Below, one piece after another: positions 1 to 64,000 of a DNA stretch of 64,000 nucleotides (position 1 is the stretch's first letter; the number at the start of each line of letters is the position of its first letter). Made by a program: the position numbers and the translations under genes. This DNA comes from an uncultured bacterium. GTDB taxonomy: Bacteria; Chloroflexota; Limnocylindria; QHBO01. Location of the stretch: the NCBI GenBank assembly GCA_965652075.1, contig CBFGTN010000004.1, forward strand, positions 6,775 through 70,774, in the 5' to 3' direction. The notes beneath the pieces were generated by a model. The model saw only the letters and a list, made by a program, of their open reading frames with translations, had not been told where the DNA came from and did not search any database.

Positions 1-202
1 CACCTGTCGCGCGCCGCGACCGATCTGCGGCCTCTGTCCGCTGACCGATGCGTGCGCCTACTACGTCCTCGCCGCGAAGGGCAAGGCGCCGATGGCGCCG
101 ATCCCGAGGGGTTCAGCCGCGGACGGCCCGCCGCGCTACCACGACGAGCTCATTCACGGCTGGATGCCCCCGGAGGCTAGGCCCGCAGATCCCGCCGGCT
201 GA
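1..202 (+). CDS. 3' end of an HhH-GPD base-excision glycosylase (endonuclease III / MutY family), 5'-truncated by the window edge
   Basis: Frame 2 translates ...TCRAPRPICGLCPLTDACAYYVLAAKGKAPMAP.... The Cx6Cx2Cx5C spacing matches the [4Fe-4S] cluster loop at Nth/MutY C-termini. Stop TGA at 200-202. Converges on and overlaps the permease stop by about 26 nt. Confidence 0.45.
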   Translation, partial: TCRAPRPICGLCPLTDACAYYVLAAKGKAPMAPIPRGSAADGPPRYHDELIHGWMPPEARPADPAG

Positions 203-1850
203 AGCCCCACGTCCCGATCGCCACGCCAACGATCGCGATCGCGAGCGAGGCGACGATGCCGACCGGATCCCACACGCCGACCATCGGCTGCCCGAAGTGC
301 GTGGTCAGCGCGAGATCCTGCACGACCTGGGGAAGGCCGATCAGTGGACCGAGCAGCTGGATGAACCAGGTCACGACGACGAAGACGACGACGGTGGTCG
401 CCGCGAACCGCATGCCGAGGACGCCGCCCACGGCATGGCCGATGCCCACCAGCGCGAGGCCGTAGAGGCCGAGCACCGCCGATCCGAGCAGCGGCGTGGC
501 GACGTCAGTGTCGGTGGTGGCGACGCCGATCCCGATGCCCGCCGCCGCGATCGCCAGGAAGATGGCGACGTTCACGAACATCCCGAGGCCGCCGGACAGT
601 GCCCAGCGAACGCGGCTCAGTGGCGTTGCGAGAAGCATCTCCGTTCGACCGGTGGTCTCATCGGATGCCCAGCCGCTGACGAACGACGCCGCGGCGAGGC
701 CGGCGAGGATCACGCCGAACTCGATGAACAGCAGCTGCAGGAAGCCACCCGCCGACCCGTAGTCGACGTCGGGGAACACCGTCGACAGCAGCTCGATGAA
801 CGCCGGCGAGTCCTGCAGCTGCTCCATGAAGCCGCTGGCCGCGCCGCCGAGCGCCAGGCCGAAGAAGCCGATGCCGATTCCCCATGCGAATGTCGCGCCC
901 AGGTTCGTGCTGATCGCGCGCCCGATCGGCCCGCCGAGCCCGAGCAGCGAACGCGGCAGCGACGGGGTGGGAAGCGCGGTCGTCACGCCGATGTCGCGGC
1001 GCGCGAACGCCTCGATGCCGATCGCCAGCAGGACCACGACGACGACGGCCACAAGGATCACGGAGGGCCAGTCGTACTGGCCGGCCAGCGCGATGTGGTT
1101 CGAGGTCCAGCCCCACCACGTCAGGTTGGCGAACGGCGCCAGCTCCGGCACCGCCGACTGGTAGCCGTTCAGGATGAAGCCGGCGAACGTGATCGCGCCG
1201 GCGATCCCGGCCGCGGCACCGCGCCCGACGAACGGGCCGAGGGCGAAGGCGATCGCGCCGCCGACGAGCGCCAGCAGGCCCAGCCAGACCGCGTAGGCGA
1301 ACGACGACAGGACGCTGATCTCGTCACCCGGCAGCACCGCGAACGCGTTGCCGGCGATCGCGATCGAGGCGAAGGCGACGACGACGGCCACGAACATCAT
1401 CAGGACGTGGGCGGACAGCTTCTCGACCGCGATCCGTCGACGTGACTTGCCCGTGGAGGCGATGAACTCGAGGCTGCCGCGCTGCGCCTCGCCGGCCAGC
1501 GTGCCGGAGAGGGCGAGGATCGACCACAGGCTCAGGACGAGCGGGAAGAAGACGCCGTACTTGTACTGGAGGTAACCGCCCAGCGTGCCGACGTCGACGA
1601 CCTTTCCGGCCAGTCCCTGGAGGATGGGCGGGACCGCGGCGATCAGCTCCTCGAGCTCGGTCCGTGATTGGGGCGTGTCGAACTCGGCGGTGATCGCGTA
1701 GCTGACGCCAAGGAACAGGAGACCGAGCCCGACGGCGGCGATGATCGTCGCGCGTCGAGAGTCGCGGATCGTCTTGGCGAAGATGCTGCCGAGGCCGTAG
1801 ACCCGGCTCCACGCCGACGGCCGGTCGGCGGTCGGGGTCGCGGCGGTCAT
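177..1850 (-). CDS. ABC-2 type transporter permease (multi-pass membrane protein)
   Basis: 557 aa, highly hydrophobic with many predicted TM helices. Its start overlaps the stop of the upstream ABC ATPase by 4 nt. Confidence 0.75.
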   Translation of the reverse strand: MTAATPTADRPSAWSRVYGLGSIFAKTIRDSRRATIIAAVGLGLLFLGVSYAITAEFDTPQSRTELEELIAAVPPILQGLAGKVVDVGTLGGYLQYKYGVFFPLVLSLWSILALSGTLAGEAQRGSLEFIASTGKSRRRIAVEKLSAHVLMMFVAVVVAFASIAIAGNAFAVLPGDEISVLSSFAYAVWLGLLALVGGAIAFALGPFVGRGAAAGIAGAITFAGFILNGYQSAVPELAPFANLTWWGWTSNHIALAGQYDWPSVILVAVVVVVLLAIGIEAFARRDIGVTTALPTPSLPRSLLGLGGPIGRAISTNLGATFAWGIGIGFFGLALGGAASGFMEQLQDSPAFIELLSTVFPDVDYGSAGGFLQLLFIEFGVILAGLAAASFVSGWASDETTGRTEMLLATPLSRVRWALSGGLGMFVNVAIFLAIAAAGIGIGVATTDTDVATPLLGSAVLGLYGLALVGIGHAVGGVLGMRFAATTVVVFVVVTWFIQLLGPLIGLPQVVQDLALTTHFGQPMVGVWDPVGIVASLAIAIVGVAIGTWGFSRRDLRA

Positions 1851-2758
1851 CGTGCGGCCTCCTCCGCGACCGCACCCTTGCCGTACTCGGCGAGGAACGT
1901 CTCCTCGAGCGACGGCTCGCGGCTCACGAAGTCGGCCAGCTCGTAGCGCGCGGCGGCGCGCACGACCGGCGCGATGCTGCCCGAGACGCGCATCCGCAGC
2001 GTGTGGTCCTCGGCGACGAGGTCCGAGACGCCGGGCAGCGCGCTGAACTCCTGCACCGGCACGGCATCGGCGAATCGGAGCTCCACCTGGTGGTGGGCCA
2101 GGTCGCGCAGCGCCTCGGTGCGGTCGACCCGAACGAGGCGGCCGTCGCGGATGATCGCCACCCGGTCGCAGGTCTTCTCGACCTCCGACAGGATGTGCGA
2201 CGACAGGAACACCGTTCGGCCCTCGGCCTTGGCGTCACGGATGACGCCGTAGAACACCTGCTGGATCAGCGGGTCGAGGCCGGATGTCGGCTCGTCCAGG
2301 AGGAGCAGGTCCGGCCGATGCTGGAGCGCGATGATCAGGCCGATCTTCTGCTTGTTGCCCTTCGAGTACTCGCGGAACTTCCGGGAGGGATCGACCTCGA
2401 GGCGGTCGACCAGGTCCTGCTGGTAGCTGGCGTCGACGCCGCCGCGGAGGTTCGCGAAGTACTCGAGCGTCTGGCCGCCGGTCAGCTTGTCGTAGAGGGT
2501 GAACTCGCCCGGCAGGTAGCCGAGGCGCCGATGGATGGCGACCGGATCGGCGGTCGTGTCGATGCCGAAGATCGTCGCCGTCCCGCTCGTCGGGCGGATG
2601 TGGTCCAGCAACGTGCGGATCGTCGTCGTCTTGCCGGCGCCGTTGGGCCCCAGGAAGCCGAAGGCCTCGCCCTCGTTCACGGTGAGGTCGACGTCGACGA
2701 TCCCGCGGTGGGGTCCGTAGGTCTTGGTCAGCTGATGGGTCTCGATCACCGCGGTCAC
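1847..2758 (-). CDS. ABC transporter ATP-binding protein
   Basis: Walker A GPNGAGKTT, ABC signature LSGGQ-like (YSKGNKQK), Walker B LLLLDEPTSGLD. Coupled on both sides by ATGA/4-nt overlaps. Confidence 0.9.
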   Translation of the reverse strand: MTAVIETHQLTKTYGPHRGIVDVDLTVNEGEAFGFLGPNGAGKTTTIRTLLDHIRPTSGTATIFGIDTTADPVAIHRRLGYLPGEFTLYDKLTGGQTLEYFANLRGGVDASYQQDLVDRLEVDPSRKFREYSKGNKQKIGLIIALQHRPDLLLLDEPTSGLDPLIQQVFYGVIRDAKAEGRTVFLSSHILSEVEKTCDRVAIIRDGRLVRVDRTEALRDLAHHQVELRFADAVPVQEFSALPGVSDLVAEDHTLRMRVSGSIAPVVRAAARYELADFVSREPSLEETFLAEYGKGAVAEEAAR

Positions 2759-3276
2759 GCGGTCACTTCCTTTCGTCTGCCGGTGCGCCGGGCGGCGCCA
2801 TCGGTCTCGGCTTCGGCGGCCTCGGTCTCATGCATGCGAGCCAGGATGGCCGGCCACTCGCGTTCGAAGAAGCCATACAGGTCACGGATGTCGCGCAGCC
2901 GCGCCTGCGATTCGAGCGGGCGGTCGGCGATGAGGGCGAGCCCCGCCTCGGCGACCTCACGGTTCTGCCGGAGACGGTCGATCGCGACCTCCATGAGCCG
3001 ATGGAGCGCGTCCGGGGGGATGTCGAAGTACTCGCGCCGATCTCCCGAGCGCGTCCGGCGGCGGATGAGGCCGATCTGCTCCAGGAGCCTCGCCATCCCG
3101 CTCACCGACCCGCGGCTGGCCTGCAGCCGCTCGGCGAGCATCGCGGCGGTCTGCTCGGGCGGGTCGCAGATCGCGAGGTAGGCCCAGATTCGCCCGGCCA
3201 TCGGCGGCATGCCGGCGCCGAAGACCCGCGCGGCCTCCTCGATGAAGCTGTCCTCGTCCGTGATGTGCACGGCCAT
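2755..3276 (-). CDS. MarR/GbsR-like winged-helix transcriptional regulator of the ABC exporter operon
   Basis: About 175 aa with an HTH-like segment (AGRIWAYLAICDPPEQTAAMLAERLQASRGSVSGMARLLEQIGLIRR). It is the first gene of the regulator-ATPase-permease operon. The tracked ORF starts at a TTG at 3306; the ATG at 3276 is the more likely start. Confidence 0.6.
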   Translation of the reverse strand: MAVHITDEDSFIEEAARVFGAGMPPMAGRIWAYLAICDPPEQTAAMLAERLQASRGSVSGMARLLEQIGLIRRRTRSGDRREYFDIPPDALHRLMEVAIDRLRQNREVAEAGLALIADRPLESQARLRDIRDLYGFFEREWPAILARMHETEAAEAETDGAARRTGRRKEVTA

Positions 3277-3297
3277 CAGCCTGCGCTCTTCTGTGCG

Positions 3298-3313
3298 TTC
3301 AGTCAATACTGAA
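3298..3313. promoter_or_regulatory. Perfect palindrome TTCAGT-caat-ACTGAA next to the regulator start, followed by a CTTGAGCG direct repeat; putative operator
   Basis: Read directly in a locally AT-richer stretch. It lies about 22 nt upstream of the ATG at 3276 (or overlaps the TTG at 3306). The direct repeat CTTGAGCG-aaa-CTTGAGCG is at about 3322-3340. Confidence 0.3.
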
Positions 3314-3392
3314 TCATCAATCTTGAGCGAAACTTGAGCGGCCGAGGGTCCTGTTTCGCCCTCCGGCGAGGTCGGCTAGAATCGGCCCTCGC

Positions 3393-3467
3393 GCCGAAGT
3401 AGCTCAGGGGTAGAGCAACGGTTTCGTAAACCGTCGGTCGTGGGTTCGAATCCCACCTTCGGCTCCA
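3393..3467 (+). tRNA. tRNA-Thr (anticodon CGT)
   Basis: GCCGAAGTAGCTCAGGGGTAGAGCAACGGTTTCGTAAACCGTCGGTCGTGGGTTCGAATCCCACCTTCGGCTCCA. It has a 7-bp acceptor stem (GCCGAAG/CTTCGGC), a D-arm GCTCAGGGGTAGAGC, the anticodon loop TTCGTAA, a T-loop GGTTCGAATCC and an encoded CCA. Confidence 0.85.
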
Positions 3468-3471
3468 GCGT

Positions 3472-5388
3472 TCATGAAGCTGGGGGCGGGATCGCACGCC
3501 AGGGCGGACACCCGAGTCCGAGCCACTCCTCGAGGCCGATGCCGCTCTGCTCCGTCACCCGAGCGGCGACCTCGCTGTCGTCGGGGATGCACGGGACCGC
3601 GATCTCGCCGGAGATGATCCGCGCGCGGAGGTCCTCGAGCACCGGGCGGAACTCGTCCAGGAAGCCACCGCTGTACGCGATGTCGACGAGGCCCGATTCC
3701 AGGCCGTAGACCCGGACGGCCGGGGGAACGTCGCCGGCGGCGGTGTGCTCCAGCGCCTCGTGCACCGCCACGTCGTACCGCTTCATGACCGAGGTGAGGA
3801 TGTGCTGCCGCCACCCCCTGGGCACGTAGTAGCCCAGCGGGCTCTGGGCCTCGAACCAGTCGGTGTCGACGCCGATCACCCAGAGCCGACGCTCCTCCGA
3901 CGACAGCTCCGCCGCCGCCTGGACGATCCCCACCCCCGCAGGACCGGTGGCGCCGAACACCACGTCTGCGCCGTTCGCGAACATGCCGTGCGCCAGGGCG
4001 TTCGCCTGGTCCGGACTCTTGAACACCGATGCATCGGGCCACTCGCCCGCCCACGCGCTCAGGATCGTCACGCCCGGATCGACTGCCCGGGCGCCGGCCT
4101 CGTAGCCCGCGAGGAAGCTCCAGATGCCGATGGCCTTCCAGGCGCCGATGAAGCCGATCGTCCCCGTCTCCGATCTCAGCGCCGCCGCGGCGCCCGCAAG
4201 GAACGACGCCTCTTGCTCGCGGAAGTACACGTACGACACGTTCGGCGCATCCCCGACGTAGTCGAAGACGAGGTAGTGCGTGTCAGGGTGCTCGCGCACC
4301 GCACCATCGATCGAGGAGAGGTGGAACACGACGGCGAGCGCCGGGTGATCGTCCGACGCCTCGCCGACCCTCTGGAACCACTCCATCCGGCGCCATTCCT
4401 CGATGGTGTCAACCTCGGGCACATCGAACTTCCATCCGGCAAGCCCGAAGTCGCTGACGGCGCGGTCGAACCCCCACTCGACGCCCAGCAGCTCGCCACC
4501 CTTTCCAGCCCCGAACGTGACCAGGGAGACGCTGTGTCGCAGGGCATGATCCCGGCCGCGTGCCGCCGCGGCGGCCGTCGGCTCCAGCAGGAGCGACGGG
4601 TCGTGGACCAGGATGCGGTCATAAACCGTTCGGATCCGCGGCGAGGGATCGACGCCAAGCTCATCGCCAAGGCGGATTCGAAGGTCATCGAAGGTGCGGA
4701 GGGCATCGGCGTGCCGCCCGGAGCGATAGAGGGCCAGCATGAGCAGCTCGCGCGATCGCTCGCGCAGGGGATCGTCCGCGACCGCGGCGTTCAGCAGGCC
4801 GACGACCTCGCCATGGTGGCCTGCCGCGAGCTCCGCGGCCGCCAGGAGCTCGACCGCGTCCAGGTGCGTCTCGTTCAGCCGCCGGATGTGGGGCTGGGCG
4901 AACTCCTCGTATGCGAACTCGGCGAGGGGAGGTCCCTGCCACACCGTCAGCGCCGTCTGGAGCGTCGCCGTTCCGCGCTCCGCGTCGCCCGACTCGAGCA
5001 GCCTGGCCCCATCGCGAACGAGCTGCTCGAACCGCCAGGCGTCGATCGAGGCGCGGTCGGCCTCCAGGACATACCCGGGTGGCCGGGTCACGATCACCTC
5101 GGATGCGCCGAGTGGCTCCAGCGCCCGGCGGAGGCCGGAGACGTAGATCTCGATCGAGTGCGGCGCCGTCCGCGGCGCGCGTTCGCCCCACAGCAGGTTG
5201 ATCAGCCGATCGACCGGCACGATCTGCCCGGCGTGCAGCAGCAGGATGGCGAGCAGGGCACGCTGCTTGGGTGGTCCGAGCTCGACCACCGTACTGTCGC
5301 CGACCGCCGCCAGTGATCCGAGGACTCGGAACTCCACACGCCCTCCCGTGCGCCCATCCACTCGCCGGCTCGATGCGCGGCCCGTCAA
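3472..5388 (-). CDS. SARP/AfsR-family regulator (OmpR-type wHTH + BTAD) fused to a C-terminal BMP/PnrA-like periplasmic-binding-protein ligand domain
   Basis: N-terminus: FRVLGSLAAV...KQRALLAILLLHAGQIVPVDRLINLLWGE (SARP DNA-binding), then a TPR-like BTAD region. C-terminal half (NVSYVYFREQEASFLAGAAAA...VVFGATGPAGVGIVQAAAE...) resembles the BMP-family nucleoside-binding fold. 1-nt spacing to the upstream gene. Confidence 0.7.
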   Translation of the reverse strand: MTGRASSRRVDGRTGGRVEFRVLGSLAAVGDSTVVELGPPKQRALLAILLLHAGQIVPVDRLINLLWGERAPRTAPHSIEIYVSGLRRALEPLGASEVIVTRPPGYVLEADRASIDAWRFEQLVRDGARLLESGDAERGTATLQTALTVWQGPPLAEFAYEEFAQPHIRRLNETHLDAVELLAAAELAAGHHGEVVGLLNAAVADDPLRERSRELLMLALYRSGRHADALRTFDDLRIRLGDELGVDPSPRIRTVYDRILVHDPSLLLEPTAAAAARGRDHALRHSVSLVTFGAGKGGELLGVEWGFDRAVSDFGLAGWKFDVPEVDTIEEWRRMEWFQRVGEASDDHPALAVVFHLSSIDGAVREHPDTHYLVFDYVGDAPNVSYVYFREQEASFLAGAAAALRSETGTIGFIGAWKAIGIWSFLAGYEAGARAVDPGVTILSAWAGEWPDASVFKSPDQANALAHGMFANGADVVFGATGPAGVGIVQAAAELSSEERRLWVIGVDTDWFEAQSPLGYYVPRGWRQHILTSVMKRYDVAVHEALEHTAAGDVPPAVRVYGLESGLVDIAYSGGFLDEFRPVLEDLRARIISGEIAVPCIPDDSEVAARVTEQSGIGLEEWLGLGCPPWRAIPPPAS

Positions 5389-5389
5389 T

Positions 5390-6517
5390 CTAGTCTGACG
5401 ATCCGACGACCTCTTGGCGGTCGGAACCCGGCCAGGTGTCCGACAGCAGGTAGCCCTCGGGGAACGGGTCGGTCGGGTCCAGCAGCACCTCGGTCACGCC
5501 GGTGATCCACGCCTGCCCGGTGATCGCCGGAACGATCGCGCGCTTCGCCCCCACCGTCGTCTCGGCACGTACGCGCCCCTCGAACACCGACCCGATCACC
5601 GAGCGATGGGCCATGGCATCGCCGACTCGCATCAGCCCGCGCTCGTGCAGCGTCGCCATTCGAGCCGAGAGCCCCGTCCCCGTTGCGGAGCGGTCGAGGC
5701 GGCCGGGGGCGACGACGACGGCATTCAGAGAGGCAGCACCGAGGCCCTGCCACGGGCCGGCGAACTCGACGATGCTCACGCCGGCGATGTCGGCGTTCTC
5801 GGGATGGCGACACTCGAGCTGCTCGCGAGCTGCCAGCCGTATCCGCTCGCCGAGCGCTGCCAGGTCCTTCGCCTCCGATGGATCCAGCGCGAGTCCGAGC
5901 GCCTGCGCGTCGACGATCGCGTACCACATCCCCCCGTAGGCGACGTCGACGCTGATCGTCCCCGTGCCGGGAACCTCGACTGGGGCGTCGAGGCGTTCGG
6001 CGAACGATGGAACGTTGTCGATCGTCACAGCGGTGACCTGCCCGCCGTCGCACGCCGCCTCGATGGCGACGGGCCCGCCCGGCGCCTCCAGCTGGAAGCG
6101 GCTGACCGGCGGCGTCATCGGGACGATGCCCGTCTCGAGCAGCACGGTGGCCACGCACATCGAGTTCGACCCGGACATCGCCGGATACTCGGTGGGCTCC
6201 ATGATCACGAACCCGGCCAGGCAGTCCGCACGGCTCGAGGCGACGACCAGGTTGGCGTGCTGGGCGACACTGCCTCGCGGCTCTCGAAGCAGGAGCCGCC
6301 GAAGCGCGTCATCCGAGCGCAGCTTGCCCATCACCTCGTATACCGATGCACCCGCCGGCGCCCTCACCCCGGCGACGACGACGAGCCCGACCTCGCCACC
6401 GGCATGGCACCCGACGACCAGGATGCGCTGACGTGCGCGCCGACGCGGAGGCCAGTCGGGATCGTCGACGAAGGCCAGGCTGCCGGCCGCGTCGGGAAAT
6501 CGTTCGTCCGACGCCAT
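5390..6517 (-). CDS. Proline racemase-family enzyme with a Cys/Thr catalytic pair (trans-3-hydroxy-L-proline dehydratase-like rather than a racemase)
   Basis: The first catalytic motif SNSMC keeps its Cys. The second motif reads DRSATGTGLSA, with Thr in place of the second catalytic Cys of DRSPCGTG racemases/epimerases. Confidence 0.8.
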   Translation of the reverse strand: MASDERFPDAAGSLAFVDDPDWPPRRRARQRILVVGCHAGGEVGLVVVAGVRAPAGASVYEVMGKLRSDDALRRLLLREPRGSVAQHANLVVASSRADCLAGFVIMEPTEYPAMSGSNSMCVATVLLETGIVPMTPPVSRFQLEAPGGPVAIEAACDGGQVTAVTIDNVPSFAERLDAPVEVPGTGTISVDVAYGGMWYAIVDAQALGLALDPSEAKDLAALGERIRLAAREQLECRHPENADIAGVSIVEFAGPWQGLGAASLNAVVVAPGRLDRSATGTGLSARMATLHERGLMRVGDAMAHRSVIGSVFEGRVRAETTVGAKRAIVPAITGQAWITGVTEVLLDPTDPFPEGYLLSDTWPGSDRQEVVGSSD

Positions 6518-6530
6518 CGCACGATCCCTC

Positions 6531-9035
6531 TCAGAGCGCGGCCACGGCGGCCTGGAGGCGGGTCGTGGCCTCGACGGGATCGGTGTCGAACGCGAACACG
6601 ATCGGCTCGCCGAAGATCACCTCCACGTCGCCGCGCATCGCCGTGCCGGGCCCGCGCTGGTCGATCCACGACATCCGGTGGATCTTCACCTTCATCGGCA
6701 CCACGGGGAGCGCGCCGTCGACCGCGATCAGGCCCGCGCCGGCCTTGAACGGCTTCATGGGGCCACCGACCGTGAGCTCGCCCTCGGGGAAGATCAATAC
6801 GCTGAAGTCGCGGTCGAGCCGCGCCCCGAGCAGCTCGAGCGAGCGACGGATCGCGCCCTCTCGCGCCAGCGGGAACGCATTGCCGATCACCGCCGCGCCC
6901 AGGCCGCGGATCGGGTTGCCGAAGATGTCATCCGCGGCCGCCGCGACAGACAGCCGCCAGCGCCAGGCCAGCGGCAGGTGGGTGAGGATGATGGCGTTGT
7001 CGGTGTGCAGATGGTGGTTCGGCGCGAAGATCACCGGGCCCTCGAGGCCCGCCAGATGGCGCTCGCCACGGATCCGAACCCGATAGAAGAGCCCGACGAA
7101 CGGCAGCACCAGCAGCTCCTGGATGCCGATGCCGAGCGCGCGCACCGCCGGATGGAGGGGCCATTCGAACGCGTCGTCACTCCGCTTTGCGTCTCGTGCG
7201 GCCTCGACCAGGCGCTCGAGGTCCGCCACGGACGCGTTCGGATCGAGCTGACCGTCGTCGATGAAGGCGCCCAGCTCCTCTTCGATCACGCTCAGCAGCT
7301 CGACGCGCCCCAGCGAGTCGAGCCCGAGGTCCGCCTCGAGCCGCGACTCGGGTCGGACCTGTGTCGACGGCACCTGGGCCACCTGCCCGACCAGCCCCGC
7401 GACCGTCGCCACGCCGGTCTGGACCGCCGTCGCAGCGGTTGCCGCCTGGTCCGGCGCAGCCTGCCCCCGCTCGCCCACGACTTCAGCAAGGCGATCGAGC
7501 ACGAGCCGCTTCTTCACCTTCAGCGACGGGGTGCGCGGGAAGTCCTCGTCGGGCCACACGGTCCACTCGCGGATCTGCTGATGACCGGCGAGTGCGGCGT
7601 TCGCGTCACGGACGATCTCGTCGGCCAGGTCCGGCTGGTCGAGGAGGAGGATGGCGTGAACGCGCGCTCCCGATCCGTCCCGCTCCAGGCCGACCACGGC
7701 GGCATCGCGGAGCCGCTCGTCGCGCAGGAGCGCCACCTCGATGTCGTCGGGGTAGACCTTCTGCCCGTCCGGCAGGGCGATCATGTCCTTCTTCCGGCCG
7801 CGCAGCGTGAGGTAGCCATCGGTGTCGAGCTCACCGATGTCGCCGGTGTGATACCAGCCATCCGCGTCGATCGCGGCGGCGGTCGCTTCGGCGTTCTGCC
7901 AGTACCCGACGAATCGGTTCGGGCCGCGAGCCAGCACCTCACCGTCCGGCGCGATGCGGATCTCCACGCCGGGGATCGCCTCGCCGACCGTTCCGACCCG
8001 GTTGCGGGCAGGCCGCGTGAAGCAGATCACCGGGCTCATCTCCGTCGCGCCGTAGCCCTGCAGGCACTGAATCCCCATCTCCTCCCACCAGTGCGCGAAC
8101 TCGGGCTCCAGCGCCGACGCGCCGACCGCGAAGGTCCGCAATCGACCGCCGAACTGCGAGAGGACCGGCCGGAACAGCAACCGGCGCACGAAACGAGGCA
8201 TCCGCGCCGCCAGGCGGTGCAGCTGGTCGAACCGGGTCCGCCTGCCCGACGCGTCGACCCGGCGCTCGATGGCGTTCCCGAGGAGGCGCAGGCCCTGCGG
8301 AACGATCAGCAGCATCGTGACCTTGAACTCTCGGAACGTCCGCACGAGCACGGCGGGCTGGCGGCTGACCGGGTAGACGACGGTCTTGCCGGCGGCCAGT
8401 GGGGCCAACAGGTCGCAGGTGAGCCCGAACATGTGCGACAGGGGGATGACCGACAGCAGTCGCTCGTCCGGCCCGAATGGGAACACATCGACGAGGGTGC
8501 GCGCGTTCGACGCCACGTTGCGGTGGCTGAGCATCACGCCCTTCGGATCGCCGGTCGTGCCGGAGGTGAACATGATGAGCAGGAGGTCATCCGGCCCAAC
8601 CTCAGCGGGTGGCAGAGGCTCGCGCACCGTCCGGGCGAGATCCGGAAGCGACTCGATGAGGATCGTCGGCACCGTGAGCCGCCCGGCGGCCGCCTGGGTC
8701 TGCCGCGATCCGAGGACGAGCCTTGGGTTGGTCTGCGAGATGACCTTGGCGGCGAACTCATCGGTGCTGCGGACGTCGAGGGGCACGCCGACAGCTCCGA
8801 CGTGCGCGACTGCCAGGAAGCCGACGACCCACTCGGGCCGGTTGACGGCCCAGAGCACGACGCGGTCGCCAGGCTGAACGCCGCGATCCGTCAGCACGCG
8901 CGCGACGCGGCCGACCTGCCGGTCGAGATCTCGGTAGCGCCACGTCCGCGTGCGGAACCCAGGCTTGATGAGCAGCGCGGGATGCCGGTCGAAGCGCTTG
9001 ATCGCCTCGCCGATCAGATCATTCAGCGTGTCCAT
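6531..9035 (-). CDS. Tridomain fusion: acyl-AMP/acyl-CoA ligase (AMP-binding) – acyl carrier domain – PlsC-type lysophospholipid acyltransferase
   Basis: N-terminal adenylation motifs (MFTSGTTGDPKGV, GYGATE, YHTGD). A phosphopantetheine-attachment motif LGLDSLGRVELL follows. The C-terminus carries the LPLAT motifs NHHLHTD (HX4D) and FPEG. Confidence 0.8.
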   Translation of the reverse strand: MDTLNDLIGEAIKRFDRHPALLIKPGFRTRTWRYRDLDRQVGRVARVLTDRGVQPGDRVVLWAVNRPEWVVGFLAVAHVGAVGVPLDVRSTDEFAAKVISQTNPRLVLGSRQTQAAAGRLTVPTILIESLPDLARTVREPLPPAEVGPDDLLLIMFTSGTTGDPKGVMLSHRNVASNARTLVDVFPFGPDERLLSVIPLSHMFGLTCDLLAPLAAGKTVVYPVSRQPAVLVRTFREFKVTMLLIVPQGLRLLGNAIERRVDASGRRTRFDQLHRLAARMPRFVRRLLFRPVLSQFGGRLRTFAVGASALEPEFAHWWEEMGIQCLQGYGATEMSPVICFTRPARNRVGTVGEAIPGVEIRIAPDGEVLARGPNRFVGYWQNAEATAAAIDADGWYHTGDIGELDTDGYLTLRGRKKDMIALPDGQKVYPDDIEVALLRDERLRDAAVVGLERDGSGARVHAILLLDQPDLADEIVRDANAALAGHQQIREWTVWPDEDFPRTPSLKVKKRLVLDRLAEVVGERGQAAPDQAATAATAVQTGVATVAGLVGQVAQVPSTQVRPESRLEADLGLDSLGRVELLSVIEEELGAFIDDGQLDPNASVADLERLVEAARDAKRSDDAFEWPLHPAVRALGIGIQELLVLPFVGLFYRVRIRGERHLAGLEGPVIFAPNHHLHTDNAIILTHLPLAWRWRLSVAAAADDIFGNPIRGLGAAVIGNAFPLAREGAIRRSLELLGARLDRDFSVLIFPEGELTVGGPMKPFKAGAGLIAVDGALPVVPMKVKIHRMSWIDQRGPGTAMRGDVEVIFGEPIVFAFDTDPVEATTRLQAAVAAL

Positions 9036-9087
9036 TGGGCGGATCCTCCGTCATCGCTGCCGCGGAAGGCCTGGCGGCGTCCCCTCG

Positions 9088-9774
9088 TCACCCGGCCGCT
9101 CGTGCGGCGAGCTCGCGCAGTGCGTCGTTCGGTCGGTCCCGCCAGGGCGGGTAGTGCGACAGGGCGATCAGGTCGACGTCGAGCTCCGTCAACCGGTCCA
9201 CGGACACCCGCGCCCCGGCGTGGTCATGGCTGAAGAAGGCGCTCGCGTAGGTCAGCCGGCCGCGGACGACCTGCAGCACGTCGCCGGTGAAGAGGATCCG
9301 CTGCCGCTCGAGATACAGGCAGATGCTTCCCGGCGTGTGCCCGGGGGTGTGGATGACCCGCAACCCGCCGAGGACTGGGACCAGCTCCCCGTCCTGGACC
9401 GTCGTGGGCTCGGTCGGCGCTCGGGTGAGGTACTGGATGATCCGGCCCCGGCGCTCGCCACGGGGCTCGGTCCGTGCAAGGGCCTCCCGCAACGGGCGTC
9501 GGAGCCCGGCGAGATCGTCCGGGTGGATGAGCACGATCACGTCCTCACGGTCGCGGACGATTTCCGACAGGCCACCGATGTGATCGGGATGACCGTGCGT
9601 GCAGACGATCCGCTCGAGCTCGTCGATGCGCCGGCCGATGCGTCGCAGGTACCGCAGCAGGGCCCGGCGCGACCCGACCATCCCGGCGTCGATGAGGGTC
9701 AGCCGCTCGTCGGCCAGGAGGAACGCATCGGCGCCCAGCATCCGCACCTGGTGGACGCCCGGGGCGATCTCCAT
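9088..9774 (-). CDS. MBL-fold metallo-hydrolase
   Basis: Carries the THGHPDHIGG (HxHxDH) metallo-beta-lactamase motif, plus downstream His and Asp ligand residues. Confidence 0.8.
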   Translation of the reverse strand: MEIAPGVHQVRMLGADAFLLADERLTLIDAGMVGSRRALLRYLRRIGRRIDELERIVCTHGHPDHIGGLSEIVRDREDVIVLIHPDDLAGLRRPLREALARTEPRGERRGRIIQYLTRAPTEPTTVQDGELVPVLGGLRVIHTPGHTPGSICLYLERQRILFTGDVLQVVRGRLTYASAFFSHDHAGARVSVDRLTELDVDLIALSHYPPWRDRPNDALRELAARAAG

Positions 9775-9794
9775 GGTGGCCGGGATTGTACGGC

Positions 9795-9826
9795 CGACGT
9801 CAGTGCGCGGGCCCGATCGTTGACGT
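9795..9826. promoter_or_regulatory. Inverted repeat GACGTCA-N18-TGACGTC in the divergent promoter region between the MBL hydrolase and the MFS–cNMP gene
   Basis: Perfect 7-bp arms read directly from the sequence. It sits between divergently transcribed genes, so it is a candidate operator (for example for a CRP/FNR-type regulator). Confidence 0.3.
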
Positions 9827-9881
9827 CCCTGCCGGCAAGTCCCTAGGCTCCGCCCACTGATTGGCGACGCTGGGGAGACCG

Positions 9882-11549
9882 ATGATCGCGCGACTCCGCG
9901 CTGACGCCGCGCGGTCCCTCGCCGCGTTCCGCGAGGCGATCGCGAACCCGGACATCCGCAACGTCGTCCTCACCGCGACCGCCTTCTTCTCCAGCCGATG
10001 GGCGTTGAACGTCAGCCTGTACGTGTACGCCTACCAGGTCGGCGGCGCCGGCTCGGTGGCCCTGATGGGCGTGATCCAGATGCTGCCGACGGTCCTCGCC
10101 GTCCCGGTCATCACCGGCATGGGCGACCAGTTCCGACGCCAGCGCGTTCTTGCCGTCATCTACGCCGGCGGCGCGGTGGCTGCCGTCTTCCTCGCGCTCG
10201 CATTCCAGGACACCGAGCACGCGGTGTGGGTGTTCATCCTCGCCGGCGTGTCCTCGGCCATCGGGGCCGCTGCCCGCCCGCTGCAGATGGCGCTCCTTCC
10301 GGCGTGTGCGAAGCGGCCCGGCGAGCTCATCGCCGCGAACGTCGTGTGCGGAGCGTCCGACGGCCTCGCCGCGATCTTCGGCCCGGCCGTGGCGGCGGTG
10401 ATTCTGGCCGTCGCTGGGCCCGAGGCCGTCGCCGTGGTCGTGGCCGTCACGCGAGGGGTCGCGGCGCTCTTCGTCATGCGCATCGGTGTGGCGCAGACCG
10501 TGGCGCCGCTCGCCGACCGGAGCTGGAAGCGTCCCGCCACCGTGTTCGGGGCCGCCGGGGACGGGCTGCGGGCGCTCGGGAGCCTGCCGGGTCCGCGGCT
10601 CCTCATCGGCGTGCTCTCGGTTCGGACCTTCGTGCGCGGGATGCTGATCGTCCTGCTGGTGGAGGCCGCGATCGCGGCCCTGCGAATGGGCGAGCCGGGG
10701 GTCGGCACGCTGAACGCGGCGATCGGCGTGGGCAGCGTGGTCGGCGGCATCTTCGCCCTCGGCCTCGTCAGCCAGCCGCGGCTTGCGCCGAGCCTGGCGC
10801 TCGGCCTCATCGGCCGCGGACTGCCGATCCTGCTGATCGGGATCTTCATGGACCCATTCGCCGCGATCGTGCTCCTCGCGATCTGCGGGCTCAGCAACTC
10901 GATCGTCGACACCTCGGCGTACACCCTGCTCCAGGGCACGGTGCCGGACCGGGTGCGGGCGGGGGTCCTTGGCGTCCTCGAGGCCGCGATCGGCCTGACG
11001 GTCGCGGCGGGTGAGATCACCGCACCGATCCTGCTCGATCGTCTCGGCGTCGAGGCGACATTCATCGTCGCCGGCGCCATCCTGCCCGTGGTCACGATCG
11101 GCCTCTGGCCCCTGCTGCGCCGTCTCGACGACCAGGTCCTCCCGCCGCGCGAGCTGCTGCGGCTGCTCAAGGGCGTCCCGATGTTCGAGCCGCTGTCGCT
11201 GGCGGTGATCGAGCAGCTGGCCGGCGGGATGCAGGTTGTCACATACGCGAAGGGCACCGAGATCATTCGCCAGGGAGAGGCGGGCGACGCGTTCTATCTC
11301 CTCATCGACGGGTCGGTCGAGGTGATCCGAGACGGAACCCACGTCGACGCCATCGGCGCCGGGGGGTCATTCGGCGAGGTGGCGCTCATCAGCGGAGAGC
11401 CGCGCAACGCGACCGTGCGCGCGACCGCGGACTGCCGCCTGTATCGGCTCGACGCCGCGACGTTCCTGTCGGCCGTGACCGGGAACCCCCACAGCCAGGC
11501 CGCCGCCGATCGCGTCGCCGGCGAGCGAGGGTGGGCCGGCCGAGCCTGA
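9882..11549 (+). CDS. MFS transporter fused to a C-terminal cyclic-nucleotide-binding (cNMP/CAP-effector) domain
   Basis: About 12 TM helices, then a cNMP-binding beta-roll (GEAGDAFYLLIDGSVEV...GAGGSFGEVALISGEPRNATVRA). Start taken at the ATG at 9882, downstream of the tracked TTG at 9861. Confidence 0.75.
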   Translation: MIARLRADAARSLAAFREAIANPDIRNVVLTATAFFSSRWALNVSLYVYAYQVGGAGSVALMGVIQMLPTVLAVPVITGMGDQFRRQRVLAVIYAGGAVAAVFLALAFQDTEHAVWVFILAGVSSAIGAAARPLQMALLPACAKRPGELIAANVVCGASDGLAAIFGPAVAAVILAVAGPEAVAVVVAVTRGVAALFVMRIGVAQTVAPLADRSWKRPATVFGAAGDGLRALGSLPGPRLLIGVLSVRTFVRGMLIVLLVEAAIAALRMGEPGVGTLNAAIGVGSVVGGIFALGLVSQPRLAPSLALGLIGRGLPILLIGIFMDPFAAIVLLAICGLSNSIVDTSAYTLLQGTVPDRVRAGVLGVLEAAIGLTVAAGEITAPILLDRLGVEATFIVAGAILPVVTIGLWPLLRRLDDQVLPPRELLRLLKGVPMFEPLSLAVIEQLAGGMQVVTYAKGTEIIRQGEAGDAFYLLIDGSVEVIRDGTHVDAIGAGGSFGEVALISGEPRNATVRATADCRLYRLDAATFLSAVTGNPHSQAAADRVAGERGWAGRA

Positions 11550-11556
11550 GCGCCCG

Positions 11557-12339
11557 CTACGGGGACGCTTCCAGCCGCTCCTGCAGATCCATGAGCGGCC
11601 GTTGGCTGACGTTGATCAGCCCGTCCTGCGGACGGTCGAGATCGACGACGAGCCACAGCACCGCGCCGAGCGAGATCGCCAGCGTGAAGGCGATGACCGG
11701 GCTCCGCTTGCGGGCGAGTCCCGCGTTGTAGCCGACCAGGCCGAGGCTCAGGATCACGCCGATCACGAGCAGCCAGAGGACCGTCGGCGGGACGCGCGCG
11801 TAGAGCGCGGCGACGAGCCGCGTCTCGTGCAGCTCGATGACCTCGTTCAGGCCCTCGACGTAGAGGGCGGTGACGTCGGATCCCTCGGTTCTCGCAACCT
11901 CCTCGGCAATCGTCCACAGCTCGGCCTGGATCGCCTCGGACCGGGCGATCGCGCCAGCGAGGTCGTCGGGGTCGGACGTGGCGATCCGGAGCGGAACGTA
12001 CTCGCGCAGGAGCGCCTGGGAGTCGGACGATGCCGGCTCGGACAGGTAGCCGGCCCTCAGGTACGTCGTGTAGATCGTGTTCGCCTCGTCCAGGACGAGC
12101 CCGCGGCGGTTGTCGAACCTGTCGGCCGCCATGCCCATCGCGATCGCGAGCAGGAAGGCCATGAGCCCCAGGATCGCGCCGACGATCAGGCCGCTGGCGC
12201 CGTCGTCGGCGTCCGGATCACGCCCCTTCTGCCGGTCGCCGAACCGATAGCCGACCTCGTACACCACGAGGTTGACCAGGACGAAGACCGCGACGAGGAT
12301 CCAGAGCGGGACCTGGTCGAGCGGCTGCTGCGTCGTCAC
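11557..12339 (-). CDS. Membrane protein, DUF4239/bestrophin-like family (hypothetical)
   Basis: 260 aa with an N-terminal TM pair and a C-terminal TM pair around a soluble core. The family assignment is from memory of the architecture only. Confidence 0.5.
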   Translation of the reverse strand: MTTQQPLDQVPLWILVAVFVLVNLVVYEVGYRFGDRQKGRDPDADDGASGLIVGAILGLMAFLLAIAMGMAADRFDNRRGLVLDEANTIYTTYLRAGYLSEPASSDSQALLREYVPLRIATSDPDDLAGAIARSEAIQAELWTIAEEVARTEGSDVTALYVEGLNEVIELHETRLVAALYARVPPTVLWLLVIGVILSLGLVGYNAGLARKRSPVIAFTLAISLGAVLWLVVDLDRPQDGLINVSQRPLMDLQERLEASP

Positions 12340-12345
12340 CGCGGG

Positions 12346-13485
12346 TTACCCGCTTGGCGGCGTTGTAGGGGGTGGACCGGCGGGAGGGGGTGGACCCGCC
12401 GAGGGTGGAGGCGTGCCAGGCGGCGGTGCGCCCGGAGGCAGATCCTCTGGCGGGATCGGCGGCTCGCCACCGGTCGCGTCGAGCTCGTCCTCATCGGCGT
12501 TCCGGTTCTGATACCAGACGTAGAAGATGGCGCCGCCCGCGGCAAGCACGGCGAGGATCGCGAGCCAGGGCAGCGGACCGGGGCCCTGATCGCCCGACTC
12601 ACCGCTTGCCGACGGCGACGGCTCGGGCGTCGGGCTCTCGGTGGCCGATGGCGATGCCGATGCCGTGACGCTTGTCGATGGGCTGGGACTCGGTGATGGG
12701 GTCGCCGTGGCGCTCGGCGAGGGGCTCGGCGTGGCACTGGGTGTCGGGCTCGGCGACGGCGTCGGGGTCGCCGTCGGTGTCGGGCTCGGTGACGGCGTTG
12801 GCGTCGCGGTCGGAGTCGGCGATGGGGTCGGGCTCGGCGAGGCCGTCGGCGATGGGGACGGCGTCGGCGTGGCCGTCGGCGATGGCGTCCCCGCCTCCGT
12901 TGGCGAGGGTGTGGGCGCGACACTCTCCGTCGCCGATGCGGTTGGGACCGGCTCCTCCGACGGCGAGATGGACGACCCGGCATCGCCGCACTCGAGCCGC
13001 GAGTCGCCGAGTGCGGCCATGAACGCATCGATCGCCTGGGCCGCGACTTCGACGTCGCCGAGCGCCTCCTCGACCGTCGCCGGGTCGCCCGAATCGATCG
13101 CGGCGCGCAGGTTCGACGCACCGATGGTGGTCGCGTCAAGCGCCGTCTGGAACGCCGCCTCGATGACGGGACCGACGTCCTCGGCGGCGTCGTCGAGGGC
13201 TGCCTGTCCGTCCGCAGCCGTCGACTCGAGGCCGTCGACGGCCTCGAGTGCCGACGCGTTCTCTGGCGTGCCGGTCTGGGCGACGAGGGCGGGGTCGAGG
13301 GCGAGCAGCTCGTCCAGATCGGCCTGGATCTGGACGGCATAGTCGAACAGAGCGCAGACCGCGTTCTCCGCCCGACCGCACGCGGTCAGGAGCGCCAGCG
13401 CCAGGGGCAGGACCAGGATCGCGAGGCGCGCTCGGGACGCTCCCTTCGGGGCGCGCGGAGTCGCGAGGCGCGGGTCAGGCGTCAC
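12346..13485 (-). CDS. Lipoprotein with a long Pro/Thr/Ser-rich linker, a C-terminal TM anchor and a Pro-rich cytoplasmic tail
   Basis: Signal peptide plus lipobox (LLTAC). The helical N-domain is followed by (PTPSPTPTA)n low complexity, then a TM helix and a PPPG-rich tail. Confidence 0.6.
12640..12990. repeat. Coding low-complexity tandem repeat (GGCGTCGGC/GTCGGG-type units) encoding PT/PS linkers
   Basis: Visible periodic gtcggcg/ggggtcgg units. On the minus strand it encodes the (S/T)P-rich linker of the lipoprotein. It is not a CRISPR array: no spacers, imperfect units, in-frame coding. Confidence 0.5.
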
Positions 13486-14546
13486 GGGTGCGGTACGGCC
13501 TGCGCGAGCAGATCGGATGTGATCTCCGCGAGCGACGGACAGCCCGCGAGCGCCATCGCCAGCGACAGCTCGTCTCGCAGCAGCTCGATGACGCGCTGGA
13601 CGCCGTCAGCTCCATCGACGGCAAGGCCCCACAGTGCGGGCCGGCCGATTGCCACCAGGTCCGCTCCGAGGGCGATGCCCTTCAGGACGTCGACGCCCCG
13701 CCGCACCCCGCCGTCGACGACGAGGAGCGCACGGTCGCCGACCGCGGCCGCGATCTCGGCGAGCGCATGGGCGCCGGCGATCGAGGTATCGAGCTGGCGG
13801 CCGCCGTGGTTGCTCACCCAGATGCCGTCGCAGCCGGCCTCGACGGCCCGCAGCGCGTCATCGGCGCGAAGGATCCCCTTCGCCAGCAGCGGGATGGGGC
13901 AGACGCTCCGCAGCCACGCGAGGTCGTCCCAGTCGAGCTTCGGCAGCACGACGATTCCCGTCTCTGGGTCGACGGCCTGCTCGGGCGGCAGGTGCACGCC
14001 GAGGTCGATCTCGAATCCGCTGCGGCGGTCCCGCTCGCGATTGCCGGGCATCGGCAGGTCGACGGTCACGACGACGGCCGAGTAGCCGGCCGCCGCGGCC
14101 CGCTCGAGCAGGGCCCGGCACCAGTCGCGATCGCCGGGCGCATAGAGCTGGAACCACCGCGGCGCGCCGGGTGCCGCCGCGGCGACGTCCTCCATCGACA
14201 CTGACGAGATCGTCGACAGCGTGAACAGGCCGCCGGTGGCAGCGGCCCCTCGTGCCGTCGCGCGCTCCGCATCGGCGTGGGACAGCGAGTGGTCGGCGGT
14301 GGGTGCGACGACGATCGGATGGGCGAGCGACACCCCGAAAGCGCTCGTCGCGAGGTCGCGCGACGTGACGTCGACGAGGACGCGGGGACGGAGGAGGAGC
14401 CGATCCCATGCGGATCGGTTGGCGGCAATCGAGACCTCGTCGCCAGCGCCCCCGGCCTGGTAGTCCCATGCTCCGGGGTCGGTTCGGGCGCGCGCCAGCG
14501 GCTCGTACTCGGCGACGGTGATCGGGCGAGATGAAGCATCGGTCAT
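13482..14546 (-). CDS. FMN-dependent alpha-hydroxy-acid dehydrogenase/oxidase (L-lactate dehydrogenase / glycolate oxidase family)
   Basis: A TIM-barrel FMN enzyme signature: PIVVAPT..., SNHGGRQLD, and Gly-rich FMN phosphate-binding loops. The start is trimmed to the internal ATG ([15 protein letters not shown]); the longer tracked ORF has an R/S-rich junk N-terminus. Confidence 0.85.
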
Positions 14547-14565
14547 GCATCCCGATAATGCCCTC

Positions 14566-15495
14566 ATGCATCGACCCATCGCGTTCGTTCTCGGCAACGC
14601 CGGCCTCGTGCTGGCCATCCTCGTCGTCCTCGTGCTGTCGTCGTGCTCCGCCGAGGAGCCCGCGGTGAGCGCCAGCGCGACACAAGAACCGACTCCCGAG
14701 CCATCCCCATCGCCGACGTTGTCGGCCGAGATGCTCGACCGGGCGTGGAACGTCCTGTACGTCGGTTTGGACCAGAACGAGGCACGCGAGGGCGCCGGCG
14801 AGCCCAAGAACACCGATGCGCTCATGCTCGCCAGCCTGTCGGCCGACCAGTCGGAGCTGACCCTCGTGTCGCTGCCGCGCGACACCGTCGACATCCCGCT
14901 GCCTGACGGCTCGATCTGGTCGCGCAAGATCAACGCGCTGTACGCGGAGCAGGGAATCGACGCGCTCGTCGGCGCGATGGAGACCCTCTACGGCGTCGAG
15001 ATCGACGGCTACGTCCTCGCGGACATGGATGACTTCAAGGCGCTCGTCGAAGCCGTCGGCGGCGTGGAGGTCTCGCCCGAGGAGCCGCTCGTCGACCCGA
15101 TCGTGAAGCTCGACCTGGAGGCGGGTCCGCAGACGCTCGACCCGCAGCAGACGCTCGGGTACGTCCGGACGCGCGTCGACCAGGACTATGGCCGCATGGG
15201 CCGCCAGCAGGAGGTGATCGTCGAGCTCGTGAAGGGGCTGACCGATCCGGACGGGGAGATCGACCTCGAGGCGCTCATCGACGGGCTCGACTCCCTCGAG
15301 ACCGACCTGCCGCTCGACGAGCTGCTGACGCTCGCGGAGCTCGGACGGCGCGCCGCCGACGCGGACGTGAACAACCTCGTCATCGAGCCGCCGCTCATCG
15401 TCTTCGCGGGCGACCGCGGGGACGGGCGCGGCTACATCCTGCAGCCGGACGTCGAGGCGATCCGAGCGCGCGTGCAGGAGCTGATCGGCGAGTAA
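14566..15495 (+). CDS. LytR-CpsA-Psr (LCP) family cell-envelope phosphotransferase
   Basis: N-terminal TM anchor, then LCP core motifs (NVLYVGLDQ, TDALMLASL, LVSLPRDT). Start chosen at the ATG at 14566, because the tracked GTG at 14518 overlaps the divergent dehydrogenase start. Confidence 0.75.
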   Translation: MHRPIAFVLGNAGLVLAILVVLVLSSCSAEEPAVSASATQEPTPEPSPSPTLSAEMLDRAWNVLYVGLDQNEAREGAGEPKNTDALMLASLSADQSELTLVSLPRDTVDIPLPDGSIWSRKINALYAEQGIDALVGAMETLYGVEIDGYVLADMDDFKALVEAVGGVEVSPEEPLVDPIVKLDLEAGPQTLDPQQTLGYVRTRVDQDYGRMGRQQEVIVELVKGLTDPDGEIDLEALIDGLDSLETDLPLDELLTLAELGRRAADADVNNLVIEPPLIVFAGDRGDGRGYILQPDVEAIRARVQELIGE

Positions 15496-15555
15496 GGGGT
15501 CCGCGACCCGCGAGGGTCCGCGCTGTCGTCGGGCGTTGCGCTCCCGCGACGGGGC

Positions 15556-16284
15556 TCAGGAGTCGGAGCCGCCCTCGGACTCGGACTCGTCGCCGCCCGA
15601 CTCGCCACCCTCCGCGGGAGCGCCCTCGGCACCCTCGCCCTCGGCGCCCTCCTCGCCCTCGGCGGCCTCGGCCGCGGCAGCCTCGAGCTCCTCCTCGGTG
15701 AGGACGGGCTCCGGCTCCTCCTCGATCCGCGGCGGGACGACGGTCGCGACGAGCGCGTCGCCATCGGTCATGACGTGGACGAGGTCGCGGTTGAAGTTGA
15801 GGTCGCGGACGTGGATGGCGACGTCGAGGGTGTGCAGGACCGACACGTCCACCACGATCTCGCGCGGGATGTCGGTCGGCAGTGCCTTGACGTGGACGCT
15901 CGACAGGTTGTGCAGCAGCGTGCCGCCGGTCTCCTCGACGGCCGGGGCCTCGCCCGTGAACACGAGCGGGACGTCGACCTCCATCTCCTGCTTGAGGTTG
16001 ACGAGGAAGAAGTCGACGTGGATGGCGCTGCCGCTGAGCGGGTTGCGCTGGACGCTCTTGATGATGCCGCTCGCCGGGGCGCTCTTGCCGGGCAGGTGGA
16101 GGTTGACGACGGACGTGCGGCCGGCCTGTCGGTAGAGCGTCTCGAAGCCCTTCGCGTCGACCTGGACCGGGATCGAGTCCTCCTCCTTGCCGAAGACGAC
16201 GCCGGGCACGATGCCCGCGCGGCGCAGCCGCTTGTTGGCCTTGCCGTGCGCGTCGCGCGCGTCGAGGGTCAGCTCCAGGTCCAT
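15556..16284 (-). CDS. rplY: 50S ribosomal protein L25 / general stress protein Ctc, with an acidic C-terminal tail
   Basis: MDLELTLDARDAHGKANKRLRRAGIVPGVVFG... is a typical L25/Ctc N-domain. The C-terminus is an E/A/G-rich acidic extension. Start trimmed to the internal ATG. Confidence 0.85.
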   Translation of the reverse strand: MDLELTLDARDAHGKANKRLRRAGIVPGVVFGKEEDSIPVQVDAKGFETLYRQAGRTSVVNLHLPGKSAPASGIIKSVQRNPLSGSAIHVDFFLVNLKQEMEVDVPLVFTGEAPAVEETGGTLLHNLSSVHVKALPTDIPREIVVDVSVLHTLDVAIHVRDLNFNRDLVHVMTDGDALVATVVPPRIEEEPEPVLTEEELEAAAAEAAEGEEGAEGEGAEGAPAEGGESGGDESESEGGSDS

Positions 16285-16601
16285 GGGTCGGTCGGTTCCT
16301 CGGTCGATTCGAGTTGCGGGCAGCGCGGATCGGGGCGACGAGCGCTCCGTGCGAGCCGGCATGGTACCCGGCGAGCGGCCGAGCGGCAACCGCAGCCCTC
16401 CGAACGAGCGCAGCTCAGAACGACCCGCGCCTGACGATCGAGCCGGACGTCTCGATCCCGCCGAGCTCCGAGACGTTCCTCGTCGGCGGCGATCCGGCGC
16501 TCGACGCGGCGCTCCGAGACGAGCGAATGCCCGGAGTTGGATAAGGGATCTTCACCTTCTCCAAGATCGGCCGCATCCCGCTCGATTCCTATACTCCGCG
16601 T

Positions 16602-17300
16602 GTGGCCGGCACGATCATGATCGTCGAGGACGAGCCCGCCGTCGCTCGCGGCGTGCAGGTGGCGCTCGAGCGCGAGGGCTACGACGTGAGCGTTCAGCCC
16701 ACCGGCGAGGACGCGATCGCGAACTTCGCCGATGCCGCGCCCGACCTCGTGGTCCTCGACGTGCGCCTGCCGGGGATCGACGGCTTCGAGGTCCTGCGCC
16801 AGCTCCGCCGCGACACGCGGGCACCGGTCCTCTTCCTCACGGCGCGCGCCGACGAGGTCGACAAGGTCGTCGGACTCGAGATGGGCGCGGACGACTACCT
16901 CGTCAAGCCGTTCAGCGTCCGCGAGCTCGTGAGCCGCATCAAGGCCCTCCTGCGCCGCGCGTACGGCGAGCTGGCGGATACCCAGACCGGCCGCACGCTC
17001 CGACGCGGCGACCTCGTGATCGACCTCGAGCGGCGGCGCGTCACGCTAAGGGGAGAGCGCATCGGCCTGACCACCACCGAGTTCGACCTCCTGCGCCACC
17101 TCGCCTCGCGGCCGGGACGGGTGTACACGCGTGCGCAGCTCCTCGAGCTCGTCCGTGACTACGACGACGCGCTCGAGCAGGACGAGCGGACGATCAACGT
17201 CCACATCAGCCACATCCGCGACAAGGTCGAGCCCGACCCGTCGCAGCCGCGCTACATCCGGACGGTGCGGGGCGTCGGCTATGCCTTCGCCGAGGACTGA
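16602..17300 (+). CDS. OmpR-family response regulator (MprA-like)
   Basis: Receiver domain (IMIVEDEP...DLVVLDVRLPGIDGF...KVVGLEMGADDYLVKPF) plus a winged-helix output domain (RYIRTVRGVGY). Confidence 0.9.
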   Translation: MAGTIMIVEDEPAVARGVQVALEREGYDVSVQPTGEDAIANFADAAPDLVVLDVRLPGIDGFEVLRQLRRDTRAPVLFLTARADEVDKVVGLEMGADDYLVKPFSVRELVSRIKALLRRAYGELADTQTGRTLRRGDLVIDLERRRVTLRGERIGLTTTEFDLLRHLASRPGRVYTRAQLLELVRDYDDALEQDERTINVHISHIRDKVEPDPSQPRYIRTVRGVGYAFAED

Positions 17301-18885
17301 CAGGCCCGCGTCGTCGCGGTCGACACCGGACTGGTCGACCTTCGACCCGCGCGGCCTGCCGGCGCTCGCCAGCCGGCTGAACGTCCGCCTCGTCCTCGCC
17401 CTCGTGACGGTCACGCTGGTCGGACTGATCACGTCGGGCATCGCGATTCAGCAGATCCTGCCGGGCTTCTTCGCGGAACAGACCGAGCAGCGGATCGATA
17501 CCGCCGCTGCTTCTGCCGCGTTCTCCCTTCAGGGCGCGGTCACACGCGTCGGTAACGACCGACAGACGCAGGCGACGGCGCAAATCCGCGAGCTCCGTGA
17601 CTCGCGCATTGCGCCAGAGGTTGCGCTCCAGGCCGCCCGCCAGTTCGGCGCGACGGTCACCGTGATCAACGACCTGGGCGCGACCGTGACCCGCGCGGTA
17701 CCGCCGAACACGGATGAGCTCGAGGCCCAGGGTCTTCGGCGCGACACCGAGGCCGGACCCGCGCAGCGCCGCGTCGACATCGAGCTGCCTGACGGACAGG
17801 TGGTCAGCTATCGGATCGTCGTGAGCGACCTGTACTCGACGCGGGAGGCGACGCTGGAGCAGATCCGCAGCGCGCTCATCGGCGCCGGGATCCTGGCGCT
17901 CGGCGCCTCCCTGGCGACCGGCGTGGTCGCCGCGCGGAGCCTGACGATCCCGATCGCTCGGCTGCGCCGCGTCGCCGGGCGCGTCGCGCAGGGCCAGCTC
18001 GACGAGCGGGCGGCGCGTTCGGGAGTGCTCGAGATCGACGAGCTCGGTCAGCAGTTCAACGTCATGGCCGACAGGCTCTCGGGAACGCTGCGCATGGTCG
18101 AGGCGGATCGCGACCGGCTCCGCGAGTTCGTCGCCGATGTCAGCCACGAGCTGCGCACCCCGATCGCCGCGCTGCGGATGTACACCGAGCTCCAGCGAGA
18201 CGGCGACGTGGACGAGACGACGCGCCGCGAGTTCCTGGATCGCTCGCTCGACCAGATCCAGCGCCTCGAGTGGTTGAGCACGAACCTCCTCGACCTCTCG
18301 CGCATCGACGCCGGCATCTACCCGCTCGACATGCGCGAGGGCGACTTGCGGGACCCCGTGCAGGCCGTCGTCCAGGCGCTGAGCGAGACGTCGGTCGAGC
18401 ACGGCGTGGCGCTCGCGTCGGAAGTGCCCGGCGAGCCGGTCGAGATGCGCTTCGACCGCGAGCGGATCGTGCAGCTGATGACCAACCTCATCGGCAACGC
18501 GATCAAGTTCACCCCGCGCGAGGGAGCCGTATCGGTTCGGGTCGAGGAGCGCGCGGACGACGTGCTGATCGAGGTGCGGGACACCGGCGCCGGCATTCCG
18601 GCGGACGAGCTGCCGCACATCTTCGAGCGGTTCTACCGCGGGACGAACACCGGCGAGGCGCGCGCGTCGGGTAGCGGGCTCGGGCTCGCGATCGTGCGGT
18701 CGATCGTGGAGATGCACGACGGCCAGATCGAGATCGCCAGCGAGGTCGGCACGGGTACGCAGGTCCGGATCACGCTGCCGCGGCACCCGGCGGACGCGCG
18801 AGAGCCGACGGCGGAGGCGAGCGAGAAGGTCAACGAAACTTCACGCGGCGCGCAGGCTGCGCGCAATCCTGGGACCGTAGGGTGA
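17281..18885 (+). CDS. Sensor histidine kinase (MprB-like; TM–HAMP–HisKA–HATPase)
   Basis: Contains the H-box VSHELRTPIAA, an N-box IGNAIKFT and G-boxes RDTGAGI/GSGLGLAIV. The ATG at 17281 overlaps the response-regulator stop by 20 nt. Confidence 0.85.
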   Translation: MPSPRTDRPASSRSTPDWSTFDPRGLPALASRLNVRLVLALVTVTLVGLITSGIAIQQILPGFFAEQTEQRIDTAAASAAFSLQGAVTRVGNDRQTQATAQIRELRDSRIAPEVALQAARQFGATVTVINDLGATVTRAVPPNTDELEAQGLRRDTEAGPAQRRVDIELPDGQVVSYRIVVSDLYSTREATLEQIRSALIGAGILALGASLATGVVAARSLTIPIARLRRVAGRVAQGQLDERAARSGVLEIDELGQQFNVMADRLSGTLRMVEADRDRLREFVADVSHELRTPIAALRMYTELQRDGDVDETTRREFLDRSLDQIQRLEWLSTNLLDLSRIDAGIYPLDMREGDLRDPVQAVVQALSETSVEHGVALASEVPGEPVEMRFDRERIVQLMTNLIGNAIKFTPREGAVSVRVEERADDVLIEVRDTGAGIPADELPHIFERFYRGTNTGEARASGSGLGLAIVRSIVEMHDGQIEIASEVGTGTQVRITLPRHPADAREPTAEASEKVNETSRGAQAARNPGTVG

Positions 18886-18901
18886 AAGGTGCCCGCCCGG
18901 C

Positions 18902-20212
18902 GTGGCAACCCGCAGCAGAAGCGACGACCGACCGATGAACGACCACAACCAGCCCGACGATCCCGACCGGACCCAGCCGGTCGAGGTGCAGCGATACGGC
19001 CCACCGGTCCAGCGCGACCCGGCCGACACCCCATGGCAGGCGGCGCCCGCATGGTCGACGCGACCGCCCGAGACTGCGCCGCCGCCGGCGCGGACCAAAC
19101 GCGGCCTGGGCGCTGCGCCGATCATCGCGATCGCGGTCGTTGCGGGGCTGCTGTCCGGCGCGCTCTCCGCGTTCGGCGTGGCGACCCTGCTCGACGATGG
19201 CCCTGCCGGAGCGGTCACGGGCCAGAGCACCGATGCGAACACCGTCAGCGACGTCACGATCGACGAGTCGAGCGCGGTCATCCAGGCCGCCGACGCCGTC
19301 GCTCCAGCTGTCGTCACGATCGTCCGCACCAGCGGGAACGTCTTCGGCGACCAGACCGGATCGGGATCCGGCTTCATCTTCGACTCCGACGGCTACATCC
19401 TCACCAACCGACACGTCGTCGAGGGCGCGGACCAGCTGATGGTCGTCCTCAACGACGGCCGCCAGTTCGACGGCACCGTGTACGGGATCGACACCCTCAC
19501 CGACCTGGCGATCGTCACCATCGACGCCACCGACCTGCCCGTCGCGCCGATCGGCAGCTCCGCCGATCTGGAGCCCGGTCAGCTGGCGATCGCGATCGGC
19601 AACCCGTTGGGCACCTACCAGAACACGATCACGACGGGCGTCGTCTCCGGCCTCGGCCGCCAGATCCGCGCGTCGGACGCCTCGCAGACGAGCAGCGAGC
19701 AGCTGAACAACCTGATCCAGACCGATGCGGCCATCAATCCGGGCAACTCCGGCGGCCCGCTCGTCAACAGCGGCGGCCAGGTCATCGGGGTGAACACCGC
19801 CGTGAACACCGAGGCGCAGGGCATCGGCTTCTCGATCCCGATCGACGTCGCGAAGCCGATCATGCAGCAGGCGCTCGATGGCGCCGAGCTGGCTCGACCG
19901 TGGATCGGTGTCTACTACGTGCCGATCACCCCGGCGCTCCAGGAGCAGCAGGACCTTCCGGTTGACTACGGCGCGCTGATCACGACCCAGAACGGGTCAG
20001 CGATCTTCCCGGACAGCCCGGCCGACGCGGCCGGACTGCAGGACGGCGACATCATCGTCGCCATCGACGGCGACCAGATCGACCCGGGAGCGGACCTCTC
20101 ATCGCTCCTGCTCGACCACGCGCCGGGCGACACGATCACGCTCCGGATCCTGCGCGACAACTCGACGAGCGAGGTCGAAGTGACGCTCGGAGAGCTTCCC
20201 GACACCCGCTAG
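18902..20212 (+). CDS. HtrA/DegP-family serine protease with a C-terminal PDZ domain (PepD-like)
   Basis: Has a TM anchor, a catalytic His (LTNRHVV), an Asp, and the Ser motif GNSGGPL. The PDZ domain is at the C-terminus. An alternative start is the ATG at 18935. Confidence 0.85.
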   Translation: MATRSRSDDRPMNDHNQPDDPDRTQPVEVQRYGPPVQRDPADTPWQAAPAWSTRPPETAPPPARTKRGLGAAPIIAIAVVAGLLSGALSAFGVATLLDDGPAGAVTGQSTDANTVSDVTIDESSAVIQAADAVAPAVVTIVRTSGNVFGDQTGSGSGFIFDSDGYILTNRHVVEGADQLMVVLNDGRQFDGTVYGIDTLTDLAIVTIDATDLPVAPIGSSADLEPGQLAIAIGNPLGTYQNTITTGVVSGLGRQIRASDASQTSSEQLNNLIQTDAAINPGNSGGPLVNSGGQVIGVNTAVNTEAQGIGFSIPIDVAKPIMQQALDGAELARPWIGVYYVPITPALQEQQDLPVDYGALITTQNGSAIFPDSPADAAGLQDGDIIVAIDGDQIDPGADLSSLLLDHAPGDTITLRILRDNSTSEVEVTLGELPDTR

Positions 20213-20230
20213 CGCTCGGGGACTCCGCGA

Positions 20231-20614
20231 TCAGCCGAGGCGGCGCCGGAACAGCGCCGCCTCGACCGTGTCCAGCTCCCCGTCGAGCGGCGCCTCGGGC
20301 TTGCGCACCCGGACCTCGACCGCGTCGACGACCGCGGGGTCGGTTGCCGCGAGCACGGCCCGCGCGATCGCCCCGGCAAGGGCCTCGATGAGGTCGAACG
20401 ACGGCCCGGTGACGATGGCGCCGACGAGCTCGTGCACGGCCGAGTAGTCAACCGTGTCGGCGAGGGCATCGCTCTCGGCCGGTCGCGAGAGGTCGGCGTG
20501 CAGGACGACGTCGACCTCGAACGGCTGCGGCTCGACCTTCTCGTGCGCCAGGACGCCGTGGCGCGCGGAGAATCGCATGCCCAGCAGCGAGAGGCGGTCC
20601 GGAGCGTCGCTCAT
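20231..20614 (-). CDS. folB: Dihydroneopterin aldolase
   Basis: 127 aa (MSDAPDRLSLLGMRFSARHGVLAHEKVEPQPFEVDVVL...). The start overlaps the folP stop (ATGA). The longer tracked ORF is an R/G-rich artefact. Confidence 0.85.
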   Translation of the reverse strand: MSDAPDRLSLLGMRFSARHGVLAHEKVEPQPFEVDVVLHADLSRPAESDALADTVDYSAVHELVGAIVTGPSFDLIEALAGAIARAVLAATDPAVVDAVEVRVRKPEAPLDGELDTVEAALFRRRLG

Positions 20615-21462
20615 CGGCGCACGACCGCGTCGGCGATGCGGCGCGTCCGCGCGATGTGGGCGACGTCGTGAACGCGCACGATGTCCGCCCCGGCCGCGAC
20701 GGCCAGCGCCACGGTCGCGGCGGTCCCCTCGACACGGTCGTCCGCCGAGGCGCCGTCGAGCAGCTCGCCGATGAATCGCTTGCGGCTCGTTCCGATGAGC
20801 AGTGGCAGGCCGTCGAGCGCGGCCTTCAGCTCCGCGAGCCGATGCAGGATCTCGAGGTTCTCCGCGGTGCCCTTGCCGAAGCCGATGCCGGGGTCGACGA
20901 CGATCCGGTTCCGGTCGACACCACGCGCCACGGCGTCGTCGACCGCCGTCCTCAGCCACGAGACGACGGCGTCGAAGACGCCGTTCGGGTAGTCGATCTC
21001 CTCCTTGTTGTGCATGAGCACGAGGTACGTCCCGGCCTCGGCCGCGGCCGTCGCCGTGCCCGGATCGCGCGTCGCGGCCCACACGTCGTTGACCATCCGC
21101 GCCCCCGCGGCGATGGCTCGCGCAGCGACCGTGCCCTTCGAGGTGTCGATGCTGACGATCGCGCGGTCGCCGAGCGACGACGCGATCGCGGCGATCACCG
21201 GCACGGCGAGGGCCGCTTCGCGTTCGTCGTCGACCGTGGGGCGGTCGCCGTAGGCGTTCCGCGGCCGCGTCGATTCCGCGCCGACGTCGATGATCTCGGC
21301 ACCCGACGCGACGAAGCTCGCCGCCTGCTCAACGGCCGCAGATACGACCTCGTCGATGTCGCGGTCGGGGATCGCGAGACCGTCCCCGGAAAATGAGTCG
21401 GGCGTCACGTTCACGATGCCCATGACGTAGGTGCGTGCGCCCCACGTGAGATCCGGTGCCAT
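20611..21462 (-). CDS. folP: Dihydropteroate synthase
   Basis: Pterin-binding barrel motifs (IVNVTPDSFSDGG, DIIDVGAESTRP, DTSK, GIGFGK). Start trimmed to MAPDLTWGART.... Confidence 0.9.
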   Translation of the reverse strand: MAPDLTWGARTYVMGIVNVTPDSFSGDGLAIPDRDIDEVVSAAVEQAASFVASGAEIIDVGAESTRPRNAYGDRPTVDDEREAALAVPVIAAIASSLGDRAIVSIDTSKGTVAARAIAAGARMVNDVWAATRDPGTATAAAEAGTYLVLMHNKEEIDYPNGVFDAVVSWLRTAVDDAVARGVDRNRIVVDPGIGFGKGTAENLEILHRLAELKAALDGLPLLIGTSRKRFIGELLDGASADDRVEGTAATVALAVAAGADIVRVHDVAHIARTRRIADAVVRR

Positions 21463-22775
21463 CAGCTTTCCTCGGCCGTTCCGGCCAGCATGCCGCGAAT
21501 CGCGCCCACGAGGTAGAGGGAGCCGGCGACGACGACGGGGTCGGCGTCGGCCGCCATCGCCAGCGCGGCGCCCGGGTCGGACGCAGTCCGGCTCCGCTCC
21601 CCGGAGACACGTCGCCAGGCGCGCGCCAGCGATGCCGGCTCGCGGGCGCCGGGGTCCGCGACCCGGGTGAACACGAATCTCGGCTTCAGCGGCGCGAGCG
21701 CGCGCAGCGCGGCGTTCACTCGCTTCGTGCGCATCGCGCCGAAGATGATCGTCGGGCGGCGGAGGCCGAGGTCGTCGAGTGCCTCCGCGAGGGCGGCGGC
21801 GCCGGCCGGGTTGTGCGCGCCGTCCAGCAGGACCCTCCGCAGGCCGGCGGGCCGCCCGTCGAGCACCTCGAGGCGGCCGGGCCAGCGGGCGGCTGCAAAC
21901 CCGTGGCGAAGCTGCTCTTCTTCGACGCGGACGCCCCAGCGCTCGGCCAGCGCATCGATCACGCCGAGCGCCACCGCCGCGTTCTGGGCCTGGTGCCGGC
22001 CGAGCAGTCCGACGCGCAGCCCGTCGAGCCGCCGCGTCGGGGTCCGGGCGTCGACGACGATCCCATCCCATCCGGTCTCGCGCAGCGCGGCGCGGTACGG
22101 CTGCCGCGGACCGGCGCGCCGGAGCGGCACGCCGAGCGCCTGGGCGCGGGCGACGATCGGTCGAAGGCCGCGGCCACTGGCCCCCGTGACCGCCAGGTTG
22201 CCGGGCTTGATGATCGGGGCCTTCTCCCCGCCGATCGCGGTGAGCGTCGGCCCCAGGATCGCCTCGTGATCGAGCTGGACGTTCGTGATCGCCGCCACGC
22301 CGAGGTCGAGGACGTTCGTGGCGTCCAGGCGGCCGCCGAGCCCGACCTCGACGATCGCGAGGTCGACGTCCAGCCGCGCGAGCTCACCGATCGCGGCCGC
22401 GGTCAATGCCTCGAACTCGGTCGGCGGGCCGATCTCGGCCGCGACGCGGTCGATCGCCGGCAGCGCCCGCTCGACGGCGGCGGCGAACGCCCCCTCGCTC
22501 AGTGGGCGGCCGCCGACCGCGATCCGCTCGCGGTAGCTCACCAGGTGCGGCTTTGGCATCGTCCCGACCCGGAGGCCGGCGGCACCCAGGACCGAGGCCG
22601 TCATCGCGACGACCGAGCCCTTGCCATTCGTTCCCCCCACGAGCGCCCCGCGCAGGCCTCGCTCGGGATGACCCGTGACCTGCAGCAGGCGTTCGACGCG
22701 CTCGAGCCCGAGGCTGATGCCGAACCGGCCGCGCTCGGTGAGGGCCGCCACGGCCTCGGGGTAGGTGAGGGTCAA
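21462..22775 (-). CDS. folC: Bifunctional folylpolyglutamate synthase / dihydrofolate synthase
   Basis: P-loop GTNGKGS, a Mur-ligase-like fold and FolC motifs. It overlaps the folP start by 1 nt. Confidence 0.85.
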   Translation of the reverse strand: MTLTYPEAVAALTERGRFGISLGLERVERLLQVTGHPERGLRGALVGGTNGKGSVVAMTASVLGAAGLRVGTMPKPHLVSYRERIAVGGRPLSEGAFAAAVERALPAIDRVAAEIGPPTEFEALTAAAIGELARLDVDLAIVEVGLGGRLDATNVLDLGVAAITNVQLDHEAILGPTLTAIGGEKAPIIKPGNLAVTGASGRGLRPIVARAQALGVPLRRAGPRQPYRAALRETGWDGIVVDARTPTRRLDGLRVGLLGRHQAQNAAVALGVIDALAERWGVRVEEEQLRHGFAAARWPGRLEVLDGRPAGLRRVLLDGAHNPAGAAALAEALDDLGLRRPTIIFGAMRTKRVNAALRALAPLKPRFVFTRVADPGAREPASLARAWRRVSGERSRTASDPGAALAMAADADPVVVAGSLYLVGAIRGMLAGTAEES

Positions 22776-22779
22776 GCCG

Positions 22780-23337
22780 TCAGTCCGACGCGTCCTCGTA
22801 GAAGACGCAGTCGTTGAACTGGCCCGTCAGGCACAGGTCGTTGACGTAGCCCGAGTCCAGGTGCACGCCACCGCGCAGCTCGCACCGGGCCACCGTGCCC
22901 TCCTGCTTCATGAGCGTCCGCATCAGCTGCGGCGCCTGGATCGGGATGCGCCCCTTCGACCCGTGGGTCAGGTAGAAGTGCGGGCAGTGGTGGCGGCGCG
23001 GCTTCGTGTAGCCGAGGGGCACGCCGCGCCTGCCGACGTGGACCGCCATCGGCTCCGGGCTGCCCGCGTAGCGCTTCTCCGCGATGATGCAGCGCCCCGG
23101 CTCGCACTCCTTGTCGTTGTAGCAGCAGGCCCGGGCCGGACCGATGCCCTCCACCGCCCACAGCTCCCAGCACGGGCGACGCAGGATGAAGGCGGGGCAT
23201 CGGTAGCGGATCGTGAGGTCGCAGTTCTCGACCTCCCAGCACATCGTGCGGCGATCGCCGCCACGGCGATCGGGAGCGAACGGGTCCTCCGCCTGACGCC
23301 TGTCGGCGCCGCCGCGGCGCTCGGTCTTGATGATCAT
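22780..23337 (-). CDS. Cysteine-rich hypothetical protein (12 Cys, two C-W motifs, N-terminal DRR repeats)
   Basis: 185 aa with an atypical low-GC amino-acid composition (I, K, Y, F, N), which argues it is real coding sequence. Motifs include MCWEVENC, RCP, PCWELW, ACC, ECEPGRC, HHCPHF, and two ...DRR... repeats at the N-terminus. Its stop is 4 nt from the folC start, on the same strand. Confidence 0.6.
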   Translation of the reverse strand: MIIKTERRGGADRRQAEDPFAPDRRGGDRRTMCWEVENCDLTIRYRCPAFILRRPCWELWAVEGIGPARACCYNDKECEPGRCIIAEKRYAGSPEPMAVHVGRRGVPLGYTKPRRHHCPHFYLTHGSKGRIPIQAPQLMRTLMKQEGTVARCELRGGVHLDSGYVNDLCLTGQFNDCVFYEDASD

Positions 23338-23451
23338 GGGCGCTCGGGCAGCCTTCTCACGCGCCGGAGTGTAGCGGGTGCTCTCGGGCGCAGGCCGAAG
23401 GAAGAGGTGCGCGCCGTCACCGGGGCGCAGACGCAGGTCGGCAGATCCGGG

Positions 23452-23784
23452 TCAGGTCAGGAACTGGCTGAGCCGCTCCTCCATGACCTCCTGCGGCATG
23501 TAGCCGACCAGGCGGGCGGCCTCGCGGCCGTTCTCGAACAGGATGAGGGTGGGGATGCTGAAGATGCTGTAACGCATCGCCAGCTGCTGGTTGTCGTCGG
23601 TGTTGACCTTCGCGACGCTGAGCTTGTCCGCGTGCTTGTCGCCGATGCTCTCCACGACCGGTGAGACGAGTCGGCAGGGTCCGCACCACGCTGCCCAGAA
23701 GTCGACCAGCACCGGCTTCTCGGCGTTCAGAACCTCCGATTCGAAGGTCGACTCGTCGACCGTGATCGGGGCGACGGTTGCCAT
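23452..23784 (-). CDS. trxA: Thioredoxin
   Basis: Active site WCGPC and a classic thioredoxin fold sequence (FWAAWCGPCRLVSP...IPTLILF). Start trimmed to MATVAPITVD. Confidence 0.9.
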   Translation of the reverse strand: MATVAPITVDESTFESEVLNAEKPVLVDFWAAWCGPCRLVSPVVESIGDKHADKLSVAKVNTDDNQQLAMRYSIFSIPTLILFENGREAARLVGYMPQEVMEERLSQFLT

Positions 23785-23868
23785 CTCGGCTTGATCTGCC
23801 TCCAGCGTGGGTTTCGCAACTGGCGGCCATCCTAGCACCGCCCGTGCCGCGCGGACGGTGCCGGGGAC

Positions 23869-25476
23869 CTACGGCGTCGGAGTGGGCGTGGGCGACGGTG
23901 TCGGCGTCGGGGTCGGGGTCGGCGCGGGCGTCGGCGTCGGCGTCGGCGATGGCGTTGGCGACGGGGTCGGCCCGGTGCTGATCACGAGGTCGACCTGGGA
24001 GCCGGCCTCGACCTCCACCCCCTCCGCGGGGTTGCTGCGGATGACGGAGCCGTCCGGGACGGACTGGTCGGGCTCGCGGTCGATCGTCCCGACGCCCAGG
24101 TCGCGGCTCGCGAGGGTCTCGCGGGCCTGCTGCTCCGTCTGACCCCGCAGCCGCGGGACGGCGACCTCGCCGGGGCCGGTCGACACGAACGCCGTCAGCG
24201 TCGAGCCGTCCTCGACCTCCTGGCCGCTCGCCGGCTCGCAGCGGATGACCCTCCCCTCGTCGACGTCCTCGGACGACTCCTCCTCGGGATCGACCGTCAG
24301 CCCCAGCTCCCCGGCCTGCGATCGGAGCGTCGTCAGCGCCACGTCGTCGCAGCTCGGGACGGTGACGAGCGCGATCGACGGGCTCGGCGTAGCGGTCGGC
24401 CCGCTCAGGAGCTGGACGCCGAGGAAGCCGATCGCCCCGAGCAGGAGCACGCCAAGCAGCGCGAGGAGCCACATCCACCACGGCTGGCCCTGGTCGCGGC
24501 GACGGGTGGTCGGCGGCGGCATGACCGGCGCGCGATCGGCGGGCGTCGTGACCCGCGGCGGGACGTACACCGTCGGCTCGCCGGCGGCCGGCGTCGCAGC
24601 CGCGACGGTGCCGGCCGCCGCCCCTGCCCCGACGGGCGCGGCGTCCGGGTTCCGCCGCCAGGCACGCAGCGCCTCGGCCATCGCGCCGGCATCGGGGAAG
24701 CGGTCCGCGGGCTCGCGCGCGAGCGCGCGCATGACGATCGCCTCGAGGCCGGGCGGCTGTGGCCGGCCGATGGCGGTCGGCGTCGGCGGATCCTCGTTCA
24801 GGCGCTTGAGGGCGACGGCGGCGGCGGTGTCGGCCTCGAATGGGCGGCGCCCGGTCAGGAGCTGGTAGAGGACGATCCCGAGGGCGTACACGTCCGACGC
24901 GCCGGTCACCTCGTCGCCGCGTGCCTGCTCTGGGCTGAAGTAGTGGACCGACCCGAGCGTCGTGCCGGTCACGGTCATCGACGCCTCGCTGACGGCCCGG
25001 GCGATGCCGAAGTCGGTGACCTTCACATCGCCCGCATCGGTGATCAGGATGTTGCCGGGCTTCACGTCGCGGTGGACGATCCCCTTGCGATGGGCGACCT
25101 CGAGGGCGCTCGCCACGCCGATCGCGATCCGGACGGAGTCCTCGACCGACAGCGATCCGCGATCGGCGAGGATCGCGGAGAGGTCGCGGCCGGCGACGAG
25201 CTCCATGACGATGTACTGCTCGCCGTTCTCACCATCGGTCCCGTAGTCGTAGACCCCGACGATGTTCGGGTGCGAAAGGCCGCCGGCGGCGCGCGCCTCC
25301 TGCTTGAAGCGCGCGGCGAAGCCGGCATCGGCGCTGAACTGCGGGCGGAGGATCTTGACCGCCACCTCGCGATCGAGCTGCTCGTCGACCGCGCGCCAGA
25401 TCGTAGCCATGCCGCCCTCACCGAGGGGGGCGATGAGCCGATATCGGCCGCTGATCAGCCTGCCGATCATCTCCAC
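23869..25476 (-). CDS. Hanks-type Ser/Thr protein kinase with a TM segment and extracellular PASTA repeats (PknB-like)
   Basis: Kinase subdomains GEGGMATIWRA, VAVKIL, HRDVKPGNIL, DFGIA and SPEQ. These are followed by a TM helix, two PASTA-like modules, and a C-terminal (PTPS)n tail. Confidence 0.85.
   Translation of the reverse strand: MEMIGRLISGRYRLIAPLGEGGMATIWRAVDEQLDREVAVKILRPQFSADAGFAARFKQEARAAGGLSHPNIVGVYDYGTDGENGEQYIVMELVAGRDLSAILADRGSLSVEDSVRIAIGVASALEVAHRKGIVHRDVKPGNILITDAGDVKVTDFGIARAVSEASMTVTGTTLGSVHYFSPEQARGDEVTGASDVYALGIVLYQLLTGRRPFEADTAAAVALKRLNEDPPTPTAIGRPQPPGLEAIVMRALAREPADRFPDAGAMAEALRAWRRNPDAAPVGAGAAAGTVAAATPAAGEPTVYVPPRVTTPADRAPVMPPPTTRRRDQGQPWWMWLLALLGVLLLGAIGFLGVQLLSGPTATPSPSIALVTVPSCDDVALTTLRSQAGELGLTVDPEEESSEDVDEGRVIRCEPASGQEVEDGSTLTAFVSTGPGEVAVPRLRGQTEQQARETLASRDLGVGTIDREPDQSVPDGSVIRSNPAEGVEVEAGSQVDLVISTGPTPSPTPSPTPTPTPAPTPTPTPTPSPTPTPTP
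23872..23965. repeat. Coding hexanucleotide-type tandem repeat (GTCGGC-like) encoding the PTPSPTP tail of the kinase
   Basis: Periodic cggcgtcgg units, read directly. Confidence 0.4.
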
Positions 25477-25482
25477 GGTCGG

Positions 25483-26361
25483 TCAGTCTCGCAGGTCGAG
25501 TCCGCGGATGTAGGCGCGGACCTCCTCCGCGTCCTCCGACTCCAGCGCCACTGCGACGTTCGCCTTCAGCCAGCCGACCCGGGTCCCGGCGTCGTGCCGC
25601 GTCCCCTCGAACTGGTAGCCGAACACGGGCTGCTCCTGGATGAGGCCGCGGATCGCATCGGTCAGCTGGATCTCGCCGCCTGCGCCACGGCTCGTCTGCT
25701 CCAGGACGTCGAAGATCTTCGGCGTCAGCACGTAGCGGCCCAGCACCGCGAGGTCGGACGGGGCGTCCTCGACCGCGGGTTTCTCGACGAGGTTGCGGAT
25801 CTCGACCACGCGGCCGTCGTCGTGCAGGGGCTCGAGGATCCCGTAGCGAGTGACCTCCTCGCGCGCGACGCGCTGGACGGCGATGACCGAGCCGCGGTGG
25901 GTGTTGTAGGCATCGATGAGCTGGCGGATGACGGGCTGGCCACGCGGGTTCAGCATGACGTCGTCGCTGAGCAGGACGGCGAACGGCTCGTCGCCCACGA
26001 GGTCCTTCGCGACGAGCACCGCGTGGCCCAGACCGAGCTGCTCGCGCTGATGGACGAATGCGACGGTGCCGATCTCGCTGACGCGGCGGATCGTGCGCAG
26101 CATCTCGATGTCGCCGCGCTCCTCGAGCCAGCGCTCGAGGGCCGGGTTCGAGTCGAAGTGGTCCTCGATGGCACTCCGGCCGGTGGCGATGACGATGATG
26201 ATCTGCTCGATCCCGGATGCAACGGCCTCTTCGACGGCGTACTGGATGATCGGCCGGTCGACGAGCGGCATGACCTCTTTGGGGATCGCCTTGGTGGCTG
26301 GGAGGAAGCGTGTGCCGAAACCAGCGGCGGGCAGGACGGCCTTACGGACGCGCGCGGTGAT
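25483..26361 (-). CDS. galU: UTP–glucose-1-phosphate uridylyltransferase; 5' end extended to a putative non-canonical ATC start
   Basis: Conserved body (LGHAVLVA, LSDDVM, EKP, GRYVLTP). The essential N-terminal G-loop KAVLPAAGFGTRFLPATKAIPKE is in frame upstream of the first ATG (26271). No ATG, GTG or TTG lies between that loop and the upstream in-frame TGA. AAGGAG sits 6 nt before an in-frame ATC at 26361. Confidence 0.7.
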   Translation of the reverse strand: MTARVRKAVLPAAGFGTRFLPATKAIPKEVMPLVDRPIIQYAVEEAVASGIEQIIIVIATGRSAIEDHFDSNPALERWLEERGDIEMLRTIRRVSEIGTVAFVHQREQLGLGHAVLVAKDLVGDEPFAVLLSDDVMLNPRGQPVIRQLIDAYNTHRGSVIAVQRVAREEVTRYGILEPLHDDGRVVEIRNLVEKPAVEDAPSDLAVLGRYVLTPKIFDVLEQTSRGAGGEIQLTDAIRGLIQEQPVFGYQFEGTRHDAGTRVGWLKANVAVALESEDAEEVRAYIRGLDLRD

Positions 26362-26520
26362 GGCGGACTCCTTCGTAGCGTGATCTCGCGGGGGCGTGAC
26401 GCTGGCGCGCTCGGGTGGACCGCGGCGATGCCGCGCTCGGGGTCGTCACAGGGGACGCAAGTATACCCAACGGGCGTTTCACGGCCCGCGGCGGGGCCTG
26501 ACGGTACAATCGCGCGGCCG

Positions 26521-26967
26521 ATGCTGAGATCGCTCGTTCGAACCCTCCGCGGGCCGAGTCGCGACCCGAGGATGACCCACATCAGCCGCCCGCTTCCGCG
26601 CGACCTGCCGGACGAGGAGGTGCTCGAGGCGCTCGAGATCGCGCTCCGCGCCGACCCGCACCCGGAACGGCTCGTCGAGACCCTGCCGGCAGCGCTGAAG
26701 GAGGTCACCGGTCGCGACCTCCAGGTGCTCGACCGATCCGTCCGCGATGTCACCGGCGCATTCATGAAGGTGCAGGTCATGATCCGGGACGGCGACGTCG
26801 GCCGCTGGCCGGGCTATGACGCGATGTCGTACCCGCTCATTGCCCCGTCGGAGCGCGCGGAGGCGGTCCGTGCCGCCATCATCGCCGCCGATTCCGCCTC
26901 GTCCGACGAGGCGCCCGCCGGGCCGAAGCCCGGCTGGGAGCCGCCTCCGCCACCCGACCGCGGCTGA
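26521..26967 (+). CDS. Hypothetical protein
   Basis: Sense-looking composition (MTHISRPLPRDLPDEEVLEALEIALRADPHPERLVETLPAALKEV...). It is the 3' portion of a long tracked ORF whose 5' part is antisense to the kinase and galU. The start is either the ATG at 26521 or the one at 26572. Confidence 0.45.
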   Translation: MLRSLVRTLRGPSRDPRMTHISRPLPRDLPDEEVLEALEIALRADPHPERLVETLPAALKEVTGRDLQVLDRSVRDVTGAFMKVQVMIRDGDVGRWPGYDAMSYPLIAPSERAEAVRAAIIAADSASSDEAPAGPKPGWEPPPPPDRG

Positions 26968-27146
26968 TGGGCCGCCAGAACGTGCCGCGCGACCAGTGGC
27001 TCGAGCTCGGCTACGAGTGCCCGCGCTGCGGCGAGCAGCTGAACGAGTCCTTCGTCTACTCGTGGCGGCCGACGCCCGAGGAGCCGAAGCTGCTCCTGCT
27101 GTACTGCCCGAATTGCGGGGACAGGGTCGAGATCAACCACATCTAG
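26967..27146 (+). CDS. Small zinc-ribbon protein (59 aa; CPRCG...CPNCG)
   Basis: MGRQNVPRDQWLELGYECPRCGEQLNESFVYSWRPTPEEPKLLLLYCPNCGDRVEINHI. Two CxxC knuckles. The ATG overlaps the upstream stop (TGATG). It is below the 60-aa track cutoff. Confidence 0.45.
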   Translation: MGRQNVPRDQWLELGYECPRCGEQLNESFVYSWRPTPEEPKLLLLYCPNCGDRVEINHI

Positions 27147-27161
27147 GAACGTTGGCGGGCG

Positions 27162-27238
27162 TGGTGCCCCCAAGGGGATTCGAACCCCTGATCTCCACCT
27201 TGAAAGGGTGGCGTCCTAGGCCTCTAGACGATGGGGGC
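27162..27238 (-). tRNA. tRNA-Glu (anticodon TTC)
   Basis: The reverse complement reads GCCCCCATCGTCTAGAGGCCTAGGACGCCACCCTTTCAAGGTGGAGATCAGGGGTTCGAATCCCCTTGGGGGCACCA. Acceptor stem GCCCCCA/TGGGGGC, anticodon loop CTTTCAA, T-loop GGTTCGAATCC, encoded CCA. Confidence 0.85.
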
Positions 27239-27279
27239 GTGCCGGTCGATCCGCAGCGAATGCTACCAGCGCAGCACGC

Positions 27280-27591
27280 TCAGCCGAGGTAGAAGAGCAG
27301 GACGAGGATGATGAGCCCGGCGAGCGCGACCGCCGCGATGAGCGCCATCACGCCGCCTCCGATCGCGACGAGCACGGACTGCCCGCCCTGGCGACGGCGC
27401 GCCATGCGGCTGCCCCAGACCCATCCCTGGCTGTAGAGGAAGAGGCCGATGACGGTGGCGAGGATCGCGGCCGCCAGGAGCGCCAGGACCGAGAGGTCCG
27501 CGTCGCGCGGGTAGAGGGCGAGCGCCGCCAGGCCCCCGGCGATGATCAGGCCGACGATGCCGATGATGACGTTGCGCAGCAGCGGGTGCAC
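27280..27591 (-). CDS. Small multi-pass membrane protein (hypothetical)
   Basis: Three hydrophobic helices (VIIGIVGLIIAGGLAALALY, VLALLAAAILATVIGLFLY, VLVAIGGGVMALIAAVALAGLIILVLLFY). The 5' end is uncertain (tracked ORF to 27723; GTG at 27591 chosen). Confidence 0.4.
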   Translation of the reverse strand: MHPLLRNVIIGIVGLIIAGGLAALALYPRDADLSVLALLAAAILATVIGLFLYSQGWVWGSRMARRRQGGQSVLVAIGGGVMALIAAVALAGLIILVLLFYLG

Positions 27592-27767
27592 GGCGCGCCA
27601 TTCTAGCCGCGGGTACGCAACTTGCTCCCTCGCCGGAGGACCGCCACGGCGGCCAGCCAGCAAAGTACGAGGAGGCGCGTCCGATGCCGGACCGGCAGAG
27701 TGCCGACCAGGACGGAGCCGCACGATCTGGGACCCGCGACCGCAACGAGCCGCCCAGTGAGGGCGGC

Positions 27768-27992
27768 ATGAGCGTCCGCGACGCCGGCCGCAAGGGCGGC
27801 AAGACCACCCGCGCCCGGTACGGGACCGAGTTCTTCCAGGAGATCGGGGCGAAGGGCGGCCGAACGGTCAGCGAGCGCTACTCGAACGAGCACTTCCGAG
27901 AGATCGGCCGCAAGGGTGGGAAGCGCGTCGCGGAGCTCATCGCGCGGGCCAAGCAGCTCGACGAGGCGAGCGAGGTTCAGAACCCGGAGTAG
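27768..27992 (+). CDS. KGG-repeat general stress protein (YciG-like)
   Basis: Three repeats of the G(R/A)KGG(K/R)T motif (GRKGGKTT, GAKGGRTV, GRKGGKRV). Start trimmed to MSVRDAGRKGG. Confidence 0.6.
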   Translation: MSVRDAGRKGGKTTRARYGTEFFQEIGAKGGRTVSERYSNEHFREIGRKGGKRVAELIARAKQLDEASEVQNPE

Positions 27993-28582
27993 CGCTGCTC
28001 CTTCCAGGGATCCGCGTCGTTGTGATAGCCGTTGCGCTCCCAGAAGCCGGGCCGATCCTCATTCGTGAACTCCACCCCGCGCAGCCACTTCGCGCTCTTC
28101 CAGAAATAGGTTCCCGGCACGATCGCGCGCAGCGGGTAGCCGTGATCCGGCTCGAGCGGCTCCCCGTCATAGGACCAGGCCAGCAGGCACTCGGGCCGCA
28201 TCGCCGTCTCGATCGGGACGTTCGAGGTGTATCCGCCCTCGGAGTGGAAGATCACGAACCTCGCGTCGGCCGTTGGCTGGGCCACCTCGGCCACATGCGT
28301 GAAGGCGACGCCCTCCCATCGCGTGTCGAGCTTCGACCAGCGGGTCACGCAGTGGATGTCGAGCGTCTGCTCGTGGACCGGCAGGTTGCGGAACTCAGCC
28401 CAGCGCAGGGTGAGCGGCTCGGCCACCTCGCCCCAGACCCGGAAGTCCCAACCCGACAGGTCCGGGTACGACGGCGTTCGCCCGAAGTGGAGGACGGGGA
28501 ACTTGTCGGTCAGAACCTGGCCCGGGGGGACGCGGGAGGCGAGCTCGTCGGGGACGTTGCGCCGCTGCCATGGGAAGACCAT
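27977..28582 (-). CDS. Molybdopterin-dependent oxidoreductase catalytic-core protein (sulfite-oxidase/YedY-like Moco domain only)
   Basis: 201 aa (HCVTRWS...GYTSNVP...YPLRAIVPGTYFWKSAKWLRGVEF), a sulfite-oxidase-family Moco-binding fold without haem or dimerisation domains. The longer tracked ORF is trimmed to the internal ATG at 28582. Confidence 0.7.
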   Translation of the reverse strand: MVFPWQRRNVPDELASRVPPGQVLTDKFPVLHFGRTPSYPDLSGWDFRVWGEVAEPLTLRWAEFRNLPVHEQTLDIHCVTRWSKLDTRWEGVAFTHVAEVAQPTADARFVIFHSEGGYTSNVPIETAMRPECLLAWSYDGEPLEPDHGYPLRAIVPGTYFWKSAKWLRGVEFTNEDRPGFWERNGYHNDADPWKEQRYSGF

Positions 28583-28627
28583 GTGGAGATCGTACCCACC
28601 GGCGCCGGGGCTGCCTAGACTGAACCG

Positions 28628-30358
28628 ATGCCCCCGCGCTCGACCCCGTTCGCCGCGCTGGCCGAGACCGCTGCGGCGGTCGGCGCGACCCGCAGCAAGA
28701 ACGCGAAGCGCGACATCCTCGCGGCCTACCTCCGCGGCCTTCCGCCCGCTGACCTGCCGGCGGCGACGGTCTTCTTTGCCGGCCGGCCGCTGATCGACCC
28801 GACGGCCAAGCTCGGCCTCGGCTGGGTGCAGCAGGGTGCGGCGCTCGCCGCGGCCAGCGGGGCCGGGCAGGATGCGCTGCGGGCGGCGTACCTGCGCCAC
28901 TCGGACTTCGGCGACGCCGCCGCCGACCTGGTCGCGTCGGGCGACGGCGCGCCGCTGACCGTCGCCGACGTCGCGAACGGATTCAGCGCGATCGCGTCGG
29001 CGGGGTCCGCCGCGGACCGCGTGACGCGGATGACCGAGCTGTACCGGCGAGCCTCCACCGAGGAGGCGCGCTTCATCGGTCGCGTCGCCTCGCGCGAGAC
29101 CCGCATCGGTCTCCGGGAGGGCCTGCTCGAGGAGGCCGTCGCCACGGCCTTCGACGCCGAGCCCGATGCGGTGAGGCGAGCGCACATGCTGACCGGGGAG
29201 ATCGGCGAGACCGCCGTGCTGGCTCGCGATGGACGCCTCGCCGAGGCCGCGCTGCACGTCGGGCGGCCGATCCGCTTCATGCTCGCGTCACCGGTCGCGG
29301 ACGCCGCCGAGGTCATGCGCCGGGTCGGCGACGAGGCGTGGATCGAGGACAAGTACGACGGCATCCGCGCCCAGCTCCACCTCGAGGAGGGCGGTACGCC
29401 GAGGCTCTTCAGCCGCGACCTGAACGACGTCACCCGCTCGTTCCCGGAGATCGTCGATGCCGCCGGTGCCCTGGCGACCGATGCGCCGCTCGTGATCGAC
29501 GGCGAGCTCGTGCCGTGGCGCGAGGGCTCCGTCCTCGACTTCGCCTCGCTCCAGACCCGGCTCGGCCGGGTCCGGCCCTCGAAGGAGCTCCTGGCCGAGG
29601 TCCCGGTCGTGCTCGTCGCCTTCGACCTGCTGCATCATGCCGGGCGCGATCTGCTCGAGCGGCCGCTCCGCGAGCGACGCTCGGCCCTCGACGCGCTTGG
29701 GCTGCCGGAGCGGACCGGCGAGCGGGTCCTTCGCTCGCACCTTGCATCCGCGCGCTCGGCGGCCGAGGTCGACACCGCGTTCGACGATGCGCGCGATCGG
29801 CACAACGAGGGGCTGATGGTCAAGGATCCGGATTCGACCTATCAGCCCGGCCGTCGGGGGCTCGGCTGGCTGAAGCTGAAGAAGGCGCTCGCAACTCTCG
29901 ACTGCGTCGTCGTCGGCGTCGAGTGGGGCCACGGCAAGCGCCGCGGCGTGCTCAGCGACTACACGTTCGCCGTGCGCGAGGCCGATGAGCCGGAGTCGCG
30001 GCTGCTGACGATCGGCAAGGCCTACACCGGGCTGACCGATGCGGAGATCGCCCGCATGACCGACTACTTCCACACCGTGACGCTCCAGGACTTCGGCCGC
30101 TACCGGACCGTGGTGCCGGAGGTCGTCGTCGAGATCGCCTTCGACCGGATCATGCGGTCGAGCCGTCATCGATCCGGCTTCGCGATGCGCTTCCCGCGGA
30201 TCGTCCGCATCCGGGAGGACAAGACGCCGGCCGAGATCGACACGCTGGCGACCGTCGAGGCGCTCTTCGGCGAGCAGGCATCGGGCCGCATCCTGCTCGC
30301 GACCGGCGCGCGTGGCGAGACCGAGCGCATCGCGGCCATCGGATCCGGCGACGAGTGA
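28628..30358 (+). CDS. ATP-dependent DNA ligase (LigB-type: N-terminal DNA-binding domain + adenylation + OB)
   Basis: Motif I EDKYDGIRAQ (KxDG), motif III/IV region LMVKDPDSTY, motif V GVEWGHGKRRG and motif VI, on a 576-aa three-domain layout. Confidence 0.85.
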   Translation: MPPRSTPFAALAETAAAVGATRSKNAKRDILAAYLRGLPPADLPAATVFFAGRPLIDPTAKLGLGWVQQGAALAAASGAGQDALRAAYLRHSDFGDAAADLVASGDGAPLTVADVANGFSAIASAGSAADRVTRMTELYRRASTEEARFIGRVASRETRIGLREGLLEEAVATAFDAEPDAVRRAHMLTGEIGETAVLARDGRLAEAALHVGRPIRFMLASPVADAAEVMRRVGDEAWIEDKYDGIRAQLHLEEGGTPRLFSRDLNDVTRSFPEIVDAAGALATDAPLVIDGELVPWREGSVLDFASLQTRLGRVRPSKELLAEVPVVLVAFDLLHHAGRDLLERPLRERRSALDALGLPERTGERVLRSHLASARSAAEVDTAFDDARDRHNEGLMVKDPDSTYQPGRRGLGWLKLKKALATLDCVVVGVEWGHGKRRGVLSDYTFAVREADEPESRLLTIGKAYTGLTDAEIARMTDYFHTVTLQDFGRYRTVVPEVVVEIAFDRIMRSSRHRSGFAMRFPRIVRIREDKTPAEIDTLATVEALFGEQASGRILLATGARGETERIAAIGSGDE

Positions 30359-30373
30359 CGTAGGATCGGGTCG

Positions 30374-30982
30374 ATGGCGGGGTTCGAGTCGGGGTCGTAC
30401 GGGGGTGGGGGAATCGGCGAGGCGGCGTCGGTTGAGGTCGACGTGTACACGTCGGCCTACCGGGTGACCGGGACGATCACGACGCGATTCGGTCGAGTCA
30501 CGGAGATTCTCAACCAGCTCGCCGGCGGCCACCTCGACATCGCGCGCGCGACGGTCAGCGAGCATGCCGACCCGTCCGCCACGCTTGGCGCGCCGTCCAC
30601 CCTCGTGGCGGTCGACGAGATCCTGATCATGGTGGCGCCCTCCCTTCCGGGCGGCGGTGGCGAGATGCGAATCCAGAAGCGCCCGGTCCGCGCGCAGCTG
30701 GCGGTCCCTCCGTTCCGCGTCGCCGGCACGATCCACGTCCCGATGGGCAGCCGGCCGATCGAGGGCCTGCTGCACGGCATCGAGGCATTCCAGGCGGTGA
30801 CGGATGCCACGATCGCGTCCGGGAGCTATCCCCAGCTCGAGCGGACCGCGCCGGTGCTTGCCCTGCGGCGGGATCGTGCCCACGTGCTGTTCGTCGCCGA
30901 CGACGAGAACCCGGACCAGCTCCTGGCCGAGGTCCTCGACGAGCGGACCGCCGAGGCCTGGCTCCACCCCGAGGAGCAGTGA
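30374..30982 (+). CDS. Hypothetical protein with an internal duplication, translationally coupled to the ligase
   Basis: Starts 16 nt after the ligase stop. Contains two related half-domains (YRVTGTITTRFGRVTEILNQLAGG and FRVAGTIHVPMGSRPIEGLLHG). Confidence 0.5.
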   Translation: MAGFESGSYGGGGIGEAASVEVDVYTSAYRVTGTITTRFGRVTEILNQLAGGHLDIARATVSEHADPSATLGAPSTLVAVDEILIMVAPSLPGGGGEMRIQKRPVRAQLAVPPFRVAGTIHVPMGSRPIEGLLHGIEAFQAVTDATIASGSYPQLERTAPVLALRRDRAHVLFVADDENPDQLLAEVLDERTAEAWLHPEEQ

Positions 30983-30989
30983 CGGCCGG

Positions 30990-31745
30990 CTAGCGTCCCC
31001 GGTCGACGGCCGGCGCCGCCGCGAGGTGGCGCGCGGGCTCGGCGGCGTCGAGGATGGCCTCGATCAGTCGCGCGCCGTCGGCGGGGTCCATGCGGCGGAC
31101 CCGCCCGATGGAGTTCGCCCACCACGGCGCGTTGTCGGAGGTCACGATCTCGTCCTCGGGCTCCTCGAGGACGATCTGCGAGTGCGGCCGCGGGAAGACG
31201 ACCACCGGCCGCATCGGCATGGCGGGAAGGCCGAGCTCATGCGCCCAGCGCGTCACGCTCTCGTTGAGCTTCTGAGCGTCCCAGCTCGGATTCGTGCGGC
31301 ACCTGATCCAGCCCCTCCGGCCGCGGGCGTCGAACTCCCAGGAGCGGCCGCGCACGCGGTAGTGGCCGACCCAGTCGCGCACGGTCAGGATGCGCACGCC
31401 GGCGGGCCCGACGAGGATCCCGTCGAGACGCGCCGCGTCGGGAATGGCCAGCTGGGGCGCGACGACGAGGGCGTAGCTGTCGTCGAACGTGCCGGCGAGC
31501 AGCGCGGCCATTGCGCCCGGCAGGTCACGGGATCGGTTCGGCCGCAGGAGACGGATGAGCCATGCCGCCCCGATCCCCAGGGCGAGGGCAGCCGTGGTCG
31601 CCCCCACCGCAGCGATCGTCGTGTTCGTCGGCCGGCTGAGCGTCAGCTCGACCGCGACGAGGCCGGCCGCGAGCATCGACCCGGCGAGGAGGATGGGACG
31701 CCGGCGCGCGGTGGCGGTCAGGGCCGTTGGCCGGATCACGCGCAT
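30990..31745 (-). CDS. Membrane-anchored hypothetical protein, possibly a NERD (nuclease-related) domain
   Basis: Two N-terminal TM helices, then a soluble region LDGILVGPAGVRILTVRDW that resembles the NERD PD-(D/E)xK-like core. This is weak, by-eye evidence only. Confidence 0.4.
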   Translation of the reverse strand: MRVIRPTALTATARRRPILLAGSMLAAGLVAVELTLSRPTNTTIAAVGATTAALALGIGAAWLIRLLRPNRSRDLPGAMAALLAGTFDDSYALVVAPQLAIPDAARLDGILVGPAGVRILTVRDWVGHYRVRGRSWEFDARGRRGWIRCRTNPSWDAQKLNESVTRWAHELGLPAMPMRPVVVFPRPHSQIVLEEPEDEIVTSDNAPWWANSIGRVRRMDPADGARLIEAILDAAEPARHLAAAPAVDRGR

Positions 31746-31777
31746 CGCGCGAGGCCTCCGTCGGCTAGGCTCGGGAC

Positions 31778-32248
31778 ATGTCCAACCACATTTCCGCCAG
31801 CGTCGACCCCATCACGTGTCGGGTCGATGCCCGGACGGACACCGGCCATGCCATCCCGATGGAGCTCGACGAGCCCGACGGCCCGAACCCTGTCGAGGCG
31901 CTGCTCGCGTCGCTCGCCGGATGCACGGGGATGGACGTCGCCAGCATCCTGCGCAAGAAGCGCCAGGACGCCGCCACGTACGAGATCGTCGTCGACGGCG
32001 ATCGCGCCGATGAGCATCCGCGCGTGTTCACCGCGCTGCGCGTCGAGCATCGGGTGAGCGGCAGGGTGGAGCCGGAGGCGCTCAGGCGCTCGATCGAGCT
32101 GTCGGCGACGAAGTACTGCCCGGTGAGCGCGATGCTCTCGGCCGTGGCGCGCGTCGAGCATCGCTACCACCTGGTCGACGAGGATGGCCACGAGCACGAG
32201 TCCGTCGTTGCGGTGCTCGGTCCCGGCGAGCGGCGTCCCCCGGCCTAG
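31778..32248 (+). CDS. OsmC/Ohr-family peroxiredoxin-like protein
   Basis: OsmC-fold motifs (PNPVEALLASLAGCTGMDV...LSATKYCPVSAML) with the conserved Cys pair. Confidence 0.8.
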   Translation: MSNHISASVDPITCRVDARTDTGHAIPMELDEPDGPNPVEALLASLAGCTGMDVASILRKKRQDAATYEIVVDGDRADEHPRVFTALRVEHRVSGRVEPEALRRSIELSATKYCPVSAMLSAVARVEHRYHLVDEDGHEHESVVAVLGPGERRPPA

Positions 32249-32259
32249 GGCCGCCGCGG

Positions 32260-32652
32260 TCACGACGCGGTACGAAGCTCGCGCGCCCCTTCGAGTGCCT
32301 CCTCGACGGCGGCGCGGAACGCATCGAGGTCGAAGGGCTTGGCGACGACCGGGCCGATGGGGGCGAGCTCCGCGAGCCGCTCGCGATTGGCCGCCGAGAC
32401 GAAGATGGCGGGGATCCCGGGCCAGGCCGAGCGCAGGAGCTCGGTGATGTCGCCGCCATCGCCATCGGGGAGCATGACGTCGACGACCATCAGGTGCGGC
32501 AGCGCGACGTCCATCAGGTCGCCGAGCTCGACGATGCGCGTGCAGGTCACGACGCTGAAGCCCATCTCGCGAAGGAGATCGGCCTCCAGGGCCGCGATGT
32601 CGGGATCGTCCTCGAGGACGTAGGCACGGGGGGCAGCCGACTCGTCATTCAT
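32260..32652 (-). CDS. Stand-alone response-regulator receiver domain (CheY-like)
   Basis: YVLEDDPDIAAL...LMVVDVMLPDGDG...VSAANRERL...AKPFDL. Start trimmed to MNDESAAPRAYVLEDD. Confidence 0.75.
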   Translation of the reverse strand: MNDESAAPRAYVLEDDPDIAALEADLLREMGFSVVTCTRIVELGDLMDVALPHLMVVDVMLPDGDGGDITELLRSAWPGIPAIFVSAANRERLAELAPIGPVVAKPFDLDAFRAAVEEALEGARELRTAS

Positions 32653-32783
32653 CGACGCCAAGTGTCGCCTCGGTGCCGATCGTGGTCTATGGCCCATCCG
32701 CGTAGTACCGATGGTCACGGGTGGGGGACCCTTGGAGCGCCGGTGTACCCTTCGGAGCCTCAGTACGGGAGCACGGCACGCAC

Positions 32784-33689
32784 ATGGCGCGATCGATGTG
32801 GCGGGGAGCAATCCAGTTCGGCCTGGTCACGATCCCGGTCAAGCTCTACCTGGCGACCGAGCAGGGCGGGATCGGCTTCAACCTCCTCCACCGCACCTGC
32901 CTGAACCGCATCCAGATGAAGGTGTACTGCCCGCATCACGACGAGGTCATCCCGCGCTCGGAGACGGTGCGTGGATACGAGTACAGCAAGGGCAAGTACG
33001 TCGTCGTCGAGGACGAGGACATCGACTCCGTGCCGCTCAAGACGGTCCGCGCGATCGAGATCGAGCTCTTCATCAACGCCTCGCGCGACGCGGAGGGCGT
33101 GCAGTTCGTGAAGCAGGCCTACTACCTGGAGCCTGAGCAGATCGGCGCGAAGGCGTTCTACCTGCTGAAGTCGGTCCTGGCCGAGCAGAACAAGAGCGCC
33201 ATCTGCAAGATCGTCCTCAAGGACCGCGAGCAGCTCGCATCGCTCAACCCCTTCGCGAAGACGATGCTCCTCACCACGCTGCACTGGCCCGATGAGGTCC
33301 GCGCCGTCGACGAGCTGAACCTTCCCGAGGACGAGATCGAGATCAAGGCGTCCGAGAAGAAGATGGCCGAGCAGCTCGTGGCCAGCATGACCGGCGACTT
33401 CGACGCCAGCGAGTACGCCGACGACTATCGCGAGGCGCTGATGGCGGTCATCGAGAAGAAGGTCGCCGGCGAGAAGCCGGAGCCTGCCGCGCGCGCCGAG
33501 CCGACGAACATCACCGACCTCATGGCCGCGCTCGAGGCCTCGGTCGCGGCAGCGCGCCAGGACCGCAAGGCGGAGCCTGCCGAACCGACGAAGGCCAGGG
33601 CGAAGCCGGCGCGGGCGAAGTCGACCAGGACCAAGAAGGCCACCGAAGAGGCGGAGGCTCCGCGGCAGCGGCGCCGCAAGACCGCCTGA
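32784..33689 (+). CDS. ku: Ku protein (non-homologous end joining) with a basic C-terminal tail
   Basis: MARSMWRGAIQFGLVTIPVKLYLATE... and YEYSKGKYVVVEDEDI are a typical bacterial Ku core. It ends in a Lys/Arg/Ala-rich tail. Start trimmed to the ATG at 32784. Confidence 0.9.
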   Translation: MARSMWRGAIQFGLVTIPVKLYLATEQGGIGFNLLHRTCLNRIQMKVYCPHHDEVIPRSETVRGYEYSKGKYVVVEDEDIDSVPLKTVRAIEIELFINASRDAEGVQFVKQAYYLEPEQIGAKAFYLLKSVLAEQNKSAICKIVLKDREQLASLNPFAKTMLLTTLHWPDEVRAVDELNLPEDEIEIKASEKKMAEQLVASMTGDFDASEYADDYREALMAVIEKKVAGEKPEPAARAEPTNITDLMAALEASVAAARQDRKAEPAEPTKARAKPARAKSTRTKKATEEAEAPRQRRRKTA

Positions 33690-33699
33690 TCCGCGGGTC

Positions 33700-34395
33700 G
33701 TGCCCGGCGAGCAGCTCGACCTTCCGATCCCGACCGAGCCCGGCCTGGCGCTCCCGGCGCGGCTCGTGCCGATGCAGCCGTCGGCGGGCGTCGGCCCGTT
33801 CGACGACCCTGCCTACCTCTTCGAGCCGTGGTGGCCCGGCGTTCGCGCTCTCGCCTGGATCGAGGGCGGACGGCTGGCTCGCCTGCAGGTGGAGGGCATG
33901 GCCGATGCGCTGTCGGCGTTCACCGAGCTGGGCGACGAGCTTCCGGGCCAGCTGGCCGTGGACGGCGTCGTGCTCGACGGCTGGCTGCTCGCGCTCGACG
34001 AGGGCGGCTGGCTCGACACCGACCTGCTGCGTCGGCGCCTCGCGGGCGAACGTTGGGCCGGACGCCCGGGGTTCGTCGCCTCCGACCTGCTCTGGAGCGA
34101 CGGGGCACCGTGGCACGCTCGGCGCTTCGCGACCCGCCGCGAGCACCTGGCGAGCATCCTCCGCGATGGCGACCGCTGCGTCGTGTCGCACGCGCTCGCC
34201 GGCGAGGGGACGCTCCTCGCCGAAGCGTTGGCGCGATTCGGCCTGACCGGCATCTCGGCCCGTCGGCTCGACGCGCGCTATCGCTTCGGCGCTGCCGGCG
34301 AGGGCTGGCTGCGCGTCCCGATCGCGCCGGCCGAGACGACCGAGCGTCCTCGCCTGGCCCTCATCCAGCGTTTGCCGCTCGACGAGCGCGACTAG
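33700..34395 (+). CDS. Degenerate LigD-like ligase adenylation-domain protein, predicted catalytically dead
   Basis: The first ~50 residues (FDDPAYLFEPWWPGVRALAWIEGGRLARL...FTELG) run collinear with the LigD ligase motif I region. The KxDG motif reads WWPG, losing the Lys nucleophile and the Asp. The motif IV/V lysine region reads TGISARRLDARYRFG. The protein ends after motif V with no OB domain. It starts 11 nt after Ku. Confidence 0.6.
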   Translation: MPGEQLDLPIPTEPGLALPARLVPMQPSAGVGPFDDPAYLFEPWWPGVRALAWIEGGRLARLQVEGMADALSAFTELGDELPGQLAVDGVVLDGWLLALDEGGWLDTDLLRRRLAGERWAGRPGFVASDLLWSDGAPWHARRFATRREHLASILRDGDRCVVSHALAGEGTLLAEALARFGLTGISARRLDARYRFGAAGEGWLRVPIAPAETTERPRLALIQRLPLDERD

Positions 34396-36590
34396 GGCAG
34401 GGTCCGCTGCAGGATCCACGGGTACGGCGGATCCGTGCCGAGCCGCTGCGCGTCCGCCACGAGGCCATCGGCCGGGTAGGCCCGGAACGAGGCGATGTCG
34501 AAGATCTGGCCGGGCACGCGCACCGGTGCGCTTCGGTTCGGGAACGGGCTGCCGCGCACGACCGACGCGATCGCGATCTCGTCGTCGACCGGCAGGCCCC
34601 AATGGTCGCGGACGACGACCACGACGTCCCAGGTGACGTTGCTGTCCGGCGCTACGTCGATTGCGCGCTCCATCCACTCCTCCGCCTCGGCGCGCTCGTC
34701 GCGCATCGCGTGGGCCAGCGCCCGCGTCGCCGGGTCGGAGATCGAGGCGACGTCGATCGGCTCGTCCATCGCCCACCAGGCCAGCAGCCGATTGAACTCG
34801 AGGATCGCGTCCTCGTCGTCCGTCGCCGCGCCGATCGGCACGGTGCGCGGCCAGTCGTGCGCGAACGCCGTCAGGCTCTGGCTCAGGAGCGAGCGACGGT
34901 AGGCGTCATCGGCCTCGGGCGCCATCCGGAGCGACTCGTAGCTGATGGCCGCATTGAGCAGCTCGGCCTCGAGGAAGCCGGCCCTCGCGACCGCGCGTTC
35001 GGTCGCGTTGGCCTGGCAGCCGGAGTCGGCGGCCTCCGCGCAGGTGAGCGCCAGGTTCACCCACGACGGCGCGTCGCCGGGGTTGAGCTGAACGGCCGCC
35101 TCCGCCGCCTCGCGCGCCTCGCCAGTGCGCCCGGCCCAGTCGGCCGAGACCGCCAGCGACTTCGGACCGGTGGGCTGCCACGGATCGATCTCGACCGACC
35201 GGCGCAGCAGGTCCGTGGCACCGTCCCAGTCCCCGTGCGCGGCCGCGTCGGTGCCCATCCGGTACGAGATCGCGCCGGCGTCGGCGACGACCATCCCGCC
35301 GACAAGGACCAACGCCACCGCCCCGGCCGGCAGCAGGACCCGGCGCCGCTGGATCGGCCGCCACTCGACGACGCCGGCGTCGGTCAGGGCGACCGCCAGG
35401 AGGACGATCGCGAGCAGGTTGTAGGCGGGAACGAAGGTCAGGTCCTCGAACAGCCCGCCGACCGCGAGGCCGAGCAGCAGGAAGCTCGCCGCCCGCCCGG
35501 TCCCCGTTCGCGATCGCCACGGGCCGGCGTACCAGGCGATGGCGACGACGAGAACGACCGCCGCCGCCAGCCCGACGAGCCCCGCGTCGCCGAGGACGCC
35601 GAGCGGGAGGTTGTGCGAGTGCGGCTGCCCCACCGGGAAGCTGAAGTCCGGCGCCGCCGCCTGTCGCGCGTATGGCATGAAGCCGGGTCCGATGCCCAGC
35701 AGCGGATCGGTGCTCCAGGCGGCCAACGTGTCGGCCCACAGCCCTGCGCGATAGATGAGGGAGGTGACCGCGGTCAGTCGTGGGGCGATGAGCGCGATCG
35801 CGGCGACGATGCCCGCGACGGCGACGAGCGCGAGCGCGATCGTCCGCGCGGTCGGTCCACCTGACGGGCGCAGGCGGTGGCGGTTGCGCCACAGCCACGG
35901 GATCGCGGCCGCCACGATCGTGACGCCCATCGCCAGCCACGCGGAGCGCGACCCTGACAGGATCGTCAGCGGCACCCCGACGATGACGAGCCCGCCGCGC
36001 ACGATCCCGCGCCAGCGTGGCGACTCGATAAGGCCCGCGAGGGCCCACGCCGGCCAGATGACGAAGGGCGGCACCGCGACCGACCCGAAGGGCGTGCCCT
36101 CTCCCGGCAGCCGGATCGGTGGCAGGCCCGGCGCGCCGACCAGCACCCACTCGACGCGACGCGCGACGAGGGCGACGAGCGTGGGCACGGACAGCACCAG
36201 CACCGGGACCGACGTCAGCACGCCGACCCAGCTCGGCCGATGGCGGATGCAGATGAGCGCCACGGGAAGCATCGCCGCATAGGCGGCGATCGAGGCCATG
36301 GCCCGCAGGCTCATGCCGATGTTCATCGCCGATACCGTCGCCAGCCCGAACGCGACGAGCAGCGCGACCAGCGGCAGGTCGATCGGCGTGTGCGGCACCG
36401 CGCCGCCGCGCACGGCGACGAGCCCGAGCCCAGCGATCGCACCGATCGCGATCAGGTGGAGCAGCAGCTGGAAGCGCGCGTCCCAGAGCGCGCCATCCCA
36501 GCCGACGTACGCGAAGACGGCCAGCCCGGCCGATAGGCCGAGCCACTCGATCAGGGTGCGCCGGCCCGCCCACCCCGCGGCCGCGGTCAT
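34392..36590 (-). CDS. O-antigen ligase (Wzy_C)-like polytopic membrane protein with a C-terminal TPR-like soluble domain
   Basis: About 12 TM helices over 450 aa, then a helical repeat region (AAHGDWDGATDLLRRSVEIDPW..., AEAAVQLNPGDAPSWVNLALTC...). Convergent 4-nt overlap with the degenerate ligase gene. Confidence 0.65.
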   Translation of the reverse strand: MTAAAGWAGRRTLIEWLGLSAGLAVFAYVGWDGALWDARFQLLLHLIAIGAIAGLGLVAVRGGAVPHTPIDLPLVALLVAFGLATVSAMNIGMSLRAMASIAAYAAMLPVALICIRHRPSWVGVLTSVPVLVLSVPTLVALVARRVEWVLVGAPGLPPIRLPGEGTPFGSVAVPPFVIWPAWALAGLIESPRWRGIVRGGLVIVGVPLTILSGSRSAWLAMGVTIVAAAIPWLWRNRHRLRPSGGPTARTIALALVAVAGIVAAIALIAPRLTAVTSLIYRAGLWADTLAAWSTDPLLGIGPGFMPYARQAAAPDFSFPVGQPHSHNLPLGVLGDAGLVGLAAAVVLVVAIAWYAGPWRSRTGTGRAASFLLLGLAVGGLFEDLTFVPAYNLLAIVLLAVALTDAGVVEWRPIQRRRVLLPAGAVALVLVGGMVVADAGAISYRMGTDAAAHGDWDGATDLLRRSVEIDPWQPTGPKSLAVSADWAGRTGEAREAAEAAVQLNPGDAPSWVNLALTCAEAADSGCQANATERAVARAGFLEAELLNAAISYESLRMAPEADDAYRRSLLSQSLTAFAHDWPRTVPIGAATDDEDAILEFNRLLAWWAMDEPIDVASISDPATRALAHAMRDERAEAEEWMERAIDVAPDSNVTWDVVVVVRDHWGLPVDDEIAIASVVRGSPFPNRSAPVRVPGQIFDIASFRAYPADGLVADAQRLGTDPPYPWILQRTLP

Positions 36591-36614
36591 CGTGCGCTGA
36601 ACGCGGCGCCGACC

Positions 36615-37649
36615 CTAGCTGGCATAACGGTCGGCAGCCTGGCGCACCGAGCTGGCGACCGCCTTGCGCAACGCCTCCGGCTCGAGCACCTCGACGGCAC
36701 CGCCCCACGACATGATCCACGGCTGGATCTCGACGATCCCGTTGACGGTGACCGCGAGCTCGAGGCGTCCCCTCGGCAGTTCCGTGAGCTCCTGCGACCG
36801 GTGCCAGACCGCCTCGCGCACGCGGTGCGCGACCGAGGGTTCGAAGCGCAGCCGCACGCGGACCGGCGGCGTCGAGTCCGGCGACCAGATGCCCCACGCG
36901 TTGGCGAGCCAGGCGTCCGGGTCGAAGTCGGAGGGGATCTCGTATCGGTCCTGCGTGAGCGTCGCCGAGCGGATGCGCTCGACCTTGTACGTCCGCATCG
37001 CCGCGGCCGGCTCGTCGTAGCCGATGAGGTAGACGCTGCGGAGCGCGGCGTCGGGCTCCAGAAAGTAGGGGTGGACGCGGGTGCGCTTCTCCGTGCCGGT
37101 CCCGGGGTCGTAGACCAGCTCGACGACTCGGCCCTCGGCCCAGCCCCGAGCGACCGCGCTGAAGCTGCGCGTGAACGGCTCGTTCGGGTCGTGGGAGCCG
37201 ACCGCGAGCATCGTCGCGGTCACGTGCCGCGCGATCGGCTGCGGAAGCGCGTCGGCGAGCTTCGTGAACGCGCTGACCACGGCCGCGTCGTACTGGTCGC
37301 TCCAGCGCGCGATGAGCCGGGATGCGAGGAAGAGGACGATCGCCTCCGGCACCGACAGTCGGAGCGGAGGCAGGAAGAACTTGCGGTCGATCCCGTAGTG
37401 CCCGCGACCGGCCTGGTACACGGGCACCCCGAGCTCCTCGTCGAGAGCGTTGATGTCGCGGTAGACCGTCCGCGTGGTCATGCCGGTCAGCCGCGCGATC
37501 TCGCTGACCGCCACGCCCGTCTCGGTCCCGCCCTTGGAGTAGAGGATCGAGACGACGCTCAGCAGCCGGGCCAGCCGATCGCGCTTGCGCCCGATCCGGT
37601 CGTCGCCGCCGTCACCCCAGCCAGACCACCGATCGCTCTCGTCCAGCAC
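36615..37649 (-). CDS. WYL-domain transcriptional regulator (HTH–WYL–WCX; PafB/PafC-like)
   Basis: N-terminal HTH (VAVSEIARLTGMTTRTVYRDINALDEEL), a central WYL-type beta domain (RVHPYFLEPDAALRSVYLIGYD) and a C-terminal extension. Confidence 0.75.
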   Translation of the reverse strand: MLDESDRWSGWGDGGDDRIGRKRDRLARLLSVVSILYSKGGTETGVAVSEIARLTGMTTRTVYRDINALDEELGVPVYQAGRGHYGIDRKFFLPPLRLSVPEAIVLFLASRLIARWSDQYDAAVVSAFTKLADALPQPIARHVTATMLAVGSHDPNEPFTRSFSAVARGWAEGRVVELVYDPGTGTEKRTRVHPYFLEPDAALRSVYLIGYDEPAAAMRTYKVERIRSATLTQDRYEIPSDFDPDAWLANAWGIWSPDSTPPVRVRLRFEPSVAHRVREAVWHRSQELTELPRGRLELAVTVNGIVEIQPWIMSWGGAVEVLEPEALRKAVASSVRQAADRYAS

Positions 37650-37674
37650 GGCGCCGATGATAGACCGATGCCCG

Positions 37675-38409
37675 TCAGCCCTCGGGCGACGCGCTCGGCT
37701 CCGCCGACTGCGTTGGCGAGCCGGACGGTGCCGGAGTCCGCGTCGGCGCGGCCTCGCCGGGCAGCTGCGAGACGATCGATCGGTTCACCGCGTCGTCGAC
37801 GCCGATCAGCAGGAAGACGATGTCGCCGCTCGACCACGTGTAGATGTGCGTCCCCAGCGCCGTCGCGTTGTCCTCCGGGCGGGTCCACACGCGGGTGCCG
37901 TCGACGACCGCCCGTTTCCATGGCTTCGGGTCGAGCCCGGCGATCCCGACGTAGCGCCCCGCCGTGGCGAGGTGCGGCTTGAGGTCGGCGGTTCGCACGT
38001 CCGGGCCGTCGACGCGCATCGCGTACAGCGACGTGCGCGGCTCGACCGCGTAGGCGAGCACGAGGGATCGGAAGCGGTCCCCGATCTCGCCGTACGCGAT
38101 GGCGACGTCGCCGGGGGTGAGGGCGAACTCATCGAAGGGCGCGACCGTGATCGTCACGCCGCGCGCCTCCGTCGGGATGAGGGCCGCCAGATCGTCGTCC
38201 GGCTCGTTCGTGAAGCGCGGCGTCGGCTCTGGCGTGGGGCTTGGCGTGGGGGTCGGCACCGACGTCGCGAGCGTCGTCGGTGCGGCCGACGTGGGCGGAG
38301 CCTCGGACGGCGTCTCGGCGCTCGAGCACGCGCCGGTGACCAGGGCAATGACGAGCGCCAGTCCCGCCGCCGGTGCCGGGCGTGGCGGGGCGAGGCGAGC
38401 GGTCGTCAT
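37675..38409 (-). CDS. Lipoprotein (hypothetical) with a PT-rich linker
   Basis: Signal peptide plus lipobox (LVTGAC), a PTPTPSPTPEPTP linker and a beta-rich C-domain. Confidence 0.55.
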   Translation of the reverse strand: MTTARLAPPRPAPAAGLALVIALVTGACSSAETPSEAPPTSAAPTTLATSVPTPTPSPTPEPTPRFTNEPDDDLAALIPTEARGVTITVAPFDEFALTPGDVAIAYGEIGDRFRSLVLAYAVEPRTSLYAMRVDGPDVRTADLKPHLATAGRYVGIAGLDPKPWKRAVVDGTRVWTRPEDNATALGTHIYTWSSGDIVFLLIGVDDAVNRSIVSQLPGEAAPTRTPAPSGSPTQSAEPSASPEG

Positions 38410-38427
38410 CGGCCGCGGAATGATACC

Positions 38428-41400
38428 TCAGGCCGCCCCGCGCTCCTCCTCGCTCCGCACGTCCGTCCGGCGCCGGCGCCGGCCGACGTCGCCGCGGTCC
38501 GCGACGACCGCCGCGAGCGTCTCGAGGACCTCGCGTCGGTATCCGGCCGGCAGCGCTCGCAGCTCGGCCATCGCCTCGGCCCGTCCGAGCCGCGGCGCCG
38601 AGCCGCCCGACACGAGCTCGTCGTAGTCGTTCGCCGCCCCGACGATGTGTGCCCCGATCGGCACGCCTCGGCTGCGCCGGCGACCCGCCGCGAGCCGCCG
38701 ATAGCCCTCGATGAGCGCGCCGACCTCGCGCAGAGACGGGATCGGGGCAAGCTCAGCGACGCCGCGCGCGTCGAGCAGGTGGAGGCGGCCGGCGAGCTCG
38801 ATGCTGCTCCGTTCCTCGTCTGCGAGACCGAGCCTGCCGGCCACCGCGGACGCCAGCCGGCCGACGCGGTCGGCGTGCCCGCGGGCGGCGGCCCCGCGCC
38901 CGTCGAGCGAGCGAGCGATCGTCAGGAGCGCGTCGCGCAGGGTGTCCTGCCCCTCGTGCTGCGGGCCGGCCAGCTGGCTCGCACGCTCGACGAGGTGCTC
39001 GACCGCGTGCTCGTCATCGCTGTCGCGGAGAGCGGCCGAGGCGAGCTCCTCCAGCGTGCCGCGCAGGTCGCCGACGTCGGCGGCCAGGCGGTCGGCGCGA
39101 ACGACGCGGTTCTCGCCTGCACGCTTGCCGTAGTACAGGGCGGTGTCCGCTGCGGCGATGAGGCCGGCGCGATCCGTGGCGTCGCCCGGGAGCCCGGCGA
39201 CGCCGACGGTGATCGTGACGGGCGTCGGATCGGCGGCGGTCAGCGCGGACACGGCGCGCCGGATGCGGTTCGCGACGCGAGCCGCCTCGGTGACGCCGGT
39301 GTGCGGAAGGATGATCGCGAACTCGTCGCCGCCGTAGCGATAGACGCGGTCGTCGCTTCGGGCGGCGCCGTAGATCGCCGTCGCGGCACGGTGGAGCAGT
39401 GCGTCGCCCGCGGGGTGCCCGTGGCGGTCGTTGTAGGCCTTGAAGCTGTCGAGATCCATCATCAGCACCGCCAGTCGCGGGCGACCGGGCGCGTCCCCGA
39501 GATGCTCGACGAAGCCGCCGAGGTCGCGCTGGAAGGCACCGTGGTTGGAGAGGCCGGTGAGCGCATCGGTCTCGGCGCGCTGGCTCACGGCCCGGTGCGT
39601 GTCGGCATTGCGCAGGGCGATCGAGGCCTGGCCGGCGAACAGCTGAATGAGCTCGAAGTCGCTCTCGCTGAAGTACACCTCCGGCCCGCCGAGGCGCGAG
39701 ACGTTGAGCGCGCCGAGCACCTCGCCCTCCGCGACGAGGGGCACGACGACGACGGCCTCGGGGTCCGGCGGCGTGCCGGGAATCTGCAACGCGCGCGGAT
39801 CGCTCAGCGCGTCGTTGGCGAGGATCGGCTGGGAGTGCTCGACCGCCCATCCCATGAGCCCGCGCCCGAAGGGGATCGCATAGCGACCCACCTCCTCGGC
39901 ATGCTGTTCGCGGGTGAGGACCGGCGTCATCACCAGTTCGGCGGGATCGGTCCGATAGACGGACAGGTTGTCGTAGGCGACGACGTCGCGCAGGCCGTCG
40001 GCGATCGTCTCCAGCACGTCGGCGTGATCGAGGGCGGACAGCAGCCGCTCGTTGATCTGCAGCAGCCGTCGCTGGGAGTCCGCCCGGCGCGCCAGCTCGC
40101 TCGACTGGTCGATGAGCCGCTCGTAGCTCGTGGCGTTGGCCATCGCCTGCGCGGCGTAGCCCGCGAAGATCGACATCGTCTGCAGGTCGTCGTCGGTGAA
40201 GCGGTGGAAGCCGAGCTGGCTCAGGACGATGACGCCGAGCGCCCGACCCTCGTACAGCATCGGCACGACGAGCATCGACTCGGGCACGTCCTCCGTGCCG
40301 TCGATCGTCTTGCCCCGGTCGTCGTCGAGCGCGTCGTTGACGAGCAGCGGTTCGCCGTGCTCGGCGACCCAGCCCGTGAACCCCTCGCCGATCTCGACCC
40401 GCAGCCGCTCCACCGCGTTCTCCGGGTCGCCGTCCAGCATCTCGCGCGTGAACGCGATCGGATCGCACACGTTCCGCTCCCAGTCGACCTCGTAGACGCG
40501 GATGTCGTGGAAGTCCGCCAGCGGCTCGGCCTCGGCGACGATCGCCTCAGCGATCGCCTTGACATCGGTCAGTCGGTTCAGACGCGCCGACAGGTCCTGG
40601 ATCGATCGCATGCGGGCGGCCTGCGACGCGACGGACCGGTAGAGTCGCGCGTTCTGGATCGCGACCGCGGCCTGGTCGGCGAACGCATGGACCAGCGCGA
40701 CCTCCTCCTCCGGCCACGTCCGCTCGTTGCGGTGATAGAGGCCGAGCAGGCCGAGCGACTCGTCGGCGCCGACGAGTGGCACCAGGCAGACGGTCTGAAT
40801 GCCCTCGGCGAGGTAGCTGTCGCGGAGCGCGCCGATGCCGTCGTCGTCGAGCGATCTGGCGAACGGCCGCCGCTCGCGGAGCGTGCGCACCCCGACCGTA
40901 TCGGCGTCGAAGCGCAGGTCGGCGACGCGCGCCAGGAACGCATCGGACAGGCCGTGCTGCGCCGCGACCTTGAACGGTCGCTCGTCCCCGGGGGTCACGA
41001 GCCAGAGCCCAGCCTTGTCGGCCTCGAACAGCGAGCGCGTGAGATCGACGACCTCGCCGAGCACCGCCGTCAGGTCGAGCGTGCCGGTGAGCTCCTTCGT
41101 GACGGAGCGCAACGCGCGTGCGCGCTGGAGCTCCCGGCGTGCGCGGCCAAGGAGACCGGTGCTCGCCAGCGTCGTGCCGACCGTCGCGGACAGGGACCGG
41201 CGGAAGGCGGCGGACATGCCGGCGCCGGACTCGGCGTCGATGACGAGGACGCCGATCGGCCCGCGCTTCACTGCGAGCACGATCTCCACCTCGTCGCCAG
41301 CGGAGTCGGTCGAGCGGGTGGCGGGCGGAGCCTGGCCGAAGCCCCCGTGCGCGACGAGCCCGTAGGGCGGACTGTCGCCGACGTAGACGGCAACGCGGTC

Positions 41401-41739
41401 GACGCCGAGCTCGGCGCGCAGCGCCTCGACGACGGCGCGGGCGACCGATGCGGTGTTCGGGGAAGTGGCGAGCCCGGCCGCGATCCGGCCGAACACGGCG
41501 AGCTCCCCGGCGCGGTCGGTTGGCGCGTCGTCGTGCGGGGCGACGTCCTCCCCGCCGCGATCCTCGACGAGCAGGCGCTCGACGTCGCTTCGGCGGAAGC
41601 GCCGGTCGCCGCGGGCGTTGATGCGGTAGGCAGCGAGGCGACCGGCATCGGTCCAGGTGCGAATCGTGTTCGGGTGCACGCCGAGGAGCGTCGCCGCCTG
41701 GGCGACCGTCAGCAGCGTCTGGGCATCATCGCGCGACAC
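38428..41739 (-). CDS. Multidomain signalling protein: excisionase/MerR-type HTH – tandem GAF domains – GGDEF diguanylate cyclase – C-terminal degenerate HD-like domain
   Basis: N-terminus: LLTVAQAATLLGVHPNTIRTWTDAGRL (an HTH_17-like domain). Three GAF-like modules follow, then a GGDEF domain with an intact RYGGDEF site. The C-terminus (GHADRVGRLAS...LAGRLHLLDARG) resembles a degenerate HD/HD-GYP. Confidence 0.8.
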   Translation of the reverse strand: MSRDDAQTLLTVAQAATLLGVHPNTIRTWTDAGRLAAYRINARGDRRFRRSDVERLLVEDRGGEDVAPHDDAPTDRAGELAVFGRIAAGLATSPNTASVARAVVEALRAELGVDRVAVYVGDSPPYGLVAHGGFGQAPPATRSTDSAGDEVEIVLAVKRGPIGVLVIDAESGAGMSAAFRRSLSATVGTTLASTGLLGRARRELQRARALRSVTKELTGTLDLTAVLGEVVDLTRSLFEADKAGLWLVTPGDERPFKVAAQHGLSDAFLARVADLRFDADTVGVRTLRERRPFARSLDDDGIGALRDSYLAEGIQTVCLVPLVGADESLGLLGLYHRNERTWPEEEVALVHAFADQAAVAIQNARLYRSVASQAARMRSIQDLSARLNRLTDVKAIAEAIVAEAEPLADFHDIRVYEVDWERNVCDPIAFTREMLDGDPENAVERLRVEIGEGFTGWVAEHGEPLLVNDALDDDRGKTIDGTEDVPESMLVVPMLYEGRALGVIVLSQLGFHRFTDDDLQTMSIFAGYAAQAMANATSYERLIDQSSELARRADSQRRLLQINERLLSALDHADVLETIADGLRDVVAYDNLSVYRTDPAELVMTPVLTREQHAEEVGRYAIPFGRGLMGWAVEHSQPILANDALSDPRALQIPGTPPDPEAVVVVPLVAEGEVLGALNVSRLGGPEVYFSESDFELIQLFAGQASIALRNADTHRAVSQRAETDALTGLSNHGAFQRDLGGFVEHLGDAPGRPRLAVLMMDLDSFKAYNDRHGHPAGDALLHRAATAIYGAARSDDRVYRYGGDEFAIILPHTGVTEAARVANRIRRAVSALTAADPTPVTITVGVAGLPGDATDRAGLIAAADTALYYGKRAGENRVVRADRLAADVGDLRGTLEELASAALRDSDDEHAVEHLVERASQLAGPQHEGQDTLRDALLTIARSLDGRGAAARGHADRVGRLASAVAGRLGLADEERSSIELAGRLHLLDARGVAELAPIPSLREVGALIEGYRRLAAGRRRSRGVPIGAHIVGAANDYDELVSGGSAPRLGRAEAMAELRALPAGYRREVLETLAAVVADRGDVGRRRRRTDVRSEEERGAA

Positions 41740-41879
41740 CGGCCGGACCCCGTCATCGTCTCACCAGGCCGCGCCCGAAGGGCGAATGGAGCTTCTGGTA
41801 AGAACCGTGGACCCGATGCTAGAAACGGGATGTTCGGGGTGCGATGCCCCATTCGTACCGGCTCGCCCCGGACGTCGGC

Positions 41880-42620
41880 CTAGAGCAGGGATCCGACCAG
41901 CAGGCCGATGACGCCGACGATGGCGAGCGCAACGCCGAGACCGATGCCGACAATGCTGAGGGCGACGATCCGACGCTGCCTGCCGCCGAGGAGGCGCATC
42001 GCGTCGTCGAGGTCCAGGTTGCTGATGACGAACCCGCCGGGAGGCGGCTCCAGCCGCACGCGGCCGCCCTCGTCGCGCTGGGGCTGTGCGACCACGAGCA
42101 GGCGGTCGGTGATCGTCAGCGTGCGCACCGTGGATCGCGCGGCGGTTGCCGGACCGTGACGCTCGGCGAGGCGCTCGACCGCGGAGGCGTGCGGCTCCTC
42201 GAGGGCGGACGGGTCGCCGCGCCAGACCTTCGGGATCGTGATCAGCGGGTCGGCCGCGAGCGCGGGGTCGACGGAGATCGCACCGTCGTGGTCCCACAGC
42301 TCGAACGACCTCGTCTCGCGCATCCGCTCGACGCTGCGCCACTTCCCGCCGACGAGGACCTCGATGTCGCGATGAAAGGCCACGAGCTGCTCGTCCCCGG
42401 TGTCGAGGGGCTCGCGGCAACGGACCCGGCCGGCGACTCGCACGGCTCGTCCCGGCAGGTCGCCCCGGTCGAGCAGCCGGCCGACCTTCACCTCGCGCGG
42501 GCCGGCCAGCCGGCGGGCCAGCCCGGGCCGCGCGCCCGACCCACGGAGCGCGATCCACGACCCGATCGCCGCGAGCGTCCCAACGAGCGCGACGAACCCG
42601 AAGACGAGCTGGGCCGGCAC
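41880..42620 (-). CDS. Hypothetical membrane protein with TM helices at both termini
   Basis: 246 aa. N-terminal TM (LVFGFVALVGTLAAIGSWIAL), a soluble core, and a C-terminal TM (IVALSIVGIGLGVALAIVGVIGLLVGSLL). Confidence 0.5.
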   Translation of the reverse strand: MPAQLVFGFVALVGTLAAIGSWIALRGSGARPGLARRLAGPREVKVGRLLDRGDLPGRAVRVAGRVRCREPLDTGDEQLVAFHRDIEVLVGGKWRSVERMRETRSFELWDHDGAISVDPALAADPLITIPKVWRGDPSALEEPHASAVERLAERHGPATAARSTVRTLTITDRLLVVAQPQRDEGGRVRLEPPPGGFVISNLDLDDAMRLLGGRQRRIVALSIVGIGLGVALAIVGVIGLLVGSLL

Positions 42621-42622
42621 GA

Positions 42623-43111
42623 TCAGGCGAGCTCCGCGGCGGCCAGGTCCACGACCGTGCCACCGCTGGCCCGGACGAGGTCGGCCGGGGCCAGCGCGAA
42701 CACCGCGTCCGGCAGGCCGGCGGCCGCCCAGATCACGTCGTGGCGCTCGAGATCGCGGTCGACGAGAACGGTCGTGGCGGCGACGTGGCCGAAGGGCGGG
42801 ACGCCGCCGATCGCGAACCCCGTGGCGGCGCGAGCCTCGTCCCCGTCCGCCCGACGCGCGCTCGTCGCACCCGCGGCCGCCGCGAGCTTCTGGAGGTCGA
42901 CCCGGTTCGCGCCGGAGACGAGCGCCACGACCGGGCGGCCGTCCGCGACGAACACGAGCGACTTCACGATCTGCGCGACGTCGCAGCCGACGGCACGGGC
43001 GGCGTCGGCGGCCGTGCGCGTGCCCTGCGGGAAGCGCTGAACCTCGATCGTGAGCCCGTGTTCCGCGGCGGCCTCGACCACGCGGCCGACATTCGGGTGC
43101 ATCGCCGGCAT
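42623..43111 (-). CDS. YbaK/ProX-type aminoacyl-tRNA editing (deacylase) domain protein
   Basis: 162 aa (VGCDVAQIVKSLVFVADGRPVVALVSGANRVDLQKL...GGVPPFGH). It is the 3' portion of a long tracked ORF, trimmed to the ATG at 43111. Confidence 0.75.
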   Translation of the reverse strand: MPAMHPNVGRVVEAAAEHGLTIEVQRFPQGTRTAADAARAVGCDVAQIVKSLVFVADGRPVVALVSGANRVDLQKLAAAAGATSARRADGDEARAATGFAIGGVPPFGHVAATTVLVDRDLERHDVIWAAAGLPDAVFALAPADLVRASGGTVVDLAAAELA

Positions 43112-43144
43112 GGTAGGTGGCGTGCTAGGCTGGCCGCACAACCC

Positions 43145-43241
43145 AAGAGACGACAGGGGAGCGCCACCGCGCTGAGAGTGCGACGTCCGGAACGTCGCAG
43201 ACCCTCGAACCTGATCCGGGTCATGCCGGCGAAGGAAGTCG
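43145..43241 (+). promoter_or_regulatory. TPP (THI-box) riboswitch
   Basis: CAGGGGAGCGCC...GCTGAGA...ACCCTCGAACCTGATCCGGGTCATGCCGGCGAAGGAAG matches the THI-element consensus (CUGAGA, ACCC...GAACCUGAUCYGGNUNAUGCCRGCGNAGGGAA). The 3' GAAGGAAG doubles as the SD for the ATG at 43242. Confidence 0.8.
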
Positions 43242-43991
43242 ATGCAGCCCGTCGCGGCGCGCCTCATCCCCGGTCGACCTGACCGGACCCGGCGCGCCGT
43301 CGTCGTTCTCGCGGACATCTGGCCGATGGAGGAACCGATGCGGATCGTCGTCGTCGCGTCCGGCGCGCTGGCTCCGGGCGACGAGGCACGGCTCGACGGG
43401 GCAGACGCGGTCATCGCCGCCGACGGCGGTGCCGCCGCCCTCGACCGGCTCGGCCGGCGGCCGGACCGAATCGTCGGCGACCTCGACTCGGCGGAGGCCA
43501 CCCTCGTCGAGCGGCTCGAGGCCGCCGGCGTCCGGATCGATCGGCACCCGGTGGACAAGGAGGCGTCGGACACCGAGCTGGCCGTGCGCGCCGCCATCGC
43601 CGATGGGGCGGCTCGCGTCGACATGCTCGGGGCGACGGGCGGCGATCGCCTGGACCATGAGCTGGCGAACATCCTGCTGCTCGCGGAGCCGGAGTTCGAC
43701 ACGGTCGAGCTGCGGGCGATCGTCGGTCCGACGACGGTCCGCCGGCTGCGAGGCGGCGGGGCGATCACCCTCGACGGCAGCGTCGGCGACCTCGTCACGC
43801 TGCTCCCGATCGGCGGCGACGCTCGGGGCGTCACGACGGGCGGCCTGCGCTGGCCGCTCGACGGGGCGACGCTGCCAATGGGCGGCTCGCGCGGCCTGTC
43901 GAACGTCATCGTCGAGCCGGGCGCATCGGTCCGGCTCCGCGAGGGGGTGCTCCTCGTCGTCGAAACCGCACCCACGGGAGACCACACATGA
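43242..43991 (+). CDS. thiN: Thiamine pyrophosphokinase
   Basis: TPK motifs AADGGA, IVGDLDS, KDASDTELAVRAA and GATGGDRLDH. It is the first gene after the TPP riboswitch. Confidence 0.75.
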   Translation: MQPVAARLIPGRPDRTRRAVVVLADIWPMEEPMRIVVVASGALAPGDEARLDGADAVIAADGGAAALDRLGRRPDRIVGDLDSAEATLVERLEAAGVRIDRHPVDKEASDTELAVRAAIADGAARVDMLGATGGDRLDHELANILLLAEPEFDTVELRAIVGPTTVRRLRGGGAITLDGSVGDLVTLLPIGGDARGVTTGGLRWPLDGATLPMGGSRGLSNVIVEPGASVRLREGVLLVVETAPTGDHT

Positions 43992-44584
43992 CCACCACCT
44001 CGGCCGGCCGCGACCACGGCTGGCGCACCGTCGACATCGTCGTCGCCGCGGGCATCGCCGTCGCCTTCGGCGTCGTCTTTCTGCTTTGGAATGCGATCGC
44101 CGCGTTCACGACGCCGGCGTTCGCGTTCTTCCCCCCGGCCCAGGCGGTCCTCAATGGCCTCTGGCTGCTGCCCGCCGTCCTCATCGGGCTCATCGTCCGC
44201 CTCCCGGGCGCGGCGTTCTTCGGGGGCTTCGTCTCGGCCGCGGTGTCGGTCCTGCTCGGATCCCTGTACGGCGTCGACGCCCTCGTCTCGGGGCTGGTGC
44301 AGGGTGCCGGCGCGGAGATCGGGTTCGCGCTCGGTCTCTATCGGCGCTGGAACCTGCCGTTCGCGATGCTCTCCGGCGCGCTGTCCGGCGTTGCGGCGAC
44401 CCTTCACGACGTGCCGCTCTACTACGTCGGCGCGGGCGCCGACGTATGGCTCGTGTACCTGGTCGCATCGGTCGCCAGCGGCGCGATCGTGGCGGGCCTT
44501 GGCGCGTGGCTGCTCGTTCGCGCCCTCGTGCGGACCGGCGTCCTCCGCGACTTCGCGGTCGGTCGCGACCAGCGCCCGGTCTGA
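43988..44584 (+). CDS. ECF transporter S (substrate-capture) component, thiamine/HMP-type (YkoE-like)
   Basis: About 6 TM helices over 198 aa. ATGA overlap with thiN. Lies in the riboswitch-controlled ECF operon. Confidence 0.65.
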   Translation: MTTTSAGRDHGWRTVDIVVAAGIAVAFGVVFLLWNAIAAFTTPAFAFFPPAQAVLNGLWLLPAVLIGLIVRLPGAAFFGGFVSAAVSVLLGSLYGVDALVSGLVQGAGAEIGFALGLYRRWNLPFAMLSGALSGVAATLHDVPLYYVGAGADVWLVYLVASVASGAIVAGLGAWLLVRALVRTGVLRDFAVGRDQRPV

Positions 44585-44609
44585 CCGGCGACGCGCCGGA
44601 GCTCGGACC

Positions 44610-46070
44610 GTGATCGGTCGGGTCGCGCCGGCGCGCGTCGAGGCGCGTGGCTGGGGGATTCGCCACCCCGGCCGACGAGCGTGGGCGCTGCGGGGCGTCG
44701 ACCTCGTCATCGAAGCCGGGGAGCGCGTCCTCCTCCTCGGCCCGTCCGGAGCCGGGAAGTCCACCTTCCTGGCAGCGGTCGCGGGGCTGCTCGATCCGCG
44801 ATCGGCCGAGCTCACGGGGACGCTCCTCGTCGACGGGCTCGACCCGCGCGACGCCCGAGACCGCACCGGCCTCCTGTTCCAGGATCCGGAGGCGCAGATC
44901 GTCATGGCCAGGGCCGGCGACGAGGTCGCCTTCGGGCTCGAGAACCGATGCGTCCCGCCGGAGGCGATCTGGCCCAGGGTCGACGCGGCCCTCGCCGCGG
45001 TCGACTTCCCGTACGGTCGCGATCGCTCGACCGAGGCGCTGTCGGGCGGCGAGCAGCAGCGACTCGCCCTGGCCGCGACGCTCGCGCTCGCGCCCGGCCT
45101 GCTGATGCTCGACGAGCCGACGGCCAACCTGGACCCGGACGCGGCGGCCGCCGTGCGCGGCGTCGTCGGCGAGGCCGTCGACCGGCTGGGAGCGACGCTC
45201 ATCCTCGTTGAGCATCGCGTCGGTGAGTTCCTTCCGCTCGTCGATCGCGTCGTCGTGCTCGAGGCCGGCGGAGGCGTCGTGGCGGATGGCGCGCCACGCG
45301 CCGTCTTTGCCGATCACGGGGCCCGGCTCGCCGAGGCGGGGGTATGGATCCCGGACCACCCGCCCGCGGCGGCAAGGCGCGCGGAGCCGCCGCCACCCGA
45401 GACGCTCGTCATCGCCGACGAGGCGACCTATCGCTACCGCGGTGAGCTGCGCGACGCGCTGGCTGCGGTCAGCGTCTCCGTTCGCTCGTCCGAGGCGATC
45501 GCGTTCGTCGGTCCGACGGGAAGCGGGAAGTCGACGCTCGCGCTGCTGCTCGCGGGGCTCCTGGTGCCGTCCGCCGGGGACGTCGTTGCGGGGGAGGCTC
45601 TCGCGCCCGGTCGCGGCCGCGAGGCGATCTCGGGCTGGCGCGCCCGTGAGCTGGCAGCGCATATCGGCACCGTGTTTCAGGACCCGGAGCATCAGTTCCT
45701 TGCCGGTACCGTCCGCGAGGAGCTGCTCCTCGGGCCGCGGCGTGCGGGCGTCTCCGCGGCCGCCGCCGCGGTCCGGGTCGACGAGCTCCTGGAGCGCCTC
45801 CGGCTCGGAAGCCTGGCGGAGGTCAACCCGTTCACCCTCTCCGGTGGCGAGCAGCGGCGCCTGTCGGTGGCCACGGCCCTTGCGACGGCGCCGCGGTTGC
45901 TCGTCCTCGACGAGCCGACGTTCGGCCAGGACCGGCGGACGTGGGCCGAGCTCGTCCACCTGCTGTCGGCGCTGCGGGACGACGGGCGCGGCATCTGCGT
46001 CGCGACCCATGACCGCGCGTTCGAGCACGCGATCGCGGATCGGACGCTCCGGCTGGGCGCTCGCTCGTGA
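44610..46070 (+). CDS. ECF transporter ATPase, duplicated (fused EcfA-EcfA', YkoD-like)
   Basis: Two complete ABC cassettes (Walker A GPSGAGKST and GPTGSGKST; signatures LSGGEQQRL twice; Walker B LLMLDEPT / LLVLDEPT). GTG start at 44610. Confidence 0.85.
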   Translation: MIGRVAPARVEARGWGIRHPGRRAWALRGVDLVIEAGERVLLLGPSGAGKSTFLAAVAGLLDPRSAELTGTLLVDGLDPRDARDRTGLLFQDPEAQIVMARAGDEVAFGLENRCVPPEAIWPRVDAALAAVDFPYGRDRSTEALSGGEQQRLALAATLALAPGLLMLDEPTANLDPDAAAAVRGVVGEAVDRLGATLILVEHRVGEFLPLVDRVVVLEAGGGVVADGAPRAVFADHGARLAEAGVWIPDHPPAAARRAEPPPPETLVIADEATYRYRGELRDALAAVSVSVRSSEAIAFVGPTGSGKSTLALLLAGLLVPSAGDVVAGEALAPGRGREAISGWRARELAAHIGTVFQDPEHQFLAGTVREELLLGPRRAGVSAAAAAVRVDELLERLRLGSLAEVNPFTLSGGEQRRLSVATALATAPRLLVLDEPTFGQDRRTWAELVHLLSALRDDGRGICVATHDRAFEHAIADRTLRLGARS

Positions 46071-46861
46071 TCGGTCACGTCGAGTCCGCCCGCACGCCAC
46101 TGCAGCGCGCGAACCCGGTCGCGAAGCTCGTTGCCGCGCTCGTCCTGCTCGTGGCGCTGTTCGTCTCGCTCGACGGCGTGACGGCCTCGATCATCCTCGT
46201 GGCGCTGCTGGCCCTCACCCCGGGCTCGGGCGTGCCAGTCTCGGTGCTCGCCTCCCGTGGGTGGCTGATCGTCGTCCTGGCGATCGCCATCGGCGCATTC
46301 AACGTCCTCTTCGCGCCCGAGCAGGTCGGGCCGATCGTCGCCTCGGTCGGCCCGATCGAGATCGGCGCGCAGACGCTGGCGAACGGCGTTGGCCTCTCGC
46401 TGCGACTGATCGCGATCTTCCTGGCCGGGATCCTGGCGACCGCGACCAGCGACCCCACCGAGGTCGCCGACTCCCTGGTCCAGCAGGCTCGGGTGTCGCC
46501 GCGCTACGCGATCGGCGTCCTGGCCGCGCTCCGGCTCGTGCCCGGCCTCGCGCGGGAGTGGCGGATCATCGGGCTGGCCCGGCGCGCGCGCGGCGTCGAG
46601 GCCGGACGGTCCCCGGTCGCTGCGATCCGGCTCTTCGCCGGGCGGGTGCTCGCGCTCCTCGTGGCCGCGATCCGCCGGTCCTCGCGGATGGCGGTCGCGA
46701 TGGAAGCGCGCGGCTTCGGGGCGGCCGGCTGCCGGACGATCGCGCGCCCGCAGCGGGTCCGTGCGAGCGACGTCGCCTGGATCGCGGGCGCCATCGGGCT
46801 GAGCGCGCTCGCGATCGCCACGAGCGTCGCGCTCGGGACGTGGCGTCCGCTCCTTGGCTGA
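46067..46861 (+). CDS. ECF transporter T (transmembrane, EcfT/CbiQ-like) component
   Basis: 264 aa polytopic protein with EcfT-like ARG-rich coupling helices (ARRARGVE, AMEARG). 4-nt overlap with the ATPase. Confidence 0.75.
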   Translation: MIGHVESARTPLQRANPVAKLVAALVLLVALFVSLDGVTASIILVALLALTPGSGVPVSVLASRGWLIVVLAIAIGAFNVLFAPEQVGPIVASVGPIEIGAQTLANGVGLSLRLIAIFLAGILATATSDPTEVADSLVQQARVSPRYAIGVLAALRLVPGLAREWRIIGLARRARGVEAGRSPVAAIRLFAGRVLALLVAAIRRSSRMAVAMEARGFGAAGCRTIARPQRVRASDVAWIAGAIGLSALAIATSVALGTWRPLLG

Positions 46862-46874
46862 GGCCCGAGGCCGA

Positions 46875-48182
46875 TCAGCGCGGGAAGGTCTCGCGGCCCT
46901 GGAACGGCCCGAGCCACGTCGGCGCGTGTGCGACGCCGACGTAGCGCATGGGGTCGAATGGCTCGAGCGAGAGCGTTCGCGCCCGCCCTCCCGCGATGAG
47001 CTCGGCGAGGAGCAGCCCGAGGACCGGCGCGTACGGGAGGCCGTGGCCAGTGAGGCCGGCGCCGACGTACCCGCCTGGCAGCGGCGTGCCGTCGCCGGCG
47101 GGCAGCGGGCCTGCCATTGGGACCTCGAGCGACGCGAAGTCGAGCAGCCCGGCCCAGCACCGGTCGATCCGAGCGTCGGCCAGCCGCGGATGCAGCGACG
47201 CGAGGAGGCCGGCCAGGCGCGGCGGAACGCCGGGCCGTACGCGCATCGAGTACGAGCCGATGCCCATCCCCTCGTCGCTGACCGCGAAGCCGCCGACGAC
47301 GACCTCTCCGGTCCGCATCTGGCGCCAGTACTCGTTGCCCTGGTCCGTCTCGAACCCGGGGTTCCCGATGCTGAACGGCAGCGTCTCGGTCACGCACACC
47401 GTCTCGCGGATCGGCGTCAGGTTCGACGCGAGGTGCGGGGCGAGCGCAGCCGTCCACACGTTCGTCGCCAGCAGGACGGCGCCCGCCGACACCTCGCCAT
47501 GTGACGTGCCGACGCCGCTGACGCGCCCGCCCGACGCGAGCAGCCGCTCGACGCGGACGCCGGTGGCGACCGTCCCGCCGGCCGCCTCGACCGCGTCGAG
47601 CAACGCGTGGCAGAGCCGGAACGGGTTGAGCTTCGCGTCCTGCGGCGTCCACTTCGCCACGCGGACGATGCCCGGGGCGAGCCCGGGGGCGAGGTCGTCC
47701 AGCTCGTCGCCGGCCACGATCCGGACCTCGAGGCCCTCCCCGGCCTGCAGCCACGCCATGTGGCGCACGAGCTGCTCCTCGTCCTCGTCGGTCGCCAGAT
47801 CGAGCGAACCGAAGCGATCCCACTCGATGCCGCCCGGAAGCTCCGCGTCCCACGCCTCGAGCATGTCGAGCGAGCGCATCGTGTAGTCCAGGATCGAGCG
47901 CCCGCCGGACTCCTGGACGAGCCGCGTGACCCGTGGGAAGTGGCCGCCGAGGCCCGCGAGCGCCATCCCGGCGTTCCGACCGGACGAACCCCAGGCGGGT
48001 GAGTTCGCCTCGATGACGAGCGGGCGCATGCCGAGCCGCGCGAGGTGGTAGGCGGCGGACGCCCCGAGCATCCCCGCGCCGACCACGACCGCATCGGCGG
48101 AGCCCGGCAGCGCCGCGCCGGGTTCGGGGACGAACGGGACCTGTTGCGGCGACGGAGCGAGAACCGGCTCTGGCTGGGTCAT
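46875..48182 (-). CDS. FAD-dependent oxidoreductase (DadA / glycine-oxidase family)
   Basis: N-terminal Rossmann motif DAVVVGAGMLGASAAYHLA and a DAO-family body. Start trimmed to MTQPEPV.... Confidence 0.75.
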   Translation of the reverse strand: MTQPEPVLAPSPQQVPFVPEPGAALPGSADAVVVGAGMLGASAAYHLARLGMRPLVIEANSPAWGSSGRNAGMALAGLGGHFPRVTRLVQESGGRSILDYTMRSLDMLEAWDAELPGGIEWDRFGSLDLATDEDEEQLVRHMAWLQAGEGLEVRIVAGDELDDLAPGLAPGIVRVAKWTPQDAKLNPFRLCHALLDAVEAAGGTVATGVRVERLLASGGRVSGVGTSHGEVSAGAVLLATNVWTAALAPHLASNLTPIRETVCVTETLPFSIGNPGFETDQGNEYWRQMRTGEVVVGGFAVSDEGMGIGSYSMRVRPGVPPRLAGLLASLHPRLADARIDRCWAGLLDFASLEVPMAGPLPAGDGTPLPGGYVGAGLTGHGLPYAPVLGLLLAELIAGGRARTLSLEPFDPMRYVGVAHAPTWLGPFQGRETFPR

Positions 48183-48210
48183 GGCCGGCGCCGAGCGTAC
48201 CATCGGGCCG

Positions 48211-49206
48211 ATGCCGCGCTCCGACGACGTCCGCGTTCGCGCCGGCGAGATCGTCCTCGCGGGCACGCTGACGGTGCCCGATGGCGACGGCGAGAGCCCC
48301 CAGCGGTGGCCGTGGGCCGTGCTCGTGCCGAGCTGGCTGCCGCGCAATCGGGACGGCGCCTGGGACCGTGCCGCTCACCCCGGTTGGTTCGCTCCCGCCG
48401 ATCCGGGCCGCGGCCTCTTCGAGCGCATCGCGGACGCCCTCGCAGCGCGCGGCGTGGCGAGCCTGCGCTACGACGCTCGCGGGTGCGCCGAGTCGGGCGG
48501 TGACTGGGCTGCCGCGAGCCTGTTCACCCGGATCGACGACGCGCGCGACGCGATCGGTGCGATGCGATCGAGGCGCGAGCTCGACCTGCGCCGGACGGCG
48601 ATCGTCGGGCACGGCGAGGGCGCGGTCATCGCCATCAGCGTCGCGATCGGCGACCCGGCGATCGGCGCGGTCGGCCTCGTCGCGCCGCCGGCGCGCTCGT
48701 TTCGTGACGTCCTGCGACGCGGTGCCGCGGAGCGGGGGCGCACCGGGACCGACCGCGAGCACCCGTTCGTCGCCGCGCTCGACGCCGCGGCCGAGGAGCT
48801 CATCGAGCGCGTTGGGCGGCGCGAGCCCGAGATGCAGGTCCGCGTCGGGGACGCATCGGTCCGGCTGTCGCTTGCCGGCTGGGAGCAGGCGATCCACACG
48901 CCGGCCCTCGCCCTCGCGACGATGCTGCACCGGCACGTCGTCATCGCCCACGGGGACCGCGACGCGTGGTCGCACCCGGACGAGTCGCGGATCCTCGCCT
49001 CGGTCCTCGAGGACGCCGGCAACCGGCCTGTCCTGCAGGTGGTGGCCGGCGCCGGGCACGACCTGGCCGAGGCGGAGGACGATCGGATCGGCGCGTTCGC
49101 CGACGCGCTCGTGGCCGGGATGGAGCCGAGAGCGCTGCCGCCGGTGCTCGTGGCCATCGAGGAGATGACCTCGGATCCGGACGCGACGCTAGACTTTCGG
49201 CCGTGA
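48211..49206 (+). CDS. Alpha/beta-hydrolase fold protein
   Basis: Nucleophile-elbow-like GHGEG in an alpha/beta-hydrolase layout. Start chosen at the ATG at 48211, to avoid overlapping the divergent oxidoreductase start. Confidence 0.55.
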   Translation: MPRSDDVRVRAGEIVLAGTLTVPDGDGESPQRWPWAVLVPSWLPRNRDGAWDRAAHPGWFAPADPGRGLFERIADALAARGVASLRYDARGCAESGGDWAAASLFTRIDDARDAIGAMRSRRELDLRRTAIVGHGEGAVIAISVAIGDPAIGAVGLVAPPARSFRDVLRRGAAERGRTGTDREHPFVAALDAAAEELIERVGRREPEMQVRVGDASVRLSLAGWEQAIHTPALALATMLHRHVVIAHGDRDAWSHPDESRILASVLEDAGNRPVLQVVAGAGHDLAEAEDDRIGAFADALVAGMEPRALPPVLVAIEEMTSDPDATLDFRP

Positions 49207-49667
49207 CCCGACTGGCCGCCGGCGATCCGGCACCCGCATTCTCCCTCGCCACCGACGACGGCAGCGTCGTCACCTCGGAGTCGCTCGCGGGATCGCGCTA
49301 CGTCCTGTACTTCTACCCCAAGGACGACACGCCCGGCTGCACGACCCAGGCCTGCGGGCTGCGCGACAGCTGGTCGCGCGTGACCGATACCGGCGTCGAG
49401 CTCTTCGGCGTCTCGCCCGACAGCGTGAAGAGCCACGCGAAGTTCCGCGAGAAGTTCGACCTGCCCTATCGGCTCATCGCCGACGAGGGGCACCGCCTCG
49501 CCGAGGCATACGGGGTGTGGATCGAGAAGTCGAACTACGGGCGGACGTACTACGGCAACGAGCGCAGCACGTTCGTCGTCGGCCCCGACGGCCGGATCGA
49601 GCACGTCCTTGCGCAGGTGAAGCCGGCCGAGCACGTCGACCAGCTCGTGGAGGCGCTCGCCGCGTGA
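49203..49667 (+). CDS. bcp: Thiol peroxidase Bcp (peroxiredoxin Q)
   Basis: YFYPKDDTPGCTTQACGLRD carries the PxxxTxxC peroxidatic motif with a resolving Cys 5 residues later. GTG start in a GTGA overlap with the hydrolase stop. Confidence 0.85.
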   Translation: MTRLAAGDPAPAFSLATDDGSVVTSESLAGSRYVLYFYPKDDTPGCTTQACGLRDSWSRVTDTGVELFGVSPDSVKSHAKFREKFDLPYRLIADEGHRLAEAYGVWIEKSNYGRTYYGNERSTFVVGPDGRIEHVLAQVKPAEHVDQLVEALAA

Positions 49668-49880
49668 ACGGCGGAGGCGGCATCGTGCTCGCCAGCCTCC
49701 TGGTCGCCGCGGCGCTCCTGCTCGTGATCGTCGGCGTCCTGACGCTCGCGGCGCTCCTCGATCCCATTCCCTGAGGCTCGCTTCCCACGCATCTCGCGCG
49801 ATGGCACGCATCGTGCGATGGATGGCGCGTGCGGCGTCGACAGGCGCCGCAGGGGGGACATACCGACGAAGGAGAGACCG

Positions 49881-50027
49881 ATGCTCTGGACGATCATCGC
49901 CATCCTGCTGGTCCTCTGGCTGCTGGGCTTGATCGGCAACGTCGGCGGCGGCCTCATCTGGCTGCTGCTCGTCATCGCCGCGATCGTGCTCGTCTTCCAG
50001 CTACTCAGCGGGCGACGCGCCGTCTGA
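49881..50027 (+). CDS. Small membrane protein (48 aa), lmo0937-family-like
   Basis: MLWTIIAILLVLWLLGLIGNVGGGLIWLLLVIAAIVLVFQLLSGRR. AAGGAG lies 6 nt upstream of the ATG. Confidence 0.55.
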   Translation: MLWTIIAILLVLWLLGLIGNVGGGLIWLLLVIAAIVLVFQLLSGRRAV

Positions 50028-50294
50028 CCCGCACCAGCCGCTGACGCCGGCCGGCCCGATCCCCTGATCGGCAGGGGGGAAGCGGCCGGAGCGGCGATCT
50101 GTGCGGGATGTGACGCGGCCCGCCCGTGACCGATGAGCTGTCACGCTCGTCGGTCACCCTGGGCGGGTCGTGTCGTACCCTTCGCGCTCTTCAGGCCCGG
50201 CCACCGCCCGACTCGCCGCGACGGTGCCGGGCTTCGTCGTGCGTCCGGGGTGGCCGATTCGGAGCAGGGCGCTCGGCTACCCTGACGCGAACCG

Positions 50295-51389
50295 ATGAAG
50301 CTGCTCCATTTCGCGGACCTCCATCTCGACGCGCCCTTCGCGTGGGCGACGCCGGAGACGGCGCGGGTCCGGCGCCGGAATCGCCGCGAGTCGCTGATGC
50401 GGATCCTCGCCCTGGCGGAGTCAGAGGCGGTCGACGCGATCCTGTGCGCGGGCGACCTGTTCGAGCAGGATCGGATCGGTCCCGACACCGTGGAGTTCCT
50501 GCGCAGCGCGTTCGAGCGCACCGATCGCCGCGTCTTCCTCGCGCCGGGCAACCATGACTGGCTCTCGGCGCGGAGCCCGTACCGGCTCGTCCGCTGGTCA
50601 CCGAACGTCCACGTCTTCACCGAGGCCGAGCTGCGGCCCGTCGAGCTCACAGATGGCCTGACCCTGTGGGGCGCCGCCCATCGTGCCCCCGCGAACACCG
50701 ACGATCTTTTCGCCGGGTTCCGGACGGAGCGCGGGGGTCTCCACGTCGCCGTCGCGCACGCGTCCGAGCGAGCGACCCTGGCGTGGCAGGAGTCCGGCAA
50801 GGCCCCGCACGCGCCGTTCGACGCGGCGGAGCTGCCGGGGACGGGCCTGGCCCATGCGTTCCTCGGCCACTATCACCTGCCGCGCGATGCGGAGCTGCAC
50901 ACGTATCCGGGCAACCCGGACCCGCTCGACTTCGGCGAGACCGGCGAGCGCGGCGCAGTGATCGCGACGATCGGCGCCGATGGCGCCATCAGCAGGTCGC
51001 GCCACGACGTCGCGGTCAGCGAGGTGCACGACCTCGAGATCGACGTGGGCGGAGCGACGCATTCGGATGAGGTCGCCGTCGCCGTCCGCGAGCGGCTCGC
51101 TCCGCTCGGTGGCTGCGTGCGCGTCACCCTGTCGGGAGAGCTCGCTCCGTCGCTGCAGCTCGACCTCCGCGAGCTCGAGCGCAACGGCGAGCACCTCGAG
51201 GGGCTCGTCGTGCGGGCGGGCCACCTGACCGTCGGCTACGACCTGGATGTGATCGGCGCCGAGTCCACCGTTCGGGGACAGTTCGTGCGATCGGCCGTCG
51301 AGGAGATCGCCGACCCGGAGCTGCAGCGGCGCGTGATCCTCACCGGCCTGCGCGCCCTCGAGGGCCGCGGCGACCTGGAGGTCGCGTAG
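50295..51389 (+). CDS. sbcD: Mre11/SbcD-type metallophosphoesterase nuclease (YhaO-like)
   Basis: Calcineurin-like motifs FADLHLD, AGDLFE, GNHD and GHYH. Confidence 0.8.
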   Translation: MKLLHFADLHLDAPFAWATPETARVRRRNRRESLMRILALAESEAVDAILCAGDLFEQDRIGPDTVEFLRSAFERTDRRVFLAPGNHDWLSARSPYRLVRWSPNVHVFTEAELRPVELTDGLTLWGAAHRAPANTDDLFAGFRTERGGLHVAVAHASERATLAWQESGKAPHAPFDAAELPGTGLAHAFLGHYHLPRDAELHTYPGNPDPLDFGETGERGAVIATIGADGAISRSRHDVAVSEVHDLEIDVGGATHSDEVAVAVRERLAPLGGCVRVTLSGELAPSLQLDLRELERNGEHLEGLVVRAGHLTVGYDLDVIGAESTVRGQFVRSAVEEIADPELQRRVILTGLRALEGRGDLEVA

Positions 51390-51391
51390 GC

Positions 51392-54199
51392 GTGCGCATC
51401 GAGCGCGTGATCGCGCACGCCTTCGGACCCTTCCGCGGTGAGTCCCTCGACCTCGCGTCGGGGCTCACGGTCGTGAGCGGACCGAACGAGGCAGGCAAAT
51501 CGAGCTGGCACGCCGCGATCCGCGCCGGTGTCTGCGGCGTGCGACGCGGCCGTGGCGCCGCGACGAAGTCCGACGCGGCGTTCGAGGAACGCCACCGGCC
51601 CTGGGACGGCGACGGGCGCTGGGCGGTGGAGGTCCGCCTGCTTCTCGACGATGGGCGGACGATCGAGCTCCACCAGGATCTCGCCGGCAAGGTCGCATGC
51701 CGCGCCGTGGACGTGGTCCTCGGCCGCGACGTGTCCGACGAGATCATGGATGGCACCCCCGATGCGTCGCGCTGGCTCGGGCTCGACCGCGAGGCGTTCG
51801 CCTCGACGGTCTGCGTCGGGCAGGCGCAGATCGCCGCGATCGCCGGGCGGGAGGCGGCCGAGTCGCTCCAGGAGCACATGCAGCGGGCCGCCGCCACCCG
51901 CGGCACCGATGCGACCGCGGCCGAGGCACGCCAGCGGATCGACGAGTTCCGCCGCATCCACGTCGGCGTCGATCGCCAGGGCTCGCGCGGGCCGCTTCGC
52001 AGCGCGAAGGAGCGCGTGGAGCACGCGCGAGCGACGCTCGCGGACGTCCGAGCCCGGCACGAGGCGTTCCTCGACGCCAGCCTGAGCGCCGAGGCCGCCG
52101 AAGGCGAGGCCGACGCCCAGTCTCGGCGCGCCGACGCGATCGAGGCGGCGATCGCCGCCGCCGCCGCGGACGAGCTCAACCGTCGAGCCGGTCGCGCCAC
52201 GGCGCTCGCCGCCCGGCACCCCGCCGAGCCCGCGGGCCAGCTCGACCGGGACGCCCGGGCCGATGCCGTTGCCGCGGCGCTCGACGGCTGGAGCGGCCGG
52301 GCCCGGCCCGAGCCGTTGTCCGGCCCTACGGCGGCCGAGCTCGAGGCGGAGCTCGCGGCGTTGCCCGCGCCACCCGTCGGGGACGTCGAGCCACACCCGT
52401 CGGTCGTCGATGCGCGCCGCAGGCTCGATCGTGCCGACGAGGCGCTTGGCCTGCTCGGTGACGCTCCCACCGTGAAGCAGGCCGCCGGACCTGGGGAGGA
52501 GGAGCTGCGGGCGATCGCCCGCCGCCTCCGGACACCGGATCCCGATCCACGCCCCGACCTCGAGGCGGAGCTGCACGCGGCCGAGGCCGAGCTCTCCGCG
52601 GGCAACGGTCGCGGGGCAACCGGTTGGGTCGTCGCCGCGGCCCTTGCGGCGCTCGCCGCCGCGGCCGCGCTCACGGCCGGGCAGGTGGCGGTCGCCGTGG
52701 TCGGGTTCGCGCTCGCGGCTGGTCTCGTCGCATGGGCCCTGATCGGCAGGCGCTCGGCCTCCACGGGGTCCATGCGCGTCGAGCTCGCGCGCGCGGCGCT
52801 CGTCCCGTCCGCGCTCGCCCGCGATGCGGCCGCCTCGGAACGTCGCGCCGCTGCCGAGCAGGCCGCGTCGATGGGCCTGCCGGTCGATCCCGTCGACCTG
52901 GACCGACGCGCGGACGCGGCTGCCGAGGCCGCCCGTGCCGCTCGCGAGGCGGACGCGTGGAGCGTTCGGCGCGCGAGCCTCGACGCGCGCCGCGCCGGCG
53001 CGATCGCCGAGCTGCGCGAGGCCCTGCGGGCGCGGGGCGTCGAGGCTGCCTCGGACGACGTGGCGGATGCGATGTCGGCGTACGAGGCCTCGTGCCGCCG
53101 ACGTGCCGAAGAGACTCGGCGGGCCGGCGGCCGAGAGGCGCTGGTCCGCGCCGTGGCGACGCGGCGCGAGGCCGAGGCCGCGACTGCCGAGACCGAGCGC
53201 GTCGCCGTCCGCGCCGAGGCCGCGCTGCGCACCGCCGCCTCCCAGGTCGGGATCTCGGCCGACGGATCGGCTGACGATGTTGCAAAGGCGCTCGGCGGCT
53301 GGCGCCGTGAGCAAAGCGAGGAGGCTCGGCGATCGGATGAGGCTCGCCGCGAGTGGCACGAGCTGACGACGCTGCTCGATGGACGGTCCCTCGACACGTT
53401 GCGATCGGACGCGGACGAGGCGGCGACGCGGGCATCGACCCTCGCGGCGCACGTCGACGCCGTGACCCTCGCGGAGCTCGGATCGCGCGAGGACCTCGTC
53501 TCGCTGCTCGAGGTCGAGCGCGAGGAGCTGGCGCGCGCGCGGGCGGACGCGAGCACCCAGCGCGGCGCGCTGGCCGAGATGCAGCGCGATCTCCCGGACG
53601 TCGCCGAGGCGGAGGAAGCGCTGTCCGACGCAGCGGACGAGCTCGCCAGGGTCGTGCGCCTCGGCGAGGTGCTCGCGGAGACGACGCGCCTGCTGCGCGC
53701 GGCCGAGGATCGGGTCCATCGCGATCTTGCGCCGGTGCTGTCGCAGGCGATCACGCGATGGCTGCCGACCGTGACGCTCGGCGCCTACACAGAGGCGACG
53801 GTCGATCCGGCCGATCTCTCGATCCGCGTGAAGCACGCCGAGACCGGACAGTGGCGCCCGCCGCCGACGCAGCAGCGCCACCAGGCATCCGTCGAGCTCC
53901 TCTCCGAGGGAACCGGCGAGCAGATCTACCTGCTCCTGCGCGCGGCGATGGCCGAGTACCTGACCACGACCGGGGAGACCGCCCCGCTGCTGCTCGACGA
54001 GGTCACGGCCCAGGCCGATGCCGAGCGCAAGCAGCGCCTCCTCGAGGTGCTCCACCAGCTGAGCGCGGAGCGCCAGATCGTCCTCTTCACCCACGATGAC
54101 GACGTCACGGCATGGGCTGCGCGAACCCTCGATGGCTCGCGCGATCGGCTGGTTGAGCTCGGCGCTCTCGCACCGGCACCGCAGGCGGCCCTGGGCTGA
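51392..54199 (+). CDS. sbcC: SbcC/Rad50-family ATPase without a zinc hook; the central region is a predicted TM hairpin (YhaN-like)
   Basis: N-terminal Walker A GPNEAGKSS; long Ala/Arg/Glu coiled coils; C-terminal D-loop/Walker B LLLDEVTAQAD. No CxxC hook motif. The mid-protein reads WVVAAALAALAAAAALTAGQVAVAVVGFALAAGLVAWALIG. The GTG start is 3 nt after the sbcD stop. Confidence 0.8.
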   Translation: MRIERVIAHAFGPFRGESLDLASGLTVVSGPNEAGKSSWHAAIRAGVCGVRRGRGAATKSDAAFEERHRPWDGDGRWAVEVRLLLDDGRTIELHQDLAGKVACRAVDVVLGRDVSDEIMDGTPDASRWLGLDREAFASTVCVGQAQIAAIAGREAAESLQEHMQRAAATRGTDATAAEARQRIDEFRRIHVGVDRQGSRGPLRSAKERVEHARATLADVRARHEAFLDASLSAEAAEGEADAQSRRADAIEAAIAAAAADELNRRAGRATALAARHPAEPAGQLDRDARADAVAAALDGWSGRARPEPLSGPTAAELEAELAALPAPPVGDVEPHPSVVDARRRLDRADEALGLLGDAPTVKQAAGPGEEELRAIARRLRTPDPDPRPDLEAELHAAEAELSAGNGRGATGWVVAAALAALAAAAALTAGQVAVAVVGFALAAGLVAWALIGRRSASTGSMRVELARAALVPSALARDAAASERRAAAEQAASMGLPVDPVDLDRRADAAAEAARAAREADAWSVRRASLDARRAGAIAELREALRARGVEAASDDVADAMSAYEASCRRRAEETRRAGGREALVRAVATRREAEAATAETERVAVRAEAALRTAASQVGISADGSADDVAKALGGWRREQSEEARRSDEARREWHELTTLLDGRSLDTLRSDADEAATRASTLAAHVDAVTLAELGSREDLVSLLEVEREELARARADASTQRGALAEMQRDLPDVAEAEEALSDAADELARVVRLGEVLAETTRLLRAAEDRVHRDLAPVLSQAITRWLPTVTLGAYTEATVDPADLSIRVKHAETGQWRPPPTQQRHQASVELLSEGTGEQIYLLLRAAMAEYLTTTGETAPLLLDEVTAQADAERKQRLLEVLHQLSAERQIVLFTHDDDVTAWAARTLDGSRDRLVELGALAPAPQAALG

Positions 54200-54202
54200 C
54201 CG

Positions 54203-54922
54203 ATGCCTGACGACCGGCTCCCGACGCCGGAGCGCGCGCTCGTCGTCGCCGCCCATCCCGACGACATCGAGTTCGGCGCGGCCGGCACCGTGGCACGCTG
54301 GATCGGGGAGGGCGCTGCGGTGCGCTACCTGCTGGCGACCCGCGGCGACAAGGGCAGCGACGACCCGACGACGGATCCCGCGCAGCTGGCCACCATGCGC
54401 GAGGGCGAGCAGCGCGCCGCCGCCGCCGAGATCGGTGTCGACGGGGTCGACTTCCTGGACGAGCCCGACGGACAGGTCCTGCCGACGCTCGAGCTACGCG
54501 AGCGGATCACGCGGGCGATCCGTGAGCTGCGGCCGGAGGTGGTGATGACCCACGATCCGACCGTCCTGTTCGTGAACAACGAGTGGGTCAACCACCCGGA
54601 CCACCGCGCCGTCGGCCAGGCGGCGATCGACGCCGTGTTCCCGACCGCCCGCGACCCGCTGAACTTCCGCGAGCACGTGGAGGCGGGGCTGGCTCCGTGG
54701 AAGGTCGCGGAGCTGTTCCTGTGGAGCACGAACGAGGCGAACCAGCTCGTCGACATCGGCGACACCCTCGACGCCAAGATCGCGGCGCTCAGCCACCATG
54801 CCAGCCAGTTCCGATCCCTCGAGGACATCGCGCGGTGGGTTCGCCGCCGCAGCGAGGAGCTCGGCGAACGGGCCGGCTACCGAGCTGCGGAGGGCTTCCG
54901 CCGCGTGACCCTGGCCCGATGA
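54203..54922 (+). CDS. PIG-L/LmbE-family N-acetylglucosaminyl deacetylase (MshB/Mca-like)
   Basis: AHPDDIEFGAAG motif with downstream His/Asp ligands (HPDH). It starts 4 nt after sbcC. Confidence 0.8.
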   Translation: MPDDRLPTPERALVVAAHPDDIEFGAAGTVARWIGEGAAVRYLLATRGDKGSDDPTTDPAQLATMREGEQRAAAAEIGVDGVDFLDEPDGQVLPTLELRERITRAIRELRPEVVMTHDPTVLFVNNEWVNHPDHRAVGQAAIDAVFPTARDPLNFREHVEAGLAPWKVAELFLWSTNEANQLVDIGDTLDAKIAALSHHASQFRSLEDIARWVRRRSEELGERAGYRAAEGFRRVTLAR

Positions 54923-56949
54923 CCGGGCCTGGGGGTCGCGGTCCGGTCGTCGTCGCCCTCGTCGCGCTGCTCGTCGCCGGCTGTGCCGTCGAGCCGACAC
55001 CCGAGCCCACACCGCGCCCAACGACGTTCCCGGTCGCGGGTCCCGATGCCGGCGCTGCCGTCGCGGCGGCGTTCGTCGAGGCCTGGGGCGCCGGCGACTA
55101 CGAAGCGATGTACGCGGCTCTCGACCCAGGCGTTCAGTCGCGCTATCCGCTCGAGTCGTTCGACGAGCTACACGCGGCGTTCGCCGAGATGGCGGAGGTC
55201 AGCGAGATCAGCGCGACGATCGGGACGCCCGAGACGATCGGCCTGCCCGCGGAGCCCCGGCCCGACCACTTCCCGGCGCCGTCGCCGACCCCCGTCCCGA
55301 CGCCCGACCCATCCGCGTCGGCTGCACCGTCGGGCACGCCGGCACCCTCGCAGCCGCCCGTCGACCCGCAGGCTCCGCTCGAGGGGCCGGTCCCCGCGCT
55401 CTCCGTCCCCCTCGAGCTGTCCGTTGCATCGGAGCGCTTCGGCGACCTCGAGCTCGATCGCGGGCTCGTCCTCGTCCAGGGGCCCGACGGCTGGCTCGTG
55501 CGATGGTCGCCCGAGGTCCTGTTCCCGGAGCTCGGCCCGGAGGGCACTCTCCGGCTCGACCGCGACCTCGGTCGCCGCGGACGCATCCTCGGCGACGGCG
55601 ATGTCGTCTGGGCCCGCAATCGCCAGGACGGTGCGCGGGTCTACCCGCAGGAGGCCCTCGCCGGTCAGGTGATCGGGTACGTGAGCGAGGTCACAGCCGA
55701 GGACCTCGAGACGCTGGAGGCGCGGGGATATCGGGCCGGGGACGTCGTCGGTCGCTCCGGCCTCGAGTACGGGGCGGAGTCGCTGCTGCGCGGCACTCCG
55801 GGCTGGTCGCTGGTGGCGGTGCCGGCCGAGGGCGAGCCATCGGTCCTGTTCGAGACCGAGATGGTGCCGGGCGCGGATGTGACGATCACGATCCGCCCCG
55901 CCGTCCAGCTCGCCGCGCAGGACGCGCTGGCCGCCTATCCCCAGGGCGCCACCGCGGTCGTCGACCCGACCTCGGGCGACGTGTGGGCGCTCGCCAGCCA
56001 GCCGCCGTTCAACCCGAACTCGATGACGATCGGGAGGACGCTTGGGGGCGCGCCGCTGGCACCCGCCGAGGCGGGGCAGACCTTCAACCGCGCGGTGCTC
56101 GGCGCGTACCCCGCGGGCTCCTCGTTCAAGCCGTTCACGCTCCTCGCCGCCCTCCAGACCGGCATCGTCACGCCGTCGAGCTCCCGCCCGTGCCCCCCGA
56201 CCTGGCAGTACGGCAACTTCACGTTCCACAACTACATGGACCACACGCTGCCTGGCTCGGTCGGGCTCGCAGAGTCGATGGCGTTCAGCTGCAACACGAC
56301 GTACATGCCGCTCGCCTACGAGGTCTTCCAGGCGAACGAGACCGCGCTCACCGACCTCCTGAAGGACTTCGGCTTCGGCGCGCCGACCGGGATCACGTAC
56401 CTCGTCGAGGAGACGGGCATCGTGCCGGACGACGCGTGGCTGCGCGAGAACGGCCGAGGTGGGTACTCAGGCTTCGAGCAGGTGCAGCTCGCCATCGGCC
56501 AGGGCGCGTTCCTGGGGACGCCGCTGCAGCTCGCCAACGCGTTCGCGGCGATCGGGAACGGCGGCACACTGTGGACGCCTCGGATCGTGACGAAGGCGGC
56601 CCTGCGCGACGGCACCCGGCTGCTCGAGGTCCATCGCTCGGTGGCACATCGCATCGCGGTCGATGCGAGCGACTTCGCGTTCGTGACCGATACGCTGCAG
56701 GCCGTCGTGACGCTGCCCTACGGCACCGGCACCGCGGCCTTCGCGGGGTTCGGCATCCCGGTGGCGGGCAAGTCGGGGACGGCCGAGTCCGGCACGCCGG
56801 ACCCGCACGCGTGGTTCCCCGCCTACGCCCCAGCCGACGACCCGACGATCAGCGTCGCGACCGTGCTTCCGAACATCCCGCTCGGCACCGGCGGATCGGA
56901 CGCGGCTCCGCTCGTGCGCCGCGTCATGGCCGCGTACTTCGCGAGCTAG
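54919..56949 (+). CDS. Lipoprotein penicillin-binding protein (class B-like transpeptidase with an NTF2-like N-terminal domain)
   Basis: Lipobox LVAGC, a PT linker, and the transpeptidase motifs SSFKP (SxxK), SCN (SxN) and KSGTA (KTG). ATGA overlap with the PIG-L gene. Confidence 0.85.
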   Translation: MTGPGGRGPVVVALVALLVAGCAVEPTPEPTPRPTTFPVAGPDAGAAVAAAFVEAWGAGDYEAMYAALDPGVQSRYPLESFDELHAAFAEMAEVSEISATIGTPETIGLPAEPRPDHFPAPSPTPVPTPDPSASAAPSGTPAPSQPPVDPQAPLEGPVPALSVPLELSVASERFGDLELDRGLVLVQGPDGWLVRWSPEVLFPELGPEGTLRLDRDLGRRGRILGDGDVVWARNRQDGARVYPQEALAGQVIGYVSEVTAEDLETLEARGYRAGDVVGRSGLEYGAESLLRGTPGWSLVAVPAEGEPSVLFETEMVPGADVTITIRPAVQLAAQDALAAYPQGATAVVDPTSGDVWALASQPPFNPNSMTIGRTLGGAPLAPAEAGQTFNRAVLGAYPAGSSFKPFTLLAALQTGIVTPSSSRPCPPTWQYGNFTFHNYMDHTLPGSVGLAESMAFSCNTTYMPLAYEVFQANETALTDLLKDFGFGAPTGITYLVEETGIVPDDAWLRENGRGGYSGFEQVQLAIGQGAFLGTPLQLANAFAAIGNGGTLWTPRIVTKAALRDGTRLLEVHRSVAHRIAVDASDFAFVTDTLQAVVTLPYGTGTAAFAGFGIPVAGKSGTAESGTPDPHAWFPAYAPADDPTISVATVLPNIPLGTGGSDAAPLVRRVMAAYFAS

Positions 56950-56969
56950 TCGGCCGTCCTTGCAGCACG

Positions 56970-56999
56970 CACGACCGAACGGGTAGCATCGATCTTGCC
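56970..56999 (+). promoter_or_regulatory. Putative housekeeping-sigma promoter (TTGCAG-N18-TAGCAT) upstream of the flavoprotein/cytochrome bc operon
   Basis: Read directly from the sequence, about 55 nt upstream of the GTG at 57053. Hexamer-only evidence. Confidence 0.3.
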
Positions 57000-57052
57000 G
57001 CTCCTGTCAGCCTGATGGTCTAACGCCGCCCGGAGAGAGCGACGACGACACC

Positions 57053-59026
57053 GTGATCAGCGATACCGCGATTCCACTGAGGTTCCAGACCGCCGAGGTC
57101 GGTGTCGACTGGCTTCAGTGCAACATCGAGTGCCAGGAAGGCTGCCCGGTCAACACGAACTGCCGCGGCTACCTGATGCTTGCCGCCGAGGGGCGCTTCG
57201 AGGAGGGGTACATCCTCGCCCGCGACCCGAACCCGGTGGCCGCGATCTGCGGCTATGTCTGCTCCGCGCCCTGCGAGAAGGCCTGCCGCCGCGCGGACAT
57301 CGACAAGCCGCTCGCGATCCGCGCGATGAAGCGCTTCCTCGTCGACTGGCACTACGGCAACAACATGCCAGACAACGTCGTCGTCGCCCCGCCGACCGGC
57401 CGCAGCGTGGCCGTCATCGGCGCCGGTCCCGCCGGCCTCGCCGCGGCCAAGGAGCTCGGAGGCTGGGGCCACGAGGTGCACGTCTACGAGGCGCTCCCCT
57501 CCGGCGGCGGCACGACCCTCATCGGGGTCCCCGCCTTCCGCCTGCCGCGCGACGTCATCGAGCTCGACGTCAACTGGGTCGCCAAGCACGGGGTGCAGTT
57601 CCACTACAACGTCGAGATCGGCCGCGACGTGACGCTCCAGGAGCTGCGCGACCGGCACGATGCCGTCGTCGTCGCCACGGGCTGCATGTACCCGGTCGCG
57701 ATGAACGTCCCTGGCGAGGAGCTCGAGGGCGTGATCTACGGCGTCGACTTCCTGAAGCGCGCGAACCTCGGGCAGCCTCAATGGGTGGGCGAGCACGTCG
57801 TCGTCATCGGCGGCGGCTACACCGCCATGGACTCGAGCCGAACGGCGCTCCGGCTGGGCGCCAAGACCTCGACGATCATCTACCGCCGCGGCCCGGAGGA
57901 GATGGTCGTGGACGAGGAGGAGCAGCACGAGACGCGCTTCGAGGGCGTGAAGTTCGAGTACTTCGCCTCGCCGGTGGAGGTCACCTCCGGTCCGGACGGC
58001 AGGGTGACCGGGATGGTCTTCCAGCGCACGCGCCTGGGCCCGCCGGACGCGAGCGGGCGGCGCAGCGCCGAGCCGATCCCCGGCAGCGAGTTCACCGTCC
58101 CCTGCGACATGGTCATCCCCTGCACGAGCCAGGCGTCGGACAACAACGTGCTGGGCGAGTTCGGCGCGGCACTGAACCGTCACGTCGGCGTGACCGACAC
58201 GCGCACGGTCGTCGAGGGCGGGTCGCTGTCATCGTGGCGAACGCCGCCGCTGAACGGATCCACCCCGCGCGACGCCAGCGGCGGCTCGCTCAACGCCCTG
58301 CCGTTCGAGTTCAACCGCGGCAACGTCGTCATCAACGCGGACAGCTTCGGCACGACCGTCGACGGCGTGTTCGCGGTCGGCGACTTCGTCACCGGCCCGG
58401 CGACGATCATCGAGGCGGCCGGGCTCGGGCGGCGGGCCGCGCGGGCCGTCGACCGCTGGCTGGCCGGCGTGCGCGGTGAGGAGCTCGAGGAGCTGCCGGT
58501 GATCAACCGCGCGGTCATCACCCAGAGCCTCGACCACGACATGCCACGCTTCTACGAGGCGACCCGGCGCCAGGAGATCCCGATGGCGCCGCCGGAGCTG
58601 CGCCGGGACTTCACCGGACTCGTCGAGGTCGGCTACGACACGCGCGGAGCGATCGCCGAGGGCACGCGCTGCCTGCAGTGCAACCACAACATCAACATCG
58701 ACGGGCCCCGCTGTATCCTGTGCGGGCTCTGCGCCGACGTCTGCCCCGAGGGCGTGATCTACATGGTCGACAAGGCGCAGGTCGGCGGCGACGACCCGGA
58801 GCAGGACTTCTTCAAGGCGTGGCCGCGCGGAATCGCGATGATCATCGACGAGGAGCGCTGCATCCGCTGCAACCTCTGCGTCGAGCGGTGCCCGACCAAC
58901 TGCATCACGATGGACCGCCTGGAGCTCGAGCGGTTCACGCCTGATGGGAAGGTGCTCTTGGAAAGCTACAAGGACAACGTCCTGGGACAGGTCGGCCAGC
59001 AGGCCGGAATGGCGGTCGATCGATGA
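57053..59026 (+). CDS. GltD/NfnB-like FAD/NAD(P)H oxidoreductase with an N-terminal 2x[4Fe-4S] domain and a C-terminal 2x[4Fe-4S] ferredoxin domain
   Basis: N-terminal Cys clusters (CNIECQEGCPVNTNCRGY, CGYVCSAPCEKAC). Two Rossmann motifs (VAVIGAGPAGLAAA and VVIGGGYTAMD). C-terminal ferredoxin motifs CLQCNHNINIDGPRCILCGLCADVCP and CIRCNLCVERCP. ATGA overlap with cytochrome b6. Confidence 0.8.
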   Translation: MISDTAIPLRFQTAEVGVDWLQCNIECQEGCPVNTNCRGYLMLAAEGRFEEGYILARDPNPVAAICGYVCSAPCEKACRRADIDKPLAIRAMKRFLVDWHYGNNMPDNVVVAPPTGRSVAVIGAGPAGLAAAKELGGWGHEVHVYEALPSGGGTTLIGVPAFRLPRDVIELDVNWVAKHGVQFHYNVEIGRDVTLQELRDRHDAVVVATGCMYPVAMNVPGEELEGVIYGVDFLKRANLGQPQWVGEHVVVIGGGYTAMDSSRTALRLGAKTSTIIYRRGPEEMVVDEEEQHETRFEGVKFEYFASPVEVTSGPDGRVTGMVFQRTRLGPPDASGRRSAEPIPGSEFTVPCDMVIPCTSQASDNNVLGEFGAALNRHVGVTDTRTVVEGGSLSSWRTPPLNGSTPRDASGGSLNALPFEFNRGNVVINADSFGTTVDGVFAVGDFVTGPATIIEAAGLGRRAARAVDRWLAGVRGEELEELPVINRAVITQSLDHDMPRFYEATRRQEIPMAPPELRRDFTGLVEVGYDTRGAIAEGTRCLQCNHNINIDGPRCILCGLCADVCPEGVIYMVDKAQVGGDDPEQDFFKAWPRGIAMIIDEERCIRCNLCVERCPTNCITMDRLELERFTPDGKVLLESYKDNVLGQVGQQAGMAVDR

Positions 59027-59757
59027 GCAACGGAGACCGCAACCCGATCGTCCGCGCCGTCACCGAGTCGTCGCTGTGGCGCAGCCTTTTCCGTCAGCCG
59101 TACCCGACCACCAGCCGCACGCGGGCGCTGGCGGTGATGAACAACGTCTTCCTCCACCTCCACCCGGTCCGGGTGAAGCGCCACGCGGTGCGCTACACCT
59201 ACACGTTCTGCCTGGGCGGGATCAGCTTCTTCCTGTTCCTGGCGCTGACCGTGACCGGCCTGTACCTGATGTTCTTCTACGTCCCGTCGGTGAGCCGCGC
59301 CTACCAGGACATCCAGTCCATCGAGGCGGCGGTCGCGTTCGGCAGCTTCACGCGCAACATGCATCGCTGGGCGGCGCACCTCATGGTGCTGACCGTCTTC
59401 CTGCACATGATCCGGGTCTTCTATCACGGCGCCTACAAGCCGCCGCGTGAGTTCAACTGGGTCGTCGGCGTGATCCTGCTCTTCTGCACCCTGTGGCTGA
59501 GCTTCACGGGCTACCTGCTGCCGTGGGACCAGATCGCGTTCTGGGCCATCACCGTCGGCACCCAGATGGCGCAGTACGCACCGATCCTCGGCCCGGAGAC
59601 CGGCTTCTTCCTGCTCGGCGGCATCCAGGTCGGCGGCGACACGCTCCTGCGCTTCTATGTCATGCACGTGATCGCGTTCCCGCTCATCACCGCGATCTTC
59701 CTGATCGTCCACTTCTGGCGGATCCGGAAGGACGGCGGGATCAGCGGGCCGGTGTAG
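59023..59757 (+). CDS. Cytochrome b6-type subunit (N-terminal half of a split cytochrome b)
   Basis: 244 aa with four TM helices and the haem-ligand His pairs (HRWAAHLMVLTVFLHMIRVF, then YVMHVIAFPLITAIFLIVH). It ends before the cytochrome b C-terminal helices. Confidence 0.9.
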   Translation: MSNGDRNPIVRAVTESSLWRSLFRQPYPTTSRTRALAVMNNVFLHLHPVRVKRHAVRYTYTFCLGGISFFLFLALTVTGLYLMFFYVPSVSRAYQDIQSIEAAVAFGSFTRNMHRWAAHLMVLTVFLHMIRVFYHGAYKPPREFNWVVGVILLFCTLWLSFTGYLLPWDQIAFWAITVGTQMAQYAPILGPETGFFLLGGIQVGGDTLLRFYVMHVIAFPLITAIFLIVHFWRIRKDGGISGPV

Positions 59758-59773
59758 CCTTGGTGATGGACCG

Positions 59774-60391
59774 ATGACGATCGAGAAGCGGCCGAACGCC
59801 ACCGCCGACAAGAACGCCCCGACCCAGGCGCCGGAGCGCGCGCCGATCGTGGCGCCCGGCACCGGGCCGAAGCTGCCCGGGCCGCCCGGAGTCCCGGGCA
59901 CGGAGCGGTTCCGGCTCCTCGCCTACGTCAAGCAGGAGTCGATGGTCCGCGTCGACAAGCGGCCGGACGAGACCGTCCTGACCTGGCCGCACCTGCTGCG
60001 CGCCGAGTTCGTGATGATGTCACTGATCCTCGTCCTGCTCGTCGTGACCGCGATCTTCATCCAGGCCCCGCTCGAGGAGATGGCGAACCCGGCCGTCACG
60101 CCGCACGTCGCGAAGGCCCCGTGGTACTTCCTGGGCCTGCAGGAGATCCTCAGCTACTTCAACGCCACCGTCGCCGGCGTCGTCGTGCCCACGTTCTACC
60201 TGCTCGGCCTGGCCGCGATCCCGTACATCGACCGCTCGCCGTACAAGGCGGCCCGTGACCGCAAGCTCATGTGGGTCTTCTTCCTCTGCCTGATGATCGG
60301 CGGCCTGCTCGTCACCTTCATCGGCTCCTTCTTCCGCGGGCCCGGCTGGAACTGGGTCTGGCCGTGGGACGGGCTGTTCTTCAACCTATGA
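59774..60391 (+). CDS. Cytochrome b C-terminal portion (b6f subunit IV-like)
   Basis: PEWY-type Qo motif KAPWYFLGLQE with three TM helices. ATGA overlap with the Rieske gene. Confidence 0.85.
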   Translation: MTIEKRPNATADKNAPTQAPERAPIVAPGTGPKLPGPPGVPGTERFRLLAYVKQESMVRVDKRPDETVLTWPHLLRAEFVMMSLILVLLVVTAIFIQAPLEEMANPAVTPHVAKAPWYFLGLQEILSYFNATVAGVVVPTFYLLGLAAIPYIDRSPYKAARDRKLMWVFFLCLMIGGLLVTFIGSFFRGPGWNWVWPWDGLFFNL

Positions 60392-61044
60392 CCCAGCAGA
60401 CGTCATACGGCGAGGTCACCGGGCCGCCGACCGGCGAGATGAGCCGGCGGACGTTCATGCGCCGCATGCTCGGCGTCGGCGTCGGGATCATGTCGCTCGA
60501 GTTCCTGGGCGCGACGCTCGCGTTCCTGTGGCCGAACCTCACCGAGGGCCTCGGGGCAGCGATCACGATCGGCACGCCTGCCGACGTCACCGCGCTCGAG
60601 CCCAGATGGGCCGAGGGCGTCCCGTTCATCTACACCCGCGCGAACCTCTTCTTCATCAACGTCCCCGCCGGAAAGGAGCTCGTCGACACGGAGGGGAACG
60701 TCGGCACGCCGGTCGATGACCCGGGTGGGGACGTGGACGAGGACCTGCCGCTGGCGGATCGGTCCGTCCTCGCCCTCTGGCGGAAGTGCCCGCACCTCGG
60801 CTGCCAGGTCCCGCAGCTGTGCGACGTGAGCTTCTGGTTCGAGTGCCTCTGCCACGGCTCGAAGTACACGATCCTCGGCGAGAAGCGGGACGGCCCGGCG
60901 CCGCGTGGCATGGACCACTTCCCGGTCAGCGTCGAGGGCGGCGCGTACGTCATCAACACCGCCGAGGTCGTCTCCGGGCCGCCACCCGGCACGGTCACGT
61001 TCGACTCGCGAACGGCGACCGACATGGCGCACTGCACGGGCTAG
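60388..61044 (+). CDS. Rieske [2Fe-2S] iron-sulfur protein with a Tat signal
   Basis: Twin-arginine motif SRRTFMRRM and a TM anchor. Rieske boxes CPHLGC and CLCHGS. Confidence 0.9.
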   Translation: MTQQTSYGEVTGPPTGEMSRRTFMRRMLGVGVGIMSLEFLGATLAFLWPNLTEGLGAAITIGTPADVTALEPRWAEGVPFIYTRANLFFINVPAGKELVDTEGNVGTPVDDPGGDVDEDLPLADRSVLALWRKCPHLGCQVPQLCDVSFWFECLCHGSKYTILGEKRDGPAPRGMDHFPVSVEGGAYVINTAEVVSGPPPGTVTFDSRTATDMAHCTG

Positions 61045-61047
61045 CCG

Positions 61048-61866
61048 ATGCGCCTGAAGTCGCTCGGCGTCATCATCACGACCCTGCTCGCCGCCGTCAC
61101 CATGCTGTACTGGTTCACCGACGGCATGCGCCGCGAATCCCTCGCCGCGCAGCACGAGGAGGAGCTCGCGCACTACGGCGAGGTGATCTTCAGCGACGAC
61201 GAGACCGAGCCGGCCGCCGCGGGATGCGCGCGCTGCCACGGTGACGACGGGACCGGCGGCGAGATCCCGAACGACCCTGACGGCCGGCGCGCTCCCTCGC
61301 TGCACACCGCCAGCCTGGCGAACAAGCTGCGCGTGAACCCCGAGTACGTCCGCCTCGTCGTGAGCTACGGCGGCGTCGTCGTCTCCGGCAACGTGAACTC
61401 GCCGATGCCCGCCTGGAGCAGCGAGGTCGGCGGCCCGCTGAACGTCCAGCAGATCGACGCCGTCGTGCAGCTCGTCGAGGGCTGGGCCGTGGAGGCTGGG
61501 GAAGAGGCGCCGGCGGAGGTCGAGGACACGCCCGAGGCCGGCCAGGAGGTCTTCAACTCGGCGGGCTGCGCCGGCTGCCATGGCCCCGACCTCATGGGCA
61601 GCACTTCCGGGCCGGACATCTCGACGATCGGCGACGGCCCGATCATCGACTTCGGCGGCGACTTCCTCACGCCGTCGGATACCGACCAGATGCTCGCCGA
61701 TTTCGAGGAGGACCCACGCCTCTTCCTCGAGAACTGGATCCGCGACTCGTCGGGGAACTACAACGGCGGCGAGGCCACTGGGATGCCGGCGCATGACGAG
61801 GAGGCGATCAACGAGAGCCAGATGCGGGCGCTGATCACCTTCCTGCTGACCCAGACCGGCGAGTGA
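61048..61866 (+). CDS. Membrane-anchored dihaem c-type cytochrome
   Basis: N-terminal TM helix, two CxxCH sites (CARCH, CAGCH) each followed by a Met-containing segment. It starts 4 nt after the Rieske stop. Confidence 0.85.
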   Translation: MRLKSLGVIITTLLAAVTMLYWFTDGMRRESLAAQHEEELAHYGEVIFSDDETEPAAAGCARCHGDDGTGGEIPNDPDGRRAPSLHTASLANKLRVNPEYVRLVVSYGGVVVSGNVNSPMPAWSSEVGGPLNVQQIDAVVQLVEGWAVEAGEEAPAEVEDTPEAGQEVFNSAGCAGCHGPDLMGSTSGPDISTIGDGPIIDFGGDFLTPSDTDQMLADFEEDPRLFLENWIRDSSGNYNGGEATGMPAHDEEAINESQMRALITFLLTQTGE

Positions 61867-61876
61867 GGGTCGACCG

Positions 61877-62470
61877 ATGAGCGCTGGCACGTACCCCGTC
61901 TACCGGCGTCGCGGCGGCTTCGGCCGCCTGCTGTCGTGGGCCGACGACTTCATGAACTGGTTCCTGTACGGCCACGAGACCTGGCTCGTCGCCGTGCTCA
62001 AGGGCGTGCCGCTCTTCCTGTTCATCTACTTCCTGATGACGTACGTGCCGAACTACGTCTACTACCTGATCACCGTCGAGCTGCCGTTCCTGCGACTGAG
62101 CGACGACCTCGGCTTCCTCATCGCCAACGGCGTGGCCGGTGGCAACTTCGCGCTCATCGTCATCCTCGCCATCGGGGTGCAGGCGGCACGCGGCCGGCGC
62201 GGGTTCGGCTGGTCGGCGATCCGGATCTTCGTCGGCCTGAACTACGTGATGGTCGTCCTGCTCCTCATCCCGCTCCTGGCGTTCAACCTGGCCGGCGGCT
62301 CCTTCTGGCCGGTGCGGATCCCCCTGCAGTCGGTCGCCTTCGGCGTGGTCGTGGCGGGAATGGGTGCCGCCGCCCTCGTGTACCTGTACTTCGAGTACAA
62401 CCGCATCACCCGGCGCGAGGCCGAGGCTGCCGCCCGCCTTGGCAGCTCGGGCCCGCCGGCCATCCGCTGA
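61877..62470 (+). CDS. Hypothetical polytopic membrane protein co-transcribed with the bc-type complex (possible accessory subunit)
   Basis: 197 aa with about 4 TM helices. It starts 11 nt after the cytochrome c stop. Confidence 0.5.
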   Translation: MSAGTYPVYRRRGGFGRLLSWADDFMNWFLYGHETWLVAVLKGVPLFLFIYFLMTYVPNYVYYLITVELPFLRLSDDLGFLIANGVAGGNFALIVILAIGVQAARGRRGFGWSAIRIFVGLNYVMVVLLLIPLLAFNLAGGSFWPVRIPLQSVAFGVVVAGMGAAALVYLYFEYNRITRREAEAAARLGSSGPPAIR

Positions 62471-62815
62471 GCCGTTCGCGCCTCGCGCACCTGGCCTGGT
62501 CGGCGCTCGTCATCGGCGTCGCCGCGCTCTTCATCGGCCTCGAGCTCTCCGCCGCCTGCCCTCCCGGTGGCCCGCTCGCCTTCGGCGACTGCGCCGAGGT
62601 GCGGCCATTCCTCGTCGGGGTCGTCGCCCTGGCGGCCGTGATCTACGTGGCAGGCTTGAGCGCGGTGCGCTGGTGGACCGGCGGCCTTCGTGGGCGAGGC
62701 GTCGCCGACGCGCGCGCCAGCCGCGACTGGTATCTGCTCGCCGCCGCACTCGGCCTGCTCATCGCGCCACTGCTGGCATTCACCCTGCTCTCGGCCCTTC
62801 GGTAGGATGGGACCG

Positions 62816-64000
62816 ATGAGCATCGCAACCGACACGGACCTTCGCGAGCGCCTGTCCGGCGTCGCCGACATCGGGCCAGCTGGGCTCGCGGTCCACGACG
62901 AGGCGGCCCTCCGCGGTCCGCTCATGGACGACCTCGCCTTCGAGGCGGTCTTCAACGCCGATGCCGCGATGCGCGAGGCGGCGCGCTGGGTCATCTGGAG
63001 CGCCTCGCAGGCGCTCGGCTGCGGGTCGGCCTCGATCCACGAGCTCTACCGCGCCCGCGGGCGCGGGGAGGTGCCCGCAACCGGATTCACGGTTCCGGCC
63101 ATCAACGTTCGCGCCGCCGCGTACCTGACCGCGCGTCAGGCGTTCGCCGCGGCCCTCGAACGCGACGCGGGTGCGGTGATCTTCGAGATCGCCAAGAGCG
63201 AGATGGCCTACACCGACCAGCGCCCGGCCGAGTACACGGCGGTCATCCTGGCCGCCGCGCTCCGCAGCGGCTGGCGCGCTCCGGTCTTCCTCCAGGGCGA
63301 CCACTTCCAGTTCAACGCCACGAAATGGGGATCGGACCCGACCGCCGAGATGGAGGGGCTGCGCGACCTGACGCGCGAGGCGATCGGGGCGGGCTTCCTG
63401 AACATCGACATCGACTCGTCGACGCTCGTCGACCTCTCCCGGGAGACGGTCGATCAGCAGCAGCGCGTGAACGCCGAGAACACCGCCGAGCTCACGCGCC
63501 TCGTCCGCTCCCTCCAGCCCGATGGCGTGACGGTCAGCGTCGGCGGTGAGATCGGCGAGGTCGGGAAGTCGAACTCGACGGAAGGTGAGCTGCGCGCGTA
63601 CCTCGACGGCTACCTCGGCATCCTCGGCGATGGGGTTGAGCCGGTGAGCAAGGTCAGCGTCCAGACCGGGACGAGCCACGGCGGCGTCGTCCTTCCCGAT
63701 GGCAGCGTCGCCGAGGTGAGCATCGACTTCGACACGCTCCAGCGCCTCTCGACGGTGGCGCGCGACGAGTACGGCATGGCCGGATGCGTCCAGCACGGCG
63801 CATCAACGCTGCCCGAGGACGCATTCCACCGCTTCCCGGAAGTCGGCACTGCCGAGATCCACCTCGCCACGGGATTCCAGAACATCGTCTACGACGGCGG
63901 CGGACTGCCCGAGGAGCTGCGATCGGAGATGCTCGCGTGGTGCGCGGCGAACTGCGACGCGGAGCGTAAGCACGACGAGACCGAGGAGCAGTTCCTGTAC
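62816..64000 (+). CDS. Class II fructose-bisphosphate aldolase family protein, 3'-truncated by the window edge
   Basis: Hand translation (not in the track because no stop lies within the window): MSIATDTDLRERL...PAINVRAAAYL...FLQGDHFQF...VSVGGEIGEVG...QTGTSHGGV...VQHGASTLPED. This matches the class II FBA zinc/His motif layout. Confidence 0.65.
   Translation, partial: MSIATDTDLRERLSGVADIGPAGLAVHDEAALRGPLMDDLAFEAVFNADAAMREAARWVIWSASQALGCGSASIHELYRARGRGEVPATGFTVPAINVRAAAYLTARQAFAAALERDAGAVIFEIAKSEMAYTDQRPAEYTAVILAAALRSGWRAPVFLQGDHFQFNATKWGSDPTAEMEGLRDLTREAIGAGFLNIDIDSSTLVDLSRETVDQQQRVNAENTAELTRLVRSLQPDGVTVSVGGEIGEVGKSNSTEGELRAYLDGYLGILGDGVEPVSKVSVQTGTSHGGVVLPDGSVAEVSIDFDTLQRLSTVARDEYGMAGCVQHGASTLPEDAFHRFPEVGTAEIHLATGFQNIVYDGGGLPEELRSEMLAWCAANCDAERKHDETEEQFLY

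Follow-up and report, generated by a model that had tools for sequence, protein, structure and literature searches.

A Chloroflexota gene row with a hydrolase-tridomain acyltransferase pair, a proline-racemase-superfamily enzyme and a SARP regulator carrying a BMP-type domain as probably independent units

Escherichia coli Aas, a bifunctional 2-acyl-GPE acyltransferase and acyl-ACP synthetase, and the LplT-Aas fusions (PRK08043, PRK08633 and PRK06814) join an ANL adenylating domain to a PlsC-family acyltransferase that works on an acyl-carrier thioester. ACS, ACP and AGPAT-like domains also share one chain in ElbD of Myxococcus xanthus (ABF88003.1), a multidomain enzyme of ether-lipid biosynthesis, reviewed in PMC9131029 after Lorenzen et al. 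2014, and ElbD-like homologues without the reductase domain were noted there in other phyla. Among the proline-racemase-superfamily (PRS) enzymes, cluster 3 was described by Zhao et al. 2014 (eLife, PMC4113996), with t3HypD (B9K4G4, PDB 4K7G), 1TM0 and 4K8L as reference proteins; it is functionally heterogeneous, with dehydratase and epimerase activities mixed.

Here we describe a locus from an uncultured, Limnocylindria-like soil bacterium of the Chloroflexota in which relatives of all these systems stand head to tail with a SARP regulator. An MBL-fold hydrolase and a tridomain protein (adenylation, carrier and acyltransferase domains), a PRS enzyme, and a SARP fused to a BMP-type domain (SARP-BMP) most probably represent three functionally independent units, which are probably co-transcribed in this species. 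We regard them as neighbours and not as one pathway, because related genomes keep, lose and move each of them independently, loss being read at this very locus.

Layout and predicted transcription of the locus

In the window, i.e. the whole stretch of 64,000 nucleotides that was analysed, three consecutive minus-strand ORFs were confirmed for the tridomain protein, the PRS enzyme and the SARP-BMP regulator, the last one as a longest frame of 3472-5388 (Table 1). The region of these ORFs has a GC content of about 70%, with GC3 of 0.85-0.90. An actinomycete origin, to which the GC content and the SARP domain would point, was rejected, as source names led to Candidatus Limnocylindria. An MBL hydrolase had been placed just upstream of the tridomain gene, and it is present there, 52 nt before the tridomain start. 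The 13-nt gap given in the earlier note between the tridomain and PRS genes is real, with a GAGGGA Shine-Dalgarno sequence beginning immediately past the tridomain stop codon. The 1-nt gap given for PRS and SARP, on the other hand, was an artefact of taking the longest ORF with its TTG start. The start is most likely the GTG at 5337, which has GGGAGGG 5 nt upstream, leaves a gap of 52 nt and gives the 621-aa product called by gene callers in four assemblies.

Table 1 Features of the locus, with positions in the window
Feature	Position	Strand	Evidence
MarR-ABC block	177..3306	-	Pfam; synteny in L006-L008, L091-L093
ABC-2 permease	177-1850	-	Pfam
ABC ATPase	1847-2758	-	Pfam
MarR regulator	2755 to ~3270	-	Pfam
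tRNA-Thr(CGT)	3393..3467	+	ARAGORN on window and seven related loci; DNA alignment
SARP-BMP regulator, 621 aa from GTG 5337	3472..5337	-	Pfam, start site, AlphaFold/Foldseek
SARP-BMP, PnrA-like BMP fold (aa ~267-610)	~3508-4539	-	Pfam, PDB search, Foldseek
SARP-BMP, winged-helix and BTAD	4603-5337	-	Pfam
PRS enzyme, 375 aa	5390..6517	-	Pfam Pro_racemase E 7e-120; PDB matches
Tridomain protein, 834 aa	6531..9035	-	Pfam; invariant catalytic motifs
Tridomain, PlsC/LPLAT acyltransferase	6687-7082	-	Pfam
Tridomain, carrier domain, Ser574	7206-7406	-	Pfam
Tridomain, adenylation domain (aa 13-520)	7476-8999	-	Pfam
MBL-fold hydrolase, 228 aa	9088..9774	-	Pfam Lactamase_B E 2e-32
MFS transporter fused to cyclic-nucleotide-binding domain (MFS-cNMP)	9861..11549	+	Pfam MFS_1 and cNMP_binding

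The whole gene order recurs in four independent assemblies, thus it is not a chimera. Co-transcription of the three genes in this species is plausible, since the genes follow one another closely without terminator-like sites in between, and a deletion in a related genome (L091, described below) leaves the PRS gene behind the MBL promoter region. The tight packing (13 and 52 nt), the abutting Shine-Dalgarno sequence, the lack of a terminator-like site between the genes and the stable order therefore make co-expression likely, which could reflect a lineage-specific functional link. A promoter scan returned no promoter-like sites and a terminator scan returned only two terminator-like sites, at chance level and inside genes; both scans are uninformative for a Chloroflexota genome of 70% GC.

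Four nucleotides off the SARP-BMP stop codon, on the opposite strand, lies a tRNA-Thr(CGT) gene that was missed in the earlier note. It is a fixed landmark which separates a variable gene slot from the MarR-ABC genes, a conserved block past the tRNA in close relatives, and DNA alignment revealed a conserved palindrome, GTTCAGTATTGACTGAAC, upstream of MarR. We considered an integrative island at this tRNA and rejected it: the search for repeats of the tRNA-Thr 3′ end (up to 3 mismatches, within the window) found the tRNA alone, no integrase was seen, and the base composition is uniform across the window. At the other end of the row, the MFS-cNMP gene points away from the MBL gene, with 86 intergenic nt (9775-9860) between the two; alignment with the orthologue of L091, which is 87% identical, suggests that the MFS-cNMP gene starts near 9882.

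Separate retention and loss in related genomes

Neither a PRS gene nor a SARP-BMP gene was found within about 7 kb of any of the 24 tridomain loci in other genomes (0/24), Acidobacteriota included. Four syntenic relatives (L090-L093) carry the PRS gene without the tridomain and without SARP-BMP; in L090 the order is PRS, a RidA-family gene, the tRNA and MarR. In L091, PRS is intact and 84% identical to that of the window, and this relative lacks exactly the stretch corresponding to 9693-6542. The scar of this MBL-tridomain deletion joins the initial 81 nt of the MBL gene to the terminal 11 nt of the tridomain gene, with a 4-nt overlap; hence, the adjacency of MBL, tridomain and PRS must be older than a single species. 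L091 also lacks 5407-3468, which is the SARP-BMP gene, and PRS remains intact after the precise loss of MBL and tridomain throughout L091-L093. Other relatives (L006-L008) have SARP-BMP, the tRNA and the MarR-ABC genes, with PRS and tridomain absent, and SARP-BMP stands without both genes in L009 as well. In the relatives with PRS alone and in those with SARP-BMP alone, the neighbours are the same, tRNA-Thr and the MarR-ABC genes. The three units could thus be told apart with a handful of syntenic relatives and a single deletion scar.

Even if the three enzymes are unrelated, SARP-BMP might have been recruited in this species to activate the transcript of MBL, tridomain and PRS locally, or else the divergent MFS-cNMP gene, and the units would then be tied by regulation though not by metabolism. 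SARPs mostly act as cluster-situated activators (PMC10972967), the SARP-BMP gene closes the transcription unit of the enzymes at its 3′ end, and the MFS/MBL intergenic region holds a 16-nt imperfect palindrome together with an 11-nt repeat. SARP sites are direct repeats phased at 11 nt that overlap the -35 region of a target promoter. However, the DNA upstream of MBL yielded neither a conserved heptad nor a direct repeat in 11-nt phase, and the intergenic region is conserved in L091, which is without SARP-BMP at that locus. The sole 11-nt tandem repeat (2 copies, 3319-3340) lies upstream of MarR and was not taken for a SARP binding site, as it is not conserved in L006-L008. We consider such a recruitment unlikely.

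A single pathway is slightly harder still to defend. According to it, the four proteins would make a specialised lipid or lipo-amino acid, for instance an N-acyl or O-acyl (hydroxy)proline, and would be switched on by the terminal SARP. This is close to the earlier note, which read the three genes as a locus for a specialised lipid or lipo-amino acid that a ligand-responsive SARP controls; the count of 0/24 and the PRS-alone and SARP-BMP-alone syntenic relatives do not support this proposal. The arrangement itself speaks for one pathway, being on one strand with gaps of 52, 13 and 52 nt and no terminator-like sites and stable across the four assemblies; so does an MBL-tridomain-PRS adjacency that predates the L091 deletion, as may the conserved N-terminal extension of this PRS sub-clade. 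Nevertheless, PRS persists where MBL and tridomain were lost and in L090 has RidA as its sole companion, SARP-BMP is found in L006-L009 with neither gene beside it and is paired with small repeat proteins in other clades, and the PlsC domain of the tridomain protein retains a phosphate-binding-type motif (FPLAR, with Arg725 invariant among 16 homologues). LPLAT motifs of the FPLAR type are typical of glycerophosphate or lysophospholipid acceptors. One pathway is therefore improbable in our judgement, and three striking architectures in a row, even if they are probably co-transcribed, do not make one. The reading as three separate units is followed below for each of them.

The hydrolase-tridomain pair and the PRS enzyme

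Pfam placed AMP-binding (aa 13-379, E 2e-77), AMP-binding_C, PP-binding (544-610, E 1e-7) and Acyltransferase (PF01553, 652-783, E 4e-12) in the tridomain protein, which bears out two earlier statements, namely that adenylation, carrier and LPLAT domains are fused in a single 834-aa chain and that their order is the reverse of that in E. coli Aas, with an embedded carrier. The architecture was also thought to be unusual, which it is not, since the architecture search found at least 120 clusters at 90% identity. The ACP-AT half as query retrieved 188 clusters (E<=1e-30), with full-length tridomains making up 52 among the best 150. Invariant in 16 homologues are D573-S574-L575 in LGLDSLG, NHHLHTD (H674...D679) and FPEG (P750, E751, G752). 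Because the adenylation, carrier and acyltransferase motifs are intact, the protein looks like a plausible activate-and-transfer enzyme.

The acyltransferase domain has an Aas-type acyl-[ACP]--phospholipid O-acyltransferase as its best named match (E 8e-13), the carrier domain matches AcpP-type ACPs, and the adenylation domain matches acyl-CoA-synthetase-type ligases, with no FAAL structures among its best 60 PDB matches. The NCBIfam Aas cut-offs (886, 1221 and 1349 bits for PRK08043, PRK08633 and PRK06814) are far above the scores of the full protein (191 and 177 bits) and those of its ACP-AT half (47, 31.5 and 23.6 bits). The tridomain differs from Aas in its reversed order (AMP-binding, PP-binding, Acyltransferase) and in a carrier that is built in and not a separate AcpP; its family, which is populous but has no characterised member, is related to ElbD and Aas and was already on record in the literature. 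Most likely it would adenylate a fatty acid and load it on its own phosphopantetheine arm, and the PlsC-type domain would then use a lyso-lipid or glycerol-phosphate as acceptor of the acyl group. Such an enzyme could explain the incorporation or recycling of fatty acids without a free ACP in these abundant soil bacteria.

It is most improbable that the tridomain makes ether lipids and truly matches ElbD in function, instead of being an Aas-like ester-forming reacylation enzyme: although it shares the ACS, ACP and AGPAT-like domains of ElbD, reductase-less homologues are on record in other phyla (PMC9131029) and ElbD BLAST matches were reported in Chloroflexota and Acidobacteriota MAGs (PMC11868695), Pfam detected no reductase (FAR / NAD_binding_4) domain in it, neither the window nor any of the 24 tridomain loci has elbB-, elbC- or elbE-like neighbours, the best 150 relatives retrieved with the ACP-AT half all stay below an ElbD-like length (<=882 aa), and the acyltransferase activity of ElbD itself has not been demonstrated (PMC9131029). 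Set against ElbD by its description, the tridomain thus lacks both the FAR-like reductase and the neighbours of the elb operon.

In Chloroflexota, the tridomain is constantly accompanied by the MBL hydrolase, a gene named just in passing in the earlier note. It lies directly upstream, on the same strand, in all 12 Chloroflexota tridomain loci (12/12), in which the tridomains are 46-82% identical and the gap between the two genes ranges from 0 to about 70 nt, and we therefore regard the two as a conserved pair in this phylum. The Acidobacteriota tridomain stands without a partner, among unrelated neighbours (SOD, DNA ligase, BNR/sortilin and Ig-repeat proteins) that offer no clue to its function. 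By its sequence, the MBL protein is classed as a small glyoxalase-II/YcbL-like hydrolase, with small MBL hydrolases, including the hydroxyacylglutathione hydrolases 7l0b and 2xf4, as its closest PDB sequences; it would probably work with the tridomain as a thioester or ester hydrolase.

The idea that the MBL might be a phosphodiesterase arose from weak Apyc1 matches and from the neighbours with cNMP domains. A role as cyclic-nucleotide phosphodiesterase was not adopted, as the likeness to Apyc1 extends no further than the generic metal-binding segment at the N-terminus (E 6e-5, residues 13-74). An LplT-Aas analogy for the divergent transporter is no more than a weak hint: this protein matches EntS/MFS_3-type models, not LplT, and the MFS genes found near tridomain loci elsewhere are paralogues of only about 30% identity. 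The tridomain departs from LplT-Aas in two respects, since its conserved partner is an MBL hydrolase and not LplT, and the adjacent MFS of the window combines an EntS/MFS_3-like transporter with a cNMP domain.

As for the PRS enzyme, it aligns over its full length with PDB 4k8l, 1tm0 and 4k7g (E 1e-104 to 4e-95), and its Ser115, Asn118 and Thr279 correspond to Ser90, Asn93 and Thr256 of 4K7G; in enzymes of this type, the Asn at +3 positions the catalytic Ser. The dyad Ser115/Thr279 (codons 6173-6175 and 5681-5683) is conserved in relatives, the first catalytic position being Ser in all 12 that were aligned. A Cys/Thr dyad had been proposed for this enzyme; its Thr stands, but its first Cys does not, as that position is Ser115, while the Cys of SMCVA, six positions downstream, is conserved and non-catalytic. 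The resulting assignment to the hydroxyproline-dehydratase type rather than to the racemases holds as far as a dehydratase/epimerase type is meant, although it was reached through the wrong residue; a Cys/Thr-type trans-3-hydroxyproline dehydratase like human L3HYPDH does not agree with Ser115. Among the C/C, C/T and S/C subtypes named earlier, residue mapping to 4K7G points to the Ser/Thr type of cluster 3 and not to C/T.

Judging from these alignments, the enzyme belongs to the structurally characterised cluster 3 type. It shares MSGSN and DRSxTGTG with the cluster 3 reference proteins and differs from them by an added N-terminal extension of 30 aa, which is conserved in relatives. Since cluster 3 is heterogeneous, the enzyme may be a dehydratase or an epimerase; NCBIfam T3LHypDht gave the best score of all PRS models (434 bits), yet below its cut-off of 550. 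No Pyr2C reductase (OCD or MLD2), DAAO, DHDPS or transporter genes were found as PRS neighbours in window positions 1-20212 or in L090-L094; in L090, the RidA-family gene adjoins PRS. We thus see here an ordinary racemase-family gene, of a kind already described structurally and enzymatically, and its Ser/Thr-type product would form a unit functionally independent of its neighbours.

The SARP-BMP regulator compared with known SARPs and BMP proteins

The most novel piece of the locus is SARP-BMP, for which Pfam detected Trans_reg_C (E 7e-11), BTAD (E 1e-42) and Bmp (PF02608, E 5e-36). The Bmp match spans profile positions 80-299 of 301, the N-terminal 80 positions being too divergent for Pfam, and PDB sequence matches of this half include PnrA (E 3e-31), TmpC, BmpD and Med. 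In the AlphaFold model (pLDDT 76), Foldseek matched PnrA (TM 0.77) and TmpC (0.80), both target-normalised, as well as AfsR (0.85, with 40% identity) and EmbR, and the BMP fold is complete, with 341 alignment columns against a 328-aa target. A SARP with a C-terminal BMP/PnrA-type fold, as claimed earlier, is therefore well founded, while its supposed rarity is not: at least 120 clusters at 90% identity were found. In Chloroflexota metagenomes the fusion is abundant and takes two forms, a short one and a long one with a STAND domain.

The BMP domain is predicted to be cytoplasmic, because it is internal and has neither signal peptide nor lipobox. By analogy with LacI/PurR, the third unit would be a one-component SARP activator, whose DNA-binding/BTAD module may be controlled by this PnrA-like ligand-binding domain.

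Other SARP-BMP clades have small repeat proteins as partners instead of tridomain and PRS. In the metagenome neighbourhood scan, in which most contigs were 2-8 kb, conservation was confined to small ORFs immediately upstream, and the partner of the short form is a small membrane-anchored protein with 2-5 tandem GYPLHGGLAGPS repeats, which may supply the SARP-BMP signal or itself sense it. We tentatively propose, as a joint reading that is possible and still doubtful, that the MBL-tridomain pair acylates lipids as a module specific to Chloroflexota, with its carrier built in, and that SARP-BMP is an undescribed class of small-molecule-sensing SARPs beyond actinomycetes, with short wHTH-BTAD-BMP and long wHTH-BTAD-STAND ATPase-BMP forms, ancestrally working with the upstream small protein. 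If this is true, a large Chloroflexota family in which a PnrA-like sensor replaces the TPR would widen the view of SARPs as activators of actinomycete antibiotic pathways, and it would offer a tractable ligand-regulator pair.

SARP-BMP matches none of the published SARP classes that we found (small, medium, large and SARP-LAL, PMC10972967), and no BMP-type ABC permease genes adjoin it in the window. In contrast to known SARPs, it occurs in Chloroflexota and not in Actinomycetota, with no recognisable biosynthetic cluster adjoining. With the BMP family (S. pneumoniae PnrA 6YAG, T. pallidum TmpC 2FQW, B. burgdorferi BmpD 6SHU and B. halodurans Med 2HQB) it shares the whole type-I PBP fold and the conserved GVDxD, whereas the nucleoside-contacting DDKSFN is replaced by GVEWGFD; unlike the secreted BMP lipoproteins, which serve an ABC importer, it keeps the domain inside the chain, in the manner of LacI/PurR, in which a PBP fold is likewise fused to a DNA-binding domain. 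Its N-terminal winged-helix and BTAD are 36-41% identical to those of AfsR (8K60, 8HVR) and EmbR (2FEZ), and where SARPs of the AfsR/EmbR type have TPR, FHA or nothing, its sensor is a BMP/PnrA fold. In the long form, a STAND-type ATPase follows BTAD and precedes the C-terminal domain, which mirrors the layout of AfsR itself.

Gene order beside the tRNA-Thr gene

The region from 1 to 16000 of the window has a GC content of about 70%, and its coding frames were chosen by a third-position GC filter, which gave one frame per stretch. From the MFS transporter, the order continues through a metallo-beta-lactamase-fold hydrolase (MBL), an adenylation-carrier-PlsC acyltransferase tridomain protein, a proline racemase superfamily (PRS) enzyme and SARP-BMP (a winged helix and BTAD fused to a PnrA-like BMP domain) to the MarR-ABC genes. 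This order was also found in 3 ENA assemblies and 1 Logan assembly and therefore is not an assembly artefact. Close homologues carry source names that indicate Chloroflexota, class Candidatus Limnocylindria, rather than an actinomycete.

Features identified in the window and their coordinates
Feature	Position	Strand	Length
ABC-2 permease	177-1850	−	
ABC ATPase	1847-2758	−	
MarR	2755 to about 3270	−	
Perfect palindrome	about 3297-3314		
tRNA-Thr(CGT)	3393-3467	+	
SARP-BMP regulator	3472-5337	−	621 aa
PRS enzyme	5390-6517	−	375 aa
Tridomain protein	6531-9035	−	834 aa
MBL-fold hydrolase	9088-9774	−	228 aa
Imperfect palindrome	9796-9827		16 nt
MFS transporter fused to a cyclic-nucleotide-binding domain	9861-11549	+	
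ORF between FMN_dh and a bestrophin-like gene	12336-13485	−	334-379 aa
FMN-dependent dehydrogenase (FMN_dh)	13482-14933	−	483 aa in the ORF list

Pfam bore out the domain calls of the earlier note for the three ORFs of interest, which carry AMP-binding, AMP-binding_C, PP-binding and PF01553 acyltransferase domains (tridomain), Pro_racemase (E 7e-120) and Trans_reg_C, BTAD and Bmp (SARP-BMP), respectively. The 1-nt gap claimed between the last two, on the other hand, rests on a TTG opening the longest ORF. The GTG at 5337 has GGGAGGG 5 nt upstream and yields the same product length as in the gene callers and all homologues; with this start, the gap is therefore 52 nt.

The tRNA-Thr, which the earlier note had missed, lies on the opposite strand, its end separated by 4 nt from the stop codon of SARP-BMP. 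In seven related loci, the same tRNA is a fixed landmark that separates a variable gene slot from MarR-ABC. Neither a repeat of its 3′ end nor an integrase was found.

Between the tRNA and MarR, upstream of the latter, a palindrome (GTTCAGT-ATTG-ACTGAAC) was detected, which is also present in three SARP-BMP relatives (L006-L008) and is probably a MarR operator. This palindrome includes TTG 3306, with which the longest MarR ORF begins, and the real start of MarR is therefore further downstream. MFS and MBL diverge from an 86-nt intergenic region, which is conserved in the PRS relative L091 and contains the imperfect palindrome (GACGTCAGTGCGCGGG/CCCGATCGTTGACGTC). The ORF beside FMN_dh had no match in Pfam or NCBIfam, and an unannotated 347-374-aa gene occupies the equivalent position in L006 and L092. 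As for FMN_dh, its Pfam domain begins at residue 147 and its relatives have 349-363 aa; the gene probably starts about 130 codons after the first start codon of the ORF.

Gene partnerships in related genomes

A 228-230-aa MBL gene was identified immediately upstream of the tridomain gene, on the same strand, in all 12 loci from 5 metagenomic contigs (65-82% identity) and 7 named Chloroflexota MAG contigs (46-75%, one Dehalococcoidia), while the downstream gene differed in each and was usually convergent. No MBL was found within 7 kb in 12 further full-length tridomain loci (32-37% identity), mostly from Acidobacteriota with one from Chloroflexota, where the neighbours were unrelated genes. None of these 24 tridomain loci had a PRS or SARP-BMP gene.

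The other two genes were likewise found apart. In L006-L008 (SARP-BMP 79-85% identity), SARP-BMP is preceded by a small ORF and followed by the same tRNA-Thr, MarR, ABC and ABC-2, with neither PRS nor tridomain; in L009 (58%), the neighbours differ. The PRS relatives L091-L093 (84% identity) showed the MFS-cyclic nucleotide fusion, PRS, tRNA-Thr and MarR-ABC, and lacked both MBL-tridomain and SARP-BMP. L090 (80%) has PRS, a RidA-family gene and then tRNA-Thr and MarR, and L094 (71%) has PRS at another place.

DNA comparison revealed that L091 lacks exactly 9693-6542 and 5407-3468 of the window. At the first breakpoint, the first 81 nt of MBL run into the final 11 nt of the tridomain gene, with 4 nt shared between the two, leaving a 28-codon remnant ORF (L091 6901-6987, shared with L092 and L093) directly before the intact PRS gene, whose unchanged Shine-Dalgarno sequence and start directly follow the junction. 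This junction is a deletion scar, and the MBL-tridomain-PRS order was therefore already present in the common ancestor. MBL-tridomain was removed later in the L091 lineage, and the intact PRS gene was left downstream of the former MBL promoter region, which supports co-transcription and shows that PRS is retained without the tridomain gene at the same locus.

Thus, for each of the three genes, there are close relatives that have it intact at this chromosomal position but lack the other two there, and MBL with the tridomain is the sole invariant partnership. This is strong evidence against a shared pathway, although not absolute, as L091-type genomes might keep an MBL-tridomain copy elsewhere. 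The single specialised-lipid locus under a ligand-responsive SARP proposed in the earlier note is unsupported; the three genes are probably neighbours that are transcribed together, in a slot next to tRNA-Thr that is prone to rearrangement.

The SARP-BMP regulator and the PRS enzyme

In a Foldseek search of the SARP-BMP AlphaFold model (mean pLDDT 76), the N-terminal half matched AfsR (TM 0.85, 40% identity) and EmbR. The C-terminal half matched PnrA, TmpC, BmpD, Lbp, RfuA, AtzT and Med along the full length of each of these proteins (TM 0.70-0.80), and the BMP-like reading of this domain therefore withstood the comparison. The GVDxD segment is kept, and the N-terminal nucleoside-contact stretch has diverged. 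The fusion, thought rare at first, proved common, with at least 70 short-form clusters in addition to a long form (about 1060-1086 aa) in which a STAND/AAA_16 ATPase sits between BTAD and BMP; the metagenome sample had 18 short-form versus 34 long-form loci. The SARP classes listed in a 2024 review are small, medium (NB-ARC), large (NB-ARC and TPR) and SARP-LAL; a PBP fold occurs in none of them (PMC10972967). A conserved SARP-BMP operator was searched for and none was found. SARP-BMP is a real but uncharacterised variant of a known architecture.

Small proteins recur beside these genes. In the 58-60% identity clade, one with an N-terminal transmembrane helix and 2-5 tandem copies of GYPLHGGLAGPS is encoded about 140 nt upstream of short-form genes (L009 7615-7836; L095, L097, L100-L102, L104, L109, L112, L114, L144, L146 and L164); it matched no Pfam family, and the window does not encode it. 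Another small transmembrane protein, which repeats a motif of its own (DRLNGLA), occurs in L008. Long-form genes are accompanied by a conserved protein (about 150 aa) that has a signal peptide and conserved cysteines and likewise lacks a Pfam match (L121, L130, L132, L139, L142, L145, L147-L149, L152 and L161), directly upstream in nine loci and placed elsewhere in L130, L148 and L149.

The best PDB matches of the PRS enzyme were 4K8L, 1TM0 and 4K7G (E 1e-104 to 4e-95), all of which contain MSGSNS and DRSPTGTG. In 4K7G (B9K4G4, cluster 3), the catalytic Ser90 is positioned by Asn93, and Thr256 replaces the second Cys (Zhao et al. 2014, PMC4113996). Allowing for a 22-residue tag offset, their counterparts are Ser115, Asn118 and Thr279, and the Ser/Thr dyad was invariant in 12 relatives. 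Hence, of the Cys/Thr dyad read earlier, Thr stands, but the first position is Ser115; the supposed Cys (SMCVA) lies six residues past it, and 4K7G has the same Cys. The enzyme is of the cluster-3 type, an already described kind, and this cluster is functionally mixed, with dehydratases and 3- or 4-hydroxyproline epimerases (Zhao et al. 2014, PMC4113996). The RidA-family (Ribonuc_L-PSP) gene directly after PRS in L090 (8195-8548) would fit an enamine/imine-forming hydroxyproline dehydratase.

The tridomain protein and its MBL partner

All three tridomain modules look active, because TSGTTGxPKG (P-loop-like), the carrier Asp-Ser-Leu (Ser574) and the acyltransferase H674-x4-D679, Arg725 and P750-E751-G752 were invariant in an alignment of 16 homologues (63-81% identity). 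The adenylation domain is akin to the acyl-/dicarboxyl-CoA synthetases MatB, oxalyl-CoA ligase, FadD13, FadD5 and 4CL in the PDB, with no fatty acyl-AMP ligase among the best 60 matches. The carrier resembles fatty-acid-synthesis ACPs. For the acyltransferase, the best named match was the corresponding segment of Aas-type acyl-[ACP]--phospholipid O-acyltransferases; AGPAT came next, and the two scored far under the family cut-offs. MBL is closest to small glyoxalase-II/YcbL-type hydrolases and may act as a thioesterase or esterase.

MFS transporters with a C-terminal cyclic-nucleotide-binding domain adjoin MBL-tridomain in 3 arrangements, in the window and in the tridomain loci L003 (8500-10128) and L005 (6531-8168), the window copy being only about 30% identical to the other two. 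The surroundings of L003 and L005 also contain a Crp-type regulator, a GAF protein and a 1175-aa adenylate/guanylate cyclase. A cyclic-nucleotide link to the tridomain protein is possible.

The tridomain family is large, with at least 120 clusters at 90% identity. At E<=1e-30, the ACP-acyltransferase half matched 188 clusters, counted as 50%-identity representatives; among the best 150, 52 were 805-882 aa long with the match at their C-terminus.

Judging from its domains, the protein would first adenylate an acyl substrate, then form a thioester on its own phosphopantetheine arm and finally move the acyl group onto a phosphate-bearing lyso-lipid or glycerol phosphate. The E. coli acyltransferase/acyl-ACP synthetase Aas follows the same logic, from which the tridomain protein differs by its built-in carrier. 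It is also comparable to the Myxococcus xanthus ether-lipid enzyme ElbD minus the reductase; ElbD-like proteins without this domain are on record in other phyla (PMC9131029), and FAAL-like fusions to lysophospholipid acyltransferases have been noted in the literature. The tridomain protein and its MBL partner are a real but uncharacterised variant of a known architecture.

Follow-up and report, generated by a model that had tools for sequence, protein, structure and literature searches.

A cysteine-rich, putatively metal-binding protein family encoded upstream of folC in Limnocylindria

X, the 185-residue product of the gene immediately preceding folC in the 64,000-nucleotide stretch of DNA analysed here (the window), represents an unannotated cysteine-rich family that appears to belong within the broad class of small, Cys-ligated putative metal-binding proteins. 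The window derives from an uncultured member of the Limnocylindria (formerly Ellin6529), which are abundant uncultured Chloroflexota of soil and freshwater. The most reasonable reading of the conservation of its cysteines is that X is a metal- or redox-sensing factor; more specifically we suggest, tentatively and short of calling it probable, a Cys-ligated iron-sulfur (or zinc) sensor or regulator that is co-expressed with the folate enzymes and is not itself one of them.

Results

Organisation of the locus

The gene for X lies on the minus strand, between a thioredoxin gene (trx) and three genes of folate synthesis. The features of the locus are as follows:

20231–20614, minus strand: folB (dihydroneopterin aldolase), orthologue with PF02152 FolB, colinear in GTDB loci
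20611–21462, minus strand: folP (dihydropteroate synthase), orthologue with Pterin_bind, colinear in GTDB loci
21462–22775, minus strand: folC (dihydrofolate synthase / folylpolyglutamate synthase), TTG start at 22775; TIGR01499 (E = 9e-92), Mur_ligase_M, Mur_ligase_C
22780–23337, minus strand: X, open reading frame of 185 aa with ATG start and TGA stop, from the ORF list
23352–23358, minus strand: Shine-Dalgarno-like GAGAAGG, 14 nt 5' of the X ATG, read from the sequence
23368–23375, minus strand: −10-like element GCTACACT, with the TACACT hexamer at 23368–23373, 30 nt 5' of the X start, from the trx–X spacer alignment
23452–23838, minus strand: thioredoxin (WCGPC) directly upstream of X, PF00085 (E = 2e-28)

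The start codon of the thioredoxin is uncertain, an internal ATG giving a product of about 108 residues; 114 nt separate this gene from X, and a PASTA Ser/Thr kinase is encoded beyond it. Downstream of X the genes are tightly packed, with 4 nt between the X TGA (22780–22782) and the folC TTG, a 1-nt overlap between the folP ATG and the folC stop, and a 4-nt overlap (ATGA) between folP and folB, a spacing that allows translational coupling along the putative X-folC-folP-folB unit. The order trx-X-folC-folP-folB is retained, as far as each contig extends, in all 80 of the GTDB loci from the 80 best-matching species, and the same colinearity is found in two further contigs. In every one of the 80 loci folC follows X, at extrapolated distances of −8 to +52 nt, and thioredoxin is the constant upstream neighbour of X throughout the Ca. 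Limnocylindria loci examined (79/80), the exception (L029) having only 335 nt of upstream sequence.

A scan with the sigma-70 consensus returned no promoter in this high-GC DNA, and the −10-like element was seen only by comparison of loci. GCTACACT is the single conserved element in the trx–X spacer alignment, in which the remaining spacer is unconserved and no conserved operator-like repeat occurs near it. In 74 of the 81 orthologous loci the motif NNTACACT lies 24–38 nt (mode 29) before the start codon of X, and TACACT is rare, with 79 occurrences on both strands in 768 kb of these loci; −10 elements of high-GC bacteria are of the TAnnnT type. Orthologous loci carry GGAGG at the place corresponding to the Shine-Dalgarno-like GAGAAGG of the window. 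If transcription starts just downstream of TACACT, the 5' untranslated region of X would comprise some 25–30 nt, and Rfam models identified no riboswitch or other RNA family near the X locus.

Given the TACACT motif in 74 of 81 loci, the tight gaps and overlaps, and the gene order retained in 80 of 80 loci, we infer that X is the first cistron of an X-folC-folP-folB unit with its own predicted promoter. All four genes share a strand, lie within coupling distance of one another, keep their order across loci and follow an upstream TACACT, and no terminator-like sites were seen on the operon strand within the operon. The preliminary description of this DNA had supposed, from the 4 nt between the X stop and folC, that X is probably the first gene of the folate operon, and the spacing, the −10-like element and the 80/80 gene order bear this out. 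The predicted promoter between them suggests that trx and X usually form separate transcription units. Four loci have no TACACT motif and place the trx stop only about 25–30 nt from the X start, and in these trx may be co-transcribed with X.

Conservation and composition of X

Among 5.8 billion proteins searched, 65 matched X, 36 of them full-length at 71–92% identity; all 36 are annotated as 'hypothetical' and come from metagenome-assembled genomes (MAGs) of Chloroflexota / Ca. Limnocylindria. Relatives are present in at least 558 GTDB species genomes, again all from Chloroflexota / Ca. Limnocylindria MAGs, and the counts given here for cysteines, invariant positions, dN/dS and synteny refer to the best 80 loci of these. 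Across the 80 sequences all 12 Cys are present in every one and 94 of the 185 positions are invariant, whilst the median dN/dS of the 80 loci against the window sequence is 0.16. Mean identity is 86.5% for X, compared with 81% for thioredoxin, 70% for FolC, 68.5% for FolP and 68% for FolB, and X ranks first in 50 of the 57 loci where all five proteins are comparable; no other protein of the trx-X-folC-folP-folB cluster is as well conserved.

Many long spurious open reading frames overlap this region on both strands, and the X frame might accordingly be taken for a further non-coding artefact of a high-GC genome. This has virtually no chance of being correct and is already refuted by the conservation data: X has at least 65 protein homologues, with identities down to 22%, the dN/dS of 0.16 indicates strong purifying selection, and a conserved promoter-like element and a Shine-Dalgarno sequence lie upstream. 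Codon-position GC contents (GC1/GC2/GC3 of 0.65/0.51/0.95) resemble those of the real neighbouring genes, the high GC3 being in the X frame itself. The concern that the frame might be untranslated and unconserved, which the preliminary description had itself raised, is thus answered by GC3, dN/dS and homologues together in favour of a real gene.

The 12 Cys of X, at positions 33, 39, 47, 56, 71, 72, 78, 83, 118, 152, 169 and 177, occur exactly in the contexts previously read from the 185-residue translation (MCWEVENC, RCP, PCWELW, ACC-x5-C-x4-C, HHCPHF, RCE, LC and DC), and the two N-terminal DRR repeats noted at the same time correspond to RRGGADRR (residues 7–14) and RRGGDRR (residues 24–30). 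A further claim, that the composition is atypical and rich in I, K, Y, F and N, holds only in part. Lys (3.2%), Tyr (3.8%) and Phe (2.7%) are at about twice the level of the five neighbour genes compared, the small thioredoxin excepted, which equals or exceeds X in Lys and Phe; Ile (4.9%) and Asn (2.2%) are not elevated, Arg (12.4%) and Gly (9.7%) are still high, and the nucleotide composition, at about 70% GC, is ordinary for the window. What is truly unusual in X is its content of Cys (6.5%, vs 0–1.6% in the neighbours) and His (six residues, 3.2%), and also its 12.4% Arg.

Domain architecture and cysteine pattern

Alignment of the family divides X into four segments:

23245–23337, minus strand: residues 1–31, Arg-rich N-terminal tail, MIIKTERRGGADRR...DRRGGDRRT, with two RRGG(A)DRR repeats, from alignments
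23068–23244, minus strand: residues 32–90, 8-Cys N-domain, two-CW-like, defined by invariant Cys and Trp in alignments
23002–23067, minus strand: residues 91–112, linker, variable in length and sequence in alignments
22783–23001, minus strand: residues 113–185, 4-Cys C-domain, defined by conserved Cys and followed by the stop codon at 22780–22782

The family consensus for the tail is MIIKTERRxGxDRR...RRxxDRRTMCW, and in distant homologues, too, (D/E)RR motifs come after a hydrophobic stretch. Two signals that this region might have represented were rejected: the RR motifs are not followed by the hydrophobic h-region of a Tat signal, and the spacing of a PilZ-type RRxxxR motif is not conserved across the family.

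The N-domain follows the pattern C33-W-x4-C39-x7-C47-P-A-x6-C56-W-E-L-W-x10-C71-C72-x5-C78-x4-C83, and the C-domain the pattern RRHxC118PHFY...RC152xLRGGVHLxxGYVxDxC169...C177VFYED, in which the four Cys are accompanied by (nearly) invariant R151, R155, H159 and Y164, kept in every relative. Among homologues with only 22–35% identity, C33, C47, C56, C71, C72, C78, C83, C118, C152, C169 and C177 remain invariant, as do W34, W57 and W60. C39 is moved, and not lost, in one clade, where a Cys three residues before C47 takes its place and creates a CxxC. C47 and C118 are each followed by Pro, forming Cys-Pro pairs, and in several distant homologues so is the last N-domain Cys. Comparison of the N- and C-domains by hhalign gave no indication of an internal duplication.

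Comparison with known families and structures

Scans of X against Pfam, NCBIfam and PADLOC gave no significant match, nor did scans of 18 homologues against Pfam and NCBIfam, and no recognisable DNA-binding domain was found in X. Sequence searches of the PDB returned nothing, whether X itself, a profile of the full family or a profile of either domain served as query; a match to ObiF1 at E = 1.4 is noise. AlphaFold2 models of X reached a pLDDT of 43 with a 39-sequence alignment and 47 with a 78-sequence alignment, and are too poor to use; only residues 121–150 of the C-domain approach a pLDDT of 70, with a predicted beta-beta-alpha arrangement, and no structure is predicted for the N-terminal tail. 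The Foldseek comparison that had been proposed for X, run against the PDB with the better of these models (pLDDT 47), yielded no match, with nothing below E = 1.5.

The sole database signal came from the NCBIfam model NF045718 (two_CW_domain), so that the earlier suggestion of searching the two-CW families proved apt, although the scores obtained are far below threshold. Two of 19 aligned members matched (P0096 at 7.6 bits and P0107 at 7.4 bits, against a curated cut-off of 35 bits that places the X family outside two_CW_domain), and in both the whole 8-Cys module aligns over positions 2–74 of the 80 of the model; the window X gave no match to NF045718 even at E <= 10. The N-domain of the X family, with two invariant CW motifs and eight Cys, has what looks like the residue order of the two-CW domain, CW...C...C(P)A...CW...C(C)...C..C; both are rich in Cys and Trp, and for neither could we find a solved structure. 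Unlike that domain, X adds a CC pair, the Arg-rich tail and a separate 4-Cys C-domain. An N-domain-only profile search for genuine two-CW proteins (E <= 10) gave four matches, all fragments of X-family proteins, and we found no paper on the two-CW domain, which occurs at the N-terminus of signalling proteins. The 8-Cys N-domain resembles the two-CW domain by pattern only, and the 4-Cys C-domain is, by these searches, without known relative outside the X family.

Other systems offer partial parallels. The WhiB-like (Wbl) [4Fe-4S] regulators of Actinobacteria are, like X as proposed here, small cytoplasmic, Cys-ligated proteins with a basic tail from high-GC Terrabacteria, and a redox-sensitive partnership with the transcription machinery would be a plausible shared role, in both respects by analogy only. 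However, their cysteine pattern is C-xn-C-x2-C-x5-C, compared with the 8 + 4 Cys of X, their G[V/I]WGG turn is absent from X, their basic tail is C-terminal and that of X N-terminal, and the PF02467 Whib model matched neither X nor the 18 homologues at E <= 10. Classical ferredoxin-type and zinc-ribbon motifs resemble X in having conserved Cys in sets of four, and in their Cys-Pro pairs, but X has neither paired CxxC knuckles nor CxxCxxCxxxCP, a motif absent from its sequence, and the Fer4 and zinc-ribbon Pfam models matched neither X nor the 18 homologues. X occupies a position in the fol operon where enzymes such as FolE, FolK/HPPK and PTPS/QueD often occur; it differs from these in being Cys-rich, in consisting of two small domains and in having homologues outside folate contexts. 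No match to X was obtained with PF01227, PF01288, PF01242 or the NCBIfam equivalogs for FolE, HPPK and PTPS, in agreement with the motif-based statement of the preliminary description that X is not FolE, FolK or QueD. Literature searches on folate in Limnocylindria, or on Cys-rich proteins with folC, folP or folB, found no papers.

Distribution and genomic contexts of the family

Among 1.84 billion cluster representatives, an exhaustive HMM search gave 91 proteins at E < 0.001, indicating that the X family is small; all 34 of the 91 representatives that were read are X-family members or frameshifted copies. Apparent X-FolC fusion proteins of 260–640 aa in the databases were rejected as frameshifted reads, with shifts at variable sites into a frame that is that of folC, and a degenerate-DNA scan of metagenomes produced 120 loci with just five real homologues.

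The family falls into three layers. The full-length Limnocylindria form, including the window protein, constitutes the first. The second is a sister clade whose conservation is limited to the C-terminal ~75 residues, which follow a Pro/Ala-rich N-terminus; here the gene immediately precedes folC-folP-folB and shares 4 nt with folC, the FolC protein is just 49% identical to that of the window, and there is no thioredoxin neighbour. The third comprises distant full-length homologues at 22–35% identity, found in varied surroundings. In one clade (223–242 aa) the gene is monocistronic, flanked by either a CCA-adding-enzyme/RecG pair or a hydrolase and, on the opposite side, by a divergent TPR gene with a CheW-MCP-CheA cluster. 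The gene for P0096 comes after a KR-ACP-KS-KS-KS-AT cluster, and that for P0099 precedes dnaA by 21 nt. Members of the P0117 clade come after MoxR-DUF58-transglutaminase and form a pair with a zf_Tbcl zinc-ribbon protein, and P0138 is found in another unrelated neighbourhood. No fol genes occur in the 5–7 kb flanks of seven unrelated contexts of the distant homologues, and a thioredoxin neighbour is absent from all of their loci.

Because the distant full-length homologues sit in unrelated contexts, the folate link is lineage-specific, being confined to Limnocylindria and the sister clade and absolute there. Whether homologues recur upstream of folC elsewhere, a question posed with the preliminary description, is therefore answered differently at different depths: they do in 80 of 80 Limnocylindria loci and in the C-domain-only clade, but the distant homologues do not share this position.

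Discussion

The 12 conserved Cys of X probably bind metal. Retention of a ligand set while one of its members relocates is a classical signature of metal coordination, and the invariance of 11 Cys and three Trp, together with the relocation of the twelfth Cys, makes the cysteines likely metal ligands. Cys-Pro pairs, dispersed spacing and a CC pair suit Fe-S sites better than classical zinc knuckles, and Fe-S is favoured for X on these grounds. X would then be a small cytoplasmic protein, most likely carrying iron-sulfur clusters, with Zn(Cys)4 sites as the alternative, in which the 12 Cys would form about three four-ligand metal sites, the N-domain contributing eight ligands and the C-domain four, and it would sense redox, oxygen or iron status. 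The N-module may serve as sensor and the C-module as output, the latter being suggested by the sister clade, which has just this domain ahead of folC, whilst the basic tail could contact nucleic acid or an acidic partner. Co-expression would tie the synthesis or activity of the folate enzymes, or the expression of X's own operon, to redox or iron status; in an alternative form of the proposal, X would be a regulatory partner of the folate enzymes. The varied contexts of the distant homologues argue for a general regulatory or sensor module as opposed to a pathway enzyme.

Several considerations count against a sensor. No characterised sensor or regulator proved significantly similar to X, which has no recognisable DNA-binding domain and no conserved operator-like repeat near its predicted promoter. 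The two-CW match scores far under the cut-off, and a stoichiometric protein partner would account equally well for the high conservation and the tight coupling to folC. A rival reading would make X a structural metal-binding, probably zinc-binding, housekeeping protein attached to some core machine (RNA polymerase, the ribosome or the replication initiator, for example), with its position at folC a lineage-specific accident. Conservation exceeding that of the enzymes downstream is what would be expected of a core-machine partner, the distant homologues adjoin growth-essential genes (as next to dnaA) or stand alone, and the Arg-rich tail points the same way. This is a serious proposal, but we consider it unlikely: the X-folC junction is present in all 80 of the best-matching Limnocylindria species and again in a clade with a considerably diverged FolC, which makes chance linkage alone hard to credit, and the window clade lacks the sole CxxC-type knuckle of the family, its dispersed Cys being unusual for structural zinc. 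It is quite unlikely that X is instead a metal-free thiol/disulfide switch, as its cysteines would permit, acting as the dedicated substrate or partner of the adjacent thioredoxin with Cys oxidation gating its activity. In 79 of the 80 GTDB loci the gene next upstream encodes a canonical WCGPC thioredoxin, four loci bring trx and X close together with no promoter motif, and the 12 Cys include a vicinal CC pair. Nevertheless, the C-domain-only clade and all distant homologues have no thioredoxin neighbour, a conserved promoter-like element usually separates trx and X into what appear to be distinct units, strict invariance of 11–12 Cys arranged in fours is what metal sites more typically show, and the thioredoxin may simply keep ligand thiols reduced.

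The remaining alternative places X, or at least its C-domain, within pterin and folate synthesis itself, as an Fe-S enzyme or accessory subunit or as a subunit of FolC, FolP or FolB. Steps that it might replace, for example HPPK/FolK, dihydroneopterin-triphosphate pyrophosphatase and DHFR, are not encoded in the operon, and folK, folE and folA were seen neither there nor among 20 other window genes scanned; X is moreover the predicted first cistron, spaced for translational coupling, its synteny is absolute in two clades, and its high conservation would suit a stoichiometric partner. On the other hand, full-length homologues that retain all the Cys are found in seven contexts whose 5–7 kb flanks lack fol genes, the two domains, at about 60 and 70 aa, are small, and no similarity to any enzyme family was found. 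The unrecognised pterin-pathway component envisaged in the preliminary description is weakened by the seven fol-free contexts of the distant homologues, and we regard it as improbable. A bolder variant, which we judge distinctly improbable, holds that the C-domain is a new Fe-S/redox module acting directly on the Limnocylindria folate pathway, either as a subunit of FolC, FolP or FolB with a regulatory or electron-transfer role or by supplying a step that the operon does not encode, with the 8-Cys module as its sensor.

The best-conserved gene of the Limnocylindria folate operon thus encodes a protein belonging to no described family, with 12 invariant Cys and no usable structural model. X defines an unannotated family that contains two new Cys-rich modules and accounts for about 90 of 1.84 billion clusters at 50% identity, and it is a well-defined target for expression, spectroscopy, metal analysis and partner mapping. 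Should it be a pathway component, pathway reconstructions and auxotrophy predictions for Limnocylindria would change; should it be a metal or redox sensor, as we tentatively favour, it would represent a new coupling of one-carbon cofactor supply to redox or iron status. If the C-domain did prove to be a redox module of the folate pathway, it would provide the first functional handle on two-CW-type domains, and would indicate redox-gated folate synthesis in a major group of uncultured soil bacteria.

A conserved element upstream of X

The gene for X, the 185-aa protein with 12 Cys residues that opens the X-folC-folP-folB operon, is preceded by a conserved -10-like element with an equivalent site in the Limnocylindria loci that carry X orthologues (L018-L097).

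23368-23375, reverse strand: TACACT-containing element

Across the 768 kb of Limnocylindria loci scanned, TACACT was almost restricted to the X promoter, 74 of its 79 occurrences lying 24-38 nt upstream of X. The GC flanking the hexamer is likewise kept (GCTACACT), and the element may do more than serve as a generic -10 element, a binding site being one candidate function.

X-FolC run-on entries

Many database 'proteins' of 260-640 aa (P0113, P0114, P0116, P0119, P0127, P0130, P0134, P0135 and P0141) consist of X running into FolC by way of a frameshift within the 4-Cys domain of X. Since the position of the shift varies from entry to entry, these are assembly or indel artefacts and no evidence of fusion. 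The shifted reads stay open for want of stop codons in high-GC frames; in the clade with overlapping genes, moreover, the frame entered by the shift is that of folC.

Other genes of the window

Genes flanking the folB end of the operon, and further loci of the window
16602-20212: OmpR-type response regulator, HAMP histidine kinase and HtrA-like protease (the last at 18902-20212), flanking the folB end
9861-11549, forward strand: MFS transporter fused to a C-terminal cyclic-nucleotide-binding domain
27684-27992: KGG/LEA_5 stress protein
28628-30358 and 32721-33689, forward strand: ATP-dependent DNA ligase and Ku (non-homologous end-joining)
31778-32248: OsmC-like protein
43145-43254, forward strand: TPP riboswitch (score of 63 bits, exceeding the gathering threshold)
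43242-43991, forward strand: thiamin pyrophosphokinase, directly behind the riboswitch
43988-44584, forward strand: ABC_cobalt/ECF-type permease component, downstream of and overlapping the pyrophosphokinase gene

The arrangement at the folB end is kept in L001 and L002, further contigs with the X-folC-folP-folB order, and the L001 homologue of the HtrA-like protease has Trypsin and PDZ domains. Together with the nearby OsmC-like and KGG/LEA_5 genes, those for ligase and Ku resemble a gene neighbourhood for desiccation or stress. The 3' end of the TPP riboswitch overlaps the called start of the pyrophosphokinase gene, and the pairing of these two with the permease suggests a thiamin salvage and uptake operon.

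Neighbourhoods of distant X homologues

In the clade of the X-family protein P0117, a small zf_Tbcl zinc-ribbon protein (VSFVDKALRCRECxRDFVFT...CPEC) is consistently found about 200 nt downstream of X (L101, L136, L146, L175, L208), and in L101 MoxR-DUF58-transglutaminase precedes X. Two distinct family members, P0096, which comes last in a KR-ACP-KS-KS-KS-AT cluster, and P0138, occur on separate contigs (L098/L099 and L011/L012) in the same two samples (ERZ27247713 and JGI 3300031749), and could be paralogues within one organism. A further distant homologue, P0099 (196 aa), adjoins dnaA.

L100, 3055-5096, same strand: P0099 and dnaA, with P0099 21 nt upstream

If recurrent, this adjacency would tie the X family to replication initiation.

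Follow-up and report, generated by a model that had tools for sequence, protein, structure and literature searches.

The gene directly behind ku in the window (the whole 64,000-nucleotide stretch of DNA analyzed) encodes a LigD ligase NTase-domain paralog that is predicted to be dead, lacks an OB domain, and is free of lysine (33700-34395, + strand; 231 aa, GTG start). This protein, hereafter the dead ligase, most likely assists DNA break repair without acting as an enzyme. It is read here, with a probability of about 0.55, as a non-catalytic accessory to an end-joining module built on Ku, and its binding partners are inferred. Purifying selection on the gene is as strong as on ku. The earlier note on this DNA had suggested a conserved non-catalytic ligase-like gene, and the invariance of its degenerate motif, its low dN/dS, and its ku linkage bear this suggestion out.

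By sequence and profile comparison, the dead ligase is genuinely homologous to the ligase adenylation (NTase) domain of LigD, with a similarity far beyond chance. In phmmer searches, it matches the M. tuberculosis LigD ligase domain (LigDom; 1VS0 and 6NHX) at E values of 3-5e-9, with WWPG lying exactly over KWDG and an identity of 28% to 6NHX. Profile-profile alignment with active LigD/LigC-type ligases (hhalign) returns a probability of 100% and an E value of 3.5e-47, excluding the chance similarity that had been set beforehand as a refuting condition. The NCBIfam models PRK09632 (LigD) and TIGR02779 are matched at E values of 1.7e-20 (72.9 bits, cut-off 989) and 3e-14 (52.8 bits, cut-off 227.75), and Pfam PF01068 at only 0.003 (17.7 bits, cut-off 26.2). 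Thus, the curated cut-off expected of an ATP-dependent DNA ligase is not met for any of the three models, as would be expected of a degenerate family member. Pfam and NCBIfam hold no dedicated curated family for the dead ligase, only generic ligase models, all of which score below cut-off. Together, phmmer, NCBIfam, and the profile-profile alignment confirm the homology of the first ~50 residues to the ligase motif I region that had been noticed earlier. The dead ligase is also predicted to keep the NTase fold. An AF2 model built on a 25-sequence alignment has a pLDDT of 87.3 and a pTM of 0.84, and its top 50 Foldseek matches in the PDB are without exception adenylation domains of ATP-dependent DNA ligases (TMq 0.63-0.75). 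The adenylation fold of an ATP-dependent DNA ligase is therefore a criterion that AF2, Foldseek, and hhalign find to be met.

The catalytic motifs within this fold are degenerate. Motif I (33820-33846, + strand) reads FEPWWPGVR where ligases have FExKWDGxR. The Lys nucleophile is replaced by Trp44 and the Asp by Pro46, while Gly47 and Arg49 are retained. Both replacements had been proposed from the letters alone and are confirmed in the profile alignment to active ligase NTase domains; the stretch quoted at that time, FDDPAYLFEPWWPGVRALAWIEGGRLARL, is found in the dead-ligase protein. Motif III (33973-33984, + strand) is LDGW instead of LDGE, with Trp95 for the Glu, a position that is Trp in 54 and Thr in 22 of the 78 genomic loci and never Glu. 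Motif IIIa (34072-34092, + strand) reads FVASDLL for the ligase FvaFDLL, keeping Phe125 and Asp129 and replacing the second Phe with Ser128. Motif IV (34246-34263, + strand) has changed from EGIVAK to TGISAR (Glu to Thr183, Lys to Arg188), and motif V (residues 203-207; 34306-34320, + strand) from WLKxK to WLRVP (Lys to Arg205, Lys to Pro207). These assignments follow the hhalign pairing of FEPWWPG with FE-KWDG, LdG-LL with LDGEiV, SARR with VAKR, and WLR-P with WlKiK. GISARR, earlier taken for motif V, actually belongs to motif IV (EGxxAK to TGISAR). The earlier note also had the protein stopping right after motif V without an OB domain. The absence of the domain holds, since no profile match to the OB domain (PF04679) with motif VI is present in the dead ligase, but the chain does not stop there: its C-terminus lies 24 residues past motif V, in a tail with ERPRLALIQRLPL.

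The case for a catalytically dead protein is consequently stronger than first proposed, as motifs III, IIIa (second Phe), IV, and V are lost along with motif I and not a single lysine is present in the protein. Lysine is likewise absent from 116 of 127 dead-ligase family members, compared with 3.2% lysine in active ligase neighbours. Without a lysine anywhere in the dead ligase, lysyl-AMP formation is impossible. An ATP-dependent DNA ligase would require a KxDG motif I with its lysine nucleophile (here WWPG), as well as the motif III Glu, motif IV ExxxxK, and motif V KxK; none of these requirements is met, and the changes are conserved family-wide. Sequence thus predicts a protein incapable of self-adenylylation and nick sealing. 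The scaffold is better preserved. Of 23 positions that are invariant in active ligases, 15 are kept (E42, W45, G47, R49, R61, L77, D93, G94, D129, R147, L150, G170, A187, Y194, and W203), and those that are lost include the catalytic residues.

The link to end joining comes from gene order. The upstream gene, ku (32784-33689, + strand), encodes a 301-aa protein with a Lys/Arg-rich C-terminal tail and matches TIGR02772 (Ku_bact, E = 6.4e-80) and Pfam PF02735 (E = 3e-39). An intergenic gap of 10 nt separates it from the dead-ligase ORF on the same strand, bearing out the arrangement of ku followed by a 231-aa ligase-domain ORF described earlier. Across the family, ku lies immediately 5' of the dead-ligase gene on the same strand in 78 of 78 loci; the two genes are about 10-20 nt apart or overlap by 4 nt. 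The linkage also holds in members at 48-52% identity that otherwise have different neighbours. The constant same-strand position and tight spacing behind ku imply co-expression, and the conserved operonic linkage expected of a Ku-associated NHEJ component is met.

Two conserved terminal peptides flank the dead domain. The N-terminal peptide, MPGEQLDLPIPTE, contains the short linear motif QLDLPI (residues 5-10; 33712-33729, + strand), which resembles β-clamp-binding motifs; no binding data exist. Residues 1-14 form a disordered N-terminus in the AF2 model (pLDDT < 50). A motif of the form Q[LM]x[LMF]x[LIFMV] precedes motif I by 35-37 residues in 131 of 140 family proteins and at 71 of 78 genomic loci, and it is found at that site in none of 27 active ligase neighbours. 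Its background rate is 1.1e-4 per residue, corresponding to 0.0016 expected occurrences per N-terminal window. The closest known counterpart is the clamp motif of E. coli Hda, 6-QLSLPL-11, in which L7, L9, P10, and L11 contact the clamp cleft (PMC5397184). These residues correspond to L6, L8, P9, and I10 of the dead ligase, and the near-identical hexapeptides each lie in a flexible segment, equally far from the N-terminus. However, Hda is an AAA+ protein and the rest of the two proteins is unrelated, so the resemblance is at the motif level only. A clamp-binding protein is expected to carry a peptide of the QL[SD]LF or QLxLxL type in a flexible, accessible segment, which the dead ligase does at the level of sequence alone. 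The QLxLx[LI] peptide may have a target other than the clamp, and the literature searched yielded no link between the β clamp and bacterial NHEJ.

At the other end, the C-terminal tail ERPRLALIQRLPL (34342-34380, + strand) takes the place of the OB domain and is nearly invariant in 121 close homologs. The RLPL tail is present in 131 of 159 family proteins, many of the others being fragments, and at 75 of 78 loci. It also occurs in P0159 and P0219, the two family proteins with the motif I variants FEPRWGG and FEPWWGG. The eukaryotic A-type Ku-binding motif, RKRxLPxW, binds the vWA domain of Ku80. Bacterial Ku lacks this domain, and an identification of the RLPL tail with the A-type motif was dropped for that reason.

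Comparison with known systems places the dead ligase between repair ligases and repair scaffolds. With the LigD LigDom (M. tuberculosis Rv0938; 1VS0, 6NHX; PRK09632, TIGR02779), it shares a homologous NTase domain, the same predicted fold, and ku linkage. Unlike that domain, it has no motif I, III, IV, or V catalytic residues, second IIIa Phe, lysine, OB domain, Pol, or PE, and it has gained the conserved N-terminal QLxLx[LI] peptide and C-terminal RLPL tail. The stand-alone NHEJ ligases, mycobacterial and Streptomyces LigC and archaeal Methanocella Lig, are encoded apart from Pol and PE and work with Ku. They resemble the dead ligase as small ligase-domain-only proteins, but they are active and keep both KxDG and the OB domain, neither of which the dead ligase has. 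ImuB of the mycobacterial ImuA'-ImuB-DnaE2 mutasome is also a dead relative of a repair enzyme that is under selection, is a proposed hub, and carries a clamp-type peptide. In ImuB, this peptide is 352-QLPLWG-357, and its clamp binding has been demonstrated (PMC10421592). The two proteins differ in fold and pathway, ImuB having a Y-family polymerase fold and acting in translesion synthesis, whereas the dead ligase has a ligase NTase domain, is linked to end joining, and lacks clamp-binding data. XRCC4, XLF, and PAXX are non-enzymatic factors that sit at DNA ends with Ku or the ligase and organize ligation. As non-enzymatic NHEJ scaffolds, they offer a functional analogy only, since they have no sequence or fold kinship with the dead ligase, are not ligase-derived, and bind eukaryote-specific Ku and LigIV domains.

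If the dead ligase does not seal breaks, another enzyme would have to do so. The window encodes an intact Lig1/LigB-type ATP-dependent DNA ligase (28628-30358, + strand; 576 aa; Pfam DNA_ligase_A_N, A_M, and A_C), a candidate sealing enzyme with the motifs KYDG(242), DGE(291), FDLL(332), EGLMVK(394), and WLKLKK(414) in place. A ligase of this type lies upstream on the same strand in 53 of 55 Limnocylindria loci. The LigD criterion of Pol (PF21686) and/or PE (PF13298) fused or adjacent to an active ligase domain is not met. tblastn searches with 12 full-length LigDs match the window at 29.3-30.3 kb and 33.7-34.3 kb only, confirming the earlier statement that it contains no LigD polymerase or phosphoesterase. 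A survey of related loci, covering 10 kb on each side and not whole genomes, found no Pol or PE in 84 of 85. By these searches, neither the window nor the neighbouring genes conceal a Pol or PE domain. The exception is the divergent locus L086, where a separate, genuine full LigD is encoded directly downstream of the dead ligase. In the divergent loci L087 and L088, the synteny with the Lig1/LigB-type ligase is gone. The sealing enzyme is therefore not settled. It would most likely be the syntenic intact Lig1/LigB-type enzyme in Limnocylindria, and in at least one divergent lineage, it may be the LigD encoded immediately downstream.

Within the proposed accessory role, the retained NTase scaffold would dock on Ku, a step inferred without binding data. 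In M. tuberculosis LigD, the LIG-domain residues D522, K579, and L580 touch the Ku C-terminus (bioRxiv 10.64898/2025.12.12.693941). Their equivalents in the window protein are V87, E148, and H149, so residue identity is not conserved. Most dead-ligase members have Glu or Asp at position 87, and D88 is invariant. An acidic protein (pI 5) would suit the basic tail of Ku. Both terminal peptides are inferred to tether further factors to Ku-bound ends. QLDLPI may engage the β sliding clamp in the fashion of Hda and ImuB, although binding data are lacking, and the RLPL tail may engage a partner of unknown identity. That the dead ligase serves as a scaffold recruiting the LigB-type ligase, as suggested earlier, is likewise an inference.

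Several other explanations have to be weighed against this role, and family-wide conservation decides the one closest to hand. A genuine LigD ligase gene that had recently become a pseudogene, or one altered by a strain-specific mutation or by a sequencing error, would account for the missing catalytic residues, which are all that speaks for it apart from JGI pipelines calling the homologs LigD. Matches to the dead ligase number 418 stretches among GTDB species representatives. The identical protein is found on four independent assemblies, and an open frame of about 231 aa is intact in more than 120 homologs. WWPG is invariant in 121 of 121 close homologs and 77 of 78 species-level genomic loci, the most distant family members are at about 45% identity, and no relative within the family carries an intact KxDG. 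The dN/dS ratio is 0.09-0.14 (dS 0.5-0.7), compared with 0.13-0.23 for ku and 0.11-0.14 for the neighbouring ligase. The broken frame, patchy conservation, and dN/dS near 1 that define a pseudogene are thus not met, and the replacement residues are themselves invariant. These data, which include the dN/dS and WWPG checks proposed by the earlier note, refute decay or error, leaving it practically no credence. A protein that is still an enzyme, as a non-canonical nucleotidyltransferase or ligase, or a nucleotide-binding sensor, is very improbable. The fold is kept, and the pocket residues F125, D93, G94, and R49 remain. However, the family is overwhelmingly lysine-free; the Asp of motif I, the Glu of motif III, both Glu and Lys of motif IV, and the Lys residues of motif V have been lost together; W44, W45, and W95 occupy pocket-lining positions; and no new invariant polar residue set stands out beyond the scaffold residues shared with ligases.

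Two non-catalytic alternatives are harder to separate from the accessory role. The dead ligase could be a negative regulator or decoy whose NTase domain occupies the DNA end itself or the site on the Ku C-terminus where a ligase would dock. Ku-bound ends would then be kept unligated, restraining mutagenic end joining until a signal or a partner displaces the dead ligase. The facts behind Ku association, namely selection and the linkage at all 78 loci, fit this explanation too. Keeping the scaffold while losing all chemistry is a typical competitive pseudoenzyme design, and in L086 the dead ligase sits between ku and a genuine LigD, where a competitor makes sense. No evidence separates inhibition from recruitment. 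Nevertheless, the two conserved terminal peptides suggest partner recruitment rather than mere blocking, and one-operon co-expression at a fixed stoichiometry with Ku is odd for a switchable inhibitor, so a decoy is possible but unlikely. A DNA-binding subunit, in which the NTase fold senses a nick or 5'-phosphate end with Arg in place of Lys and marks or protects ends beside Ku, is a little more doubtful still. NTase domains of ligases touch the nick. Basic residues through which ligases contact DNA or phosphate have conserved counterparts in R49 (the Arg of motif I KxDGxR), R188, and R205, and the dead ligase has 25 Arg in total. Against this, the protein has an acidic pI overall (5.0; family median 5.2) and lacks the OB domain, which completes the DNA clamp in ligases. 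DNA binding is also generally weak in isolated NTase domains.

The Ku-associated adaptor remains the preferred reading, and a more ambitious form of it can be offered only tentatively. NHEJ in Limnocylindria and related Chloroflexota might be a three-part machine, in which an obligate pseudoenzyme on Ku couples ends to the β clamp and a Lig1/LigB-like ligase through QLDLPI and RLPL. This extension is itself unlikely on present evidence. If true, bacteria would have their own equivalent of the XRCC4/XLF scaffolds and of PCNA-coupled Lig1, and end joining would for the first time be tied to the β clamp.

Textbook bacterial NHEJ is a minimal two-protein system of Ku plus LigD. A conserved, selected, Ku-linked third component suggests that bacterial end joining has scaffold or adaptor subunits, here as a non-catalytic protein across a whole class of abundant soil Chloroflexota. 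The dead ligase would also provide a clear example of a DNA-ligase pseudoenzyme, and it raises the question of whether a Lig1/LigB-type ligase is able to serve Ku-dependent end joining. No description of it was found in the searchable literature, including surveys of NHEJ and Ku evolution; subscription journals were mostly not covered, and a prior description is possible. JGI annotates dead-ligase homologs as 'bifunctional NHEJ protein LigD', and this database label is wrong. Genome surveys have scored NHEJ as Ku plus a LIG domain (PMC7719229). Given the 'LigD' pipeline naming, such surveys would credit these organisms with complete NHEJ because of a protein that is predicted to be unable to ligate.

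The surroundings of the operon also bear on its regulation. A PafBC-like WYL transcription regulator (36615-37649, - strand; HTH_11/HTH_PafC, WYL, and WCX, Pfam families recorded for an identical locus) is encoded downstream in 62 of 65 loci. A promoter-like element, CCTTGG-N10-TACCCT, lies 5' of ku (32730-32753, + strand; family consensus gnTTGCnggncCGgTGTAccaTca), its function being inferred. It is present in 66 of 74 aligned ku upstream regions and is unique in the window (PWM 23.8, no other match > 14). The PafBC -26/-10 promoter has the form tGTCgg(N10)tA(N3)T (PMC8635444). The layout of a hexamer, N10, and TAnnnT is alike in the ku element and the mycobacterial PafBC box, but the sequences are unlike (TTGC vs GTCgg), and an identification of the two was rejected in favor of an analogy. 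A regulatory link from the WYL regulator to ku is likewise inferred. Given its own conserved promoter element and the syntenic PafBC-like WYL regulator, the operon of ku and the dead ligase is probably DNA-damage-induced.

The ku gene (32784-33689, + strand; TIGR02772, E 6e-80; Pfam Ku, E 3e-39) is followed after 10 nt by a 231-aa ORF with a GTG start (33700-34395, + strand), which contains ...PFDDPAYLFEPWWPGVRALAWIEGGRLARL..., as the earlier note read it. The stop codon of this ORF is overlapped by the next gene, which is convergent; thus, ku and the ORF form a two-gene unit. The encoded protein, here called the dead ligase, is truly homologous to the adenylation (NTase) domain of LigD-type ligases. 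It is matched by the NCBIfam LigD model PRK09632 (E 1.7e-20, model positions 475-657 of 781), the NHEJ ligase-domain model TIGR02779 (E 3e-14), and Pfam PF01068 (only E 0.003), with all three scores far under the curated cut-offs. A phmmer search of PDB sequences retrieves the Mycobacterium tuberculosis LigD ligase domain (1VS0, 6NHX, and 6NHZ; E 3-5e-9). Profile-profile comparison of the dead-ligase family with 22 active LigD/LigC-type ligases (probability 100%, E 3.5e-47, 196 columns) establishes that the resemblance is not a chance likeness. AlphaFold2, given an alignment of 25 sequences, predicts the structure with confidence (pLDDT 87.3, pTM 0.84) and with disorder only at residues 1-14 and 228-231. 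The best Foldseek matches of this model in the PDB are all ATP-dependent DNA ligase adenylation domains (TM 0.63-0.75), including 6NHX at 28% identity.

Pairwise and profile alignments are concordant on the motifs that have been lost. In motif I, K481-W-D483-G is replaced by W44-W45-P46-G47; the nucleophile and the Asp are lost, in agreement with the Trp and Pro substitutions first read from the sequence, while the Gly and Arg49 are retained. Motif III changes from LDGE530 to LDGW95, motif IIIa from FwaFDLL to FVASDLL (losing the second Phe), motif IV from E613-G-V-I-A-K618 to T183-G-I-S-A-R188, and motif V from W-V-K635-x-K637 to W-L-R205-V-P207. The GISARR segment previously assigned to motif V is actually motif IV. 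The protein was also said to stop right after motif V without an OB domain. The OB domain, which is required for ligase reaction steps, is indeed absent, but 24 residues follow motif V in its place. Judged from its sequence, the dead ligase is predicted to be unable to form the lysyl-AMP intermediate. The family retains 15 of the 23 positions invariant in active ligases (E42, W45, G47, R49, R61, L77, D93, G94, D129, R147, L150, G170, A187, Y194, and W203), and the catalytic residues are among those lost. Pseudoenzymes typically show such a pattern, which is unlike the product of random decay. The dead ligase is classified here as a pseudoenzyme that derives from the LigD ligase domain.

An identical protein is found on four independent assemblies, and the 120 best database homologs are all ~231 aa long, with 73-93% identity. 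Across these homologs, W44, W45, and P46 do not vary, and neither do the Trp of motif III and most of the other substituted residues; G47 is kept in 120/121 sequences. A wider search of 1.84 billion 50%-identity representatives delineates a coherent family down to ~45% identity, whose members are marked by FEPWWPG, SARR, WLRxP, and the C-terminal tail and have W, T, F, V, or M in place of the motif III Glu. The next sequences beyond it are ordinary KWDG/LDGE/EGxxAK/WLKxK ligases. No family member among these representatives carries KxDG; relatives with the same ORF and an intact motif are absent from the family, and WWPG is conserved. GTDB species representatives contain 418 stretches that encode a relative. 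Among the top 80, nearly all are Limnocylindria or Chloroflexota MAGs, and the few contigs binned to other taxa are inferred to be probably mis-binned. Motif I is WWPG in 77 of 78 loci from this set, and the motif III position is W in 54 and T in 22. The dN/dS of the dead ligase is 0.09-0.14 (Nei-Gojobori, six closest species, dS 0.5-0.7), which indicates purifying selection; ku gives 0.13-0.23 and the neighbouring ligase 0.11-0.14. The four assemblies, the invariant W44-W45-P46, and the dN/dS speak against a recent pseudogene, a possibility raised in the earlier note, or a sequencing error, and this explanation is effectively refuted. The dead ligase is not a pseudogene.

All 78 loci with enough sequence have ku directly upstream on the same strand. 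The linkage extends to members at 48-50% identity with otherwise unrelated neighbours (loci L087 and L088); in L087, the ku stop and dead-ligase start overlap by 4 nt. Because ku linkage persists where other neighbours vary, the conserved core is the ku and dead-ligase pair, and the dead ligase, maintained by selection, is an obligate neighbour of ku. An intact three-domain Lig1/LigB-type ligase, here called LigB-type (in the window at 28628-30358, + strand, with KYDG, DGE, FDLL, EGLMVK, and WLKLKK present), lies 3-6 kb upstream in 53/55 Limnocylindria-type loci, and this synteny is clade-specific. No LigD polymerase (Pol) or phosphoesterase (PE) domain is encoded in the window, as had been noted, nor within 10 kb either side in 84/85 loci. 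The exception, L086 (ENA ERZ25039517 contig_144200, 777-5543; lineage GC 73%), encodes ku, then a dead ligase (FEPWWPGI, LDATL; ~52% identity), then a complete LigD with PE, KWDG ligase, and Pol. Its assembly is frameshift-prone, with gene calls fused or split (protein P0165 is such a fusion). L086 thus shows that some organisms have both a pseudo-ligase and a real LigD.

Both termini of the dead ligase carry conserved peptides. Residues 5-10, QLDLPI, lie within the disordered N-terminus. At 35-37 residues ahead of motif I, 131/140 family proteins with intact N-termini and 71/78 genomic loci have the pattern Q[LM]x[LMF]x[LIFMV], which is found in 0/27 active ligase neighbours. In ORFs from all six frames of these loci, its background rate is 1.1e-4 per residue, which corresponds to an expectation of 0.0016 in a stretch of 15 residues. 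QLDLPI matches, as a sequence and without binding data, the bacterial beta-clamp-binding motif. Similar peptides are the N-terminal 6-QLSLPL-11 of Hda, which contacts the clamp cleft via L7, L9, P10, and L11 (PMC5397184), and QLPLWG of ImuB (PMC10421592). The C-terminal peptide ERPRLALIQRLPL (residues 215-227) is nearly invariant in close homologs and has the family-wide form RPxLxL(L/I)xRLPL. It also occurs in the lysine-less variants P0159 (FEPRWGG) and P0219 (FEPWWGG).

The best-supported reading, given a probability of about 0.55 in the absence of binding data, is that the dead ligase serves Ku-dependent end joining as an adaptor or accessory subunit without catalytic activity. It would dock on Ku through its retained NTase scaffold, the acidic protein fitting the basic Ku tail, and the terminal peptides would recruit partners: QLDLPI the beta clamp, and the RLPL tail an unidentified factor, possibly the syntenic LigB-type ligase. 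The closest conceptual precedent is ImuB, a dead polymerase acting as a clamp-tethered hub; in eukaryotic NHEJ, the functional analogues are XRCC4, XLF, and PAXX. The M. tuberculosis LigD ligase domain contacts the Ku C-terminus via D522, K579, and L580 (bioRxiv 10.64898/2025.12.12.693941). However, the identity of the counterpart residues is not conserved in the dead ligase, a weak point for the adaptor model; further weak points are that the clamp-like peptide could serve a different partner and that synteny with the LigB-type ligase is clade-specific. A decoy or negative regulator that fills the ligase-docking site on Ku is possible, though doubtful. Somewhat less likely still is a subunit that binds DNA ends or nicks; the protein has an acidic pI and lacks an OB domain, and both features count against this role. 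Residual non-canonical catalysis or nucleotide sensing is very improbable. The dead ligase challenges the two-component picture of bacterial NHEJ and gives directly testable hypotheses of specialist interest.

A conserved promoter/operator-like element upstream of ku (consensus gnTTGCnggncCGgTGTAccaTca, 32730-32753) is found in 66/74 loci and is unique in the window. With TTGC/G-N10-TAnnnT, it has a hexamer-N10-TAnnnT layout that parallels the PafBC -26/-10 promoter, tGTCgg(N10)tA(N3)T (PMC8635444). A PafBC-like regulator (HTH_11/HTH_PafC, WYL, and WCX; 36615-37649, - strand) is encoded downstream of the gene pair, as in 62/65 loci, and may be a damage-responsive regulator of the ku operon. 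The promoter layout and the syntenic WYL regulator suggest, by inference, that ku and dead-ligase expression is damage-inducible. In a ~57%-identity clade, the regulator gene is immediately downstream and convergent (e.g., L064, 10717-11712). A second conserved block, GGTCTATGGCC...T(A/G)GTACC...ATGG (~32697-32727), lies just upstream of the element, in the intergenic region common to ku and the response regulator gene. In most relatives (e.g., L014-L034), the ku leader is longer and includes, ~40-90 nt before the ATG, a conserved CCGCCCGCG...GGGCA-CGGCGG segment that could form a hairpin. The leader in the window lacks it, and the promoter element is at -54 versus about -88 to -95 in relatives.

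Between the LigB-type ligase and ku lies a conserved gene string (30374-32652) encoding a DUF6812-like protein (30374-30982), a 251-aa protein without family match (30990-31745, - strand), OsmC (31778-32248), and a stand-alone response-regulator receiver divergent from ku (32260-32652, - strand). With the LEA_5/KGG stress protein found upstream of the LigB-type ligase in L001, L002, L004, and L005, it looks like a stress or desiccation island. In L087, whose member P0124 (50% identity) is on a 1.88-Mb contig, a beta-CASP/RMMBL metallo-nuclease gene (9261-10394) lies 550 nt downstream of the ku and dead-ligase pair. As this is the enzyme family of Artemis/SNM1, the nuclease may be an end-processing partner.

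No dedicated model for the dead-ligase family exists in Pfam or NCBIfam. Homologs are named "hypothetical protein" by NCBI and "bifunctional NHEJ protein LigD" by JGI, and the dead ligase thus reveals systematic mis-annotation. No description of a Ku-linked dead ligase was found in full-text literature or surveys of NHEJ/Ku evolution; subscription journals are poorly covered, and an earlier report is not excluded. Among the 50%-identity representatives, absence of the motif I lysine is not confined to this family and is seen in further LigD/LigC-like proteins: P0164 (FEVWWEG), P0217 (FEVLWDG), P0154 (FEPLYDG), P0242 (YEVLWDG), P0256 (YEVIWAG), P0195 (FEVLWEG), and P0208 (FEVLWGG). The three scanned (P0164, P0217, and P0154) all keep the OB domain. 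Pseudo-ligases may extend beyond this family and may have evolved repeatedly. In P0159, P0219, P0183, P0220, P0231, P0260, and P0265, xWGG replaces KWDG (FEPRWGG, FEPWWGG, FEPVWGG, and others). P0159 and P0219 have a QLxLxL N-terminus and the RLPL tail in common, and P0159 retains the motif III Glu; the contig that carries P0159 (L089) ends within the gene upstream of it. These xWGG relatives could be intermediates in a degeneration series.

The dead ligase contains 0 Lys and 25 Arg (pI 5.0), and 116/127 full-length family members have no lysine. Active ligase neighbours average 3.2% Lys; in the window, Ku has 8.3% and the LigB-type ligase 2.1%. This near-total absence exceeds the loss of catalytic lysines alone. 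One possible cause is selection to avoid lysine-directed chemistry at DNA ends, such as adenylylation, acylation, or Schiff-base crosslinking to abasic sites. Another is simply GC bias; the DUF6812 and Wzy_C proteins in the window are also very lysine-poor.
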